Shown: one piece after another, positions 1 to 64,000 of the stretch | How the letters are laid out: every line of letters starts with the position of its first letter | Position numbering within the stretch: position 1 is the stretch's first letter | Assembly: GCF_030684315.1 (NCBI RefSeq) | Contig: NC_081396.1 | Location: forward strand, 4,712,001-4,776,000 | From: Stegostoma tigrinum | Taxonomy: Eukaryota | Reading direction: 5' to 3' | DNA length: 64,000 bases | Notes under the pieces: generated by a model | Databases searched by the model: none | What the model was told of the DNA's origin: nothing | The model's input: only the letters and a program-made list of their open reading frames with translations | Made by a program: the position numbers and the translations under genes

Positions 1-1189
1 CCCCTTAAAGAATGCAAATTTGCCCTGACTGTCACTGCTCATTTGGGCACGTTCACCCTTCGATTTCCACTTATTCCAGCTGCAAAAGATATTCATAAAA
101 CTCAACACTGAATTTTGTGTTTCGGTTCCTTTCTACTTCCTGGAGCGAAGCGATTTCCTCAGTGTGTTTGGGAAACTGAAAGCTCACCACGAACAGTTTG
201 TTGGATTATTTCACCTTCCCATTCTCAGTTAATGCTGGGAGATTGAAGCTGATATTGTCGTGAACATGAACTGATCTGAGGACTCACGAATTCAAGACTT
301 ATCCCAGCTTCATGGGAATCAGAAAACTTCGTCTCGAAGTATGGAAAACGTGAAAAGAGCAGCCAAAACATGTCGGATTTGAATCTGCAATCTGCTGACC
401 TGTCACCTGCGCCATCATCGATTGCATTAGTACCCGACACATATCCAGCTTCCACCTGCTGCAGATTTGTGGTGTGATCGGGAAAAGGAGCATTCACAAG
501 GTGATAAAGAAGCAAGCGTAATAATTGTCACTGTTTCACTTCAATGGACCCCATTTTGTAAAGTGGTGAATATCACTGGCAAAGGAAACACATTTGTCAC
601 AGTCGTCAGTTGTCTGCTTCAGTGTCCGCTCTCTCTGCGAGACGTTTCGATCATTTTATTCAAAGTATCTTCGCATTTTATGACTCACCCCGGGAATCTA
701 TTTGCACACTTTGAGCCGTGGCGTTTTCCAGGTGAGGCCCCAAACAAATTCACCGACAAACTTTTGGTTCTTTGTCGACTGGGGTTTGGAATCAGACAAG
801 TTGAATGACATCTTTATTGGTGCTACCCTTCACTGTAGCTCAGTACCTTAAAGAAGATCCCTCTTACCATCGGCCTGTTTTGCACCTTGCTAAAGTATGT
901 TTGCTGAACATCAGATTTTCACAACTCCTCATTCTTTACAGTGAAATAAAGTGCGATAATATGAACCAGTTCAGATTTAGAGAGAGATATTATACTGCTG
1001 AAGTTGGCTGTGACATCATGAATTGACACAAATGAGGATAGAATTTCGTTCGCCAGGGTTTGCCTCGGCAGCACTGGTGTTAACTGCCTCGGATTTATAA
1101 TTTACATCGCACTTGTCTGGACACAACTCCAAGTCAAGAAATGAAGATTTACTGCAAATTATCTGAATGAAAATTAATCCCTCGTAACA

Positions 1190-1510
1190 AACAGAGCACC
1201 CATCCAGAATCCGTTCGAATCAGTCCAATGAGAGTTTGCTTCCACACCGAAGGACAATGACAGTAGATATACGGGAAACTATCATCCATCAATCCCCTCA
1301 AAGCACTCACCATTTCGAGTTTGAATACATTACTGTTGCTTCACAGCCGCTGGGTCTAAAACCTTAATCACCATATGTAATAGCAACAACGTTTCACCTA
1401 CGGGTCAACGAGTTCAATGGTTCAAGAAAGCCACTCATCACCTCCATATCTAGATTAATTCGGGATGGGCAATAAATCCTATCCAATTGATTGACGTCCA
1501 TATCCGAGAC
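1190..1510 (+). mobile_element. 3' end of the same L2/CR1-clade LINE family
   Basis: GGTTCAAGAAAGCCACTCATCACC...GGGATGGGCAATAAAT corresponds to the reverse complement of 34790-34990. Another copy at ~56630-57140. Confidence 0.5.
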
Positions 1511-4500
1511 TTAATTTTCTGAGGTTATTGTTTCTAATCAGAGACTTGCAATTGCAACATGTCCAGAGTCAAAGCGAGGGAGCGAAATAAAAGTGAAAAA
1601 CAATGATGACTGGGAAGCATGGAGTAAGAAGAGAGTATGGAGCTGATGGTGCAAGGTTCAGTGTTGGTGCTCATTGTGGCTCACATTTCACTCCCAGTCA
1701 ATTCACCACAATGACATCACAATCCTCTTGTGATGTCCAACTTTGCATAATAGCACAGGTTATGGTCCTCGATAGAATGAACATATCCTCTTCTTCCCGT
1801 TAGTTTTCAGATGAATATATCAGTTTGAAACCACTTCCAGAGGAGATTGACTACTTCTGGAGGCAAAAAAAAACAAAAAAATGCAGTGCACGACTGTGAG
1901 CTAGTTGTTCACAAAGAGGGCAAATGGTTGGAGCCAGGCCAAGAGTATTGTGGTGTAGTTGATTAAAGCCTTTCCTGGGAAACAGAAAAACCTGTGTTAA
2001 AGCTCCCGTTAGTATGTATCCCTCAAATAATCGATTCCTTGCGCAACCTTCTTTCAAATGCCCTGTGTTGAGCCAATTTTGTAATGTGGGACGAGACACC
2101 TATTGACTAAATGTGTTTCCTGTATTTGAATTAAACCTATTTGTATTCTCATTTCTGTTGTTTGTATTTGTCCCCCATCAAATGTTCCTAATTATTTTGC
2201 GAACCATCACAATTGATTGATTTTTTTCCTCATTTTCACAAACTCAAAGCTCATATTTATAAGTCATTCATTTCCCGGATTTAAGGAACAATTCTACATT
2301 CGACATGGTTGTTCAGTGAGTGAAAGAAAACCATTCAAGCAGAATATTTCACCACGTCAGGGCAAAGGGAGGAGCATTAGAACTTATTTTAAGTTTGTAA
2401 AATTGAATTTGCAATCTGATGAGAGAGAAAGTTTGATTTTTTTTAAAAAGTGCTGATTCCACAGATCAACATGATTTCCTTTCCCTCCAGAATTTTAAAA
2501 TACGGTTGCATAACTGTTCTAATTCTGAAGAAGGCCCACTCGATCCAAAATATTAACTCCGTTTTTGAAAGTCAGATGCTGCCAGACGTGCTGAGTTTCT
2601 TCAGAAAATTTACGTTTTGCTTCAGATTTCCAGCATCCACTGTTCTTAAATTGTATTTACCTATATAAAGTATGGGATGACAGATATTCTTTTGACATCT
2701 CTTTTGCTTATTTCCTGTATTTGACATCAGTTATAAATTCATCTTTCTGTTAAATTGGAAGAATCCTGACGTCTTGGCCTCTTGAAGATCATTTTCCCAC
2801 ATATCCATACAACAATTTCATCACGTTTATCTAGCATGGAAAAAGAGGTTTCAGCTCATATCGTTATTGTCGGCAATCAAACATCCATCTGTTCTACACT
2901 CAGTTTCCAGCACTTGACCTGTAGCCCTGTATACTCTGACATTTTAAGCATTCATACAATGATGTTTTCCCTGTTACACTTTTGTCTGGAACGACACAAC
3001 GAAGGCGGCTGGATTTTCAGATGGTCAGACTGTGTTCACTTCCCTTTGGGAATCTGATCTTCATTTCACTCATAGGGGGAGACATTCAAACATACTCTTC
3101 GAGAGGGACAGAGGCCTCAGGATTATACCAGCTCCCAGCCCTTCACATCATTCCTGCATGGCAGGATAGCTTATTCGAGCATTTAAAAGTCAGACAGAAC
3201 ACTTGCCCTACTCAATGGAGACATGTTATGTAACGGCAGGGAGATTATTTTGGAGCTGCATGGGACTATTTTTAGACCAGGAATTGAAGCTCATTGCTAT
3301 CAGAAAATATATGGTCGGCCACTTGAAATGTCATATTCATGAATGAAACTGATAGATTCCTTGAAAATTGGACCAATGTAGATTTCGTGTCGTTATGGTT
3401 GTATGGACTCATATAGCAGAAGGGTTCTTTCTGTATTGATGATTTTATGATTTAATGTAGAGTTCGCAGTTATGACCGACTTTGCAGACTTACACCTCGA
3501 ATGTGTTTACCAGAGCTGATGTGTTATATTGAGCACCCAACAGATGAGACGGATTGTTCAAATTAAATATTTTTGGAATGCGCAAGTTGCTGGAAAGAAC
3601 TACTATTCACAATTCTCCAGTGACACCCACGCCATCTCCAGCCATGCCTTGACCTTCACGCTTGTGGAATCTACGCTCACATTGTGAACTAAGCTGTGCT
3701 TCAAGTTCATTTGCATTCCGTATCGCATGCCCAGCGCTGCCGATAACTCCAGATACATTTCAACATTCTTAAACTTCACATTATCTCGTTCTCACAGAGT
3801 CGCCTGAGTGGAAGTCACTGCAGATGTTTAGCTGCTCCACACTGCCTCCGGTATTTAGCTGGAAATGAAGGTACTCATATTGCTAAAGTGCACACCAACT
3901 TCAGTTCATGATCACTGGGAGCTGTTATGAGAGAAAATATTTGGCACTTAACCCCAGCACATTTTCTTTTGTCTTCAGAGATGAAGGAATGCTGCACATT
4001 TTCTATATCTGTCTGCTCCTGTTCGTGCCTGTAAACAAAAGAAGAATCATCACAGATCAAGATGTCCTGCTTCTTGTCATCTGCAACCATTCGAACTTGA
4101 AGCAACAACTGGCATTATCGTCTCAAACACGGAGCTCAATATTATTCTCCACAGCAATGTTTGACCTTGTCAGATGAGTCACGGCACTGATCTAATTAAT
4201 GTGTTCAACAAGTAGATTTGTGGTGCTATAACATCTCTTCTCACCTCTGATATTAACATACATTCCTGCACAGTATGGCCAGACTGAAGTATCAGTACCC
4301 ATGAACGACCCAAACAAACAGACTGAAGCAGGTATGAGTGGGCCGAAACAAATCGTATTCTATCTTTTTCCATTAAATGATATTTTATTGTTTCATTGAT
4401 GTTACTCATGTCAGTCCACAGCTCCTAACTGAACTCCAACACGAACAGAAGGGTGAAAATGTTATATGCGCCTAGAATTTTAAAAAAAAACTGAAGGAAA

Positions 4501-6549
4501 GAGTCCGATATGTCATCTTCACCATCTTGTTCGGCTCTTCTACTGACGTCACCATTCACCCCAATATCATTTTTAACCAGCCACAGTACCCTCTCTTTGT
4601 GTATTACAAATGGATAGCATCACACGTTTTCCAAATTGAATTCCATTTGTCACTTCTTAGCTCACTCATCCAAACCATTGTTGATTTCTTGAAGTCAGCT
4701 GGCATCGTCTTCACTATCAACTGCCCTGTCAAATTTAGGTTGTTTCTAAATTTCACAATCAAGCTTCTCATGTTAATTTCAACATCAGTAATGAATAATG
4801 TGAAGAGCAAGGCCCCAAACTGGGCCCTATGGAGCACTACTCCATTAAATCAATCAGTCATCAGACATGATGAAAAGTAATTTTCGTGTCACTCCTGCAT
4901 TTTATTACTTCAATTCTTTTGCAAGCATTCACTGAATTTACAATGGGAAAATCAAACATAAACAGGGACCAATAACCATTGATGTAGATTTTGAAAGAAA
5001 GTAATTCTGACATTTGGAACACAAATCTTTTCATAACCATTGGACCAGGGAATCACGTTCCAACTCATTATTTTTTTTTTATCTGGATTCATTCTTGTAA
5101 TTCGGAAACTCAACAAACCCTCACAGACAGCAGGTAAAGAATGACCATGCCAGAGGCTCTTGGGCTGATACATATCCCTCTCAGGGGAAAGAGGGCACTT
5201 TATTCTCTGATTCAAGGGACTCCAACTCTCTCAGTTCTCTGCCGGTCTGCACTGCTGTGCTCACGCTCTGCTATAGCATTTTGATGTGCAAAGGGTTTGA
5301 TTTAGACGTTGAATGGATGTATTATGAAATAGCAGTTATTTTTGATTCTGAATTTCCAAATTTGACCAGGAACTGGTGTATCACGCATCAGACTGTGATT
5401 CCAGTTTGCAAATGTAATAGTCAACTCGAGGATCTGCAAGAAATTGCTGAAATCAGATTCCAGTCAGTGACTATTTGGGCACTGAAACCTCACCACACAG
5501 AGCTGTTGTGGTGTTGTTTGAGGGTCAGTTCATCCACCCTCTCAAACTGAGAGTTCCTACTTCAAAAAAAAAGTTTTTCAGGTACATCAAAATCATGTTA
5601 CATGTGATTTGACATTCTGCATGCTAAGGTTCCAAACACCAAGCAACGAACGCCACGACGAAATGTCCACTTCAAGAATGTTGAGGAATGATGCAAACAC
5701 CCTGCATACGGACTGTACATGGGAGAGGATCCTGAGTGGCTGAGAGAAGCGATAATTTTTACAGTGGTTTAACATGAACCAGAAGGATGACCACATATCA
5801 GACTTAGGTACCAAAACTGAAGTAAATAACTAATAACTGACATTTTGCAGCTATTGTTGGGAGAAACAGCCACTTAAGAATCGGCCTCTTCAGGAATCGT
5901 AAAAGTTCCTTTGCATGAAGTCAAGCAATCTGAGCATTTCAAAGACCTGACATTGGTTTAGGCCTCTGAAAACGAAATTGGCCTCCATAAAATATTATCT
6001 TCTTCAAGTGGCCACAGAAACAGAATGGACATACAGACATATCCCCACAGACTGAAGAACAGTCATGCTTGGAACAAAACGTTATCTCGTGCAAAGAACG
6101 AGCAAAAACCATAATTCAGACAACAAATATTCACACACTGGAGGGTCCATGTCATCGAAATTTGAGAGATCATGTCACTTCATTGTCTTTCAGTTGGGGC
6201 AATGAATGATATTCTGAGGGAAATAGGAAAGCACTAATTATTGCTCCACATTTCTCTGAGAAATTTCCCCTCAAAAGAGATGGACAAAAATACATGACGA
6301 GGAATTGACACATTTATCTCAACGGTGACTATGATATTCTACTAATTACCCGTGACCATTTTCAATGATTGGTTTCATAAAATGTAATTACACCAGTTGA
6401 AGGCGATGATGTGGAAAAACAACAAAACTGCTTTCTCCACCGATGGTATTCAGAGACCAGTTGTTGATATTTTGATTTTAGAAACAATGGCTGTGTTTCT
6501 CCAGTAGGTGGAAGTGAAGACTGATAATTCAATCAACATGTTCAGAGCT

Positions 6550-7905
6550 GTTATAGAACAGAGAACAGAGAAAAGTACAGCGTAGTACGGGGCCTTCGTC
6601 CCACGATGTTGTGCCGAAATTTGACCTTCATTCTAATGTCTATAAAACCTCTACCCCTACCTTATACTGTCATCCAAAGACCTGACTAATAGATGTTTAA
6701 ATGCCGCCAATGAGGCCGAATCCACTACCCTCTCTGACAGTGCATTCCACGTCCCTACCACTCTCTGAATAAAGAAATTACCTCTGGCGTCGCCCCTATA
6801 TCTACCTCCATTCACGATAAACCTATGGTGCCGCGTAATAGCTACCTCCACCCTTGGAAAAAGTCCCTGGCTGACGCCTCTATCTCTGCCTCTGAACACT
6901 TTGTGCACCTCTGCCAAGTCACCTCTCATCTTTCGTCGTTCTGAAGAGAAAAACCCGAGCTCTCTCAAACATTCCTTGTGACATCTTCCCTCCGTGCTAG
7001 GAAACATCCTGGTAAATCTACTCTGCACCTTTTTCAAACGCTTCCACATCTTTCCTGTTCTGAGGAGACCAGAACTGGACACAATACTTCAAATGTGGCC
7101 GAACCAAACTTTTGTGTAACTGGAGCATTTATTCATCGTTCTTGAAATGAATCCCTCTCTGAATAAAAGCTAGAACGTCATTTTTTAAATTTATTTAACA
7201 GCTCTAAACACCTGGCTGGCAGATTTCAGGGAACGGTGAACATGAACCCCAAGATCCCTCTGCTCCTCCACACTGACAAAGAATATTTTAATTAACCGTG
7301 TATACTGTTTTAAGTGTGTCCATCCAAATTGAATCACCTCACACTTTTCAATGTTAAACTGCATCATCCACTTTTCAGCCAAGATCTGTGCTCAATCAAT
7401 GTCCCTTTCGAACTAAGAATAGCTGTCCACAATGTGATCCATTTTTGTATCATCCATAATATTGTTAATCCTAACTTCCACTCTTTCATTCAAATCATTT
7501 GCAAAAATCACAAATACGACAGGACCCAGGGAAGATCCTTTGAGTACGCCACTTGTAACTGAGCACCTTTTTCAATATTTTTCAGTCCACTACCACCCTT
7601 TGTCTACTGAGAGTCAGCCAATTCTGAAACCAATCGGCCACATTGTCCCCTATCCCATCCCTCCATAACTTCTGCATAGGCCTTCCATGGGGAAACTTAT
7701 GCAATGCCTGACTTTAATACATGTATATCACGTGGTCGACATTCACCCACATGCTTGGCCATCTCTTTAAATAATTCAATGACGCTTGTGAGGCTTGATC
7801 TACCCAACACAAATCCACAATGACGATCACGAATCAAGCTGTGTCTTTCCAAGTGATCATAAATCCTGTCTCTCTGAGCCCTTTCTACTAATTTTCCCAC
7901 CACTG
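6550..7905 (-). mobile_element. Decayed 5'-truncated CR1 LINE
   Basis: ORF fragments 6657-7082, 7191-7382 and 7697-7903 resemble the CR1 ORF2 C-terminus (VQSRFTRM, RGDLAEV, FFIQRVVGTWNAL). Same tail type as the 16.1 kb copy. Confidence 0.85.
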
Positions 7906-8249
7906 GTGTTATGACGCTATGTTGGAAACTATGAGACTTGATTCTGCGTTTTCATGGTTGGGTCACTATCACTGAAACATCACAGCACTCGATATTGTTA
8001 GAAAACATGGCATAAAGTTCGAATCTCATCAACTACGACTCACACATGGGCTTCAGATGTAGAATGGAGGAAAACAATGAAAAGGAAAAGAAGACACAGA
8101 TGGCAAATATGTATTCAGAGATAGATATATTTATAAAGAACATCAGAGAAAGCTCTGAAGATAATAAGGAGGGAAAAAAGGCATTACATCAATCATCGCC
8201 AAATTAAATCTTCACATGAATAGACAAAGCCACAACAGCAATGTCATTC

Positions 8250-10040
8250 TAGAAGAAGAATTCATCGGCTGTGTGTGCAACAGATTCCTGGAACAATAGG
8301 ATATGGATCCAGCCTAGAATCTTAATATGATTGATCTGATAATGTGCAATGAAGCAGGCATAATAAATGATGGCAGACTCAAAGATTTGATTGTATCAAC
8401 AAAATTTAACATTCAGTTTGAGAGACAGAATTTATGTGTTGGAAGCAAGATTATATAGGAGTAATTTCAAAGAAATGAGGGCCGTGTTGCTGGAATGGAC
8501 TTGGAAACGATCTTTGCAGCAAAGATATATGAAGAAGAAGGGCAGAATCTTCAGAAAAATATTTCATAGTTCACTACAAAGATATAACCCAGTGAGAAGG
8601 AAGGATTATAGGAAGGAGACAAGTTATTGTGGATGATGAGGGAAGTTAAAGACAGCAAAAAATTAAATTTAAAAAAAAAATGACAAGTGATAAGTATTGT
8701 TGGTAAGAAGAGTATTTGGGAATTTTAGAGAACGATCAAAAGGCAAACAGAAGTTAATGATGCAGGAGAAGGTACACATTTTAAGCAAAGTTGCAGATAA
8801 TTTTAAAAGGAACGGAAGATGCTTCCTTAAATGAACAGAAATGAAAAGAAGGGCCAATTTGAACAAAGGACCCACTTCAGTGAAGTTGGGAAAGAACGTT
8901 TGGGAACCAAAATGAGGCTGATGAGTTTAATAAGTAGTGTGCGTATGCATTCACAGCAACATTCCAAAAATACTAAACACAGAAGAGCGAAAAACAAACG
9001 AAGAATACAATATAACAAGTTTCACGGAGACAAAGGGCAGCGAAATTAATAGGCCTAAATATGATTAAGTGTACGACAACTGATGAGATCCAATTGAGGA
9101 TAGAAAAATAAATAACAACAGAAGTGTTAAATGTATTGGTTTTAACTTTGCAATGAGCATTAAATTTCGGAAAAGACACAGAAGATTGCATAAAACCTTA
9201 ATTAAAATAAAATGTACAGCAAAATAAGAGGTGACTGGGGTCATTTTGTTTAACATCAATTACTGAACAAATGGTGTCGTCCACCATAAAGAATACTACA
9301 ACAGAGCGTTTAAAAAGTACATGGCATAATCAAGAAGACTGGAAATACTTTTATGAAAGCGAAGTCTTGCCTGATAAATCACGTGGAATCATTTGATAGC
9401 ATAAGAGTACAAAATAAGGAGGGATCACTGCTCGTAACATGCTGAGATTTTCCGAAGGCATTGTACAAGGCGCCACATGAAAGAAAGCTTCATTAGATAA
9501 GAGGCCGTGGCTTCGGAGGTAGTGCATTAGCGTGGACAGGGGATTGGTGAAATCAAAGTAGAAAGACTTCTGGATGAATAGATTTGTTTGACAGGATGTC
9601 AACCTCTAAGTAATGTAGCATCACATGAATCAGTATAGAGTGCACAAATATTTGAAATAAACAATAATGAATCAGACGTGAAAGCTCAACGCACTGTCGG
9701 TAACAAACAAAACAAAAAAAAAGCAGAAAAGTTCAAGATTGAGTTTGACACAAAAAGTTTGCTGAGGGATACAGACAGGACAAGAAAGTCAGCAAAATGA
9801 ACTTGGCATATTAATGCAAAGTTAATGAAATAATTGAGAATAGATGGAATGAGCGAGGTTATGCAGCTGACAGCAAATATTGAGTAGCTGCATCTGATAT
9901 AAATTAAAAAATTCAGAAATCAACATGAGTGGTTTGGGAGTCCTATTCCTTGAATCTTAAAAAATCTCACTTTTAATTTCGCTATTAATAAGGAAAGCAA
10001 ACTTGGTGTTGTGCTTTATTCCATATCTAATGTAACATTG
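8250..10040 (+). mobile_element. Old CR1 LINE ORF2 remnant
   Basis: Degenerate endonuclease-to-RT sequence; fragments such as SNFKEMRAVL; decayed 'SCLINH' and 'ALYKAPH' motifs at ~9360-9480. Confidence 0.55.
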
Positions 10041-10329
10041 ACAATAGGAACAATTAGATTGAACACATAGTTGTCTCGGATGATGTTTTTCACGGGACAA
10101 GATTCATCTTTAAGGACCATTGGGATCTCGTCAGTGGGAAAAATGACTTGTGCCAGATGAAAGAGTTCCACGCAAATTGGAAGAGGACCAATATCTTTCA
10201 AGGGAAACGTGCTAACGTGACCTCGGAGGCTTTATATTGGTAAGGGGCATGGCATTGCATTGTGGAACCAAAGCAAGGTTCAAAAAAAGAGTAAGGCTGT
10301 GAACAATACAGTAGGTAATGTGAGCAAGT

Positions 10330-12705
10330 TTAACAGACATTGCTGGCAAGGGTTTGACAGAGCCGAGATAAGACCAATAAATTAACCTGTATTTATTTGA
10401 AAGCAAAATGCCTGACACGTCATGCAGATGAACTTCGGGCATGGTTGCAAGCATGGGATAGGTATATCATAGTTATTAGAAATACTTGCCTCAGAGATGG
10501 ACAGGACTGGCAGCTTCATATTCCAAGGATATGGCTTTCGGAGGGACAGAAAGGAAAGCAAGAATGAAGGTGGAGTGGAGCTTTTGGTTTTGGAGAACAA
10601 TACAGCTGTACAAAGTGAAGATATTGCTGGGAGACAGTCCGGTGAACTCTTGTGTGTCGAACTTCAAAACGCGAAAGGGCTGATCACCTTGTTGGGTTTT
10701 TATGACAGTCCTCCAGCAGTTTGTGGGAAAACAAGCAAAATATGTCAGTGAATTTCAGATATCTGTAACAGAAGTTTGATCATGGTACAGGGTTTTAACT
10801 TTCCAAACTTGGAATGGGGCTGTCACACAGTTGAGAGTTTGGATGTGGAGAAGTTTGAAATTTGACACAAGAAAACTTTCGTAATCAATATTTGTTTGTA
10901 ACGACAACAGAAGGAATTTTGTTTGATGTTCTGTTTGTAAATAAGGAAAGGCAAGTGACTGAGGTCTTTGTGGAGGTGTACTGTGGGACAAGTGGACATA
11001 ATTCTAATAGTTTTGAAATAGTTAGCATAAATGATAGAACTGTTCAAAACTTAAAGTTCTGAGCTGGAGGGAGGCCAATTTTGATGGCATGGGACAGCGG
11101 CTTTGAAAAAATTGATTGAGAGAAGAATTGCACGCTTAAAGCAACGACTGTGAGTGGGAGGCCTTTAGGAATGCAACAACTAGTGTTCAGATTTGGGAAG
11201 TTCTTAATTGTGTAAAGGCCAAGTCTGTTATGGTTTACAGTGCAGAGAGTGCTTCATGACTAGAGAAATAAGGGCTCTGGTCAACTAAAAGAAGGGGATT
11301 TGAGATATGGGCAACTGGGATCAGGTGTATCTCCATAAGAGCATTATGAAAGCCGGAGTATACTTGAGAGGCCTCTTGGGAGTGCAAAGGGGGGCATGAG
11401 ATAGTTTGGCAAATGGGGTTAAGGAGCATCTAAAGCGACGATGTGTTGACATTTGGGCAAAACAATGACTCGGAAGAAAGTAGGGACATTTGAAGATCAA
11501 CGTGCCCTCTGTGAGTTGAACTATAGGAGATGGGTGAGATTCGAAATTAATATTCTGTATTGGGGTTTACTGTGGAGCGGGCCGTGGAAATGAGGGAACC
11601 TGGAGAAATTCATTGCGATGTCCTGAAAAAAGTACCTGTTACAGAAGAGGAGGTGCTGCTGTTCTGAAAACATGAAAAAAACCAATAACTATCCAGGAAA
11701 TGATAAGATGTTCCACAGTACTTTTTGTAAAGATGGGGAAGAGATTTCTCTGCCGCTACGGAGATATTTGAGCCATTTATAGCCACAGGAAGGGGCAGAA
11801 AGCCTGGAGGTTGGCTCACCCAGAGCTATAAATTTAAAAGGAAATGCTCTTTGGAAAAAGCCTTGGAACTATCGGCTGGTGAGACTCATGACAGTGATGG
11901 ATGAATGTTTGGATTCTGAGGGAAAGGATTTACATGCATCCTGAAAAGGAGGAACTGCTTCGAGATACTCAGTCTGAAATTTGTGTGGAAAATGTTGCCT
12001 CACAATATTGAATCAGTTTATTGAGGAAATTACCAAAAAACATTAATGGGGCAGATGTGTAGATTTTGTTTACTCAGAATTTCATCAAGGCTTTGACACT
12101 TTTCTGGTTGGTCGATGAATTAATAATGATACGGATTCAGGATCAGTTTGCCAAAGAGATTCAAAATTGGCTTAATAACAAGAGACAAAGTTGGTACGGA
12201 AGGGTTGTCTTTTGGACGTCTGTTATCAGTGCTGCCTCACGTGGATCGCTGGAGGATCTGCTTTTATTCGTCATTTATTTCAAAGACTTTGATGAGAATA
12301 CAGAAGGCAGAATTAGTATGTTTACCGAAGACACCAAAATTAGTGTTATAGTCATCAGTGAAGAAATTTATTCAAGAGTTTAAAAAAACTTGATTGATTG
12401 GGTCAGTGGGCTGCGGAGTAGCAGAAGGACTGGAAATAGATAATTGTGAGGTACTGTGTTTTTGTTGAAACAACGAAAGATATGTCTTTTAATGTGAAAC
12501 TTGGCCTTTGTTCAGTGTTTTAGAACAGAGAGAGCTTTTTTTATAAGTTTGTTTCTCATGTTGAAAGAATGGTTAAGAAAGCGTTTAGTATGCATGCCTT
12601 CACTTCTCAGACTGCTGAGTATTGGAGTTGCAAAACCATATTGAGTTTTTATGGAAGTTTGGTCAGGCCTATTCTGCAGGATTGTATCCAGTTCTGGATT
12701 ATTAT
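10330..12705 (+). mobile_element. Old CR1 LINE ORF2 remnant
   Basis: Fragments FQGYGFRRDRK..GGV, VELQNAKGLITLLGFY, IQNWLNNKRQ, LLLFVIYFKDFDE..SMFTEDTKI and LVRPILQDCIQFW occur in CR1 ORF2 order. Confidence 0.72.
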
Positions 12706-12949
12706 TCAATATATCACTGTTTATTTCCGCAAGTTCTCTGCCTTATATAGTATTCTCCAAGTAAATAATGACGGGAAATGTTTGTTTATTGTCTGACCCA
12801 TCAGCTGTGGTTCCACACATAGGTGGCCTTGCTGATCTTTAAGGGGTCCGATTATCTCCCCAGTTAATCCGCTGTCCTGAAAGTATTTGAAGAATCACTC
12901 TGTAATCTCGTTAATCATGTTTGCCAAAATTATATTTTGTCCTGCTTCT

Positions 12950-14580
12950 GAAGAGGTGAATGTCGGGAGGGGTTGAACAGACTTAAGCTTTTATCACTCG
13001 AGGGTCAAGTTTGAAAGGTGATATTTTTGAAATTTTCAATGTCATTACGTGTTGTGATAGGGTGAGTATAAGGTACATTGGTGTGTTTCAAGACTAAGTT
13101 GCAGATAATTAAAGTTAGAGGACGAAGATTGAGAAATGACACAAAGGCATTTTTTTTACGGAGAGAGTCGTTCGTTGGTGGAATGAACTTCCACAGGAAG
13201 TGATGGATATAAGTACAGTGACAACATTTAGAAGCATTTGAATGAGAACGCGAGTAAGAAATGTTTTGCGGGATATTGGCCAAGTGTGTGTTTGTAATTA
13301 GATTGTGATTATGGTCATCATGGACTGATTGGCCTGTCAAATCATGTTCTGTGCTGTCAGGTGAAGAAGACATTTGGCACATTTGCCTTCATTGGCCACA
13401 ACATTGAGTGTAGAAGTTGTGATGTCATGTTGCGGCTCTGCAGGACATTCATGAGCCCACTTTTGGAATACTGCACACAATGTTGGTCGTCCTGATGTCA
13501 GAAGAACTTTTTTCAACTTGTGACAGTGGAAGGAAGATTCACAAGGATGGTGCTGCAAATGGAGTCTTATAGCCTTCGGCAGGGGCAGCTTAGGCTTTTT
13601 CCGACAGCATCGGAGGCTGTTAGGTGAACTTGTTGAGATTTATAAAATCGTGAGGGGCTTTGATCGTTTGAATACCCAAGATTTTATTTTGGCGAGTGTA
13701 AGTACAAAACTAGAGATCATAGGATGAAGATGAAAGAGGAAATATTTACAAACGAACTGATGGTCCATTTTTGTTTCAGGCAGAAGATGCCTTGTGTGTG
13801 GAAGGGGCTCCCAGAGGAAGTGGTGTAGGCGTGTGGAATTACAACAGTTAAAACAAATCTGGATGGACATACGGCCAGGAAGTGTTCAGAGCAATGTGGG
13901 CCAAATGTTTACAAGTGGAACTAAGTTACATTGGCATCACGAGTTGATGCAGATTAGTCAGATTGAAAGGTTTTCTAAGTACAGTGTGATCGGATGAAAC
14001 TGCACACTTTGTTTAAACTGCATAAGCACTCGTCATACAATAGCTGAAAAGCTGTGAACTGTTTTATGCCTCTTATTGAAGGGAAGACACAATGGAGTGC
14101 GAGATAATCTGCATTCGTTTCAGTCGACTGATCCCAATGATGCAGGGATTGTTTTGTGAGTGAAGTTTGAATATTTCAGTGCCTGTTCTAAATGGAATGT
14201 AAAATATTCAACGGTAACACATTGGAAGATAGGTTATGTTTTGGAAAATTTGTGGTTTCAGAAATGTCATTTCCGTTTGTGAAAAAGTTTAGGAGCAAAC
14301 GGTGTGATCCCTGAATTGTAGACCACAAATTTAAGGCAAAAGATAATTCCTTCTCCCAAAATGAAATGAATCTGTTGGATTCTTTTTTACAGAAGACAGT
14401 GAAGGTTGGCTTCTTATGTATTTTCAAAGGCTAAAAGGACTGATTTTGAATCGGTAATGGAATCAACACACGTGAAGGCAAGTGTGAAAAGTGGAGTTCA
14501 GGACTAAATGTTCAAACACGATGTCATTGAACGGAAGAGCAAACTCCATCGTCCGAATAATTACTTCTTGTTCCACTTCT
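12950..14580 (+). mobile_element. Three consecutive decayed CR1 3'-end fragments
   Basis: Repeated CR1 C-terminal and 3'UTR signatures at ~12950-13340, ~13350-13990 and ~14040-14580. Confidence 0.55.
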
Positions 14581-15199
14581 TCTGACATTACAAATGACAC
14601 TGGCTCTAAGTTGCTCACGTTAGAATTATTATATCTCCTGAGTTTCATGTTTGACATAACAACCCAGTCCCTTCACATTCCCTTTCTTGTGAAAAAGGCG
14701 ACCATAACACCACCTACTGAAATCCTCTCTCCATCTATGGTGTGATTGCATCCTTTCTGTCGTGCAATAATTGTACCGATATACAATTACTGTTGTTGAA
14801 TATTTTTCAAACAAATCAAAATAAACAGGGAAGGTTAAAGACAGATCAAAATCTCATAAACTACCACATCACACACACCATTGACCTTCAGGCGTTGAAT
14901 AAGCACATATTACACATATCACTTGTTATGTAGCTCTACACATACACAAGACAGAAGTCTAAAATGCAAGAGTTTAATGTGGGAATTTGTCCTTGTTGAT
15001 TCAGATATCAAACATTGCAAAATCACGAAGACAATGGTAGTAGTTGAAGACTTATTTACACTGTCCTATCAGATCCTGTCAGTGATTGCACAGATCACAG
15101 TATGTTCAAAATAAATATTCCTCCGCATTGTTCAAACAACATGATCATGTCGAATACACTGTGATTTATATGCAGAGTAGAACTGCGTCCACCATTCCC

Positions 15200-15835
15200 T
15201 TTAAAACAAAATCTCCGGAGATATTTGAGGTTAACTGCCTCCCCAGACTGGTTGGCTGTTGCGCAGATATTTCGTTATCATGCTTGGTCACATTCTCCGT
15301 GCAGCCTCTGATGAATGGTCGGTGTGTTATGCCACCTGGCTTTTAAACTTTGGGGTCCGTTGGGTTGGATTGGAACACATGAGTATTTCCTCCCAAGTGG
15401 AATGTATATGGGGTCGTGTTCAAAGTTTTTATTAATCACCTGCTTCATGGATCGCCCTCATCGCAATCCATATGGACAAGGAGAATCACGATGACAACTC
15501 GGGAAACACCAAGATCGTTGGAAAGGCTTGGCAGAGAGAAGCACGAGAATTCCTGCAAGCATGGCATGATATAAAAAAAGGCTATGAATAAACACACTGA
15601 ATTCGACCCCATACACATTCAACTGCGGACAAAATCCGGAAGTGAGGCAATGCATTACATGGGACCCCAGATTTTAAAAACCAGGTGGGAAAACACAATG
15701 ACACTTCATCAGAGGCTGCACTGTGGATTAAACCATGTACGGTAACGAAACGACTGTGAAACAACAAACCAGCTCAGCCAGCCAACCAACCTCAACACCC
15801 ACAACCCAAGACACAAACCTGCTCCAAAACTTTAC
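15200..15835. mobile_element. Truncated Penelope-like retroelement, inverted arrangement, with GIY-YIG endonuclease C-terminal remnant
   Basis: 15457-15615 (+) translates to LIAIHMDKENH...NTKIVGKAWQREAREFLQAWH / AMNKHTEFDPIY with one frameshift, typical of the end of a Penelope ORF. GACCCCATATACATTC recurs inverted at ~15399-15416. Decayed hammerhead near 15718-15755. Confidence 0.72.
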
Positions 15836-16130
15836 AGTCTCCTCGGATCTGAACAAAACATTCTCGATACAGAGGAAATCACGTCTTCAATTTAATTTTC
15901 AACATTTCATCAGATATGCAAGAAAGATTAATTGGCGAGATACAATGAACGGCCATTTCTACACTATCACAGTAAAGCCGCACACCCTCTATACCTGAGC
16001 GATTAGATCCAGTTCAAGGACTCCTCCACTGGTTCTCAATTACTCACAGATTGCTGGATACTCAAAGTGAAAACTTTGATTGAGTGACTCAAATATCTCA
16101 AGAAAGAAAGACGTCAGTTTGACTGAGAGG

Positions 16131-18035
16131 ACATAGAACAGAGAACATAGAACAGTACAGCACAGAACAGGCCATTCAGCCCACGCTGTTGTGCCGACCA
16201 TTGATCCTTATGTATAGAGCCTCAAATTTCTGTGACCATATGCATGTCCAGCAGTCTCTTAAATGTCCCCAATGACCTTGTTTCCACAACTGCTGCTGGC
16301 AACGCATTCCATGTTCTCACTACTCTCTGTGTATAGAACCCGCCTCTGACATCCCCTCTATACTTTCCTCCAACCAGCTTAAAACTATAACCCCTCGTGC
16401 TAGCCATTTCTGCCCTGGGAAATAGTCTCTGGCTATCAACTCTATCTATGCCTCTCATTATTTTGTCTACCTCACTTAGGTCACCTCTCCTCCTCCTTTT
16501 CTCCAATGAAAAATGTCCGAGCTCAGCCAACCTCTTTTCATAAGATCTGCCCTCCAGTCCAGACAGCATCCTGGTAAACATCCTCTGAACCCTCCCCAAA
16601 GCATCCACATCTTTCCTATAATAGGGCAACCAGAACTGGACGCAGTATTCCAAGTGCGGTCTGACCAAAGTTTTATAGAGCGCAACAAGGTCTCACGATT
16701 CTTAAACTCAATCCCCCTGTTAATGAAAGCCAAAACACCATATGCGTTCTTAACAACCCTGTCCACTTGAGTGGCCATTTTAAGGGACTTATGTATCTGC
16801 GCACCAAGATCCCTCTGTTCCTCCACACTGCCAAGAATCCTATCCTTATTTCTGTACTCAGCTTTCAAATTCGACCTTCCAAAATGCATCACATCGCACT
16901 TATCCAGGTTGAAATCCATCTGCCACCTCTCAGCCCATCTCTGCATCCTGTCAATGTCCCGCTGCAGCCTACAACAGCCCTCTATACTGTCAACGACACC
17001 TCCAACCTTTGTGTCGTCTGCAAACTTGCTGACCCATCCTTCAACCCTCTCATCCAAGTCATTAATAAAAATTACAAAACGTAGAGGACCAATGACAGAG
17101 CCCTGTGCAACACCACTCACCACTGACATCCAGGCAGAATATTTTCGTTCTACTACCACTCGCTGCCTTCTGCTGGCCAGCCAATTCTGTATCCAGACAG
17201 CTAAGTTCCCCTGCATCCCATTCCTCGTGACCTTCTGAATGAGCCTACCATGGGGAACCTTATCAAATGCCTTGCTGAAGTCCATCTTCACCAAATCCAC
17301 TGCTCGACCCTCATCAACTTTTCTAGTCACATCCTCAAAGAACTCGATAAGGTTTGTGAGGCATGCCTGCCCGTCACAAAGCCATGTTGATTGCATTTAA
17401 TCAAGCCATGCTCTTCCAGATGGTCATAAATCCTATCCCTCAGAATCCTTTCTGACACCTTGCAGAAGACAGGCGTGAGACTTATGGGTCTGTAATTGCC
17501 AGGGATTTCCCTATTTCCTTTCTTGAAGAGAGGAATTACATTTGCCTCTCTCCAGTCATCAAGTACGACTCCAGTGGAGAGCGAGGATGCAAAGATCTTC
17601 GCAAGTGGCGAAGCAATTGCATTTCTCATTTCGCAAAGTAGCCGAGGACAAATCTGGTGCCGCACGGCGACTTGTCAACCTTAATGTTTGACAATTTTTT
17701 CAGCACATCAGCTTGCTCTATCTCTATCCATTCCAGCATGCACACCTGCTCTTCAAAGGTTTCATTCACTACAAAGTTCGTTTCTTTCATAAAGACAGAA
17801 GCAAAAAACTCATTTCGGGCTTCCCCTACGTCCTCAGACTCCACACACCGGTTCCCGATGCTATCCCTGATCGGCCCTACTCTTTCTTTGACCATTCTCT
17901 TATTCCTCACATAAGTGTAAAATGCCTTTGTGTTCTCCCGAAGCCGTTTTGCCAAGCCTTTCTCGTGCCCCCGCCTGGCTCTCCTCAGACCTTTTTTGAG
18001 CTCCTTCCTCGCCTGCCTGTAATCCTCCAGAGCTG
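16131..18035 (-). mobile_element. Young 5'-truncated CR1 LINE (shark HER1-like), ORF2 reverse transcriptase region, frameshifted
   Basis: Overlapping minus ORFs 17626-17955, 17327-17665, 16476-17396 and 16222-16668 carry NYRPISLT, DFSKAFDKVPH, GVAQGSVIGP, KFADD and VRPHLEYCVQFW. 3' tail of CTATGTT-like repeats at ~16131-16160. Confidence 0.93.
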
Positions 18036-19079
18036 AGCTGAGCTGATACGTTAGTCGTGTGTTGAATTCATGTTATGGAGGAAGTCAAACTCTGATGGTA
18101 GATACACGAAACATGCCATTACATTATATTTTTTTAAAAATTCAGCGTGAAAACCAGAGGGGAAGAAAGAAAGAGTGAAAGAAACAAACAGAGACAGAAC
18201 CATTGGCTGTGCCAACATATCTTGCAAGTCAAGGTGCATATTTTTGCTAACGTGAAAATAGTTATCGCTCTGATTGTGCACTCAGAAAAAAAAAGGTTTT
18301 AAAACGCATTCAGAAGAATTAGTGCTCGAAATGTGTGCTGTTTGTGGGAAAAGATACACTTTTTTGGTTGTTTCATCTATTCTGAGAGCTCAATTCTGTG
18401 TATTTACATAAACGCTTCATTGGTTTCAAAGACGAATTGATGTGAAACACAGGTGGTCGAGGCGAGTATTTATTAGTTTAAAATCAAAACAACTTTATTT
18501 GAAGAATGTTCGCAGTTATCAGAGGTGAACACAAATTTCTTGACATTAATTGAAACAGATGTTATTTATTTCCAAAAGATCATTTTAAAAGACAAATTTA
18601 GGTTAAGAATTCTGTAATGAAAGTCTGCAACCACTGCCAGTGAAACGTTTCTGTATAACTGGATTGACTTCAACATCCTGTTCATTGTCCTTTAATACGT
18701 TTTGACCCCGATGTATCCAAGAACTCAACATAGCGCAAAGTTTCTTTCAGAATTTTTATATGAGAAAAGTTGAAACGACATTATGAGCTGCCACAGTAAA
18801 TAAATTAATTGATATAGTTTACTGAGTTTTAGTCATGCTTATATTTTATTTTATTATTTTATAGAATGTTGATGTTGGTGTCTCAGCAACGTTTTGTCAT
18901 TATCCAAAGTCGCCCATTCAGCAGGTTGCAACTGCGGCTCCAGAAGGCAGTCAATTAAATTGCTCTGTGCCTGGAGACAATGAAGGCCAGATCAAGTACA
19001 GCCTGCAGAATTCATTTCCAGTGGGCATGAGCAAGACATCTGTTTTTGAATTTTCGATTGACTTGGAATTATACCTCTG

Positions 19080-19275
19080 ACAAATAAAACCAGAAGAACT
19101 GCAAATGCTGTAAATCAAGAAGACAAGTAAAGTTGCTAGAAAAGCCCACAGGTCAGGCATCATCTGTGAAGGGGGAAAGAAAGAAAAAAAAACAGTGCTC
19201 ACGTTTCGGGTCCGGTGACCCTTCTTCAGTTTTGAAGCATTCTGAAGACCTGAAGGCTTTTCCAGCAATTATGTT
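19080..19275 (-). mobile_element. Short Penelope-derived element with hammerhead motif
   Basis: Minus strand 19200-19229 reads CTGAAGA-A-GGGTC-ACCG-GACCC-GAAAC-GTG, with a perfect stem II but a non-cleavable GUG triplet. Followed by the family tail ACAGATGATGCCTGACCTG. Confidence 0.68.
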
Positions 19276-19589
19276 TTTTCGAAGTACAACACCTGTCCCT
19301 TAACCATTAAACTGGAGTATAGAAGCAGTGGTTCAGTGGTATTTCCACTGCCAAACTGAAGCTGTCAATGTACTCAGCACGTACAGAAAGCTGTCACAAG
19401 TAGAAGAACAATAAAAGTGACACTGTAAGTCAGGAATAAATTTTGGAATCGATGACTGATGAAAATTCTCTTGCTGTTTGCCGAAATATCACAGGAGACT
19501 TTTCATACAATCACCGGTCTGAATTCGATATCTGATTCTCTCTCTGCAGAACCTCACTCATCTAGTCATGTTTCCAGTTTTTCTCATAC

Positions 19590-19855
19590 AATAATAGAAT
19601 CCCCACAGTCTGGAAACAGGCCGTTCGGTCCAGCAAGCCCATCCCGAACCATAGCGCATCACTCCAAGCCCCATCACCGATAACCCACCCATTTTACTCA
19701 CGCCTGAACACTACGGGCAAATTATCATGACCAATTCACCAAGCCTGCTTATCTTTGGACTGTGGGAGGAAACCAGATCACCCTGTGAAGACCCACGCAG
19801 TCGCGGTGAGGGTGGAATCAAACTGAGCAAGCACTGCTCATCCCTGAGTCACTAT
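19590..19855 (-). mobile_element. Decayed HE1/V-SINE
   Basis: TTTGGACTGTGGGAGGAAACC and GGAAACAGGCC are shared with the SINE at 51.3 kb. Confidence 0.72.
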
Positions 19856-20399
19856 TAATTCTAGTTTCGTCTTACATTTCATTTCTGCACCACATTTCTC
19901 ACTTTTTGAATACTTGGTTGAAATTTGAAAAAAAAATACATTCGCTCCATGTCCCAAAATTTGGTCATCACTGACCATTTTGGAATGCTTCCGACGTGCA
20001 TAAATAATTATGGTTTATCTTTCTAAAGAAGCTTCAATACAAATGATGGGCTTTTCAGTCAAGTTACGTCCGTTAAATCAACAGGCGGCTTATTGTGGAA
20101 CAGTTTGGGCATGCCAGGTATAAAGGGCAGACCTCCTCCTCTGAAGGAAAAGACTGAATCATGTAGGTGCTTCAAATCTTCAGAATGCCTTTGATTATTA
20201 GTAATTAGGATCGCATTCCATTTTGGATTATTTAAGTAATTGAAGCTACAATGGCATAATATGATTCTGGGACTTTACTTGAAACTTTTTGAATCCTTAC
20301 CAAGCATTCACTATGCCTCCTTCTGCACAGTATGGAATGTTTTGGTAGATTAAAGGAAATATAATGAGGTTGACTTCTAGAACACGGGTGTCGTTATTT

Positions 20400-22900
20400 C
20401 CTCCGTCTCGTTGGACTTAAAAAAGATGGCATTGAGCTGTCTTTCTGAAATGTGGGATCCAAACTGTCTGCGAAAGAGACTTCCAGAATTTTGAACCAGT
20501 TACTGTGATGAATAACTTATACTTTTCCAGGTGACAATGGCAAGTGGCTTGAACAGAAGCTTGAAAATTCTGCTAATCCAATATATCTGCTGCTGCTGTC
20601 CTGCAGGATGGATGTGTGGGACATTAGAAACATGCTGTCTATGGGTATTAATGAATTAAGAATATATATCTTATATATAGTATACACTGCAGCTACCCAG
20701 TGTTATATTTGGATGTACTGGATACTTGTGGATGTACTGTCAACAAAGAGTGCTGCTTTGCCCTGCATGATGTCAATCTTCTTCAGGGTAATTGACACTA
20801 CATTCATTCAATCAGGTTTGCATGCATGATATTACACCCTTGGCTTCTGCCTTCTGGACGACGGATGTTGACGGGATTCCACAGGGGTGAGCTACTCGCC
20901 GCCGGATCCCTAGCTGTTGGCCTGGTTTTGCCACCATGGAGTTAATTTCAGGTTCCATTTCTAGTAAATCATACATCCCAGCATACTGACAGTGAAGAAT
21001 TCAGTGATGTTAACAACAGTGATTGGAAAGGGGCCAGTCGTGTGATGCTTTTTAATTGCTGATATTAATTGTCGAGCAACTTTCTGGTGTCAATGCAAAT
21101 TGAACATTCTCGTCTCAAGTCTGGATATCATACAGAACTTGTTGCACCTTAATATGGACTGCCTTCATGTATGAGGAGTCATGATTAATGCTGAGTATTG
21201 TGCCATCATCGGTATCCATTTCACGTCTGATCGTGCAATAGAGGAGAGGTCACTGATGAAGCACTGATGACGATTGAACTTGTAACACTACCTTCACGAA
21301 CCTGGATAGACATGTCCCGGAACTGAGTTGACTGACCTCCAACAACCAAGCCATTTTTGTGTGTGTGTAAGCTATGCCTTCAGGCTGTGGACAGTTTGTC
21401 ACCTGATACTCAATAATTCCCATTTTGGCTCACTCGATGCGACACTCTGCCAAATGCTACCTTGACGTCAAGGGCTGTCATTCTCCCCTCACTTGTTGAA
21501 CTCAATTCTTTGTTCATGTTTCAACCAAAACTGTTATTTGGTCAGGAGCTAAGTTGGCCTTGAATAACGCAAAGTATGTTTCACTGAGCAGGTTATTGAT
21601 GAACCAGTACTGCTTGAATGCACCGCTGATGGCGCCTTCCAACACTTGTCTGATGCTTGAGAATAGACTGATTGGTCAGTAATTCGCAACTTCGGACTAT
21701 CCTACTTTCTGGTACTTTTTCAATGCTGTTGGTTAAATATCAAAACTTTGGATGAACTGGACGTGCTTGGCTAACAGAGTGGCTAGTTGGGAGCACATGT
21801 AATCAATATTATTGCTCGAATTTCATCAGGTCTCAGCAATTTTGCAGTATCTGGTGTCCCCAAACATTTGTTCATAACACGTGGACAGAATCGAATTAAC
21901 TGAAAAAGTGATATCTGTCATGTGATCACGAGAGGAGGCCAAGATGGATCAATAACTTGACACGTGTCTCATTATTGCTGTCAATTATTTAGCATTGACG
22001 TTTGCACAGATGTGCTGGGTTCATCCATCTTTGAAGATGGGAGTATCCTGTGGAGCTTCCTCCTCCGGTGAGTTGTTCAGTTACCCCTCCATTCATGACT
22101 TGATGTGGCAGCCCTGCGGAGTTTAGATCTGATCTGTTTTTCAGTAAATTCACTGAGGTCTGCCCATCACGTGCTTCCTATGCTGTTTGACATGATAATA
22201 GTTCCTCAGTGGCAGCTTCAGCAGGTTAAAATCTCTTCTCTACTGCTGTTCCAGGGATAGCATCCTGCACTTTTCATGAAACCAGGACTGATCCCTTCTC
22301 TTGGCCATAGTTTACGAGTGGGGAATGTGCAGAACAATACCAATGTTCATTGCGTTGAAGAATAATTCTGATTGTGTTGACGGTCAAAGCAATTCATTTC
22401 TGCCAGGTGTTAAATGACTTCAAATATCTCACTTAGAATGCCTCTCGTGCTTTACAACGCAATGGAGAGTATTCTCAATTTGAAGTGAGACTTCGTCCCC
22501 ACAATGGTCTTATGTTGATCATTTTTGTTTGACCTTGCAATGGACAGATGCATCTGCAGCCGGCCAATTGGGAATGAAGAGCTCAAATATGCATTTTCTC
22601 TCTTGTTGTTTCCCCCACCAGCTCCCGCAGGCTCGTTCTGACAGCAATGTCCGACAGGACGCAAGCAACTCGATGAGCAGAGTTGCCATGCCTTCTGGTC
22701 AGCATTGAATGCACCCTCCCGGAATACATTCTGCATCCTTGCCACCTTCAGTACGGACCCCAAATGTTGTTCAACGTGGAGGAGTTCTTATTCGTCAACT
22801 GAGGGAAGATGACGCTTGGCCTTCATAAAGTGCTCTCTTTGTCTATGTTGAAACTGAAGTCGTGAATCTTCATGTTTCCAGAATCAACGTTGAGGGCTGA
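20400..22900 (-). mobile_element. Old L2/CR1-clade LINE remnant
   Basis: Colinear similarity to 29970-32480 and to 34780-36130, which contains an RT motif. Heavily decayed. Confidence 0.6.
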
Positions 22901-23049
22901 CTGCAGTTAAACATAACTAAATCATTTGGCTGTACCTTGAATAATATGTGAGAATGTTACAGTAAGTATATTATCAGGTTAGAGTGTGCACAGGCAAGAT
23001 TTATTAACATGTATGGTTTTCCTCATCAGGAGAGACTGAATGGAGTCAG

Positions 23050-24855
23050 AGAGACTAACATAGAAACAAATTGTTCCAATTAATTCGTCTGGGTCGACCA
23101 GAAGTTCGAAATTAATCTGATCTCATTTGCCAGCATTTGGTCTACATCCCTGCAAATCCTTCTAATTCGCATCAGCTTCCTGGTGCTTTTTATGTATTTT
23201 AATTGCACCAGCCACTATCACTTCCTCTGGAAGTTTGTTCCATGCAATCAATACCCTCCCTGCGAAATATTTGCCCCTTATGTCTCTTCCAAATATTTTG
23301 GCTGCCAAATTAAACCGATGCCCACTTCTGACACCGGAAAAATATACTTTGCATTTTCACCTTATCCATGGTCGTCACGATTTAATATGTTCCTACAAGG
23401 TCACAACTCAGCCTCCAACGCTCCAGGGAAAATAGTGCCAGTCTGTTCGAAATCTCACGATCGCTCTGACTCTCGAAACTTGGCAACAAACTTAGAAATA
23501 CTCTCCAAAAAAAATCAATTCAATGACATCTTTCCTCGGGCAGGGAGACAGAAATGAATGCATTTTCCAAAAGTGGCTGAAACAATGTCTGGTGCAACTG
23601 CACAACTGTGACATGACATCCCATTTCCCATCCTCAGTGCACTGACCAGTGAAGGTAAGCACACTAAAAACCGTGCTCACTGTTCTGTCTTACAAGTTAT
23701 TCCACTTTTGCCAAAGTACGAATCTGCACTCCAGGTCTGTTTGTTCAGCAACACACCCTCGGATCTTTCGTAGATGCATTCCACCCAAGATTGACCTATC
23801 AAAACGCAGCACCGCACATATATCGAAATTTGCTCAATCTGTCACTTGTTGGACTTTTTGTCTCATTTGAACATGATTTGGTCTTTCTCTGGGGAAACGT
23901 TTTGGCTGTCCATTTCATGATGAATTTTGGTGTCTCCAGATACTTACTGAAATTATACCAGCTGTATTCACGTTAAAATCATTTCTGTAAATGACGAAAA
24001 ATCAATAGATCCAGCACCAATCCCAGTGGCACACCACTGGTTAGAGGCCTCCATTCTGAAAAGCAACACACCATTACCATCCACACACTCCTATCTTCCA
24101 GCCACTTCCAGTTAGTTTACCCTCTGTTCCGTGAGCTCTAAATTAGTTAACCAATCTACCATGCAAAACCTTGTCAAAAGCCTTACTACCATGGTTTGGT
24201 TTGTTCAATACTCTTCCGCACATCTTCAAAACTTTCAATCAATTTAATGAGAAACGAACTCCCATTTACTAAGTTGCATTTACAATTCAAGTCAATTCCT
24301 GCACTTCCAAAACCATGTAAATCATTTCATTCAGAATGCCTTCCGAAACCTTGCACACTTCTGATTTCAATCTCACAGGCCTATGGAACTTTCACTTTTC
24401 CAGGCCATTTTTCTTAAATAGTGTCATCACGGTAGCCAACCTCCAGTCTTCTGCCTCCTTGGCTGCAGTTATTGATGATGTAACTATCTCCACTAGGGGC
24501 CCAGCAATCACTTCGCCAGCTAACAATAATTTCGAGGCCAAACCCGATGGACTCCAGGAGGCGAATCCAAATTAAAGTTTCTTAAGATGTACATCACCTC
24601 TTCTGTTGCATGGACATTGATCAAGCTATCACTATTTATTTCCGAAAGATCCTGAGCTGATATAACCTTCTCCAATGTATGCACTGAAGCAAAATCCTCG
24701 TTTAGTGTTTGATCCATCACCTGCTGTGTCACGTATAGATGGTCTTGCTGACCTTTATGGGGACCTCTTCTCTCTCTTGTTACTCTTCTGACTTTAGTAC
24801 ATTTGTAAAATAACATTGGCTTATCCGTAATTGCATTTGCCAAAGCTGTTTCATG
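23050..24855 (-). mobile_element. Decayed CR1 LINE
   Basis: Minus ORF 24520-24843 (FYKCTKVRRVTRERRGP...LNEDFASVHT) parallels 17626-17955. 3' end near 23050. Confidence 0.7.
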
Positions 24856-24859
24856 TTCT

Positions 24860-26720
24860 GGGAGTGGAGGGTTTATGGAATGGGGTGAATAGGCTGATGT
24901 TTCTTAGACATTGATCATAGACGTTTGAGAAATGGTCTGATGGAAGCTTTGTTTTTAACTCATGACAGCTATAGATAAAGTGAATAGCAGGAAATTTTCC
25001 CCTGTGGTAAGGGTGTTTCTTAACAAGTGGTATAGTTTTAATGTGAGAGGAGAAAGACCGAGGAATGGCAGGATTGATTTTATTATATCTAGATTGTTTC
25101 ATTCGTGGAATGAAGTTCCCGAAGAAGTTGTCGATATGAGCACATTTACTGCATTCAGAAATAGCACTTGGAGAAACGGGAGTAATAAAGGTTTGGAGGG
25201 ATAAGGCTCAAATACAGGCACGGGTGGCTGGTTCAGTTTGCGATTATGGTCGGCATCGATTAGTTGGCCATCGAGTTTCTCTCCTTGGTGTATGACAATG
25301 GAATTCTGTCAGTGTCGGTTGGGGTTGAATTTATAAAATGTGAACTGATGCATTTTAGTCAGACACGGAAGGTTAGCGTTCATATATATAATGGAAGAGC
25401 CCTCATGAGTGTTGTGAAACAAAGAGACCTGGAGTGCAGGCGCACAGTTCCTTTAAGGTGGAGTCACAGTTAGAGAGGGTCGTGAAGAAGACATTTTGTT
25501 CATTTGGCTTCGTTGGTCATAACTCCAAATGTTGGAGTTGGGATGTTATTTTGCCTCTTTATGTGATATTCGTGAGGCGACTTTTAGAATACTGTGCACA
25601 ATTCTAGTCGCCTATTGATCAGAAGGATCTTATTAAACTTGAGAAGGTGAAGAAAATATTTGTAAGGATGATGCCAGAATTGGAGTGTTCTCGTTATAGC
25701 CAGGGGCTGAATAGACTGGGGTTTTCTTTCCCCTGCACCACTGGAGGCTGAGGTGACCTTATTGAGCAGCAATACCATGAGGAGCACTGACAGACTGAAT
25801 AACCCAGAACATTTTCCAGGGATGGGCGAAATACAAAACTACACAATATGCAATTAAGACAAAAGGGGAAATGATTAAAAATGAGCTGAGAATGTAATTT
25901 CTTTTCGTGAGGTGGGGGTTGTGTTTTTGGAAAAGGGTACCAGAGGAAGTTTTGGAAGCATTTACAATTACAATATGTAAAATGCTTCTGGATTGGTACA
26001 TCACTGGGAAGAGTTTACAGAAACTGGCCATGTGCTGCAAATGTAAGTCGGCCAAATTGGCATGTCTGATTGGCCCAGATGAGTCTGAATGAACGGTTTT
26101 GTTTTCTTCAAGTCTGATCCTGTGAATCTACAAGTTTTCTTTTTTAAAAAAACGTTACAAACACGAGTCACACATAAACTGAAATACTGTGAATTGTTCC
26201 AAGCCTCGTATCGAAGGGAAGGTACACTGAAAATCGAGACGATCTTTACGAGGTTCAGTACAGTGATCCTGAGGATGGAGGGTATGTCTTGTGAGTGGAT
26301 ATGTATATCTTTGACCTGCCATCATTGGAATACAGTACATTGAATAGTCACATTTTGAAGCAGGCGTTGTTTTTCGGGTATTTGATAGTTTAAATGCTGA
26401 AGAGATTCCACATGGGGCAGATACCACGAGCAAAATTTATATCCTGTGAACTGAAGATCAAAATTTTCAGGCAGAAGAGAAATTCTTCTCACAGAATGCA
26501 GTGAACATGTCGAATTCTTTGCCACATAAAATGTTCGAGATTGGTTCCAGAAGTATTTTCATGGGAGCAGTGGAGAGATTTTGTTTTAATTTCGAAAGAA
26601 TCAATGCTCCTGAGAATAAGATTGACAAATGGAATTGAGGGTTATCAATTCGACTATTATGTCATTGAATGGAAGAAGGATTTCAATCGGCAGAGTGCTC
26701 CCTTCAATTTCCTGATCTTT
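24860..26720 (+). mobile_element. Three consecutive decayed CR1 3'-end fragments (duplicate of 12950-14580)
   Basis: Fragments FIISRLFHSWNEVPEEVV, KCELMHF..KQRDL and FWKRVPEEVLEA. Same order as at 12950-14580. Confidence 0.6.
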
Positions 26721-27219
26721 TTGACATTAATGTTGACGTCTGCTTTAAATTACTGACTTCATACTTATTGCAAGCCACGTTAATGCTTCCCCTCAATTGC
26801 ATGTTTTCCAAGAACAGCACAGGCACTTCAATTTCTCCTCCTCGTTAACAAAAAAGGCAAGTCATCACACCATTATTCATAGATCTCCCCTTCAAAACAG
26901 ATTAAAACGACATTTCACCCACTGTACCAAACACACCATTGTCATGGTAACTGTGGAATTTGCACGCGTAACCCTGATCACATATTTTCTACCTCTACAC
27001 ACACAACATAAATCTGGATCTCAACATTTCAATGCAGGAATTCGTTCCCATTTTATTCTGGAATTAGTAACTTCTTAATTACAAAAGTAATAGTGGGAGA
27101 TAAAGACCCCTTGCACGATTGAATCGGACACTTAGAGACGTTTCAAAGGTCACACTATTTTCAGAATAAATCTCCCACGACATTATTCTAACCAAAACAA
27201 TATTGTCAAATGCAGAGAT

Positions 27220-27440
27220 AGTTGGAAGTACAGATGCTGGAGTGTCTAAGATCACAAGATGTAGAGCTGGATCAACATCGCATGCCAAGCAACATCAAAG
27301 GAGCAGGAAAGCTCACATTTCGTCCGTAGACCCGTCCTCAGAAAATTTATAAGGGTCTAGGCCGGAATCATTAGCGTTGCTTTTCCTGTGATGCTCCTTG
27401 GCCTGCTGTGTTTATCCAGCTCTACACCTCGTCATGTCAA
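27220..27440. mobile_element. Short palindromic Penelope-derived element
   Basis: TGTAGAGCTGGAT...GCCAAG (27260-27289) is inverted as CTTGGC...ATCCAGCTCTACA (27397-27426). Decayed hammerhead motifs face each other around ~27345. Confidence 0.62.
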
Positions 27441-27916
27441 ATACAGCAGGTTGAAGATGCTGAAGTGGTCTGCATTCAAGTTTCCCTGAAAATGTTCGCA
27501 CTTTCAGCACATGTACAATGTCGAAGCAGAGAAAATCTCCCTCGTCACTTTCATCCACAAGACTCCATAAGCTGTGCATTAAAGATTAATCATACACTCA
27601 ATGTGCATTGCACGGTGTAATCAAACTTCTTCAGCCATGAGCACTACTGGTGACATACAATGAATATCCCATTGAAAACAATAGCAGTAAATCCTCACAG
27701 CGATGATACAAGACAATGTTCATGCTGTTTAAAGATTCTTCCATCAGTTCCCGTCAAGCGCTTCTCGATCACTGAATACTTAAAAATAAATTTTCAAGAA
27801 AACTTTACTCTCCGGGTTCAGGTGCCTCTAGAAAGAAACACATTCGTTGGACAAAAGGAGATGTTATTCAGACGTTGGCCTCAAGTGATGGAGGAAAAGT
27901 TTTTCCGATGGATGGA

Positions 27917-28142
27917 NNNNNNNNNNNNNNNNNNNNNNNNNNNNNNNNNNNNNNNNNNNNNNNNNNNNNNNNNNNNNNNNNNNNNNNNNNNNNNNNNNNN
28001 NNNNNNNNNNNNNNNNNNNNNNNNNNNNNNNNNNNNNNNNNNNNNNNNNNNNNNNNNNNNNNNNNNNNNNNNNNNNNNNNNNNNNNNNNNNNNNNNNNNN
28101 NNNNNNNNNNNNNNNNNNNNNNNNNNNNNNNNNNNNNNNNNN
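27917..28142. other. Assembly gap
   Basis: Run of N. Confidence 1.
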
Positions 28143-29969
28143 CTGTGTCAATGTACCTCAGAAGTATGTTTTCTATTCATAATAACTGAAATCACTCTGG
28201 TTCTGTAAATTTAAAACTTCACATTTAAAAAGGCCTCACATCAATGACAATTGGAATCCATTCAGTCATTTATATTTTTGGCGCGAATTTCTACTGTGTC
28301 TGTGGGCGAAAATAAATTGCATTTTTGCTGTTCTATAATCTATTCTGAGACATCTATTTCTGTGCTTATTTGCATCAATGCTCAGTTGGTTTCAAAGGAG
28401 AGTTGATGGTGACAAAGCCAGATGGCCGAAGTTATTTATTGATTCGTTTCAAATCAAAACAAGTTTATTTTTAGAATGTTAACAGTTCGCAGAAATGAAT
28501 ACCAATATTCTGAAAATCACATGCAACAGAGGTTACTTATTTCCAACATATACTCAAAAATTTAATGTTTAAATTTGGTTATGAATTAGTTCATGGAAAT
28601 TCTGCAGTCACTGTAAATGACACATTTCTCTACAACTAGATGAAGTCAAAACGTCTAATTGTTTTATATGTTAACCCATTTTGATCAACTCAGCTCAAAA
28701 TGCATTTTTGCATTTTCAAAAAAAAAACTTGAAACGGACATCAGGAACTGCCACAGCAATTTAAGTTAATTGTTATAGTTTCGTGAGTTTTAGTCACACT
28801 TATATCTTATTTTGTTCATTCATGGAATGTCGATGTTACTGGCTCGGGCAGCAATGAGTCACTGTCCCAAGTCGCCCATTCAGTAGGTAGCCAGTGCTAC
28901 TCCAGAAGGCAGTCAATTACAATACATTGCGTAGGGAGTCCCATGAAGTTCAGACAAAGGAGAGCACACAGATTTCCTTTCCGAATGGACATGAACAAAC
29001 CCTTGCTTTTGGATTTTCGATTGATTCTCGTCACACTGTCATTATGAGACTTGCTTTTTCCATTCCAGGTTTTATTTGAATTCAGATTTCACTCACAACA
29101 AAAAGCGGGATTCAATATCCGGTCAATTAAGCATCACGCTGGATTTTAGAATTATTGGGTCAGTGAAGTTACCACAGCGCTCTTGATTGCAAAAATGTCG
29201 TTGACATGCACAGAAAGCTGCCACAAACATAAGAGAAATAAATCTGACATTTTAAGTCTGAAGTAAATAATGGAATGGAACACATCATAAAATTCTTTCG
29301 TGTTTACACGATCACAGCTTACGTTGCATTCAATAATCGACCTAAAAACTATTTATGATTCTCTCTCTGCAGAACCTGAACTACCAACAGCGTGTTTCCA
29401 ACGTTCCTATTCTGAATTTATTTCAAATTTCTATTCTCCAGCAAACTTCGCACTTTATGAATTCTTGCCTGAAATATGAACATGTTAATCACATATCACA
29501 AGAATGTGGTCATCGCTGACCGTTTTGCGATGCTGCTGTCTGGCAAGGTTAATATTGACAGATCGTTCTGCAGATGTTTTAATACAAATGATTGTCTTGA
29601 TGTTCAGGTTCAGGATTCTAAAGGAACAGCCACGGTATTGTGGAACAAGTAGGCCAGGCCAGGTCGAAAGGACGGAATATCTCTTCTGAAGGCGAGTACA
29701 GAACCATATGGGCTTTCCCAAATCTTTGGTAAGTATGTGATTATCGCTGATTCAGCGAATATTTTTGTTTCAATTCCATGAACGAATTGAAGCTACCATG
29801 GCAGAAATTGAAATCCCACCTCTGGGAATTAAAATAAGCTTTTGAATGCCAATCAAATGCTCACAATGCCTCCTTAATCACGTGATCAAACTGTCAAGTT
29901 AGCTTCAAGGATCTTTTATGAAGTTGACTGGTTGAATACAGGGTTCATTATTTCCTGTCACTCGTTTCA

Positions 29970-32900
29970 CTAAAACAGATGTTGCAGTGCTGCCTGTCCG
30001 AAATGCAGGTCCAAAATGTCCCTCAGGAAGGGAAATTCAGGTTTTTTTTATTCAGTCACTGTGATGAATCAGTGGTGAACTTCCAAGCCAGGATGGTGAG
30101 TGACACGGAGGGTAGCTTTCAGTTTTTGCTTTGCTGGGTATCTGGTGCTCTTATCCTTCGAGAAGGAAGTGATAGTGGGTTAGGAAGATGCTGTCTCAGG
30201 ATATTGATAAATATCTTGTATCAGCTGCTTACACAAGCTGCTCAGTGCCAGCTTTGGAGAAACTGGATGCTCGTGGATGTACTGCCATTCAAATGAGCTG
30301 CTTTGTTCTGGTTGATGGCAAGCTTCTTGATTGCAACTGACGCAACACCCATTCAGGCACTTGGGAAGGCATGCCATTCCACTCACGGGTTTTGCCTTTT
30401 CGATGATGTATGGCTAAGGGAAGATACAAAGGTGGGCTACTGATCACAGTAACCCTGAGTACTTGTCTGTTCTTGTCACCACTACGTTTGTACGTTGTTT
30501 CCATTTCAGTTTCAATTGGATAAGAAACTCCAGAGTGTTGAGTTTGGAAAATTCAGTGACAGTAGCACCATTCAATGTCAAGTGGCTGTGGTTAGATTGT
30601 CTCTAATTGTCAATATTCATTGTCTACCAGTTTTGAGGTCTGAATGCTCCTTGTCAATTGTCAGTCCACGTCTGAATATTGTACAGATCTTGTATTAAAA
30701 TGGAGATTTCCACTATATCTGCAGAGTTGTGAAAGATGGTGAGTATTCTGCCATCATCAATGGTGCCCATTTCACATCTCATCTAATGGTAGAGGGGAGA
30801 TTATTAATTAAGTAGCTGAAGATAATTGGACCAGTGAAGCTACTGGAGATAATTGGGCCAATGAAACTGCCTTCACAACCTCTGATGGAGATGTGCTGGA
30901 GCTGAGACGAATTACCTCCAGCAACGGTATCAGTCTCCCTTTGTGCAAGTTGTGTCTCAAGGTAGCAGACAGTTTATCACCTGCCATGCATTGATTTCAG
31001 AGTTCCCAAAGAACAATCGATACCACACTCATTTGAATGGGACTTTGATGAGAAATGATATCACTCTCCCCTCTATTGTGAAGTTCAGTTTTTGGCCATC
31101 GTTGAACTAAGGCTGGTATTCAGTCAGGAGTTGACTGGCCCTTGAATAACCCACACATTGCGTCACTGAGCCAGAACTGCTTTCTCGCAATATCAATGGC
31201 AACTCAAACATCTTACTGATGGCTAAGAGTAACATGATAGGCAGTAATCAGCTGAGCTGGATTATTTTACTGTCTGGCCAATTTTCCACATTGTCCAGTT
31301 GGTACAAGTGTTGTAGGTTAATTGGAAGTGCTTGGCGAGTAAAGTGGCAGATCTGAGCTCATGTTATCAGTATTGGTGACAGAATTTTGTCATGTCCTAT
31401 AACGTTTGCATAATCCAACACCTCCAATCGAATGTTAAGATCCTTGGAGAGAATCTAGTTGGCTGAAGACTGGTATCTAAAATGTTGCTAACCACCGGAG
31501 GAAGCCAAGATGGATCATCCATTTGGCACCTCCAGCTGATAATTGATGTTATTTCTTCAACTTTGACGTTTTCACAGATATATTCGGCTCTTGCATCTTG
31601 AGGATGGGAATATCTGCGGGGATTACTCCCCAAATGACATATTTATATTCCTTCTCAAGCCATGACTTGATGTGACACTACAGAACTGGTCTTGTCTGAT
31701 TTGTTCACTATCAGTTCGCTTAGCTCTGTCTATCGCGTGCCATTTATGCTGTTTGGCATGACAATAGCCTCTTTGTGGCAGATTCACCACGTTGAATCCT
31801 CTTTTCCTGTGATGTTCCTGGGTTGGCATCCTGCACTTTCCATTAATTCAGCAGTGGTCCCTTCTCATGGTTGTAATGTTTGGAGAGAGAATATGCAGAA
31901 CCATGAGCTTGGGACATTGAGCAGGAAAATATTTCTCACTATTTTGGTTGCAAATCACCTGATTAATGGCAGATTTTGAGTTACTTTATCTCAGCCATTA
32001 AGCGTACTCTCAGTGTCAAACAACACAATGGACAGTGTTCTTAATGTGAAGCTGAGGCTTCGTCTCCACAACATTTGACGGGTTGGTCACTGTCATTGAT
32101 GTTGTCATTTACAGATGCATCTGTCGCCGGACTATTGGTTAGGATGAATTCAACTGCATAATATTCCATCTTGTTGCTTCCCTCAGCAGGCACTATAGAC
32201 CCACCCTAACAGGTATGTCCTTCAGGACCCGACCAACTCGATCAGTAGTGTTTCTATGCCCAGTGGTAGACATAGAAATCCCCTCCAGAAGTACGTTTTT
32301 ATCCTTTCCACCTTCAGTGCTTACTTCAAATTTTGTTCAGCATTGACCTGTACTTAATCATCAGCCGAGGAAAGGTGGTACATAATAATTAAAAGGTGTT
32401 TTCCTTTCCCGTGTTTAACGTGAATCCATCAGACTTCATGGGTCCAGAAAGAATATTGACGGCTATGAAAGTAAGTTCCTGCCCTCTGTCTATCACAGTG
32501 TTGCCACCTGTGGAGGATAAGCCCTGCTGAAGGAACATGGTGTATTCAGGTGCAGTGATGTTTGCGTTATTTTCGTTTAACCATGAATATATGACCAGGC
32601 TGTTGCTTGACCAATCTCTGAGAATGCTTTCCCAGGTTTGGCACTAGCTGCTCGATATTTTTAAACGGTTTTTTGCAAGCTTGACCAACCATGTTGCGCC
32701 AACATCTCCTCCGGAACCTTGGTCAATGTCAGATTGCCCATCTACTTTCACTGTATTTTTGCTATTTTTCAGCAATTGGAAAAACTGAGTGGCCTTCGAA
32801 GCCGTTTGAGAGTCAACCACTTTGCTTTGTGGCTGGAGTGACATTTGCCTCAGACGACATGAGTCTGGCCATCTTCCTTCCCTAAATGATATTTCGGATG
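29970..32900 (-). mobile_element. Old L2/CR1-clade LINE remnant (duplicate of 20400-22900)
   Basis: Colinear nucleotide similarity with 20400-22900 and 34780-36130. Confidence 0.6.
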
Positions 32901-34129
32901 TTTGTTTTCCTGACAATTGATAATGATGCCATTGTCTTCAGTAGACTCTTAGCTCCAAATATGTTTTCAAATTTAAATTCCACCATTATTTCTGACCTCA
33001 GAACAAATACAAAATTCATGAGGTGTTCGCTGCTACCTGAGGTTATTACTAAATGCAATTTTGTGGCATGGCATCAGATCCAGGAACTCTTTGCTCTTTC
33101 TGTCAGAAATTTACCTGTTACATTTAATCAAATAGACAATGTCTTTTTGCAACTCAAATACAACAATATCTTACTTCTGCTTGAAATCATGTGCGAATAG
33201 AAAAAAATTATTACCAGAGAAAATCAACGGCAAAAAGATCTGATCGCGAATGCAACCTCGCCTTAATTTTTACCAGACACAGCACCAAACTTTAAATTTT
33301 ATATTTTTAAAACGAAGTTTTTGTCCGAAACACACTACCATTTCGCACCTTTTACCAGTGATAACGCTCAGCTTTTTTTTTCACTCACGGTCCACATTGC
33401 ATGGTTTAAGTAATGGAATTTGTTTAATCTTGTACCCTTAAAAAAGGGAATGGTATTGCATAAAATGTTGAAACCAACAGCAATCTGCACGGTTGTTCCA
33501 AAGGCTTACAGTATACATTGTCCCTCAAAGGCAGGACGTTTGTTTGCGCTGACAACATGAAAATAACTCCCAATGTATAATTCTCATCTGACACACAACT
33601 TCCTCTTTCTCTGCGCAAGTGGCATGCCACACATGTCACATTTGAACAGAAAATAAAGCTAAACAACAATCTGGAGGAAACATCTGCCTTGGCGACGTAT
33701 ATCCGGACAGAAAGTGGGAAGTCATCGATCACCCTGAAGTGGCAAACACAAATCGACATTTTGTGTTCTGTTCAACGTTCGATTCCAGAATGTCGTTGGA
33801 TGAGTCTCAGGACCATGTCCTGAAAGTATTCAATTATCTATATTTTGAGACACATGTTTTGCACTTTTAAAGTTTTGATCATCGTATTTTTTTAACTTTT
33901 TTTATAATTTAATATTCATTTCATCAGTTTTCGATTGGTATCCATCTTGTCCCCATCCAGACACATTCTGTTTGATATAATTCTGCGATTTTAATGAACT
34001 AGAAAAATGCAAAGAATACATTAATTTGCACAAACGGTTGTGGCCGTGCATCAGATCACAAAATTAATACACATGGAGTGCCCCTTTTCTGTAACTACTT
34101 TGAGCATCATTGTGTTCAAACAAAAGCCT

Positions 34130-34440
34130 CTGGGGAGGGACAGTGACTCAGTGGCTAACACTGCCAGTGGTGCCAGGGCCCAACATTCAATTCCATCTTC
34201 AGGCTACTGAGAGTGTAGAGTCTGTACGTTTTTGCCATTTCGACAGGTGCTCCAGTTTGATCTCGCAATTCAAAGACATGCAAGTTAGGTGGATCAGCCA
34301 TTCAAACTTGCCCAGAGTGTCCAGGGATGTGTGGATTATCGTGTCAGCCATGGGAATATTCAGAGCGGTGCGCCGTTTGCACAGTTGTTGTGATCTCTGA
34401 GTGCCAAATAGCCTGGTTCCATGCTGTAAGGGTACTCCTG
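34130..34440 (+). mobile_element. Decayed HE1/V-SINE
   Basis: GTGACTCAGTGGCTAACACTG head, CAAAGACATGCAAGTTAGGTGGAT body, GCCTGGTTCCATGCTGTAAGGG tail. Confidence 0.65.
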
Positions 34441-34779
34441 CAATCGAATTTCATAATTTGGAAATCCGATCTCTTTGAGCGAGTTTGTTCCGAAGGTTGA
34501 TTATTGTCCGAATTCTTTCAGAAACCATAGCTACTTAAAAACCCTTACTTTGAACAAAGATTCAAATGTTATTCAAGTTTGTGGTAATGACATTTCCTTT
34601 GGTGAAATTCTTGTGTTTTTTCTTTGGTATACATTGCTTCTAGCCGAAGATTAAAACACTGATATCTCCGAGTTACCTGATGTGGCCCTTGCGTATCGAT
34701 AAAAATTGCAAGCTGTTCATAAGAACCAGAATGAACAGATTGTTTTTGATTCCTGTGTCACTGGTTTTTTTTGAAATGG

Positions 34780-36130
34780 ACATTTCTCTCTGGCCAGCAT
34801 ACTGCCCAAACTTAGTTGACTTTGAGAGAGAGATGGTGAGCTGCTTTTTTAAATCACTGCTGTCAAAAATGCCACTACCAAGGGTATTCTAGGGTATTGG
34901 CCCACTGGCATCAAATTAACGGTGATACATTTACAAGTCATGATGGTGAGTGGCTTGGTGGGGAAATTGGAGGTTGTGGTGTTCCTGCCCATGTCTTTCT
35001 TGTCGGAAATTGTTGAGGGTTTGGAAGGTGGTGTCTGAATGTTTTGTTCCTCTTGCAGATAGCACACACTGATGCGACTGAGCCTCAAAGGCGGTGGGAA
35101 TGAAAGTTGGTGAATACAACATCAATCAAGAGTGTTGTTTTTGCCCTGGATTGTGTAAAACTTGTTGTTGAGGCTGCAGGCATTCAGGCAAATGGGGAGC
35201 ATTCGGAAACACTTCTTAATTCAGCATTATTAATGTTGGAAAGGCTTTGAGAAGTAGGGAAGTGAGTTACTCGCTACTACATTCACATCTTCTCACTTGT
35301 CTTGGTATGATTATGATTCTATGGTCAGTTCAGATGTAACTCCTGGTCAATGATAAGACCCAGGATTTTGATTTGAGGTATTTAATGATGGTGACACCAC
35401 TGAATGCCAGGTACCAGGAGATAGATCGTGTTTTATTCGTGATAATCACAAATTAATATTTGTGTGGTGCAAATGTTAATTGCAACTTATCTGCACACAC
35501 CTGTATACTTTCAAATCTTGTTGCATTTGAACATGCCCTGCCTCAGTGCGTGAAGATTCCAGTTTGGAACTGAACATGTGCATTAATCTTTGAACATCCC
35601 CACTTCTGACTTTATGATGGAGGGAAGGTCATTGATGAAGCTGATGAAGATGTTTGTGCTCAGGATAATATCCTGAGGAACACGTGCATAGATGCCATGG
35701 AACTGAGATGACTGATCTTCAAAAACCATGATTATCTTCCGAAATGTCAGGTGGGCATCCAACTTCCGGAAATTTACCCAACTCATCTGCTTTCGTTTCA
35801 GTTTTGCCAGGGCTCTTTGCTGCCAAGTCCAGTCGAAAGCAGCCTTGACGTTAAAGGTGGTCACTTTCAGCTCACTTCTGGAATTCTTTCTTTTGCCCAC
35901 ATTTGGACCAATGTTGCAATGAGGTCAGGAGCAGAGTTGTCTTGGCAGAACCCAAACTGGGCAAAACTAACAAGTTTAGTACCGAGCAGGTGCTGCTTGA
36001 TAGCATTGTCGATGCCACCTTACATCAATTTGCTGATGATCGACTGCAGACTGATGGGATGGTGATCGGCCAGACAGGTCTGTTTATGTGCATGACGTAC
36101 TTGTTCAATTTTCCTCATGGCCTGAAAGCA
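34780..36130 (-). mobile_element. L2/CR1-clade LINE 3' half, decayed
   Basis: Minus ORF 35583-35900 contains FNVKAAFDWTW and RVPQDIILSTNIFISFINDLPS..GMFKD (decayed RT motifs). 3' end near 34780. Confidence 0.75.
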
Positions 36131-39100
36131 CAAATCTTTAGTTCTATTGCCCAAATGTTATCACATGGAGCTGAGGAAAAGGTGAGGATGGCAGATTTCC
36201 CTCCCAGCAGGGCATTAGTGAAACACAATGTTCTTTTTTTCGACAATCAGCAATTAATTCTGTTCTCAGTCGATTATCATTCCAGATTGTTTCAAATTCA
36301 ATTCCATTTCTACCATATTTCGGGTCGGGAGATATTCTTAGATGTCATAAACACCAAGCCTCTGATTCGTTTTGCATCAATTGTAACAACATCAATTATG
36401 AGTCTCTCACCTAGTTTGGGCCATTTCATTTGACCTCTGATACTTACCACAAAACTGTGCTCGGCCTTAAACTGTCAAATCGTTCTTGCTCTTTAATTTC
36501 CTCCTAAAGTCGAATGTATGTAATGTTCACTGCTAACTGTATGTAACATCAGTGATGATTATTGACATTCCAGGTGCATTTGCACACTTTCTCAGGAAGT
36601 GCAGAGTTCTTTCACATCTCCACCAAGAGAAATAATGTCTTCTTCAGGAATTAGATGGTATTTTCAATGTTTTATCACACATAGGAAGTCACACATTTTT
36701 TGTATGGACATGCTGCAAAGAGAAGACCTGTCTTTCCTTCCGTTTCTCTTTCCTCACTGTGAAAGAAAATGCAAAACAAATCAATTCAGAATTAATTATA
36801 TTATACCTTTCCACTGTGAAAATTTACCCGTTCAATGTACAATCAACATAATAATAAGCCTGTGGCATGACGATGGATTCAAATTCTCAAATACGCTCTG
36901 GCTGTTTCCACTTTTTCATAGCCTTGTTAAAGGGATACCTCACACACCTGCTGGAAAAAGTGAAATGTCAGAAACATATTTTTCCATTCAGTGACGCCAA
37001 TTTTGATCAAGTGTCAGTGCTATGTTTCATTCAATGATGTTACCTGAACTGCAGGTTTAATTACAGTACTTTGTCTTTTCGAATTTCCGTTACTCGGGGC
37101 CTTAGGCGTGTTATTGAAAAGTAAACTTCAATTCATTAATGTTGAAACAGCATTTGTTTCTATTAAACGGAGCTTGGAAATATGATATTAATGGCCTTCA
37201 CTCTCACACATAAATGTATCAGGCTGACACTTGACTTGATTGCACTAAATACTGACTTTGTCATCATCACACTATATACTGTGATCTGTTAAGTAATGCA
37301 TTTAGGATTCTCTCTGTGATATTCAGAAGCAAATATTATGCTTATTCCAATCAACGTCACTGTCACATGTGTCCACTCTTCTTGTGTCAGAATCTGGTAC
37401 TGCATTGGCGAGGATAAAGTCAAAACTTCCATTCAAATGTGACAAAAAATATGATGACTATAATGTTTGTCTTTATCAGATTGTAACAAGCAAGAAGTTT
37501 GAGGCAAAGATAAAATTTGACACTGCTTCTATTGCTCCTCCCCTTTGCTCCTCCCCAAGACATGTTTCAGTTGCAATTTGACACAACATGTCTTCAATTA
37601 AAATTGCATATTGACTTGTTGGTTCCAAATATATATCTGACTCTTGCTCTATTATTTCTGGTCGTAGCTGCATCCTTTATTTAACCCTTTTCTGCAGCTG
37701 TAATTTCATGACATTGCAGAACCAGTAAATATCTGTGGCTAATCAGCACCAGATCCTGCCGTAGCTCTTATTGTAGGAGTCAGCATCACTTGTTATAATA
37801 ACCGAGATTCATTCTGGTTCAATACAGAATTCGCCTGTGTCTTCCTTGATATCAGACCACATTCTATTGTTTTATGAGTATGTTAGTAAACCTTTCTGTT
37901 CATATTGCAGTGGAGCCAGACCTGTTTAACCAACGATTGCACAGAACAGACAAAAAGAGTTAAGTCAATCATGAACACAAATGTGGAATACTTCTCGTTG
38001 ATATTCTGAATACCTGGGTCATAATAACATAAACGGTACAGTGTAATGTAAAATCTGCCAAAAACAGCCAATAAGAGAAATAATGGAAGTAAAGCCTCTT
38101 GTAACAGAGCGTGATGGATATGACATACAAAAGGCAGAGGGTGACTCAGGTTAGATTACGGAACTTCATTGTGTAATATTAGCTACGACATGATTCAGCA
38201 CAGTCTTACAAAAGGATGGTAAATCAAATGTAAAGATGAATTTGGTTCAACGCTGTCTGAACTGAGACTGAACTTATAACAGAAACAACTGAGAAATGAC
38301 CAAGTCAAGGCCTTGTGGAATGCATTGTTTTTGTCAATGCTGTCAAAACCACCCATGTCAGTCATATCATGTGGCATTTGCGTTGCATGAATGGAATTAC
38401 AGTGTGTTTGGAAAACATTATGAGACGTCCTGCCCTTCTTGTCTTCTTTTATCTTCTAAAGTCAATCGCTTTCATTTTTATTGAGATAATGAGCAAATTC
38501 CTTCTTGATATGTAAAGTTCCTGCTGCCAAAGCTATATTTTTGATCAGTAATGCCAGAACAGAGCTGCATACTGTCTTATATAGTTTAACTTCCTCATAT
38601 ACGCATTAGCTCTTTTGACACTGACTTTATTTTGGTGCATTGTACTTGCGATCTTGACAGAAAGGGGAATGGTTCCCATTTATCTCTTCGTTAAAGCCCC
38701 TCATTATTTTGAACATATCTATCAATCGCATCTCATACATTTCTCCCCCAAATAAAACTGCTCCAACGTCTACAGCACGCCAGTTCATGAATGCTCCTTC
38801 AGTTGGTGTGCAGTTTTGAATCTTGAAAGCATGCTCTATCCTTTGATTTGAATTTCGGCCCAAATATGAACCGTTGTTTCAAGTGAGGTCTAATCCATGT
38901 GCAAGATAGGTTTTAAATATCTTCCTTGCTTTTAAGTGATAATACATATATATTTGTGTACATTGTTATGTATTGTGTCTCCATGCTCTTCCTCCATAAA
39001 TTAATCAGGGGATAAACCTCTGCGCTAAATTTCATTTGTCGCCCGTCGACACAATCCACAAAGCTCAATAGATCCTTCAAAAGCTATGAGCTGTCTTCCT

Positions 39101-40932
39101 TCAGTTCAGAATTGTTGCAAGATTCTTGTTGCAGCAAATTGTGAGGTAATGCACTTTACGCAACATCATATTCAAAAACATAAATGAAAACATTCACACG
39201 TCAAAGCATTGACACCTGCATAATAGCGCTTTGAACCTCCCTTGAATACAAAACACACATAACTGTCCCTTTTGATTCATGATTTCTTCAATTTACTCGG
39301 ATGTTTTCAAATAAGTTTTGAAATACACATGGAAAAGAATAATCACATGAGGACAACAACTAGTGTGTTAATCCACAAGAAAAAGCAAACAAATTTGTTC
39401 ACATGAGTGGCGCTGAGAAATCCATAAACGATAATTTAAACAAAATAATTTCCAATGATTTGAGGGATCATCCATTTTCTGTGCAGTGTTTTGAACCTTA
39501 GGTTACACTTAATTCCCGATGAACCGAGCTTGCTTGTGTCAAAATAAGTTGAATACTATTAACTTTGCGAATACCTTTTGGCTCTTCATCGCTGAATAAA
39601 GGGATGTTGCCCTGGGCATCACCTGGGGAACATTAGATAATGATTCCCTGAATGGTCAGATTTTAATTTTGTTGAAATATTATATGATTGAAACGAAATG
39701 TAGGGACATTTCCGATATCAATCAGATGAAATAGAGCCTCTGAATTTGACAAGCATGGATTTAGAATTATGGAAGATGGCACCACAGCGAAAAATCACTC
39801 TTCCCATTGAGTGTCTATAACCGAAAAACAAGACCTTCAAGCTTACGCATGTTGTGTTGCGTATTGTCCATAACAATGAATATTATAGCACTTGAAGTAC
39901 ATCTTCAAATACATTTTTCTGTCCCTGTCTTCACCATTCCTTCAGCAACTAAGTTTCTTGAATATGCCCTGCCATTTCACTGCCAATCACTGATACGTAA
40001 AGGCATTATTTACCCAGCTCTCCCCTCTGTCATTGAGGTTTTTCTCATTTATTTTATCCAGCATGAAATCGGTGTACCTCTCAAGAAAAATCTACCCGAA
40101 AATTCCTGTTTTCAACCACGAGCAAATCCAACTAAACTAAAATTTCCTATGTGTTGCTCTTTTTTCACAGTCTTCGCATAATCGTCCTAATCTCAGCAAA
40201 CATAAAATGACGTGCGGTCCATGATGTTTCTGGCTGTGCGTATGGTCACACAATGTCTGTGTTGGTGCGTTAATTTACTTCAATTGTTATTGTTCTTTCT
40301 TGTTCTGGTAAACATAAATTGATAGATCATTGACGAATCCTTCATCAGGATTGGTGGCAATGATTCGATGTACCCGGGTATTTTTGTCAAAATATAACTC
40401 AAACATGGAAGAGGCAATGAACAAACATTGCAGTTAGAACAAAATAAAGTGCATTGGGCCCAATCCATTTTACATCACAGGTATTATCTCCATTGCTGGA
40501 AATGCTAGTTTATGGTTAAAATGTGGGGGCGATCATTGCTTGTGATAAAATAGACAGATATTCCAAACAGTTCATGTAGCCCTGGGAAACTGAATGGCCA
40601 ATCTCTAAACTTGGCGTTTCGAGCCATCCGAACTATTCCAGACTTACTTATCAAAGTCACCTGACATAGAAATTAATCTTCGTACATTACGCAGATGCAC
40701 CACCAGCAATGTTTGTTTATTCAACCAAAATCAGCCTCATAAATTAAGAAAGATAAGTACACATGTCTTTCAGTGATTTATTGCTGACAACGAAGTTTTC
40801 TTGTAGTACAGATCAATTTGAATGTTACACCGTTCTCTGGTGTCACCTTGTTCTTGTGAGCAAGAGATGCTTTGCAAATTATATTCAGTATGTCACTGCA
40901 GGTATTTCAAAAGGCACTGTGTACTCAAGGAT

Positions 40933-41028
40933 CTCCCAAAAAATAAAAATCAACAATGTGGTCTTGACACGGTCATCTACTCCCAAAAAATAAAAATGAA
41001 CAATGTGGTCCTGACACGGTCATCTACT
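40933..41028 (+). repeat. 47-bp tandem duplication (2 copies, 2 mismatches)
   Basis: CTCCCAAAAAATAAAAAT(C/G)AACAATGTGGTC(T/C)TGACACGGTCATCTA repeated with period 47. Confidence 0.92.
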
Positions 41029-42939
41029 TTTGTGATCGTGTCAGAAACAAAATCAAATTGGCCATCAACGGAAGGGCAATTCCCTTTCAGTTCTTTGGAA
41101 TAGTACGACCGGATACTTTATGTGCATGTGGGATGGCAGAGGATATTCAGTTTAACACCACCAGAGAACATCAGTGGACAGAGTCACAGATGGAAATCCA
41201 GATAATTACTGTCATTGCACATGCGCATTGATATAACATCGATCAATTGAACATTCGATAGTCAATGTCTGAACTGTAACTTGTGGATGCCTTGGCAACT
41301 CAGACTGACTGTGCATCTCCTTGGGATCACCCTTGTGAAACCTTACTGATCGTATAGGGAGGATGTTCCCAGTGTTGAGTGTGTCCAGAAGCAGGCTTCA
41401 ATATCTTACAACTCTGGGCAGAGAATGAGGGATGGAAATGATAGGAAATTTCTGCATCTGAAGAGTGGTGAGACTTTGGGATTCACTACAAAAGGAAGGG
41501 GTTGATTCCAAAACGTTGAATGTATTAACGAGTTGGCCGGATATTGCACTTATGGCCACTGGGATCAAAGGTTATGGAGAGAAAGCACGATTGGACGACT
41601 TCATTGGTTGATTAACCACGATCATGATGAATAGCTGAGCAAGCTCAAACGGGAGATTGGACTTCTCCTGTTCGAATTTTCCAAGCTTCTCAAGGAGCTA
41701 ACTGTGAACCTGGCCTTGAAATCAACTCCAAATTATCTTTAATGTTCTTGAATTCCATGATAAAAATCAAAACATGTCATGGGTCTCACCTAGAACTGTA
41801 CAGTAATTCAATGGAATTTTCATCAAACTGCTTTATCTTCTTTAAATAAGCATTGCTTTTTATCAGACTACTGACTGGAGGACAAAAATTGATTGTGATG
41901 CACCAATCAAATTGAAGTGATGGCAATGTTAACAATCATTAATCGAATGGGAGAAAACAATAAGTTCCACGGTACCAATTGTTTTAGAAAATGGAGAGCT
42001 GTGGAACTCTGCATGGAGGGATTTGGCGCATGATTAAAGAAATGCTAATTTCTTATTGATACTTAGTCCGGGTGAAAATCTGGAGAAGCGTGAATTGCTT
42101 TGTAATATGGTAGACTGTGAAATAATGATGAACTGGAATTGTGTCTTTGCTCGTATTTCCCACCCGCTACTATTCATTTGTTGCCAAAACAGTTATTGCT
42201 GGCAGTTGCTTTATGAAGGCAAATTAAACTGCACATAAATTGATTTGACAATCTCAGGATGTGGGAGAGAGCCTCTGAAAGTGAGGAGCAATTAGTATTG
42301 ATTAGGTTTGCAGCTGTTCACTAAAAGAAAACCCTTCATAAGATACTGATCAAGAAAAAAATGTTTATTTTCTTTGCCCTGAAACATTCAAAAGGATGGC
42401 CTATTTTCAATGAAATTAAACAGAAATCTGCCGAACAGGTTGTTCCTCAATATTTTCGTGTGGATGCTCTGTTGGAGGCATGCCCCATTATCATACCAGG
42501 CGTGCGATGATCAAACAAATCTCAAAACAGAGGGGCAATTGCATGAAAAGAGGCAAATTGATCACACGTATGCCACAGCATCAGTACAAGTATAACAAGC
42601 ATTGTCCTAATGATGTGCACTATTTTTGCTGTGAGAAGCAAAGTGGGTGAAGATATGTTGAGTGTTCTGTTCTATACAATGGAACCACATATTCGAAATA
42701 TTTACATGGGTCCTTCTGAATCCAGGCAAGTGCTCGATTTGTATCTCTCAGATGACGATTTACAATCAGCAGTGAGCAATCATGAGTGCCATTTGGCAAT
42801 ATTTCAGTTTCTATGAATAAATTCCTTTTTGTCACTTCCAGAGTAGAACAAACTGACACATTTTTGATAATTGACCTGCCTCAAATCGTGAAGCCAGCAA
42901 ACAAAAATTTGAATTTTGGCGAATATTTCTTTTTCAGGT

Positions 42940-43745
42940 TTCCATGAATCATTAAATCTCTCTATTCATGCTGTCTGTCTGTCTCAAATTCTATTCGTCT
43001 ATCTAATCACATGGCATTCAGGATGCCAATTCGATGCACAATTGGGTAAACGGCAAGGGACAGAGAGTGGTGATGGAGTGTTCTTTTTTTCGACTGGTGG
43101 CTTGTTTCCGTTCATGTTCCACAGGGATTGTTCCTGGGTGCACTTTTGTTTAACATTTATGTGAAAGACTTCGATGAGAAACTCACAGGCCTTGTTAACA
43201 TGTTAATCGTTTCTAACAGAATTGCAGGGATAATGGGCAATGAAGAACATTATTTAAGATTGCAGACTGATCAATAGGGTGATCTATTGACTGGATCAAT
43301 AGGGTGAGGAGTGCAGAGGGAGTTCAATAGAACAGGCAGGCCTCGTGGTTTAGGAACATGATACTTCGGCAGTGGCATCATCAGATGTTGAAGAAGGTGT
43401 GTCGTACGCTTGCCTTCATTGATCAATCATTTGAGTAGCAGAGTTGGGAAGTCATATTCAGGACATTGTCGAAGCCTCACCTGAACTAATGCATCCAGTT
43501 CTGGCCTACTTGTTATTGGAAAATATATTATTTAGTTGGAGAGATTTGAGAAACTATTTCCCAGGATTTTGCTCGGAATGGAGGACTTGAGTCATCAGGT
43601 GCGACTTGTGCATAACTAAATAAATCAGAAAAGTTTGGAAGGATATGGGCCAAGCACAGGCAGGTGGATCTCATTCAGTTTTGAATTATGTTCAGCATGG
43701 ACTGGTTCGGCCTATGTGCCTGTTCCTTTACTCTTTTATTATCTG
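42940..43745 (+). mobile_element. Decayed CR1 RT/3' fragment
   Basis: Decayed GTTCCACAGGGA (VPQG) and GAAGCCTCACCTGAACTAATGCATCCAGTTCTGG (RPHLEYCxQFW) motifs, followed by a CR1 3'UTR. Confidence 0.6.
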
Positions 43746-43752
43746 AATATCT

Positions 43753-44011
43753 NNNNNNNNNNNNNNNNNNNNNNNNNNNNNNNNNNNNNNNNNNNNNNNN
43801 NNNNNNNNNNNNNNNNNNNNNNNNNNNNNNNNNNNNNNNNNNNNNNNNNNNNNNNNNNNNNNNNNNNNNNNNNNNNNNNNNNNNNNNNNNNNNNNNNNNN
43901 NNNNNNNNNNNNNNNNNNNNNNNNNNNNNNNNNNNNNNNNNNNNNNNNNNNNNNNNNNNNNNNNNNNNNNNNNNNNNNNNNNNNNNNNNNNNNNNNNNNN
44001 NNNNNNNNNNN
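43753..44011. other. Assembly gap
   Basis: Run of N. Confidence 1.
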
Positions 44012-45449
44012 TCAAAATGACAATGTGCTGTCGCAATCCTCCAGTGAATTCATATTTCCATAGTGTCTGAAACTCTGCAAATGCTTCCTTTCACGATAAA
44101 GGTACACAACTGAAAAATAAACCTGAATCTAACAATGTTGCGAGGCATATTTGTTGATGCACGGGTGATGGTTTTGTTTTGAAGCCAAGCGGTCAACAGC
44201 GAGGAGAAGCATTTTTGATTTACTGCTGACACTATCAATGTTTCCGGTACATGAACATTTGAAGTCCAGGATATTTTCTGCAATTGGCTTGATTGCTGTC
44301 GGACATTGTGCCTCACAGATTAAAGGCATATGAATCAATTAAAATGGAGCTTCACCAAAGTCACTTTTTTATTTCTTTTCCAATTGCAGGCAAAGGATAT
44401 ACATCACTTGACATGTCTTCCTTGAAAGACTTCACCGAGTTCAGCGCTGACTGTGTGACTTTGAAAAAGACTGGAAATTTACTTTGCACCAGTTATTTCT
44501 AATACTTCCAAATAAAAGTCATTCTCGTTCGTTGTTTATAAACTAATTTGCTGTCATGGACTATTTCAAAGCTCAAGAACGTGAAGCCAACTGATCCACA
44601 TTTGCATTGCAGGGGCATTTGTGATCACCTCAAACTAAATTTACAAAATTTAATTTGTTTGAACTCGCATGGATTGTTGCCACATTCTCTTATCATTTAA
44701 ACTGTGTGAGCAATTTATATATGGCTGGCGCTGATTTCGTGTCATGCTTAATTTCTGCCGGTGTCTCTTTTTTGACAGTGCCTGTCAGAGCTACCAAGGA
44801 ACGGAAGAATGATCAGTTTATGACCTGCGTCAGTGGCAATCATTAGAATACTCTCGAACTGACCATACACTCATGATGTACCTGCACAGTTACCTACAAT
44901 TATTTGGTTGCTGGGGCAATTTTGTGTTTTTATTTAGCTTGTCGACTGACCTGTTCTGATTCATTAGATTCTCTTTCAAAAGCTGATTTGAATGTTGCTT
45001 TTAACTGTCAATTCGCTGTTTATTTATTAGTCATGCAGTTTTCCATTATTGTGTATTTCCAAATGATTATGTTGAGGCAAACCAATTTGAAAAATATTAA
45101 ATGAGAGACGTTGTTTAAATTAACAATCTTTTTCTCATCCTTGAGTTCAGAAACTTGGAGTGTCTGTAAAAAGCAATTTTATTGGCTGATAATGTTATTG
45201 AATATTTTACTCGATTTCTCTGTTTGTCAATGAAGTTCAAGAAATAAAGTGAGTTCATTTCGAATTGGGAATTTTACTGTCTTAAGTAAAATAATGAAAA
45301 CTGTCATCTGATCAATACCTCACGCTGCTTAACTGCACATTCGCCATTAAAAATATGCGAATACGTCTCATCAATCTGTACAACAAAACAAATAACACAA
45401 GACAGAAAAATGTCCATGTTAAGAGTAACCTTTCATAAATTTATTAGCC

Positions 45450-45554
45450 CATCTGTGAGAGCTGTAGCAGGTCATATGAGGATTCAGTCTCAGCCTCCAG
45501 CAGAAATCCAATGGGCGGAGCCTGTGAAACGTCCCCCTCTGATGGGCATATAAA
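45450..45554 (+). promoter_or_regulatory. IgH V-gene promoter: E-boxes, CCAAT box, GC box, TATA box
   Basis: TATAAA at 45549-45554, ~90 bp before the leader ATG. CCAAT 45508-45512 abuts GGGCGGAG (Sp1) 45513-45520. E-boxes CATCTG 45450-45455 and CATATG 45473-45478. No ATG between TATA and the leader start. Confidence 0.75.
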
Positions 45555-45643
45555 TTCTGGTCACTGCACCGTCATTCAACACTCCTCAATCTGGGGTTTG
45601 TTTCGAAAGCTCTTGACAGAAACATTGTTCCCAAGTTATCAGA

Positions 45644-45692
45644 ATGGTGACGACGACAATTTTTCTGAATTTGTTACTGACCTTCTTATCCT
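45644..45692 (+). CDS. IGHV: IgM heavy-chain leader exon (MVTTTIFLNLLLTFLS + phase-1 T)
   Basis: ATG in strong Kozak context (AGAATGG), hydrophobic signal peptide typical of shark IgM leaders, donor GTAAGT at 45693. A 127-bp intron splices in frame to the V exon (T|GT = Cys, giving ...FLSCVQS). Confidence 0.93.
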
Positions 45693-45819
45693 GTAAGTAC
45701 TTATTCTTCAAGTTTCTGTTTGTTGTTGTCCCAATGTCAGTTTACCACTGTCATGTAAAAGATTCAGGAATCAGTTCAGCAGTTAAAATGATGATTTTTT
45801 TTTTGCTTTATTTCTGAAG

Positions 45820-46124
45820 GTGTCCAGTCGGAGGTTACATTGGTTCAACCACAGGCAGAGACTGTCCGTCCTGGAGGCGCCATAAGACTGTCCTGTAAAA
45901 CCAGCGGATTCGATCTTGGCAGCTCTGGCATGAGTTGGATCCGACAGGTGCCTGGCAAGGGGCTGGAGTGGATCGTTTACTACTATAGTTCATCGTACAG
46001 TAATTATGCGCCAGCGATTAGAGACCGATTTACTGCGTCCAAAGATATTTCAAAAAACATCTTCGCGTTGGAAATGATGAGCCTGAGGATCGAAGACACT
46101 GCCATCTATTACTGTGCAAGAGAC
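45820..46124 (+). CDS. IGHV: IgM VH gene segment exon, germline and unrearranged
   Basis: Acceptor AG at 45818-45819 after a T-rich tract. Open frame (C)[101 protein letters not shown] with canonical Cys, WIRQ, GLEW and DTAIYYCAR. Followed immediately by an RSS. Confidence 0.97.
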
Positions 46125-46163
46125 CACAAAGCGAGAAACAGCGGCTGGACAACTACAAAAACA
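46125..46163 (+). other. VH 3' recombination signal sequence (23-bp spacer)
   Basis: Heptamer CACAAAG 46125-46131, 23-nt spacer, nonamer ACAAAAACA 46155-46163. Confidence 0.9.
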
Positions 46164-46510
46164 GCTCGAAGAGAATCTTTGTACATTCCAAAGTAAAATG
46201 ACGATTAGTACATGGTTTTCACGACTGTATTGTAAAGTAGACCTCAAACTGCTTCTGACAACACAATCGCAAAGGAAATGAGCCATTCAAACGAACAAAC
46301 CAATCAATAAAACAGGGAAATGTTTCGGACATGTCTGAAAGCTCCATTACTTAAAGAGTTGGACACAATGTTAAATTTAATATATCTGACGCTTCAATAA
46401 ATCTCGGTCAATTGTTTTATGTAAACGATAGCATTAATTCCACAATGATCAGTACTAAATATCTATTTCACATCAAAATTGAGAGAGAATTTTGAACAGA
46501 GATTAAGCGC

Positions 46511-46538
46511 AGCTTCTGTGTGGATTTACATCACTGTG
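46511..46538 (-). other. D1 5' RSS (12-bp spacer)
   Basis: Nonamer AGCTTCTGT 46511-46519, 12-nt spacer, perfect heptamer CACTGTG 46532-46538. Confidence 0.88.
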
Positions 46539-46552
46539 ATACTACAGTGGGT
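46539..46552 (+). CDS. IGHD: IgH diversity segment D1 (ATACTACAGTGGGT)
   Basis: 14 nt between two perfect heptamers, 414 bp after VH. Resembles shark D1 (TACTACAGTGGGT core). Open in all three frames (ILQW, YYSG, TTVG). Confidence 0.93.
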
Positions 46553-46590
46553 CACAGTGATGTGCACACCGACATCCGCATTCAAAAAAC
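46553..46590 (+). other. D1 3' RSS (22-bp spacer)
   Basis: Perfect heptamer CACAGTG 46553-46559, 22-nt spacer, nonamer TCAAAAAAC 46582-46590. Confidence 0.88.
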
Positions 46591-46918
46591 ACTGACAAGT
46601 GTTTCATTCAAATTGGCAAATACGGCCGTAGCAGGAGAGAAAAATAATGTGAGACTTCAATAAAATGCAGTCCATTCACGTTCATTTCTGGAAATGTATA
46701 AACTTATTCTACTTTTTTTCGTGTTGGCAGTCAAGTTAAATGTACACCAAACTTTAAATAATCTTCCAAGCGACTTTAAACACATAAATGGGGAGTACAC
46801 GCTGAAATACTGCACTGAATCATTCTTCAAGGAGTTCAAACCAGCATTTTGTTTTATTTGTTTGTTTTTATTTGAGGAAGCAATGAAATTAAGTATCTGC
46901 ATTTTACAGATCCACAAT

Positions 46919-46946
46919 AGTATTTGATACAATGTTTCTCAACGTG
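46919..46946 (-). other. D2 5' RSS (12-bp spacer)
   Basis: Nonamer-like AGTATTTGA 46919-46927, 12-nt spacer, heptamer CAACGTG 46940-46946 (reads CACGTTG from the coding end). Confidence 0.75.
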
Positions 46947-46959
46947 ACATACTGGGATG
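46947..46959 (+). CDS. IGHD: IgH diversity segment D2 (ACATACTGGGATG)
   Basis: 13 nt flanked by two 12-RSSs, 394 bp after D1 and 392 bp before JH. Open in all frames (TYWD, HTGM, ILG). Confidence 0.87.
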
Positions 46960-46987
46960 CACTGCAGTTATGATCAATACAAAAGCC
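46960..46987 (+). other. D2 3' RSS (12-bp spacer)
   Basis: Heptamer CACTGCA 46960-46966, 12-nt spacer, nonamer ACAAAAGCC 46979-46987. Confidence 0.85.
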
Positions 46988-47312
46988 CGTCCAGCTCTAA
47001 TTGTCCGAAACTAAGTTAGTGCTTACGATCACAAAACTTCTAAACGCGCTGTGCAGTATTATTTGTGTTGCGTATTACTCACTTATCACGATTTAATTTG
47101 TAATAACGAAATAATTATTGATAACCAGTTGGTGGTTTTGACAATCAGTTAATGTATTATTCTGTGAAGTGTAAATCATTAGAATCATTTGTGACGAATG
47201 AGCAGAATGCACTTGCACAATCTCAACAGACTGAAAATTAGCCTTGATTTTATTTTACCTCTGGTTGGGAATATTAAAATAATGACAGCTTTTATTTGTT
47301 TTGTGCAGAGCC

Positions 47313-47351
47313 GTTTATTGCGTGACCCCGTCCAGGGAATGTAACATTGTG
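47313..47351 (-). other. JH 5' RSS (23-bp spacer)
   Basis: Nonamer-like GTTTATTGC 47313-47321, 23-nt spacer, heptamer CATTGTG 47345-47351. Confidence 0.8.
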
Positions 47352-47399
47352 TCTACTTTGCTGACTGGGGACAAGGAACCATGGTGACCGTGAATTTAG
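47352..47399 (+). CDS. IGHJ: IgH joining segment JH (YFADWGQGTMVTVNL + phase-1 G)
   Basis: Canonical WGQGT motif. Donor GTAAGA at 47400. Phase matches the Cmu1 acceptor (G|TG = Val). Confidence 0.96.
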
Positions 47400-48970
47400 G
47401 TAAGAAATTTGAATGTTCTCAGCAACCGGTATATTTGTTTTACTGACTTAAGTAATTCATGAGTTAAATGAAACTCGGATTCTGGGATGTGTTTAGTTTG
47501 GTTCCAATTGACTTTTCTGCAAAGTGATGATAAGCTACATTTAAGTCTCAGCAAATAAATAAAGTGCTGGTGAGGGATTCAGTTACTCAGGGTTTCTCTC
47601 ATTTTCATTAAACAGTGAAACTGTCTCTTCAATTCTATGACGTTGAGACAATGTTTAATGCCATTGACGCCCAATATCTTCGAGATAGTATCCACAACAG
47701 ACGTTCAGAATTTGAAGATGTTAAAATATTCCCAAGCATGAACAAAATGTGCTAAAATATTATTAACAATTTCTTGATAATATTCCACGTGCAAAATTCT
47801 GATCTTGTCGTGGCTGCATTTTGTGGTGTAGTATGTTATTTTAGTTGATGACAAGTACGTTCATATCTGTATTGAATTTTCCTTGCCGTGCCCCAGTTCA
47901 CTCTGTTGATTTCAGTTGAGCAGTTTGATTAACACAAAGGATTTTCCATCATTTCAATCGATTGATTCAAACTGTTTGGATTCTGAGTTTGTTTTACTTG
48001 ACACTGTTGAATTTTTTTGCTTTCATTCTGAATTTGTTTCATTTGATTTTGTTGAATTCAGTTGATTGAATTCTGTTTCTCTGTTGAGGAGACTGTCCAT
48101 ATGCATTACTTTTAATTATTAATATTGTTTGAAGTTCTTTGCTTTCACTGCATCGTTTCTGCACTTGCTGAACTCAATTGGCGACATTCAGCTTACTGAT
48201 TGATTTAAAACATTATATCCGTTTGCAATTGTCTGAATAACTGACTTAATGCAGAAACACAAAAGATTTGAGGATTAAAACAAAAATGCAGCATTTTCGT
48301 GCATTGTTTTGATTTAAAGTCAATTGTAGTAATAAAGTAAGTTAAGTCTGATCTTACCATCCTCAATCAAAATACAATTTGGTTCCAACATCTCAAAATG
48401 CCGAAATGATTAGCCTTCATGACTGATTGTAAAGTTATTATTAGTACAATTATAACGCGGTAATAGGTGGACATTGACCTAATTTTGTTTCTAACTGAAA
48501 GTGATTAATCAATGTATGCATCTGATCGGTCTACTGTAAAGTGCTCGCAATTGGCATGAACGGGAAGGAAATACAGATTGGAATAAATTGAATGTCTGCT
48601 AAAAGCGTGCTCAAATTTGTATCTTGTTAAGTTAGTCAACTTTCAATTAAGCCTGCTGTTTTGACTTCTCATTTCAATATAATTTACTAATTAGCGTGTT
48701 TGATGGTGCGCAGCTTTCATGGATTCTAGTTTGAGATTTCATTCACGATGTTACAGTTCTGATGAAAATGCGTGCAGAGTCAATTCAGCTGCAAACACAT
48801 TCCTGTCCCTCACTGTTGTGATTTGGTGATTTCTGCTCTCTTGAGAAGATAATTCGTCCGGGGGTATCAAAGTTCTGACATTTGTGAAGCGGTTTCTGGT
48901 CTCGACAACGTTTTACCATTGTTTACATGATTGGTGACAGTAAAACGGTCGAGTTTTCTCATTGAATGCA

Positions 48971-49320
48971 AACAAAATGCAAGTTTGCTCGCTGAGTGAA
49001 AAGGATGGTTTTCAGACGTTTCATCACCATTCTAGGTAACATCATCAGTGAGCCTCCGACGGGCTTCGTCGAAGGCTCACTGATGATGTTACCTAGAATG
49101 GTGACGAAACGTCTGAAGGCTTCGTCGGAGGCTCACTGATGATGTTACCTATAATGGTGACGAAACTTCTGAAGGCTTCATCGGAGGCTCACTGATGATG
49201 TTACCTAGAATGGTGACAAAACGTCTGAAAACTAAGCTTCCAGCTCAGCGAGCAAACTCACATCCCGAACCTCAACCTGAGCTACAAATCTTCTCAAAAC
49301 TCGCCAACAAAATGCGAGTT
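48971..49320. mobile_element. Penelope-derived fold-back (pLTR) element with three tandem 56-bp units and 15-bp target-site duplication
   Basis: Direct repeats AACAAAATGC(A/G)AGTT at 48971-48985 and 49306-49320. Left arm 48982-49060 is an inverted copy of the right part. 56-bp units start at 49062, 49118 and 49174. Confidence 0.82.
49062..49241 (+). ncRNA. Tandem minimal type I hammerhead ribozyme motifs (three copies)
   Basis: Each unit reads CTGATGA-T-GTTACC-loop-GGTGAC-GAAAC-GTC (core, stem II, core, cleavage triplet). CTGATGA at 49080, 49136 and 49192. Copy 1 intact, copy 2 has GAAAC-TTC, copy 3 has AAAAC-GTC. Activity untested. Confidence 0.72.
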
Positions 49321-50870
49321 GAAGTTTCCTGAGGCCTATTATTAGGAGAAAGGCAGACGGCAATGGTTTGGAAACTGAGGAGAAACAGATAACCTAAGGA
49401 ACAATGATTACTTTGATGTCAGTGTGGCTGATTAAATATAAACGATGACTTGCAATCAACTCTTTCGATCACAGGATCTTTCATTATATAATTCAAAAGT
49501 CACCGAGGAATACGAATCGAATTTCAAAATTTTAATGTTCCAATCTTGGTTGTGAGCAACAAAAACCGTAACGGTGATCAAGAATCAGCTCCCCACTCCG
49601 TCATGTATTCCAAACATATTTTCTGGATCGGAAAGTTAATTGGCAAAGGATAATTAGCAATTCTTCTGAAATACTGAGATGAAGAACAGACCTATTTCAA
49701 TGCTTTGAACAGTTTTACAAATAACTGATATTATTTAATCGTTATATCCCTGATTCAACAAGATTTGTAGGAATAAAAACAAAACTTTAACTGAGTGATT
49801 TCATCTGCACAGCTGTCTACTTTTTCCGAATCCATGTAGTTAAAATGTACCCAGTTGTAACTTACAACGTCATGTCAACTCAAGGGTCACTCATTCAGAT
49901 TCAACTGATGTCGTGGATTATATGACCAAGGCTAGAGTTTGTATTAATTACACTTATCCAAGCATGAACGCATCATGTGAAAGCTTGAGCAAATGCATAA
50001 AATGCCTTGTATATCAATGTGTTGAGACATGTGCAGAGTTTACTATTTTCCGGAAGCAATAAGTACAGAGTGTGAGAACACATTGCTTATTTCAAACAGT
50101 AAAATTGAACGTTATTTCCTTCAATTAATGTACTAGAGAAATTGTTGCAACTTAGCCATCTGAAGGATATTGTTCGCATTAGTTGAATGCAATTATCATT
50201 TATTTAGAGAGCAGGTAAAGTGGGCAACTCCCAGCAGAAACACCTTTTAAATTCATACATTTTTTTTAAAAAAACGTATCCTTCACTGAAAAGCAGCTCA
50301 TCAGACAATTAACTCGGCATTGCGAAACGAACCTAACAGCAAATATTTTTTCTTCGTTTTTCAACAGAAATTGTTTTCCACAATATAACGCAATTTGTTT
50401 CTGTGCAGTGTGTGCAAAATCTCCAAATTTAAAGAACTGTGTCAAGAAAATACGAAATTAATTTCGATAATTAATCATTTCCTCTTGACTTTTGCTTAAA
50501 TTAGTCAAATGTCCCGTCTCAATAATTTGGTTTATCATAATGTCTTATGAAATGTATTGAAGGAGTAGGTAATCTCTATTCAATGTGAAAGCATTCCCTT
50601 TCCTGTTAATACTTATCTGCGGACCAGTTTCTTTTAACAAAGTTAAATTAGAGTTAATCTGTAATATTTGACATGGATTAAATAGATTTATTAACGAGGT
50701 TCAAAACTGTTGGATGGTTTGTGCATGTGCTATTTCTGACCAACTTGATAAGTGGCCTTAACCTTTGTCAATCTTCTGGTTTGGTCTCCAGTAACTGAAG
50801 CAATTCGTTTTCATCTGGTGCTTCAAAACTTCTTTTATCTGCCATTAATATCATATTTACTTGGCCCCTC

Positions 50871-51237
50871 GGAAATGAAAACCCTGACCAAATCACTAAA
50901 ATTAGAGCGAACAATACAGAAATGAAAGACAGACTGCAGGTGTTTTGAAATCGTTTGTTAGAAATAATATAACTGCCTTTTGAGTTACCTTTAACTGAGC
51001 GAGGCAGTTGAAATGGCATGTGATTTATTTCATTCCTCCCTCAGTTTTCTGTTCCCTGTTTGGGGGCACAATGTAGAATCAGCATTCATTGTGCATCTTA
51101 TTATTGGAGTACATATCATTGGCTGTTCATGTTACTGGTAAAGGTTAAATTAGGCTTCAAAGGATTTTACTGCATTTGCATTCGAGCAGATCATTTGATG
51201 CAAAAACGCAAATTATTCTATTGGAAAGGGACTTCCC
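50871..51237. promoter_or_regulatory. Candidate J-C intronic (E-mu-like) enhancer
   Basis: GGAAATGAAA (EICE) 50871-50880, CTGCAGGTGTT (muE5) 50934-50944, AAATGGC/CATGTG (YY1/muE3-type) 51011-51022, ATTTGCAT octamer 51174-51181, GGGACTTCCC kB site 51228-51237. Motif evidence only. Confidence 0.5.
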
Positions 51238-51287
51238 CAGGTTTGAAATCTAATAAAACTGATTTTATAGCAATGGAATTGTTAGTG

Positions 51288-51615
51288 TTAGATTAGATTC
51301 CCTACAGATTCCCTACAGTGTGGAAACAGGCCCTTTGGCCCAACAAGTCCACACCGCCCCTTGAAGAATCCCACCCAGACCCATCCCCCTATAACCCACA
51401 CACCCCTGAACACTATGGGCAATTTAGCATGGCCAATCCACCTAGCCTGCACATCTTTGGACTGTGGGAGGAAACCGGAGCACCCGGAGGAAACCCACGC
51501 AGACACGGGGAGAATGTACAAACTCCACACAGGCAGTCGCCCGAGGCTGGAATTGAACCCGGGTCCCTGGCGCTGTGAGGCTGCAGTGCTAACCACTGAG
51601 CCACCGTGCCGCCCC
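51288..51615 (-). mobile_element. Near-intact tRNA-derived SINE (HE1/V-SINE type) with CR1-derived tail
   Basis: Minus strand starts GGGGCGGCACGGTGGCTCAGTGGTTAGC (A box) ... GGGTTCAATTCC (B box). V-domain TCTGCGTGGGTTTCCTCCGGGTGCTCCGGTTTCCTCCCACAGTCCAAAGA. Tail GGCCTGTTTCCACACTGTAGGGAATCT..AATCTAATCT. Confidence 0.9.
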
Positions 51616-53667
51616 ATATGTTATTCCATAGTAGCTCCTCAACAGTTTGTCTGATTCAAGAGGACTATCAAAGTGCATTTAATTAATTTGTGAAATATTA
51701 TTTCTACCGTGAAATGACTCTACAACTATTCGTGGTTGCTGAAAGGTGTTAATAGTTAACATGGTTTGTGTACTGTCAAACAGTTGGTCTGTATTGTCCT
51801 CGTTAGTGTCGAGCTGATGGTATTCTGCTGCCTTGTGGTGTGGAGGTGGTGTCCCTGAGTTTGAGATATGTGGCCCGTGTTCAATTCCAAACTGTTGCAG
51901 TGGTACATAATGCCATCTAAATAACAATTTAAATTGGAAATTAAAAACACTTCGATTTCTTTGAGTGTTGACGGAATTCCAAAAACAGATGCCTGCTTCA
52001 ATCGCTGACTTACACAGTAGATGGAATTTGGGTGGGGAGGGGGAATGGGGGTGATAGTTTTATATTAAATAAAAACAATGTTTGGCCATGGGATTTGAGC
52101 GTCACGAGTGGGGTTAATTCAGTTCTGCCCCACAGAAATACCAGCTTCCGGCTTGCTCTTCTATCAACAGCATTAGTAAGAATCCCACTGTTAATGGTCT
52201 CAAAGAATACTTGAGGTGATAATATTGAGCTTATCTTAATTTTATTCAATCGAGCATTCTATCTGAACAGGAGAGTTAGATTGTTCAGGAGGATAAGGTT
52301 TCCACTGTATCCATCACTTGCAGCGAATAGTCGCAGATATTCAGTTAATCTTCAGATTATGCCTCAGTTCGTCCAGTACCTTTCCTTCGAACACTTTTTT
52401 TACAGCAGAAACCATGTTAACACATTCAGAGTCGAACCCAGTCGGTGTGAGTTCCCATGCCAGGAAAAAATGAAAACGTTTTGCTGAAGCAAGGTGTACT
52501 GGGCTCGAAAGTGTATCTTTTTGTTCTCTCTTTAGGAGCTGCGGGAACTGCTGAGTTTCATCAGCAATTTGCTATCTTCATTTTGTTTCAGATGTCGAGC
52601 ATTTTTGTTTCTTTTTCAAGAAAAAATTCTCTGTTGTCAGTGAAACGGTGTAAGTTGTTCACAGAGAAAATATGACAATAAACTAAGCATTTTCAGTGAT
52701 ATTTCATATCTGATAATCATTGAATTTAAGTAACCTAATCGGGAACCGTAGTTTCAGAAGAAATATTGTCAAAAAATAGCAGAGGTTGGCGGCTGCTATA
52801 ATTGTGCAGAAGTTATTTTGACCACTTAAATGGGGAATGTCGATGCTTCTATTCCAAATAATCAACGAGAATTTTTTTTTAACAAAATGTTTTCAAGCAT
52901 TGTTTTGCTGAATATTTTTCGCAAAGATTCTGACTGCCAGTGACAACCTGACATTTGGCACAATGATAGGAGGATAGTGACAGACGTAGGGCAAACAAAC
53001 TCTCAAACACGTCCACTATTTAATCAAATCTTGTTGGACTTGTGTCCAAACTCCATGTGCCTGCATTTTGCCAAAAAAATTAACATTTGATCATCAAAGA
53101 AAATCCATCCAAAACTTATTGATTAGATTGCATTTAACAAAGTGTCGCGCCATTTCTGAATGACATTTCTCTGATTATTTAATTTTCCATAATGAGGCTC
53201 TGTTGAATTGCTTATGAGAAGAAACTTTAAATTTCTGACAATTTCCGATTTTAACATCACAGTCAAGTTCGTCAGAATATTTTAATTAAACATTGTATTT
53301 ATATATTACTGGCAAGAGTACTGTATGGTTACAAGGCCAGAAATGAGGAAACATTCATTCCCATTAAAGAATGAAGAAACTATTCTGTTCCTTCAGTAAA
53401 AACATGGTGAAACCACACAGAAGGAAACCGACTAGCGTGTCATCCTTGAATGGGCGTTCAACAAGTCCCTCAAATTCGTTTCAGTCCTGACAATGGGTAT
53501 TTCTGTCTCTCGAGAGATGGGCAAGTGTCAGAACTCTTACATCTCCTTGAGAAGTTTGAAGTCAACAGCCTACACAGAATTGCTACTCTTGATATGACAA
53601 CAGTCTGTCTGCAGCATTTTAGAAAGCGAGGTCAATAATTGTGATCCTGAAATAGGAAATGTCAGAG

Positions 53668-54114
53668 AAATAATTGCAAGCGAGTTATGAGAAGATTTGT
53701 AGTTCAGGTTGAGGTCCTGGATGTAAGTTTGCTCGCTGAGCTAGAAGTTTCGTTTTCAGACGTTTCGTCACCATTCTAGGCAACATCATCAGTGAGCCTC
53801 CGGTGAAGCACTGGTGTTATGTCCCGCATTCTATTTCTGTGTTGAAGTTTCGTTGGTTTGGTGATGTGATGTCCGGTGTTGATGTCATTTCCTGTGTTGG
53901 TAAAGAACAGGAAATGACATCACCAACACAGGAGATGGCACCAACACAGGAAATTACGTCACCAACTCAAGGAAGCCGAAACACACAAATAGAAAGTGGG
54001 ACATCACACCAGCGCTTCACTGGAGCCTCAGTGATGTGACCAAGAATGGTGACGAATCATCTGAAACCGAAACTTCCAGCACAGCAAGCAAATTTACATA
54101 CAAATATTTGCAAG
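53668..54114. mobile_element. Second Penelope-derived inverted-repeat element (same family as 48971-49320)
   Basis: Arms inverted about ~53900. Minus-strand hammerhead motif 53759-53792, decayed plus-strand copy ~54025-54065. Internal ACAGGAAATGACATCACCAAC-type repeats. Flanking direct repeats AAATA(A/T)TTGCAAG at 53668-53680 and 54102-54114. Confidence 0.78.
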
Positions 54115-54369
54115 TTAAATCAAGTGTGATTTCGAACTAAACTTTCAAGTAAGCACTTGCTTGCTCGTGCGCTCTTGTCCTCAACATTTGCAGCTTTGAG
54201 ACGTGCTGCCAAAAGAATATGTGGAGATACTAATTAGAAGTCGATGAAGGTCTCTTAGATACTTTAGAATTCCAATCATTTCATAAGACTATGATACTTC
54301 TTGTGCTCCACAGTCCTTCTAACGCCCCATAAAATTTAAAGTAGCTGTTTACCATACGAATATAGTATG

Positions 54370-55430
54370 GTGAACCTCTGGAGTTTTCTGCCACAGAAAG
54401 TGTTTGAGGCAAAAAAAATGAAATACTTTCAAGAACGAACTTTTTTTTCAGAGATGAAAGAAACAGTGGGTCTCAGCTCAAATATGAACAGAGCATAATG
54501 TTCAATAACGAAACTTGAAAACATTGAATGATGTGGAAGCTTGGAATGACAGCAAAATTAGGCGTCAGGTCGGGCGTGAAAAGTTCTCTAAAAGCTCAAC
54601 AGGATTATGATTAGCAGGATCAATAAGCAGAAGAATGACAGGCAGAGATTACCTTAAATGAATGCGTGGTGTCGTATTTTGGACATGAATAACACAGTTA
54701 ATGGTTGGGTACTGAGGAGTGCAGTCGAAAACCGGGAGCGAAGAGTTCAGGTACATCGTTCCTTTGAAGTGTTGCTACCAATGGACTGCTGATGAAGGCG
54801 CTTTGCACGCTTGTATTGATTGATCAGAGCATTGACTGTCAGACTCGATGCGTCAAGTTCCTGCTTTACCCGACATTCGTGAGGCCACGTTTAGAGGACT
54901 GCATTTCGGTCTTGTCACCGTGCTGCACGAAAATTCTTGGTAATTGAGAAAAAGTGCAGAAATGTTTTGCCAAATGTTACTTGAGGTTTTGAGAGATGGG
55001 ATGAGGTTGTTCACGCTGGATGTTTCTTTTAATCCATTGATTTTAGAAAAATAATTTGTGAGTCGAGAGACGTTTGTATCATCACCGGAGAAGCAGATAA
55101 TCAGAATAACAAAGGTTTCCTATTCTCCTATTTCAAAGGAGATCAAAATTACATGCCTTTGCTTTAAGTTGGAAAAGGAAGTTTTAAAAGGGACCTGTGG
55201 GAAACCTTTTTCAAGCAGAGGCTGGTACGTATATGAATGAACTGGTAGAGGAAATGGTAGATACAGGTTCAGTTACAACTTTGAAAAAAAAACATTTCAA
55301 CAATACATGCACCAAATGCAGGCGAATGGAATACCTTTAATTTGTGAATGCTGTCGGCATGCGTGATTTGGACTGAAGGGTCGGTTGTTATACTGTATAA
55401 CTCGATAATTCTCTGACTCAGTTATAGAAC
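54370..55430 (+). mobile_element. Decayed CR1 3' fragments in the J-C intron
   Basis: GTGAGGCCACGTTTAGAGGACTGCATT (VRPHLE motif), followed by C-terminal and 3'UTR signatures. Confidence 0.6.
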
Positions 55431-57862
55431 AGGCTCGACATTCGAAACTGATGAGTCAGTGAAGGGATAGAGTGTGAGCTGGTCGGCTTTGATGTGTTGA
55501 GTTGCTACTGCATGAGCTGGCACGCAAATAGCTTGGCAGTTCAGAATCCAGGCAAACGACTATGATTATGAGGAAACGGTTTCACTGAGACGTGCTAGTA
55601 AGTGAGTGTGTCAATTTACTGGAAAACTAGTCACTGTTTAAGGTGCCAAGCTAGTTTGTTGACAGACCAGCAGTATGTGGGATTGTTTGGATGATAGATG
55701 ATGACAATAATGAAATGGTAGGAGGTCATCATGCACAATGTGAAGCTCGCAGTTTGTCAAAGTGTCAGGCGGTAAACAACGGATGAGAAGAGAGGTGGGA
55801 TGGAATGTTCGCGGCTAAGATTGGAGTTAAATTTTCGAGGTTTTGAGATCATGCATAAAGAAGTTGTGTCCTCACTTCGGTGAAAGGTACCTGACAGGGG
55901 CAGATACAAATGGACCATGTGCAGAGTGGCAGAAGGGGAATTAAGGAATCGTGTGTACATGTCCAGCTGGAATAACGATTATCTTGGAATGCGTGGTGTT
56001 GCGTGGAAAGGATTTCATGCATGGCAGAGCGAGTGGATTTGTGACAGTATGGGGGTTATCAGTGCCAGGGGAGGTTCAAGACAGAGTGAGAGAGAGTGGT
56101 GATCTGACTGAGAAATTCAGAGCTTTGCAGTGAATTGAGTGTCAATTGAATCATTCCTTGCGAAATGTTTCACAGTAAACCATAGTTCACCAAAGACTCT
56201 GATCATGAATGGAGGAACACATGTTTTCAGAGGCCTCCAGAATTCAGATAATTGCCCATGATCACTTTGAACTTCTATTCAATTGGCATGAGGTCAACTT
56301 TGACACATATTCTCAGAATTCGCATGCTCCGCTCCTCTTGGCGCTGCTGCAGCAACGTTCTTCTGTGATAAAAATATTCTGACTTGCATTGACAGTAGAA
56401 AGAGAGTTTCCCAACGCACTTGTGCCAAGGATATTCACTCTCCCAGAAGAGTGACTTTTAATATTTCTCTTCATAATGTTATTGTCACTGCTGAATCCTG
56501 CATCGTCAAAATACTAAGGGCTGTCATTTTAAAAAAAGACATGAATTCCCATGCAGAAGCTTTGGCGAAAAGAGCAAAATATGTGCTAGACATTTTCAGC
56601 AAGTCATTTTTCTGCTGTCTACAAATGCCTGCACACCATCGACAAGACACTGGACAGTAATGAGTCGGAATAATGTCTACTCCTGTGGATGAGTGGAACT
56701 TGAATAGTGTTTAATAAACGTGCAACATTCAGAACAATGGAATGCACTTGTTTGCAAGCCCATTTATCATGTGCAATATTCACTTCTTTTCTTCAAATGC
56801 AGTGGGACCGTTGTGGGATATCTACGAGCTAGACTGTAGAAAATCAGCTAGTTTCCTTCCCTTGCAGATTTTGATCCCACCACCTATAACACCGTGAGGA
56901 ATGGGGCAGCAAATGAAAGACATCACAACCAACTGTAACTCATTCTCTCCGTGTAACAATATTGGGGCTTCTTCACAACTGTTAGGCCAAATATTCTACC
57001 ACTCCCGTCCAAGGAATACCATGAGTACCTGCTTTGTAAGGTCTATAATGGTGGAAGAAAGCAACTGCCCTGCACATCCCCATGGATAAAAAGAAACATG
57101 CAAAGAATGTGACTGGAGACAGCAATGCCGACATCACATGCACAAAACTAATCAAACAATATAAGGGCCAAATATTTTCTTTTACAAACTCGGCAGTTGT
57201 CTGTCCTTCACTGCTTGTCTGGTGTTGCACTTTGAAGTCTCTACCATGAGGGCATATACTGCCAACACAATATTCTCTATCTATTCCACTTGGTGTTCAA
57301 ACTGGAAGAACGTTAAATTATCAGTCAAGATTCTGTGGCATGGCAGCATCAAACAACAGAAAGAGCGCGGCATCACTGATTTACTTCCTTAATCCAAGAC
57401 ACTTAATGGAGTCAGGAGTCATTGTTGATCGCTGCCTTGCAACTCTACCCCAACTGGCTGGCAATGCCCTGCCACTTCAGATGGATATGTCTGGCAGATG
57501 GAATGGGTTTTTTTTAAATGGTAAAACAGATCAAAGTTGTTGGCTTGCAAACACCTAATTTCCTTGCAGACAAATCACTTTTCTGTAATGTTAGACAGGA
57601 ATTAGTTGGAATGGGTTCACTGTGAGTCACACAACACAGGAAATGATAAAAGTTGCTTCAAAGTCTTACGTCATCAGGTTTTTATGATTGTTTCATTGTG
57701 ATCCTGTAGTGGGGATTACCCAGTCACTTGTCAAGTTTCGTCAATTTAAAGATCTTTGGGCGCATGGGGAAACTGATGTCGTATGAGAGGCAGTGCTCAA
57801 TTTTAACAAAATGCTCACACAAGCACAGTCATAGAAAGGACAAGACAATTTAACTTTCACAG

Positions 57863-58049
57863 NNNNNNNNNNNNNNNNNNNNNNNNNNNNNNNNNNNNNN
57901 NNNNNNNNNNNNNNNNNNNNNNNNNNNNNNNNNNNNNNNNNNNNNNNNNNNNNNNNNNNNNNNNNNNNNNNNNNNNNNNNNNNNNNNNNNNNNNNNNNNN
58001 NNNNNNNNNNNNNNNNNNNNNNNNNNNNNNNNNNNNNNNNNNNNNNNNN
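57863..58049. other. Assembly gap in the J-C intron
   Basis: Run of N. Confidence 1.
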
Positions 58050-58175
58050 CTGAGGAAGGATCACCGAACCAGAAAATTTAAGAACTCTCTCCTTGGATGT
58101 TGCCAGAGCTGCTGAGTTTTTCCAGAAATTTCTCTTTTGGTTTCTCATTTGCAGCACTTGTTGTATTTTAGGTTT
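58050..58175 (+). mobile_element. Decayed short Penelope/hammerhead-family element abutting an assembly gap
   Basis: CTGAGGAAGGATCACCGAACCAGAAA...GATGTTGCCAGAGCTGCTGAGTTTTTCCAG matches the 19.1 kb family. Similar decayed copies at ~2524-2650, ~29330-29460 and ~52484-52610. Confidence 0.55.
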
Positions 58176-58379
58176 TATTCAATTGAACTCCTCCTCTATT
58201 CAGTTGTAGTCCCAACTGAAATATCAAACTTGTTCTTGAGAAATTATTTTAAAACTGAATGGTGATGGGATTCAAGTGTTTTTATTCCTTCGTTAAAACA
58301 GATAAGACGTGCTCCTGGAGAGCAAAGTAACAGATCATGACCAACAAATGACATAAAGCAAAACTAAGCTGAATTTATG

Positions 58380-58690
58380 CTGCTCAAGAGAACCAGTCTC
58401 CCTTTCATCCTTGGGCGTCTGTCTGTGCTGATTTTGCACATTCTCCCCATGTCTGCGTGTGTTTCTGCCGGGTGTTCCCGTTTCCATCCACAGTCCAAAG
58501 TGTCCAGGTTAGCTGGAACGGCCATTCAATATTCCTCAAAGTGCAAAGGGGTATGTATGTTCGGTGGCTTAGTCATGAGAAATTCAGTGTTAGTGGGGAG
58601 GTGACTGGTTCTAGTTGTGCTGCTGTTCGGAGCGGCAGTGCGGGCGTGCTGCACTGAATGATCTGTTTGCACACTGCAAGGATCCTATGA
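58380..58690 (+). mobile_element. Decayed HE1/V-SINE just upstream of Cmu1
   Basis: TTTGCACATTCTCCCCATGTCTGCGTGTGTTTC...CCACAGTCCAAAG V-domain. Tail ends ~40 bp before the Cmu1 acceptor. Confidence 0.72.
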
Positions 58691-58732
58691 ATTAACAGAG
58701 TCTAACTTGCTTAATCCGACATTCTTTCCCAG

Positions 58733-59029
58733 TGACTCCATCTTCCCCGACGCTTTATGGTCTAGTCTCCTGTCGTGAACACAGCACTGATAACTCTGTG
58801 ATTTTTGGTTGTTTGGCGATGGACTATTCCCCCGACGTCACTACTGTGACCTGGAAGAAAGATGGGACGCAGATCACGACTGGATTTAAGACATACCCAT
58901 CGGTGAGAAACAAGAAGGGAACTTATACCCTGAGCAGCCAGTTAGCACTGACTGGTGCAGACGCGCATTGTGGAAAAGTCTACTGTGAGGTTCGACACAG
59001 TGGGTCCGACAAGAGCACTGAAATACAAT
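58733..59029 (+). CDS. IGHM: IgM constant domain 1 exon (Cmu1)
   Basis: Acceptor ttctttcccAG ending 58732. 297-nt phase 1-1 exon: (V)TPSSPTLYGLVSC...VIFGCLAMDYSPD...TWKK...TYPSVRNKKGTYTLSSQLAL...YCEVRHSGSDKSTEIQ. C1-set motifs characteristic of shark mu CH1. Donor GTAAGT at 59030. Confidence 0.96.
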
Positions 59030-59099
59030 GTAAGTATTGTGGGAAAGTGGTAGACAGATATGTGTGCTTTACGCAAATATGGTCTTATTCATAACACTT

Positions 59100-61600
59100 T
59101 TAACAGAATCCTAGGATCTATACAGCAGAGAGGATGGCCCCTCGGCCTATCTCGTACATACAAAAGAAAACTACCCATCTATTCCAGCCCATTTGCCCAC
59201 ACAGAATGTATTGCCTTGTTGAATTAGCATTGCAAGTGTAGGCTTCAATATTTCTGACATGATATGAGGGTTTCAGCTTCAACATGACTCACAGGCAATA
59301 GCTCCAATTGCAACATTGTCTGGATGATTTATTCCATTCAAAACATCTTGCCTTTATCTCAAAACTATGTGGCTTATTGTGAAGTTTGGATAATTTAAGT
59401 TACTGGGAAAGGCTCAGTTCGATCCATTAATTTCCCAACAGATGTTAAGTCTGGAGACCTGACAGAAGATTTTTTTTAAATCATTAGCAATATAGACAGG
59501 GTGAACAGTCAAAGTTTTTTTCGCCACGGTCGGGAAATCCAAAACTAGAAGGCATAGGCTTAAGTTCAGAAAGCAAAGATTTAGCAGGGACCATGCAAAC
59601 AGTGATATGTGAATGGATTGAGGTGCCAGAGGAATTCGTGGAGTGCAATGAGATAATTTAAAAGCTATCTGGATGGGAACATGAATAGGAAGCATTTAGA
59701 TGAACATATGCCAAATGCTGGCAAATGTTACTAGATTACTTTGGGATATTTGGTCACAATAGATGTGGTACACTGACGTGTCTGTTCCCATGCGATACAT
59801 GTCTCCGATTCTGTGACTTTTTGAGAAGTCATAGAGCTCCAAACGGTAGGTGGGCATGCACACAAAAGAATCTCAGGCATCTCAGGATTCCACTCTTTGT
59901 AGTGTTAAACATTGCATGTTCTTTTTAAGGATGCATGGATCACCTCAACCTTAGCCAGAATGATTTCCAGTTTCCATAAGCAGCCCTTCGTGCCAGTCCT
60001 TCTTTATTCTACTATACCGCACAATCTTTGAATTCACTACTTACAGCTCAACATTTTTTATTTCATCTGTGAAACTTCTGATCAACACTTCTAGATTCAA
60101 GTCTAAGTATTTTATAGACATCACACACAGTAAGAATATTTATACTGATCCTCACAGAGGATCATTCGTCACAGAGCTCCAGTCGCATAAACACACCACG
60201 ACCATCGGCCTCCAATTCCTTCCACTCAGCCAGTTCTGGAACCAATTAGACATTTCCTTTTCAGCTTCCATTTGCTCTGAGCTTTGCTGTCATCTTCCCA
60301 CTTGGCATCTCCTTGAAAGCTCCTTTCGAGTTCGTTCGGCATGATTTCCCTTGAATTAAAAAAAAGCCGAAAATGTTTGATTAAACTCTTCCAAATGAAG
60401 ATTTATTGTGTTCTGAGGAATTGCTTCCGATATTTTCCTCACAACTGAGTTGAGTTTGACTGTCCTCTGGTTCCATGCTTTATTCTTTGTTTCATCTTGC
60501 TCCATGGTATACCTTTGAATGACTGACAGTCATTTCGGATATACCCCGTGGCTAAAGAGGAAATCAAACATAATGCTATCACCTCATGCACTACCTTTTG
60601 TTCCTCACAAAACAGCCCTGGATATTTTTAATCTGCCCTGTAATACAAAAAAAATGAGCATTCACTCATCGAATGCAGATTTTTGTAAGCAAATCACGAC
60701 TGTTCCCCATGATGTTCAGGGCTCATTGCGTTTTTCATCACATGTCATTTCATTGTTGGAACAGGTTGGCCTTTTCGTCTTTCTGTTTCCTCCCTGAATG
60801 CGTCCAACTGTTTTGACTCAAATTTAAAATTAAGTGTCGATCTTAGTTCACTCTGGTCAAATTGTACCCTATCATATTAAATTTGGCCTTCCCATATTTC
60901 ATAACTTTGGTTCGGATCTTTGCCTATTGCTTTCTAGGACAATTATGAATCCAATGGGTTTGTCATCATTCACTGGAAAATGTTTCTCCTTTCATACATT
61001 GAGCACTTCGTCAGCCTCAATGCCTAAAGTTAAGCGGAGGTGCAGTGTCTCTTGCAAGGCGTTTTACAGGCTGAGTTTAAAATCTCAATTTCTCAATTCT
61101 GCACCTTCTGGACATTTGAAATGATGAATTTCAAGAAGTTGAAATCCTTACAATGATTACCCTATTTACGTACACCTGTCTGAAAATATGCTGGAGGTAT
61201 CCATACTCATATCTCTCGGACCAGTCGAGGAGCCTTTCTTGCACTCCTCATCGACATTTTGCTTTATTTTGGTTTTTAAGTACTTTTCATTTGTCTTCAT
61301 TTGAGGATGTATCTACGATTTCATTCCTCTTTACTACTGAAAACATCCTGCTCAATATTGCAACAGACACCACCACCTCACCACCGCTCCCCACCCCGCG
61401 TCCATTTTATAACTTCCCACAATTCGTCTGAAGGAGACATCTCCTGGAATAATGTGCCCTCTCCCTCTCTCAACATATCTCCATGATGTCACTACTTAAT
61501 TTCCTCATTGTTCTCTTAAACTCGTCGGAATCTTTTCATTGATTTGACTGATGTATAATTTCTGCACCATATTTCGGACTTGCTATTTCTTCAAATTTTG
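59100..61600. mobile_element. Mosaic of decayed CR1 fragments filling the Cmu1-Cmu2 intron
   Basis: CR1 3' end on minus (~59100-59390), 3' end on plus (~59400-59820), long decayed minus-strand ORF2 remnant (~59960-61600). Confidence 0.5.
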
Positions 61601-61762
61601 GTACTTCCTATCAACTTTCTTCTCTTTCTGACTGAATTCCAGATATTGCCGTCTGTTTTCTGCATAATTCGTATCTTTGTAACGTTTAGGCGAACACCGA
61701 AAGAAAATTGTTGACTCTATTTTTTCCCAAATCAGATAACTTGCACGATCTGTTTTCTTAAG

Positions 61763-62077
61763 GTCCAAACGGTGGTGTCCCTCCGAGTGTTCTCCTTACT
61801 GTGAGTTCCAGTGAAGAAATCGAGAGCAGGAAAGTTGCAACCTTAGTCTGCTCAATCTTTCACTTCAATAAAAAGGATATCTCCGTGGTTTGGTTGAAGA
61901 ATGGAAGAGTGGTAAATTCTGGTGTCTTTACTTCTCCTGCGTGTGAAGCGAACGGAAACTTCTCAACGACCAGTCAGCTGAGAGTGTCTTCTCGTGAATG
62001 GTTCGACAGAGCAGTCTACACATGCCAGGTCGAACATGAAGGGCACAGTCAAAGTCACAACATCACCGGACCTCAGG
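61763..62077 (+). CDS. IGHM: IgM constant domain 2 exon (Cmu2)
   Basis: Acceptor tgttttcttaAG ending 61762. 315-nt phase 1-1 exon: (C)PNGGVPPSVLLTVSSSEEIESRKVATLVCSI...VWLKNG...NGNFSTTSQLRV...EWFDRAVYTCQVEH...NITGPQ. Donor GTAAGA at 62078. N-glycosylation sequons NFS and NIT. Confidence 0.95.
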
Positions 62078-62269
62078 GTAAGAGATGCATTCCGACAGAA
62101 ATGATACTAATTGTGACCGCTGATGCAAAACAAAACACTTAATTTATCAAGCGGTGTGAAAAGCATGAAACAAGTTCGAATTGAGATCATGCAGTGTGTA
62201 ACTCAATTCATTGTGAGTTTTACGGAAGCATTGTTCATAATTCAAATCAGAGAAAGGTGCTTCCCTCTA

Positions 62270-62770
62270 TATTGACAACATATGAGAGTTTACGAGATTC
62301 ATTTGTTGTTTGACAATACTTGGAGAGGGAGTGGAAATGCAGAATCCATTGCTGGTAACGGCCTCAAGGATAAGGAGATTGTGGGGAGGGGAGCCATCGA
62401 GAAGTGATCTCATTGAAACTTAGGAAACACTGACAGACCGAGACAGGGTGTATGTGGAGAAGCTGTTTTCACGAATATGTTGACTAGGACCCGACGACAA
62501 ACCCTCAGCCATAGGGAGGACCATATAGAGCGGAACCAAAGAGGATAATCTTTGCCCAGGAAGTGATGAATCCATGGATATCTCTACCCCAGGGAGCTGT
62601 GGAGGTAAAGTCATTGAAATCATTTAAGATAGGGGTAGATTGGCTGGTGCTCAGTACCGGGAGAAGGCGGGACAATGGGTTTGAGAAACACATCAGCCAT
62701 GATCGAATGACACAGCAGACTTGATTGAACCTTCTGATTCTGCTCCGAAATCTTTCGGTTTTGTGGTCGG
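62270..62770 (+). mobile_element. Decayed CR1 3' end downstream of Cmu2
   Basis: GAAGTGATCTCATTGAAAC (RGDLIE), GACAGGGTGTATGTGGAGAAGCTGTTT, CATGGATATCTCTACCCCAGGGAGCTGTGGAGG, TCAGCCATGATCGAATG. Confidence 0.65.
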
Positions 62771-64000
62771 AAGATGACTTCGTAATATGTGGTGTAAATA
62801 ATATTTGAAAATAAAACATAATGTGTTTGGTACTTTGTTCCAAGATCAGGAATTACCCGTTGACCTTGAGCATTGGGCTACAATTTTATGCGTGTTATGG
62901 GGCTCTTTACCTTCAATCATGGCACCAAAACAGAGATCAAGTGAGAATAAAATTTGATTAACAGAGATAAACTTGATCTCATCGAGCCGACTTTAGACGA
63001 TTTCTGCCATTAATTGATGTGGCAGCACGATAAATTCTGGTGGGAATGCCGGAAATAAAATGAATTATCTAAGCAGTAGAGCGACAATAAGTTAGCCTGG
63101 ATTCAGGATGGATATGTTTAAGCAGTGAGCTGTGGGTGTATGAAAATTACCAGTGCAAATATCACGTGAGTTTGCACCGTAATAGAAACTCTCCCTCTTG
63201 ATTTTTTTTTTGTTCTGTGAAGACATTTAAAATTGCAGTTAGATGAATAAATTGGAACTAGAGCCCATTCATTATCTCAGTGAATAACGCATGGTGGAGG
63301 GAAGGCTTGAGGGGACACGGGTCCTCCTCTATTTCCGCTGTTGAATTCTGTGTCTCGTTTTCAGGTCAACTGCAACTTTGCACAATGAGGAATAATATTT
63401 CATGAGGTACTTTAGAAACGATCTCACACCAATAATGCAACTTATTTTCCATCGTGTTAAACTACATTGAGCAGCATTTCCGTGAAAGTTCACCACTCGT
63501 AAAACATAGGAAAATATCCATAATTACGAAACGAATAAGAGAATGACTACTTTTGATTACAGGTTTACTGAAATTGTTATTTTTCTCCGCACTCACCAAG
63601 ACCAGCAAAATTTACACACATGCCTCATGAAAGTAAAAATGAATTCATTATATTGATTGGAGATTAGTTCAAAAATATCAATAGTTGGCCTTATGTGATG
63701 GAAGAACCGTGAAAGGAAATAACTCCATGAGTTAAATCATGGTACCATTGATTCTTATTTTTCACACACGATTCACTTGTTTCAAAGCTTGTTTGCTTTG
63801 GTAATAATTATACAGGAAATTTTATAGGTAATCAACAATGTTTTCACAAGTCAAAATATATAGACAACACTAAATATCGTTGCAGGAATAGTTGGAAGTT
63901 GACCTCTCAAAAGTGTTTTTCTATGCATTGTGAGTCAATAGACTGAACACTGATGTTTTATTACTCAAGAAGCATTTCTTCATTGATTCTGATTTCTGCT

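What the first reader, a model, noticed from the sequence alone, without database searches (positions are those of the whole stretch)
48971..49320. Tandem array of sense-strand hammerhead ribozyme motifs inside the IgM J-C intron
Seen: about 1.6 kb after JH, a ~320-bp insertion between 15-bp direct repeats holds three 56-bp units. Each has CTGATGA + stem II (GTTACC/GGTGAC) + GAAAC + GTC on the transcribed strand, and there is one inverted copy at 49011-49060. Established: Penelope-like elements carry minimal type I hammerheads lacking stem III, which are thought to cleave as tandem dimers through the ACGU palindrome. Inference: every IgM pre-mRNA from this cluster contains potentially self-cleaving RNA, which could affect co-transcriptional splicing, transcript level or release of unit-length RNAs. 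The motif class is known; its tandem amplification within an Ig locus is what is unusual. It may equally be neutral TE debris.
Basis: partly seen in the sequence, partly recalled or inferred. Interest (0 to 1): 0.8.

Follow-up and report, generated by a model that had tools for sequence, protein, structure and literature searches.

The report
Decayed Penelope retroelement fragment in Ig intron
The three hammerhead-like repeats are real, but they are the worn remains of a very common shark jumping gene (a Penelope-like element) that landed in an antibody gene intron, and they most likely no longer cut RNA.

Summary
The sequence features are real. A 319-bp insertion (48986-49304) lies between 16/18-matching direct repeats, about 1.6 kb after JH. 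It holds three 56-bp tandem units and one inverted copy.

Only unit 1 keeps every core base. Unit 2 has lost the ACGU palindrome, and unit 3 has A in place of the catalytic G12.

The anatomy matches a 5'-truncated, head-to-head Penelope-like element (PLE) insertion. It has the minimal hammerhead of PLEs, an adjacent inverted truncated copy, and a 39-nt "tail" at one end only. Contigs from three species show a very high-copy family with the same two alternative 3' ends in AT-rich sites.

A second insertion of the family lies in the same intron in the opposite orientation (53681-54096).

Predicted folding puts one sense unit into a ~50-bp duplex with the antisense arm. Catalytic folds cost +11 to +19 kcal/mol. 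Published PLE hammerheads cleave poorly even when intact.

No RNA run was available, so cleavage was not tested, and the triplication was not independently verified. The IgM isotype is plausible but unproven.

Unchecked scan notes report similar tandem or foldback hammerhead fragments in other introns of this genome, including another JH-CH1 intron.

Verdict: ordinary transposable-element debris of a known kind.

The parts
47352..47399 (+). JH segment. The coding end is followed by the GTAAG splice donor, which marks the start of the J-C intron.
   Evidence: The WGQGTMVTV motif is at 47366-47392. The boundaries are my reading of the sequence.
48968..48985 (.). Left copy of the target-site duplication.
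   Evidence: Direct repeat family D3, 16 of 18 identical to 49303-49320.
48986..49061 (-). Inverted, 5'-truncated arm of the PLE insertion. It lacks the tail and carries a hammerhead motif on the - strand at 49048->49015, where the stem II closing pair is G:U.
   Evidence: Inverted pairs I1-I3, pattern match at 49015-49048 (-) with 1 mismatch, alignments A1 and A2.
49062..49117 (+). Tandem unit 1. It has all core bases present (CTGATGA, U bulge, 6-bp stem II, GAAA, ACGT). The GUC cleavage site is after C49113.
   Evidence: (0 mismatches).
49118..49173 (+). Tandem unit 2. The core boxes are intact, but the helix III palindrome reads ACTT (G16.2 changed to T). There is also a change in loop II.
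   Evidence: (2 mismatches).
49174..49229 (+). Tandem unit 3. The catalytic G12 is replaced by A (49218, a CpG-type transition). The GUC site is after C49225.
   Evidence: 1 mismatch; fails the descriptor. Family-wide A/G split at 49218, table 3.
49230..49265 (+). Element sequence between the hammerhead and the proximal (tail-less) 3' end of the family.
   Evidence: 145 contigs of run X2 leave the stretch after 49265 into unrelated AT-rich DNA (table 7). The inverted arm ends within about 7 nt of the equivalent point.
49266..49304 (+). 39-nt PLE 'tail', present only on the direct arm. The element's distal 3' end is ...AACTCGC.
   Evidence: Contigs leave the stretch after 49304 in all four runs: 108 (X1), 170 (X2), 242 (X5) and 262 (X12) (table 7). 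Copy B ends with the same letters.
49303..49320 (.). Right copy of the target-site duplication. The first 2 nt overlap the element end, so the true TSD is 14-18 bp.
   Evidence: family D3.
53681..54096 (-). Second insertion of the same family (copy B) in the same intron, in the opposite orientation. It is a head-to-head foldback. It has one full hammerhead motif at 53792->53759 (-) and a decayed inverted one. The tail is on one arm only, and it has an 18-bp TSD (15 of 18 identical).
   Evidence: (D4, I1, I2).
58732..59094 (+). ORF containing the first constant-domain exon (CH1-like, C1-set). It marks the end of the roughly 11.3-kb J-C intron.
   Evidence: Pfam C1-set E=6e-15. Aligns to CH1 of solved heavy chains.

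Best explanation
This is an old, 5'-truncated, head-to-head insertion of a very high-copy Penelope-like retroelement (PLE) in the J-C intron of a shark Ig heavy-chain cluster.

Inferred origin (from the PLE literature): the PLE enzyme cut both target strands and primed reverse transcription on each. One cDNA started at the distal start site, giving the direct arm with its 39-nt tail. The other started at the proximal site, giving the inverted arm without a tail. The staggered cuts gave the 14-18-bp target-site duplication.

The 56-bp segment holding the PLE's minimal type I hammerhead was copied three times. This happened either by template switching during reverse transcription or by later slippage or unequal exchange next to the palindrome centre. 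Which of these applies is not settled.

Shown: since insertion the copies have decayed, partly at the two CpGs that lie inside the catalytic core. One sense unit of three still has a complete core.

Inferred: in the Ig pre-mRNA the element folds into a long hairpin (antisense arm paired with a sense unit). The remaining units fold into inactive extended hairpins. The whole element is removed with the intron and has no effect of its own on expression.
For: Motif class. Four features are met that Cervera & de la Pena 2014 list as not imposed by their search descriptor (PMC4209133): a nucleotide between A9 and G10.1, the G10.1-C11.1 pair, a long helix II (6 bp), and a palindromic 15.1-16.1 ACGU.

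PLE insertion anatomy, as described in PMC8557442. All of the following are seen in both copy A and copy B:
- strong 5' truncation;
- an adjacent inverted 5'-truncated copy;
- a 30-40-bp tail at one end only.

Family-level evidence from contigs of 4 runs, covering 3 organisms:
- 9,236 to 14,719 contigs were laid on the stretch.
- Summed word depth is 1e4-3e6 inside 48961-49317, against 10-170 in the flanks for X1 and X2.
- The family has two alternative 3' ends, at 49265 and 49304, 39 nt apart, each followed by unrelated AT-rich DNA. This matches the two reverse-transcription start sites and the AT-rich targets reported for the Anolis Poseidon element (PMC11167929).

Geometry like that Anolis element:
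- An ATG formed by A9-U-G10.1 opens a frame that runs to the 3' end in copy A.
- The cut site lies about 27 nt after that ATG.
- The 3' ends fall 68 and 107 nt into the frame. The published element has its cut site 26 bp after the ATG and start sites at 111-118.

Decay. Unit 2 has lost the palindrome, unit 3 has G12 changed to A, and the inverted arm has C11.1 changed to T. The last two are the two strand versions of decay at one CpG.

Age:
- The TSD copies differ at 2 of 18 positions and the arms are 87-96% complementary.
- Contigs 93-95% identical to the right flank begin inside the tail (records 7, 21, 22). Diverged paralogous or allelic copies of the locus therefore share at least the 3' junction.

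Folding:
- The antisense arm pairs with unit 3 with P=0.998.
- Helix III pair probabilities are below 1e-6.
- Catalytic folds cost +10.7 to +18.8 kcal/mol.

Literature. PLE minimal hammerheads show low activity in vitro even as dimers. The Anolis PLE hammerhead needed the PLE protein, and no reads ended at its cut site in vivo.
Against:
- The 35-aa peptide found only one weak hit (E=3e-4). That hit is itself a dubious 210-aa model holding the peptide twice.
- Nearest-neighbour folding ignores tertiary contacts, co-transcriptional kinetics and proteins.
- Unit 1 is fully intact and unit 2's core is intact. A double hammerhead with a 3-of-4-bp helix III (core 2 acting on site 1 or site 3) is not chemically excluded.
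- No RNA run was available, so absence of cleavage in vivo is inferred, not shown.
- Retention of the insertion in diverged copies of the locus is also what conservation would look like, though it is equally expected for a neutral insertion that predates duplication.
Confidence: 0.85

Rival explanations
1. Residual ribozyme activity. A double hammerhead forms between neighbouring units: the core of unit 2 acts on the GUC of unit 1, or on the GUC of unit 3. It cleaves a fraction of the Ig pre-mRNA co-transcriptionally and lowers or modulates splicing of this cluster's transcripts.
For: - Unit 1 has a complete motif, unit 2 a complete core, and unit 3 an intact GUC site.
- 3 of the 4 helix III pairs are possible for pairs 1-2 and 2-3, and all 4 for pair 1-3.
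- A distal stem I pairing (GGAGGCU with AGCUUCC) forms in the predicted ground state of 49118-49260.
- The insertion is retained in diverged copies of the locus.
Against: - Competent folds cost +10.7 to +18.8 kcal/mol.
- Helix III probability is below 1e-6 in the full transcript, and unit 3 is in a duplex with the antisense arm at P=0.998.
- Even perfect PLE minimal hammerheads cleave weakly and mostly at non-physiological Mg2+.
- The Anolis PLE hammerhead needs its own protein.
- The mutations are those expected from neutral decay.
- Copy B in the same intron is in the opposite orientation, so there is no sign of orientation selection.
Confidence: 0.04
2. The three units are a small retrozyme-like array. 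This would be a non-autonomous, PLE-derived 56-nt hammerhead repeat that spreads or is expressed as unit-length linear or circular RNA, rather than a by-product of one PLE insertion.
For: - A 2026 preprint reports vertebrate non-LTR retrozyme consensus lengths of 51-972 bp and derives retrozymes from PLE pLTRs.
- Axolotl PLEs are said to carry minimal hammerheads in tandem (the supplement figure was not seen).
- All three units start at the same template position with an extra G not present in canonical copies. That is what repeated copying of one short template would give.
- Unchecked scan notes list other tandem minimal hammerheads in introns of this genome.
Against: - The array sits inside a typical PLE foldback with PLE flanks on both sides and one TSD.
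- Most family contigs leave the stretch upstream of each unit start into a shared different sequence, in 110-149 contigs per run at 49175. The canonical element therefore has one hammerhead (table 7).
- The repeat junction lies 4 nt past the cleavage site, not at it.
- Minimal hammerheads lack the loop-loop contacts of the retrozyme hammerheads that circularise efficiently.
- There are only 3 units, and 2 are damaged.
Confidence: 0.05
3. The unit count (three) is an assembly error, and the real locus holds one or two units.
For: - No listed contig spans the array.
- PLE tandem/inverted structures are known to trouble assemblies (PMC8557442 passage).
- An unchecked scan note describes a two-unit version in another JH-CH1 intron 358 kb upstream.
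Against: - Each unit carries its own private substitutions (1, 2 and 2 over 51-56 nt). That is not what a collapsed or duplicated read artefact gives.
- A 168-bp array is short for current long reads.
- The head-to-head junction at 49060-49063 is covered at low, few-copy depth in X1 and X2 (table 3).
Confidence: 0.05

Closest known systems
Minimal type I hammerhead motifs (min-HHR) of metazoan Penelope-like elements (Cervera & de la Pena 2014, PMC4209133)
   Same: CUGAUGA and GAAA boxes, an unpaired nucleotide between A9 and G10.1, a G10.1-C11.1 pair, a long helix II (6 bp), and a short, poorly defined helix I. There is no helix III beyond the palindromic A15.1-C-G-U16.1. Copies occur widely as single truncated copies and as pairs on opposite strands 100-700 bp apart.
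   Different: Here three units lie head to tail at a 56-bp period inside one insertion. Two of the three are damaged at core or palindrome positions. Self-cleavage was not tested.
Poseidon-clade PLE of Anolis carolinensis (PAc; PMC11167929)
   Same: [quoted passage not shown] Genomic copies have two alternative 3' ends 30-40 nt apart (the 'tail') inside the first ~110 nt of the ORF. Targets are AT-rich. Both target strands are cleaved and extended, which explains inverted arms.
   Different: No RT/GIY-YIG ORF of the shark family was recovered here. The 3' ends lie 68 and 107 nt into the frame, against 111-118 for the published site. The clade assignment was not tested.
Non-LTR retrozymes of animals (PMC7229834; bioRxiv 10.64898/2026.07.22.740005)
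   Same: Tandem repeats with one type I hammerhead per unit, related to PLE pLTRs. The unit length of 56 bp is inside the reported 51-972 bp range. About 42-44% of Xenopus copies overlap introns.
   Different: Retrozyme hammerheads are mostly canonical, with loop-loop contacts, and are expressed as circRNAs. This array has minimal hammerheads, only three units, and PLE flanks with a single TSD. There is no expression evidence.
Conserved intronic hammerheads of amniotes (HH9 in RECK, HH10 in CTCL; review PMC6155905)
   Same: A type I hammerhead-like motif on the sense strand of an intron, probably of retroelement origin.
   Different: Those are single, stable, ultraconserved ribozymes. No Rfam hammerhead model (the library is said to hold all curated families) matches here, even at E<=10. 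The units here are decaying.

Membership tests
PLE minimal hammerhead (min-HHR) | Conserved core boxes C3-A9 (CUGAUGA) and G12-A14 (GAAA) | tested here: inconclusive
   Met in unit 1, unit 2, the inverted arm and copy B. Not met in unit 3, which has AAAA with A at G12.
PLE minimal hammerhead (min-HHR) | Unpaired nucleotide between A9 and G10.1, a G10.1-C11.1 closing pair, and a long helix II | tested here: met
   U bulge and 6-bp stem II (GUUACC/GGUGAC) in all three units. The inverted arm has G:U at the closing pair.
PLE minimal hammerhead (min-HHR) | Palindromic 15.1-16.1 (ACGU) that allows a dimeric helix III, followed by an NUH cleavage triplet | tested here: inconclusive
   ACGUC in units 1 and 3, ACUUC in unit 2. 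Adjacent pairs can form only 3 of 4 pairs. The non-adjacent pair 1-3 can form 4 of 4.
PLE minimal hammerhead (min-HHR) | Self-cleavage at C17 | not testable with these tools
   No RNA run was listed. Predicted competent folds are 10.7-18.8 kcal/mol above the ground state.
Rfam hammerhead families (type I, type III, HH9, HH10; family names recalled) | Match to the covariance model | tested here: not met
   0 matches at gathering score in the whole window. No hammerhead family among the 11 matches at E<=10 on 48900-49400. This is expected for motifs without helix III.
Penelope-like element insertion | 5' truncation with an adjacent inverted 5'-truncated copy | tested here: met
   Copy A: arms 48977-49059 / 49181-49263. 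Copy B: arms 53718-53788 / 54032-54102 and 53787-53901 / 53922-54036. Feature as described in PMC8557442.
Penelope-like element insertion | 30-40-bp 'tail' at one end only, equal to the distance between two reverse-transcription start sites | tested here: met
   The direct arm runs 39-45 nt beyond the inverted arm's end. Family contigs end at 49265 and at 49304 (table 7).
Penelope-like element insertion | Target-site duplication and AT-rich target | tested here: met
   TSD 16 of 18 identical (copy A) and 15 of 18 (copy B). The consensus of flanks beyond 49304 is AT-rich with agreement ~0.4 in 4 runs.
Penelope-like element insertion | Family master copy encodes a PLE-type RT with a GIY-YIG endonuclease | not tested
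   No full-length copy is in the window (BLAST). Unchecked scan notes report GIY-YIG PLEs with hammerheads elsewhere in this genome.
Non-LTR retrozyme | Tandem units each bounded by an active hammerhead, expressed as unit-length linear or circular RNA | tested here: inconclusive
   Tandem units are present, but only 1 of 3 is intact and the array is embedded in a PLE foldback. Expression was not testable.

The most novel reading that the evidence does not exclude
A composite double hammerhead still cuts a fraction of the heavy-chain pre-mRNA. The intact core of unit 2 would act on the GUC of unit 1 or unit 3, perhaps helped by a PLE protein or host chaperone. The foldback has been kept in several diverged Ig clusters because this cutting, or the dsRNA hairpin, tunes their expression. 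A milder variant is that the array is a frozen record of PLE reverse transcriptase copying one short template three times, which would be a first step from a PLE end to a retrozyme.
Probability: 0.04. Interest if true: 0.6.

Novelty: new member of a known kind. Interest (0 to 1): 0.15.

Why it matters
The main value is for annotation. Shark introns are full of Penelope-like fragments that carry hammerhead-looking motifs, and a motif match alone should not be read as a working ribozyme in the host transcript.

Two small points may be useful:
- The insertion is shared by diverged copies of the Ig cluster. According to an unchecked note, the number of units differs between clusters. If so, it could serve as a marker for the order of Ig cluster duplications.
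- The family-level read pattern gives independent support in sharks for the internal-initiation model of PLE reverse transcription published for a lizard element. The pattern is two 3' ends 39 nt apart, with the ATG inside the hammerhead.

Tried and rejected
- Rfam covariance models: no hammerhead match at the gathering threshold or at E<=10. The only matches were chance hits of miRNA and snoRNA models to the inverted repeat.
- Linking the family to a PLE ORF failed. The 35-aa peptide read from the ATG inside the hammerhead gave a single hit among 1.84 billion representatives (E=3e-4). That hit, P0001, is a 210-aa model holding the peptide twice and is weak evidence at best.
- Translating copy B upstream of the hammerhead showed a TGA inside CTGATGA in one frame, but with stops upstream. 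This is inconclusive for the idea that the ORF stop overlaps the hammerhead.
- Isotype: the CH1 exon search returned 5 proteins at E<=1e-10 (of 7 candidates), none with an isotype name. PDB searches of the CH1 and CH2 exons were not decisive.
- RT ORF at 16.5-17.7 kb: I considered it as a possible PLE master and rejected it. It has RVT_1 only, no hammerhead nearby, and its PDB relatives are retron, group II and R2-type RTs.
- Empty site or orthologue in other species: runs X5 and X12 cover only the element, not the flanks (15 and 10 of 30 bins with any depth), so no empty site could be seen.
- Two of my pattern searches used a wrong spacing and returned 0. They are replaced by the script.
- Papers: Lunse, Weinberg & Breaker on PLE hammerhead dimers is not held and was seen only as a reference in PMC6765202.
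- Unseen supplements: those of PMC4209133 (in vitro assays, alignments) and PMC7229834 (Fig. S7C, tandem minimal hammerheads) could not be seen and may bear on how common 56-bp tandems are.
- No paper was found on hammerheads in shark Ig introns. One search with 'hammerhead ribozyme', IgM, shark and intron gave 1 unrelated paper. The search 'Penelope-like' plus shark gave 10 papers, none on Ig (listing only).
Full report
**What is there**

The region was read directly. Tandem Repeats Finder reports 49062-49229 as 3.0 copies of a 56-nt unit, with 93% matches and score 301. The repeat finder reports:
- the three units at 49062, 49118 and 49174;
- an inverted copy at 49011-49061 that is 96% complementary to unit 1;
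- a longer inverted pair, 48977-49059 / 49181-49263 (83 nt, 87%);
- a flanking direct repeat, 48968-48985 / 49303-49320, with 16 of 18 identical.

The insertion is therefore 48986-49304 (319 bp).

JH (…WGQGTMVTV…) lies at 47366-47392. By my reading, its coding end is at 47399, followed by GTAAG, 1.57-1.59 kb upstream. A V-set ORF (45840-46196) and two C1-set ORFs (58732-59094 and 61801-62142) are all on the + strand. The three units are therefore on the sense strand of an Ig heavy-chain J-C intron of about 11.3 kb.

The isotype is not settled:
- The CH1 exon finds shark heavy-chain-like proteins at 61-73% identity, none with an isotype name.
- The best solved relative of the CH2 exon is human mu, only just ahead of alpha and epsilon.

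**Is the motif real and complete?**

The motif is far above chance. A loose min-HHR descriptor of my own requires CTGATGA, an optional bulge, at least 4 bp of stem II, GAAA, up to 8 nt, then UH. It finds 4 hits in the window against a mean of 0.05 in 200 shuffles. The hits are unit 1, unit 2, the inverted arm (- strand) and a copy at 53792-53759 (-).

The state of each copy is as follows:

| Copy | State |
|---|---|
| Unit 1 | Only sense unit with every conserved position intact |
| Unit 2 | Reads GAAACTTC, so the ACGU palindrome that must form helix III in a dimer is broken |
| Unit 3 | Reads GACAAAAC, with A at catalytic G12; fails the descriptor |
| Inverted arm | T at C11.1 |

The unit 3 change and the inverted-arm change are the two strand versions of decay at the same CpG. 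The palindrome holds the core's second CpG.

Rfam finds no hammerhead family at gathering score or at E<=10 on 48900-49400. That is expected for motifs without helix III.

**What it is**

The motif has the features that Cervera & de la Pena list for minimal hammerheads of metazoan Penelope-like elements (PMC4209133, main text read):
- G10.1-C11.1;
- a long helix II and a short helix I;
- palindromic 15.2-16.2.

They also report pairs on opposite strands 100-700 bp apart.

The insertion anatomy matches the PLE signature described by Craig et al. (PMC8557442, passages): strong 5' truncation, an adjacent inverted 5'-truncated copy, and a 30-40-bp tail at one end only. In alignment A1 the inverted arm stops at …GAGCAAACTT, while the direct arm runs on for about 40 nt to …AACTCGC at 49304.

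A second insertion in the same intron, 53681-54096 on the - strand, has the same layout:
- head-to-head arms;
- the tail on one arm only;
- the same 3' end;
- an 18-bp TSD with 15 of 18 identical;
- a single full hammerhead.

BLAST of both copies against the window finds no third insertion.

**Family-level evidence from reads**

Logan contigs of four runs were laid on 48400-49900 at 85% likeness. Two runs are of organism A and one each of organisms B and C.

- Depth: flank bins have summed word depth 10-35 (X1) and 53-172 (X2). Bins inside 48961-49317 reach 1e4 to 3e6 in all four runs, with 9,236 to 14,719 contigs laid per run. This is a very high-copy family shared by three organisms.
- Distal 3' end: contigs leave the stretch into unrelated AT-rich DNA after 49304 (108, 170, 242 and 262 contigs in X1, X2, X5 and X12).
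- Proximal 3' end: in X2, contigs also leave after 49265 (145 contigs). The family therefore has two alternative 3' ends 39 nt apart.
- One hammerhead in the canonical element: contigs also leave upstream of each unit start (at 49175: 112, 127, 110 and 149 contigs). They run into a shared, different sequence (…GGGACATAACACCAG), the one that precedes the hammerhead in copy B. The tandem junction is therefore not the family norm.
- G12 position: at 49218, G makes up 76% and 49% of depth in X1 and X2 but only 12-14% in X5 and X12. The A variant is therefore widespread.
- Diverged copies of the locus: contigs 93-95% identical to the right flank begin inside the tail (records 7, 21, 22). Diverged paralogous or allelic copies of the locus share at least the 3' junction.
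- Limits: no listed contig spans the array, and runs X5 and X12 do not cover the flanks. Neither the triplication nor an empty site could be checked.

**Fit to the published PLE mechanism**

For the Anolis Poseidon element (PMC11167929, passages), the paper reports:
- the ORF starts at stem II of the hammerhead;
- the cut site is 26 bp after the start codon;
- reverse transcription starts at two adjacent internal sites, 111-118 nt into the ORF;
- the 30-40-nt tail is the stretch between those two sites;
- both target strands are cut and extended, and targets are AT-rich.

Here A9-U-G10.1 forms an ATG. The frame from the ATG of unit 3 stays open to the element's end. The cut site is about 27 nt after the ATG. 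The two family 3' ends lie 68 and 107 nt into the frame.

The peptide search gave only one weak hit (E=3e-4), to a 210-aa model holding the peptide twice.

**How the array arose**

Each of the four hammerhead copies in insertion A carries 1-2 private substitutions over 51-56 nt. They are therefore of similar age, at or soon after insertion.

All three units begin at the same position with a G that canonical copies do not have, and all end 4 nt past the cleavage site. The first unit abuts the palindrome centre.

This fits repeated copying of one template segment by template switching. It also fits later slippage next to a hairpin-prone centre. An unchecked scan note of a 273-bp version with one antisense and two sense motifs in another JH-CH1 intron 358 kb upstream would favour later change in unit number. 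I could not read that locus.

**Would it cut the Ig pre-mRNA?**

For the + strand RNA of 48960-49330:
- The predicted ground state (-181.9 kcal/mol) pairs the antisense arm with unit 3 and the tail, with 47 pairs and P=0.998.
- Units 1 and 2 each fold into an extended hairpin in which GAUG of the core pairs with CGUC of the cleavage site.
- Helix III pair probabilities are below 1e-6.

Forcing double-hammerhead folds costs +10.7 to +16.3 kcal/mol. Forcing single active sites costs +16.3 to +18.8 kcal/mol. Adjacent units can form only 3 of the 4 helix III pairs.

These are nearest-neighbour estimates. They ignore tertiary contacts, kinetics and proteins.

Published data point the same way:
- PLE minimal hammerheads cleave weakly even as dimers or trimers, mostly at non-physiological Mg2+.
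- The Anolis one needed PLE protein, and no RNA-seq reads ended at its site.

No RNA run was listed for this stretch, so nothing could be tested in vivo.

**Comparison and novelty**

The motif class, its PLE origin, inverted and tandem PLE structures, and retrozyme-like tandems down to 51 bp are all in print. About 42-44% of Xenopus retrozyme copies overlap introns.

Searches for hammerheads in shark Ig introns found nothing relevant. The scan's own unchecked notes list many PLE hammerheads and several tandem ones in other introns of this genome.

I rate this a new member of a known kind, of low interest. It is an ordinary decayed PLE fragment that happens to lie in an Ig intron.

Noticed in passing
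window 53681-54096 (-): A second head-to-head insertion of the same PLE family in the same J-C intron, in the opposite orientation. It is 416 bp, with a TSD at 53663-53680 / 54097-54114 (15 of 18 identical). It has one complete hammerhead motif at 53792-53759 (-) and a decayed inverted one.
   Followed up: yes
window 49218 (family-wide, table 3): At the catalytic G12 position, the family's contigs carry G in 76% and 49% of depth in the two runs of organism A, but in only 12-14% in organisms B and C. Most copies there have the inactivating A. This could be CpG decay of an old family or a master copy with a dead core.
   Followed up: partly
window 49265 and 49304 (table 7): The family has two alternative 3' ends 39 nt apart, each followed by unrelated AT-rich DNA. 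This is independent support in sharks for the two internal reverse-transcription start sites published for an Anolis PLE.
   Followed up: partly
window 49062, 49118, 49174: Each tandem unit begins with a G that canonical family copies do not have at that place (they have C or T). This may be a non-templated or cap-derived nucleotide marking a fixed 5' end of the template.
   Followed up: no
window 49281-49487 (table 8, records 6, 7, 20-22): Besides exact contigs, contigs 93-95% identical to the right flank start inside the element's tail. At least one or two diverged paralogous or allelic copies of this Ig intron therefore share the insertion's 3' junction.
   Followed up: partly
window 16476-17665 (-): Two adjacent ORFs (306 and 112 aa) with Pfam RVT_1 (E=1.3e-19 and 5.7e-06). 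The nearest solved relatives are retron, group II and R2-type reverse transcriptases. This is probably a LINE remnant and is not linked to the hammerhead family.
   Followed up: partly
protein P0001 (public representative, 210 aa): A database protein holds two diverged copies of the peptide encoded by the hammerhead and downstream region (MM.PRMVTKRLQ…ELPIF). It is probably a gene model called across two PLE fragments in another organism.
   Followed up: no
window 27917-28142, 43753-44011, 57863-58049: Three runs of N (226, 259 and 187 nt). The last lies inside the J-C intron, about 700 nt before the CH1 exon. They were left untouched.
   Followed up: no

Follow-up and report, generated by a model that had tools for sequence, protein, structure and literature searches.

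A candidate B-cell intronic enhancer between JH and Cmu1 of a shark IgM minilocus

The heavy-chain enhancer E-mu is flanked by AT-rich matrix attachment regions, and an Ets-IRF composite, an octamer and a kB site occurring together represent inputs of the B-lineage type. The E-mu sites set out in PMC3972084 are muE1, muE5, muE2, muA, muE3, muB, IRF, muE4 and the octamer (YY1, E-boxes, Ets1, PU.1, IRF and octamer sites). According to the same source, E-box, NF-kB, MEF2 and PU.1-IRF4 sites are needed for Ig enhancer and DIVAC activity and define the lambda enhancers together with their ability to target hypermutation, and the duck enhancer between J-mu and C-mu has only multiple E-boxes in common with the mammalian E-mu (PMC3972084), indicating that a position can be shared without conservation of sequence. 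In catfish, the core of the enhancer E-mu-3', located 3' of the mu gene, consists of two variant octamers and a muE5 site (PMC1800861). For sharks, we found no description of an IgH enhancer in the literature searched, including the available text of PMC2435157, PMC9936319, PMC7555362, PMC8423624, PMC5192425, PMC12227049 and PMC3441446; older papers on horn shark and nurse shark may mention motifs in the J-C intron. The octamer is absent from shark IgH promoters (PMC2435157), OCA-B orthologues have been reported in sharks (PMC13043367), and the rare formation of a promoter-enhancer complex has been proposed as the reason why only one or a few of the 15-200 shark IgH miniloci are expressed per B cell (PMC2435157).

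The DNA analysed here, a single stretch of 64 kb that we call the window, contains a single intact IgM minilocus, encoded on the plus strand; its frames are open and its splice sites canonical (Table 1), and no further Ig exons were found within the 64 kb. Among 16 hits from 87 candidates, its Cmu1 exon comes nearest to mu chains of the nurse shark (78% and 76%) and to Chiloscyllium sequences (75-76%), which makes a carpet-shark relationship likely. The intron between J and Cmu measures 11,333 bp. A preliminary description of the window had proposed, as a candidate E-mu, a dense cluster of B-cell enhancer motifs about 3.5 kb downstream of JH, and the block in question (50871-51237) indeed starts 3472 bp past the end of JH (47399) and ends 7496 bp before Cmu1, with the VH promoter 5227 bp upstream of it. 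From its motifs and its setting, we consider the block, delimited more broadly as 50853-51280, to be a candidate for, and probably to be, the B-cell intronic enhancer of this IgM gene.

Table 1. Features of the IgM minilocus and of the motif block in the J-Cmu intron (positions within the window)
Feature	Position	Strand	Remarks
VH leader exon	45644-45692	+	open frame
V exon	45820-46124	+	open frame; promoter before the leader is the likely target
D1	46539-46552	+	recombination signals on flanks
D2	46947-46959	+	recombination signals on flanks
JH, single	47352-47399	+	splice donor at 47400; RNA contigs stop at donor and resume in Cmu1
AT-rich upstream flank	50250-50700		69.8% AT; top 0.1% of 451-bp windows
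5' island of diverged copy, 247 bp	50853-51099		starts 18 bp before first motif; equal-depth joints in X1 and X4
Ets-IRF composite-type site GGAAATGAAA (GGAAnnGAAA)	50871-50880	+	string match; unique in 64 kb
MEF2-type site CTAAAATTAG	50896-50905	+	motif scan; other copies have C at 50903
Half copy GAAATGAAA of Ets-IRF site	50919		string match
E2A-type box CTGCAGGTGTT	50934-50944	+	string match; unique in 64 kb
CAGTTG (51005), weak YY1-like AAATGGC (51011), CATGTG with muE3-like core (51017)	51005-51022	+	string matches
Second Ets-IRF composite-type site GGAACAGAAA	51046-51055	-	motif scan
Perfect octamer ATTTGCAT	51174-51181	+	string match
3' island of diverged copy, 97 bp	51184-51280		ends at edge of compared stretch; positions of variant octamers and kB site
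Adjacent one-mismatch octamers ATGCAAAA (51198) and ACGCAAAT (51206)	51198-51213		second is ATTTGCGT on minus strand
kB-type site GGGACTTCCC	51228-51237	+	string match; unique in 64 kb
Cmu1 exon	58733-59029	+	open; 78% identity to nurse shark mu
Cmu2 exon	61763-62077	+	open; window ends in Cmu2

Splicing across the intron is represented in two of the sequencing runs compared below, X5 and X6, which contain contigs spliced from JH to Cmu1 though neither run is on record as RNA. One such contig of X5 exits JH at 47399 and continues with 29/29 letters of the Cmu1 of this window; X5 also matches 47370-47716 without a difference and therefore may not be independent of the assembly. Neither run has a contig over 49410-51280, a blank that is uninformative on enhancer RNA or a sterile transcript. 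A scan of metagenome contigs for related loci returned weak V matches in 2 of 494 candidates (49% over 41 residues), which we judged spurious, and among 105 candidates in genome contigs no related locus was found. Upstream of VH, there is no perfect octamer within 1 kb, the nearest one lying 1044 bp before the ATG. A GGAAnnGAAA-type site (44372, minus strand) and a perfect octamer (44600-44607) are both located 1.0-1.3 kb before the VH start codon, and the octamer at 44600 is to be set against the published octamer-less shark VH promoters. Two of the recombination heptamers depart from the consensus, CACAAAG after V (46125-46131) and CAACGTG before D2 (46940-46946), and both keep the three letters on the cleavage side.

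Every motif string named in the preliminary description is present in the block, and two sites had escaped it, the second GGAAnnGAAA composite and the MEF2-type site (Table 1). Several of these strings are common in the window, with 43 matches to CAGTTG and 42 to CATGTG on both strands and 2.2 octamers per kb at one mismatch or fewer, so that they carry little weight singly. The proposed YY1 site is weak: AAATGGC fails the CCATNTT consensus and is off at 2/8 positions from AAGATGGC at muE1. The block had been described as apparently non-repetitive, and this agrees with what we find, since nothing beyond an 18-mer recurs elsewhere in the window. In two genomic runs, the contigs over the block are about as deep as those over plain intron and far less deep than those over the upstream mobile repeat, and no tandem repeats were found inside the block. 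There are no Rfam matches in 47000-59000, switch-like AGCT density is absent from the intron (0-5 per 500 bp), and CpG content indicates no CpG island.

If the block is a lymphoid element, its main job may be other than mu transcription in B cells, for instance an accessibility function shared with T cells or the promotion of a sterile transcript. Shark IgH genes are rearranged in thymocytes without transcription (PMC2435157) and the mammalian E-mu doubles as the promoter of the germline mu transcript (PMC3441446), both of which are consistent with such a role. However, the motif scan detected no RUNX-type site in the block, and the combination of Ets-IRF composite, octamer and kB site points to the B lineage; we regard this alternative as very improbable.

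To place the block among the described enhancers, we consider position and sites separately. In position it agrees with E-mu, lying between the last JH and Cmu1 of an intact mu gene, and several details add to the likeness. Comparison by eye with Fig S4 of PMC3972084 shows 11 letters at the mouse muE5 site whose reverse complement is CTGCAGGTGTT, with the muE5-like box of the block inverted relative to mouse, and ATTTGCGT at 51206 is, again by eye, the human E-mu octamer variant of the same figure (PMC3972084). A CATGTG core and an octamer on the same strand are also features of E-mu (PMC3972084, PMC7555362), and the AT-rich upstream flank, which had been correctly noted at about 50250-50700, may be a further one. 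The E-box, CATGTG, Ets/IRF-type site and octamer, which are spaced here by 80, 29 and 128 bp, stand in the same order as in E-mu, a correspondence that was noticed post hoc. In its set of sites, by contrast, the block departs from E-mu: the muE1 consensus is absent, there is one E2A-type box only, and muE2 and muE4 have no clear equivalent, while the kB site and the GGAAnnGAAA composites are absent from the E-mu site list given in PMC3972084 and are typical of the kappa and lambda enhancers. The distance of 3.5 kb from JH is a further difference. Hence, the E-mu label given in the preliminary description stands for the position and not for membership, and the block should be classed apart from E-mu.

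The lambda enhancers and DIVAC elements of chicken, mouse and human, as well as the kappa 3' and intron enhancers, offer a second comparison, and all four of their site classes (PMC3972084) lie within 370 bp here. The MEF2-type string CTAAAATTAG is, by eye, the 10-mer under the Mef2 label of mouse E-lambda 2-4 (Fig S4 of PMC3972084). The four classes are complete in this copy, but the MEF2 match is gone in all covering contigs of two genomic runs, which have C at 50903 (8/8 and 9/9). The block differs further from the lambda and DIVAC elements in its location in a heavy-chain intron, in its added octamers and in an order of sites unlike that of E-lambda. With the catfish E-mu-3' it has in common a muE5 site and two variant octamers (PMC1800861), although it lies 5' of Cmu1 and not 3' of the mu gene, and with the duck enhancer it shares a J-C position in a non-mammal (PMC3972084). 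Judged by its sites, the block resembles the light-chain/DIVAC enhancers plus an octamer more than E-mu proper, and any activity it has would be that of a generic Ig enhancer placed where E-mu lies.

The preliminary description took the co-clustering of the motifs, each of which may occur by chance, as the signal and suggested a comparison with shuffled intron. Five motif classes (EICE, E2A box, CAYGTG, octamer and kB) occur within 400 bp at a single place in the window, the block, and among 2000 dinucleotide shuffles of 47401-57862 none reached five classes and 18 reached four. Because this five-class set was picked after seeing the hits, we scored instead a wider set of 12 generic B-cell consensus motifs, giving more weight to those that are rare in the window. 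The block scored 15.6, followed by intervals at 10.7, 10.2 and 10.0; its earlier rating as the best candidate in the window is upheld, the top-scoring cluster being the one between J and C of this intact IgM gene. With hits placed at random (5000 draws), the intron gave P=0.0006 and the window 0.008; removal of the MEF2 hit raised these values to 0.017 and 0.10. Scrambled motif sets scored as high on the real sequence in 2/1000 cases for the intron and 6/1000 for the window, and in 8/1000 and 84/1000, respectively, without MEF2. These results indicate that motifs for B-cell transcription factors are truly clustered in the block beyond chance when the search is confined beforehand to the intron, and only modestly so across the whole window.

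Other copies of the gene provide a comparative view of the block. Contigs from four of ten runs from one organism (X1, X4, X5 and X6) were compared on 47250-51280 at 80% likeness, with X2, X3, X10 and the bisulfite runs X7-X9 left out, the latter because little coverage was expected and their tissue is unstated; about 0.6 of the words are present in four of the ten runs. None of the ten is labelled as a chromatin library, and seven have no library label. X1 and X4 are genome-sized, with approximately 2 to 9 contigs per non-repeat position among those listed, and the comparison of copies rests on 40 of 914 substitution rows, 15 of 46 joints and 32 of 24,385 pieces. Four joints of equal depth (6.82 in X1 and 24.1 in X4), which we read as one contig, represent a diverged copy that is aligned, among the 15 of 46 joints listed, at 50195-50232, 50628-50672, 50853-51099 and 51184-51280. 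In this copy 344/428 bp of the block are aligned (80%), as against 83/779 bp upstream (11%). The 5' island, its longest among those listed, spans the positions of both Ets-IRF sites, the E2A box and CATGTG, in terms of the extent of alignment and not of letters. In simulations of uniform divergence such a contrast appeared in at most 4/1000 cases under strict scoring or 55/1000 under lenient scoring, figures that are rough, as the original aligner is unspecified and the block boundary was taken from the data.

A second copy, a paralogous cluster or an allele present in both X1 and X4, joins 48331 to 50639; between its deletion of 2307 bp and the first motif there are 232 bp, and the copy retains 50639-50740 and resumes at 50810. 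In a third copy, found in X4 only, 70 bp (50987-51056) that hold CAGTTG, CATGTG and the second Ets-IRF site are unaligned. Two of the motifs that had been counted in favour of the block are weakened: the perfect octamer at 51174 is outside the islands, in 84 bp that are unaligned in the diverged copy, and the muE3-like CATGTG falls in the unaligned part of the third. Of the AT-rich flank, the greater part has been lost by deletion from one copy and fails to align in a different one. At 51015, within the YY1-like string, the letter is A in 5/5 covering contigs from both genomic runs; since no contig covering 50903 or 51015 agrees with the window there, the YY1-like and MEF2 matches are private to this copy or allele. 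The core probably consists of two modules, a 5' module of Ets-IRF site and E2A box and a 3' module of variant octamers and kB site, with a middle that varies between copies.

Another copy is aligned along 49306-49987 and 50113-50906 at 80-84%, so that homology to plain intron upstream exists and is not confined to the block. Summed contig depth, which is no copy number, was higher in the four block bins than in 21 upstream intron bins for X1 (49.7 vs 33.0, p=0.004), with a weak and non-significant contrast for X4 (180 vs 164, p=0.10), after the J bin and four repeat bins had been dropped. Two further observations were rejected as support: the strong motifs are free of the 40 of 914 substitution rows listed, where by estimate fewer than one would be expected, and two diverged contigs seemingly end in the block, which may reflect words common to the copies and is too indirect.

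These patterns bear on a second alternative, namely that the block is a chance cluster in an ordinary intron, with islands produced by uneven divergence, gene conversion or upstream indels and no selection. Such an origin is consistent with the window-wide P of 0.08-0.10 after the copy-specific MEF2 site is dropped, with the two motifs private to this copy and the two parts unaligned in other copies, with the 55/1000 obtained under one simulation setting, and with the alignment of the upstream intron in one copy. On the other hand, the top cluster of the 64 kb sits in the J-C intron (P 0.0006-0.017), the longest island listed begins 18 bp ahead of the first motif, and the 2.3-kb deletion stops before the block. 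Weighing both sides, we consider a chance cluster unlikely, though it deserves to be taken seriously.

If the block is an enhancer, as we think probable, its mode of action may be outlined; here we infer the binding events and all function from tetrapod and teleost Ig enhancers. PU.1/Spi-B together with IRF4/8 would bind the Ets-IRF site or sites, and E2A would bind the CAGGTG box; the octamers would be occupied by Oct-1/2 and OCA-B, and the kB site by NF-kB. Together these factors would then contact the octamer-less VH promoter 5.2 kb upstream, a distance of about 4 kb after V-D-D-J joining. In this way the enhancer would open the V-D-D-J segment to RAG and drive mu transcription, and it would probably help to target hypermutation as well. 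From its place 3' of JH, the block is retained through rearrangement, and each cluster that is copied carries it along.

The block may also be real and yet minor or redundant, with the main enhancer located 3' of Cmu, as in teleosts, or upstream, for example in a second motif cluster at 12-181. A subordinate element would fit with the catfish IgH locus, where a single enhancer is in use and lies 3' of the mu gene (PMC1800861), with the window reaching no farther than Cmu2, with the third rank by score in the window of the cluster at 12-181, and with the variation between copies in the middle of the block. Against this, the block scores 15.6 while the next window scores 10.7, and the promoter is 5 kb from the block but 45 kb from the cluster at 12-181; a minor role therefore seems improbable to us. 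The cluster itself is a dense B-cell-type grouping with a perfect octamer at 12, CAGCTG near 76, an Ets-IRF composite at 120-129 (minus strand), an Ets-like core near 134-143 (by eye) and an ISRE-type string GAAACTGAAA at 172. It lies 45.6 kb upstream of VH, is cut by the window edge, and gives no BLAST alignment with the J-C block.

Elements of this kind are well known, and it is the location in a shark that would be new. A candidate of 430 bp with two separable modules and with natural variants (a deletion, a missing middle and single-letter losses of motifs) makes the promoter-enhancer model of shark IgH expression testable. The candidate would also supply a data point from cartilaginous fish on which enhancer position, J-C or 3', is the older. 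The preliminary description went further in suggesting that the J-C position is ancestral; this does not follow from one candidate element, and we treat it as a guess, albeit a reasonable one on grounds of parsimony. A broader scenario can be put forward as a doubtful conjecture: an ancestral jawed-vertebrate IgH enhancer would be present in each shark minilocus, its Ets-IRF/E2A/octamer/kB grammar would later have been split into E-mu, kappa and lambda, the teleost 3' position would be derived, and competition between the many copies for limiting B-cell factors would physically underlie heavy-chain exclusion in sharks.

Repeats and older duplications surround the locus. A very high-copy element bounded by inverted ends is found twice in the intron, at 48977-49304 and 53680-54102, the first occurrence having three 56-bp tandem units, and another copy of the gene is without the mobile repeat near 49000-49300. 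A dispersed repeat, which opens with two units of 11 bp, begins at about 51290, roughly 50 bp past the kB site, and related copies are found near 19600, 34200 and 58500. Farther upstream, 8-10 kb of non-coding DNA were duplicated long ago, and the two collinear stretches, 12706-22811 and 24621-32377, now show 64-73% identity; a single 40-bp island near 18805 reaches at least 87%. Decayed fragments of LINE-type reverse transcriptase, recognised by eye from open frames, lie on the minus strand at 16225-18072 and at 6553-7886.
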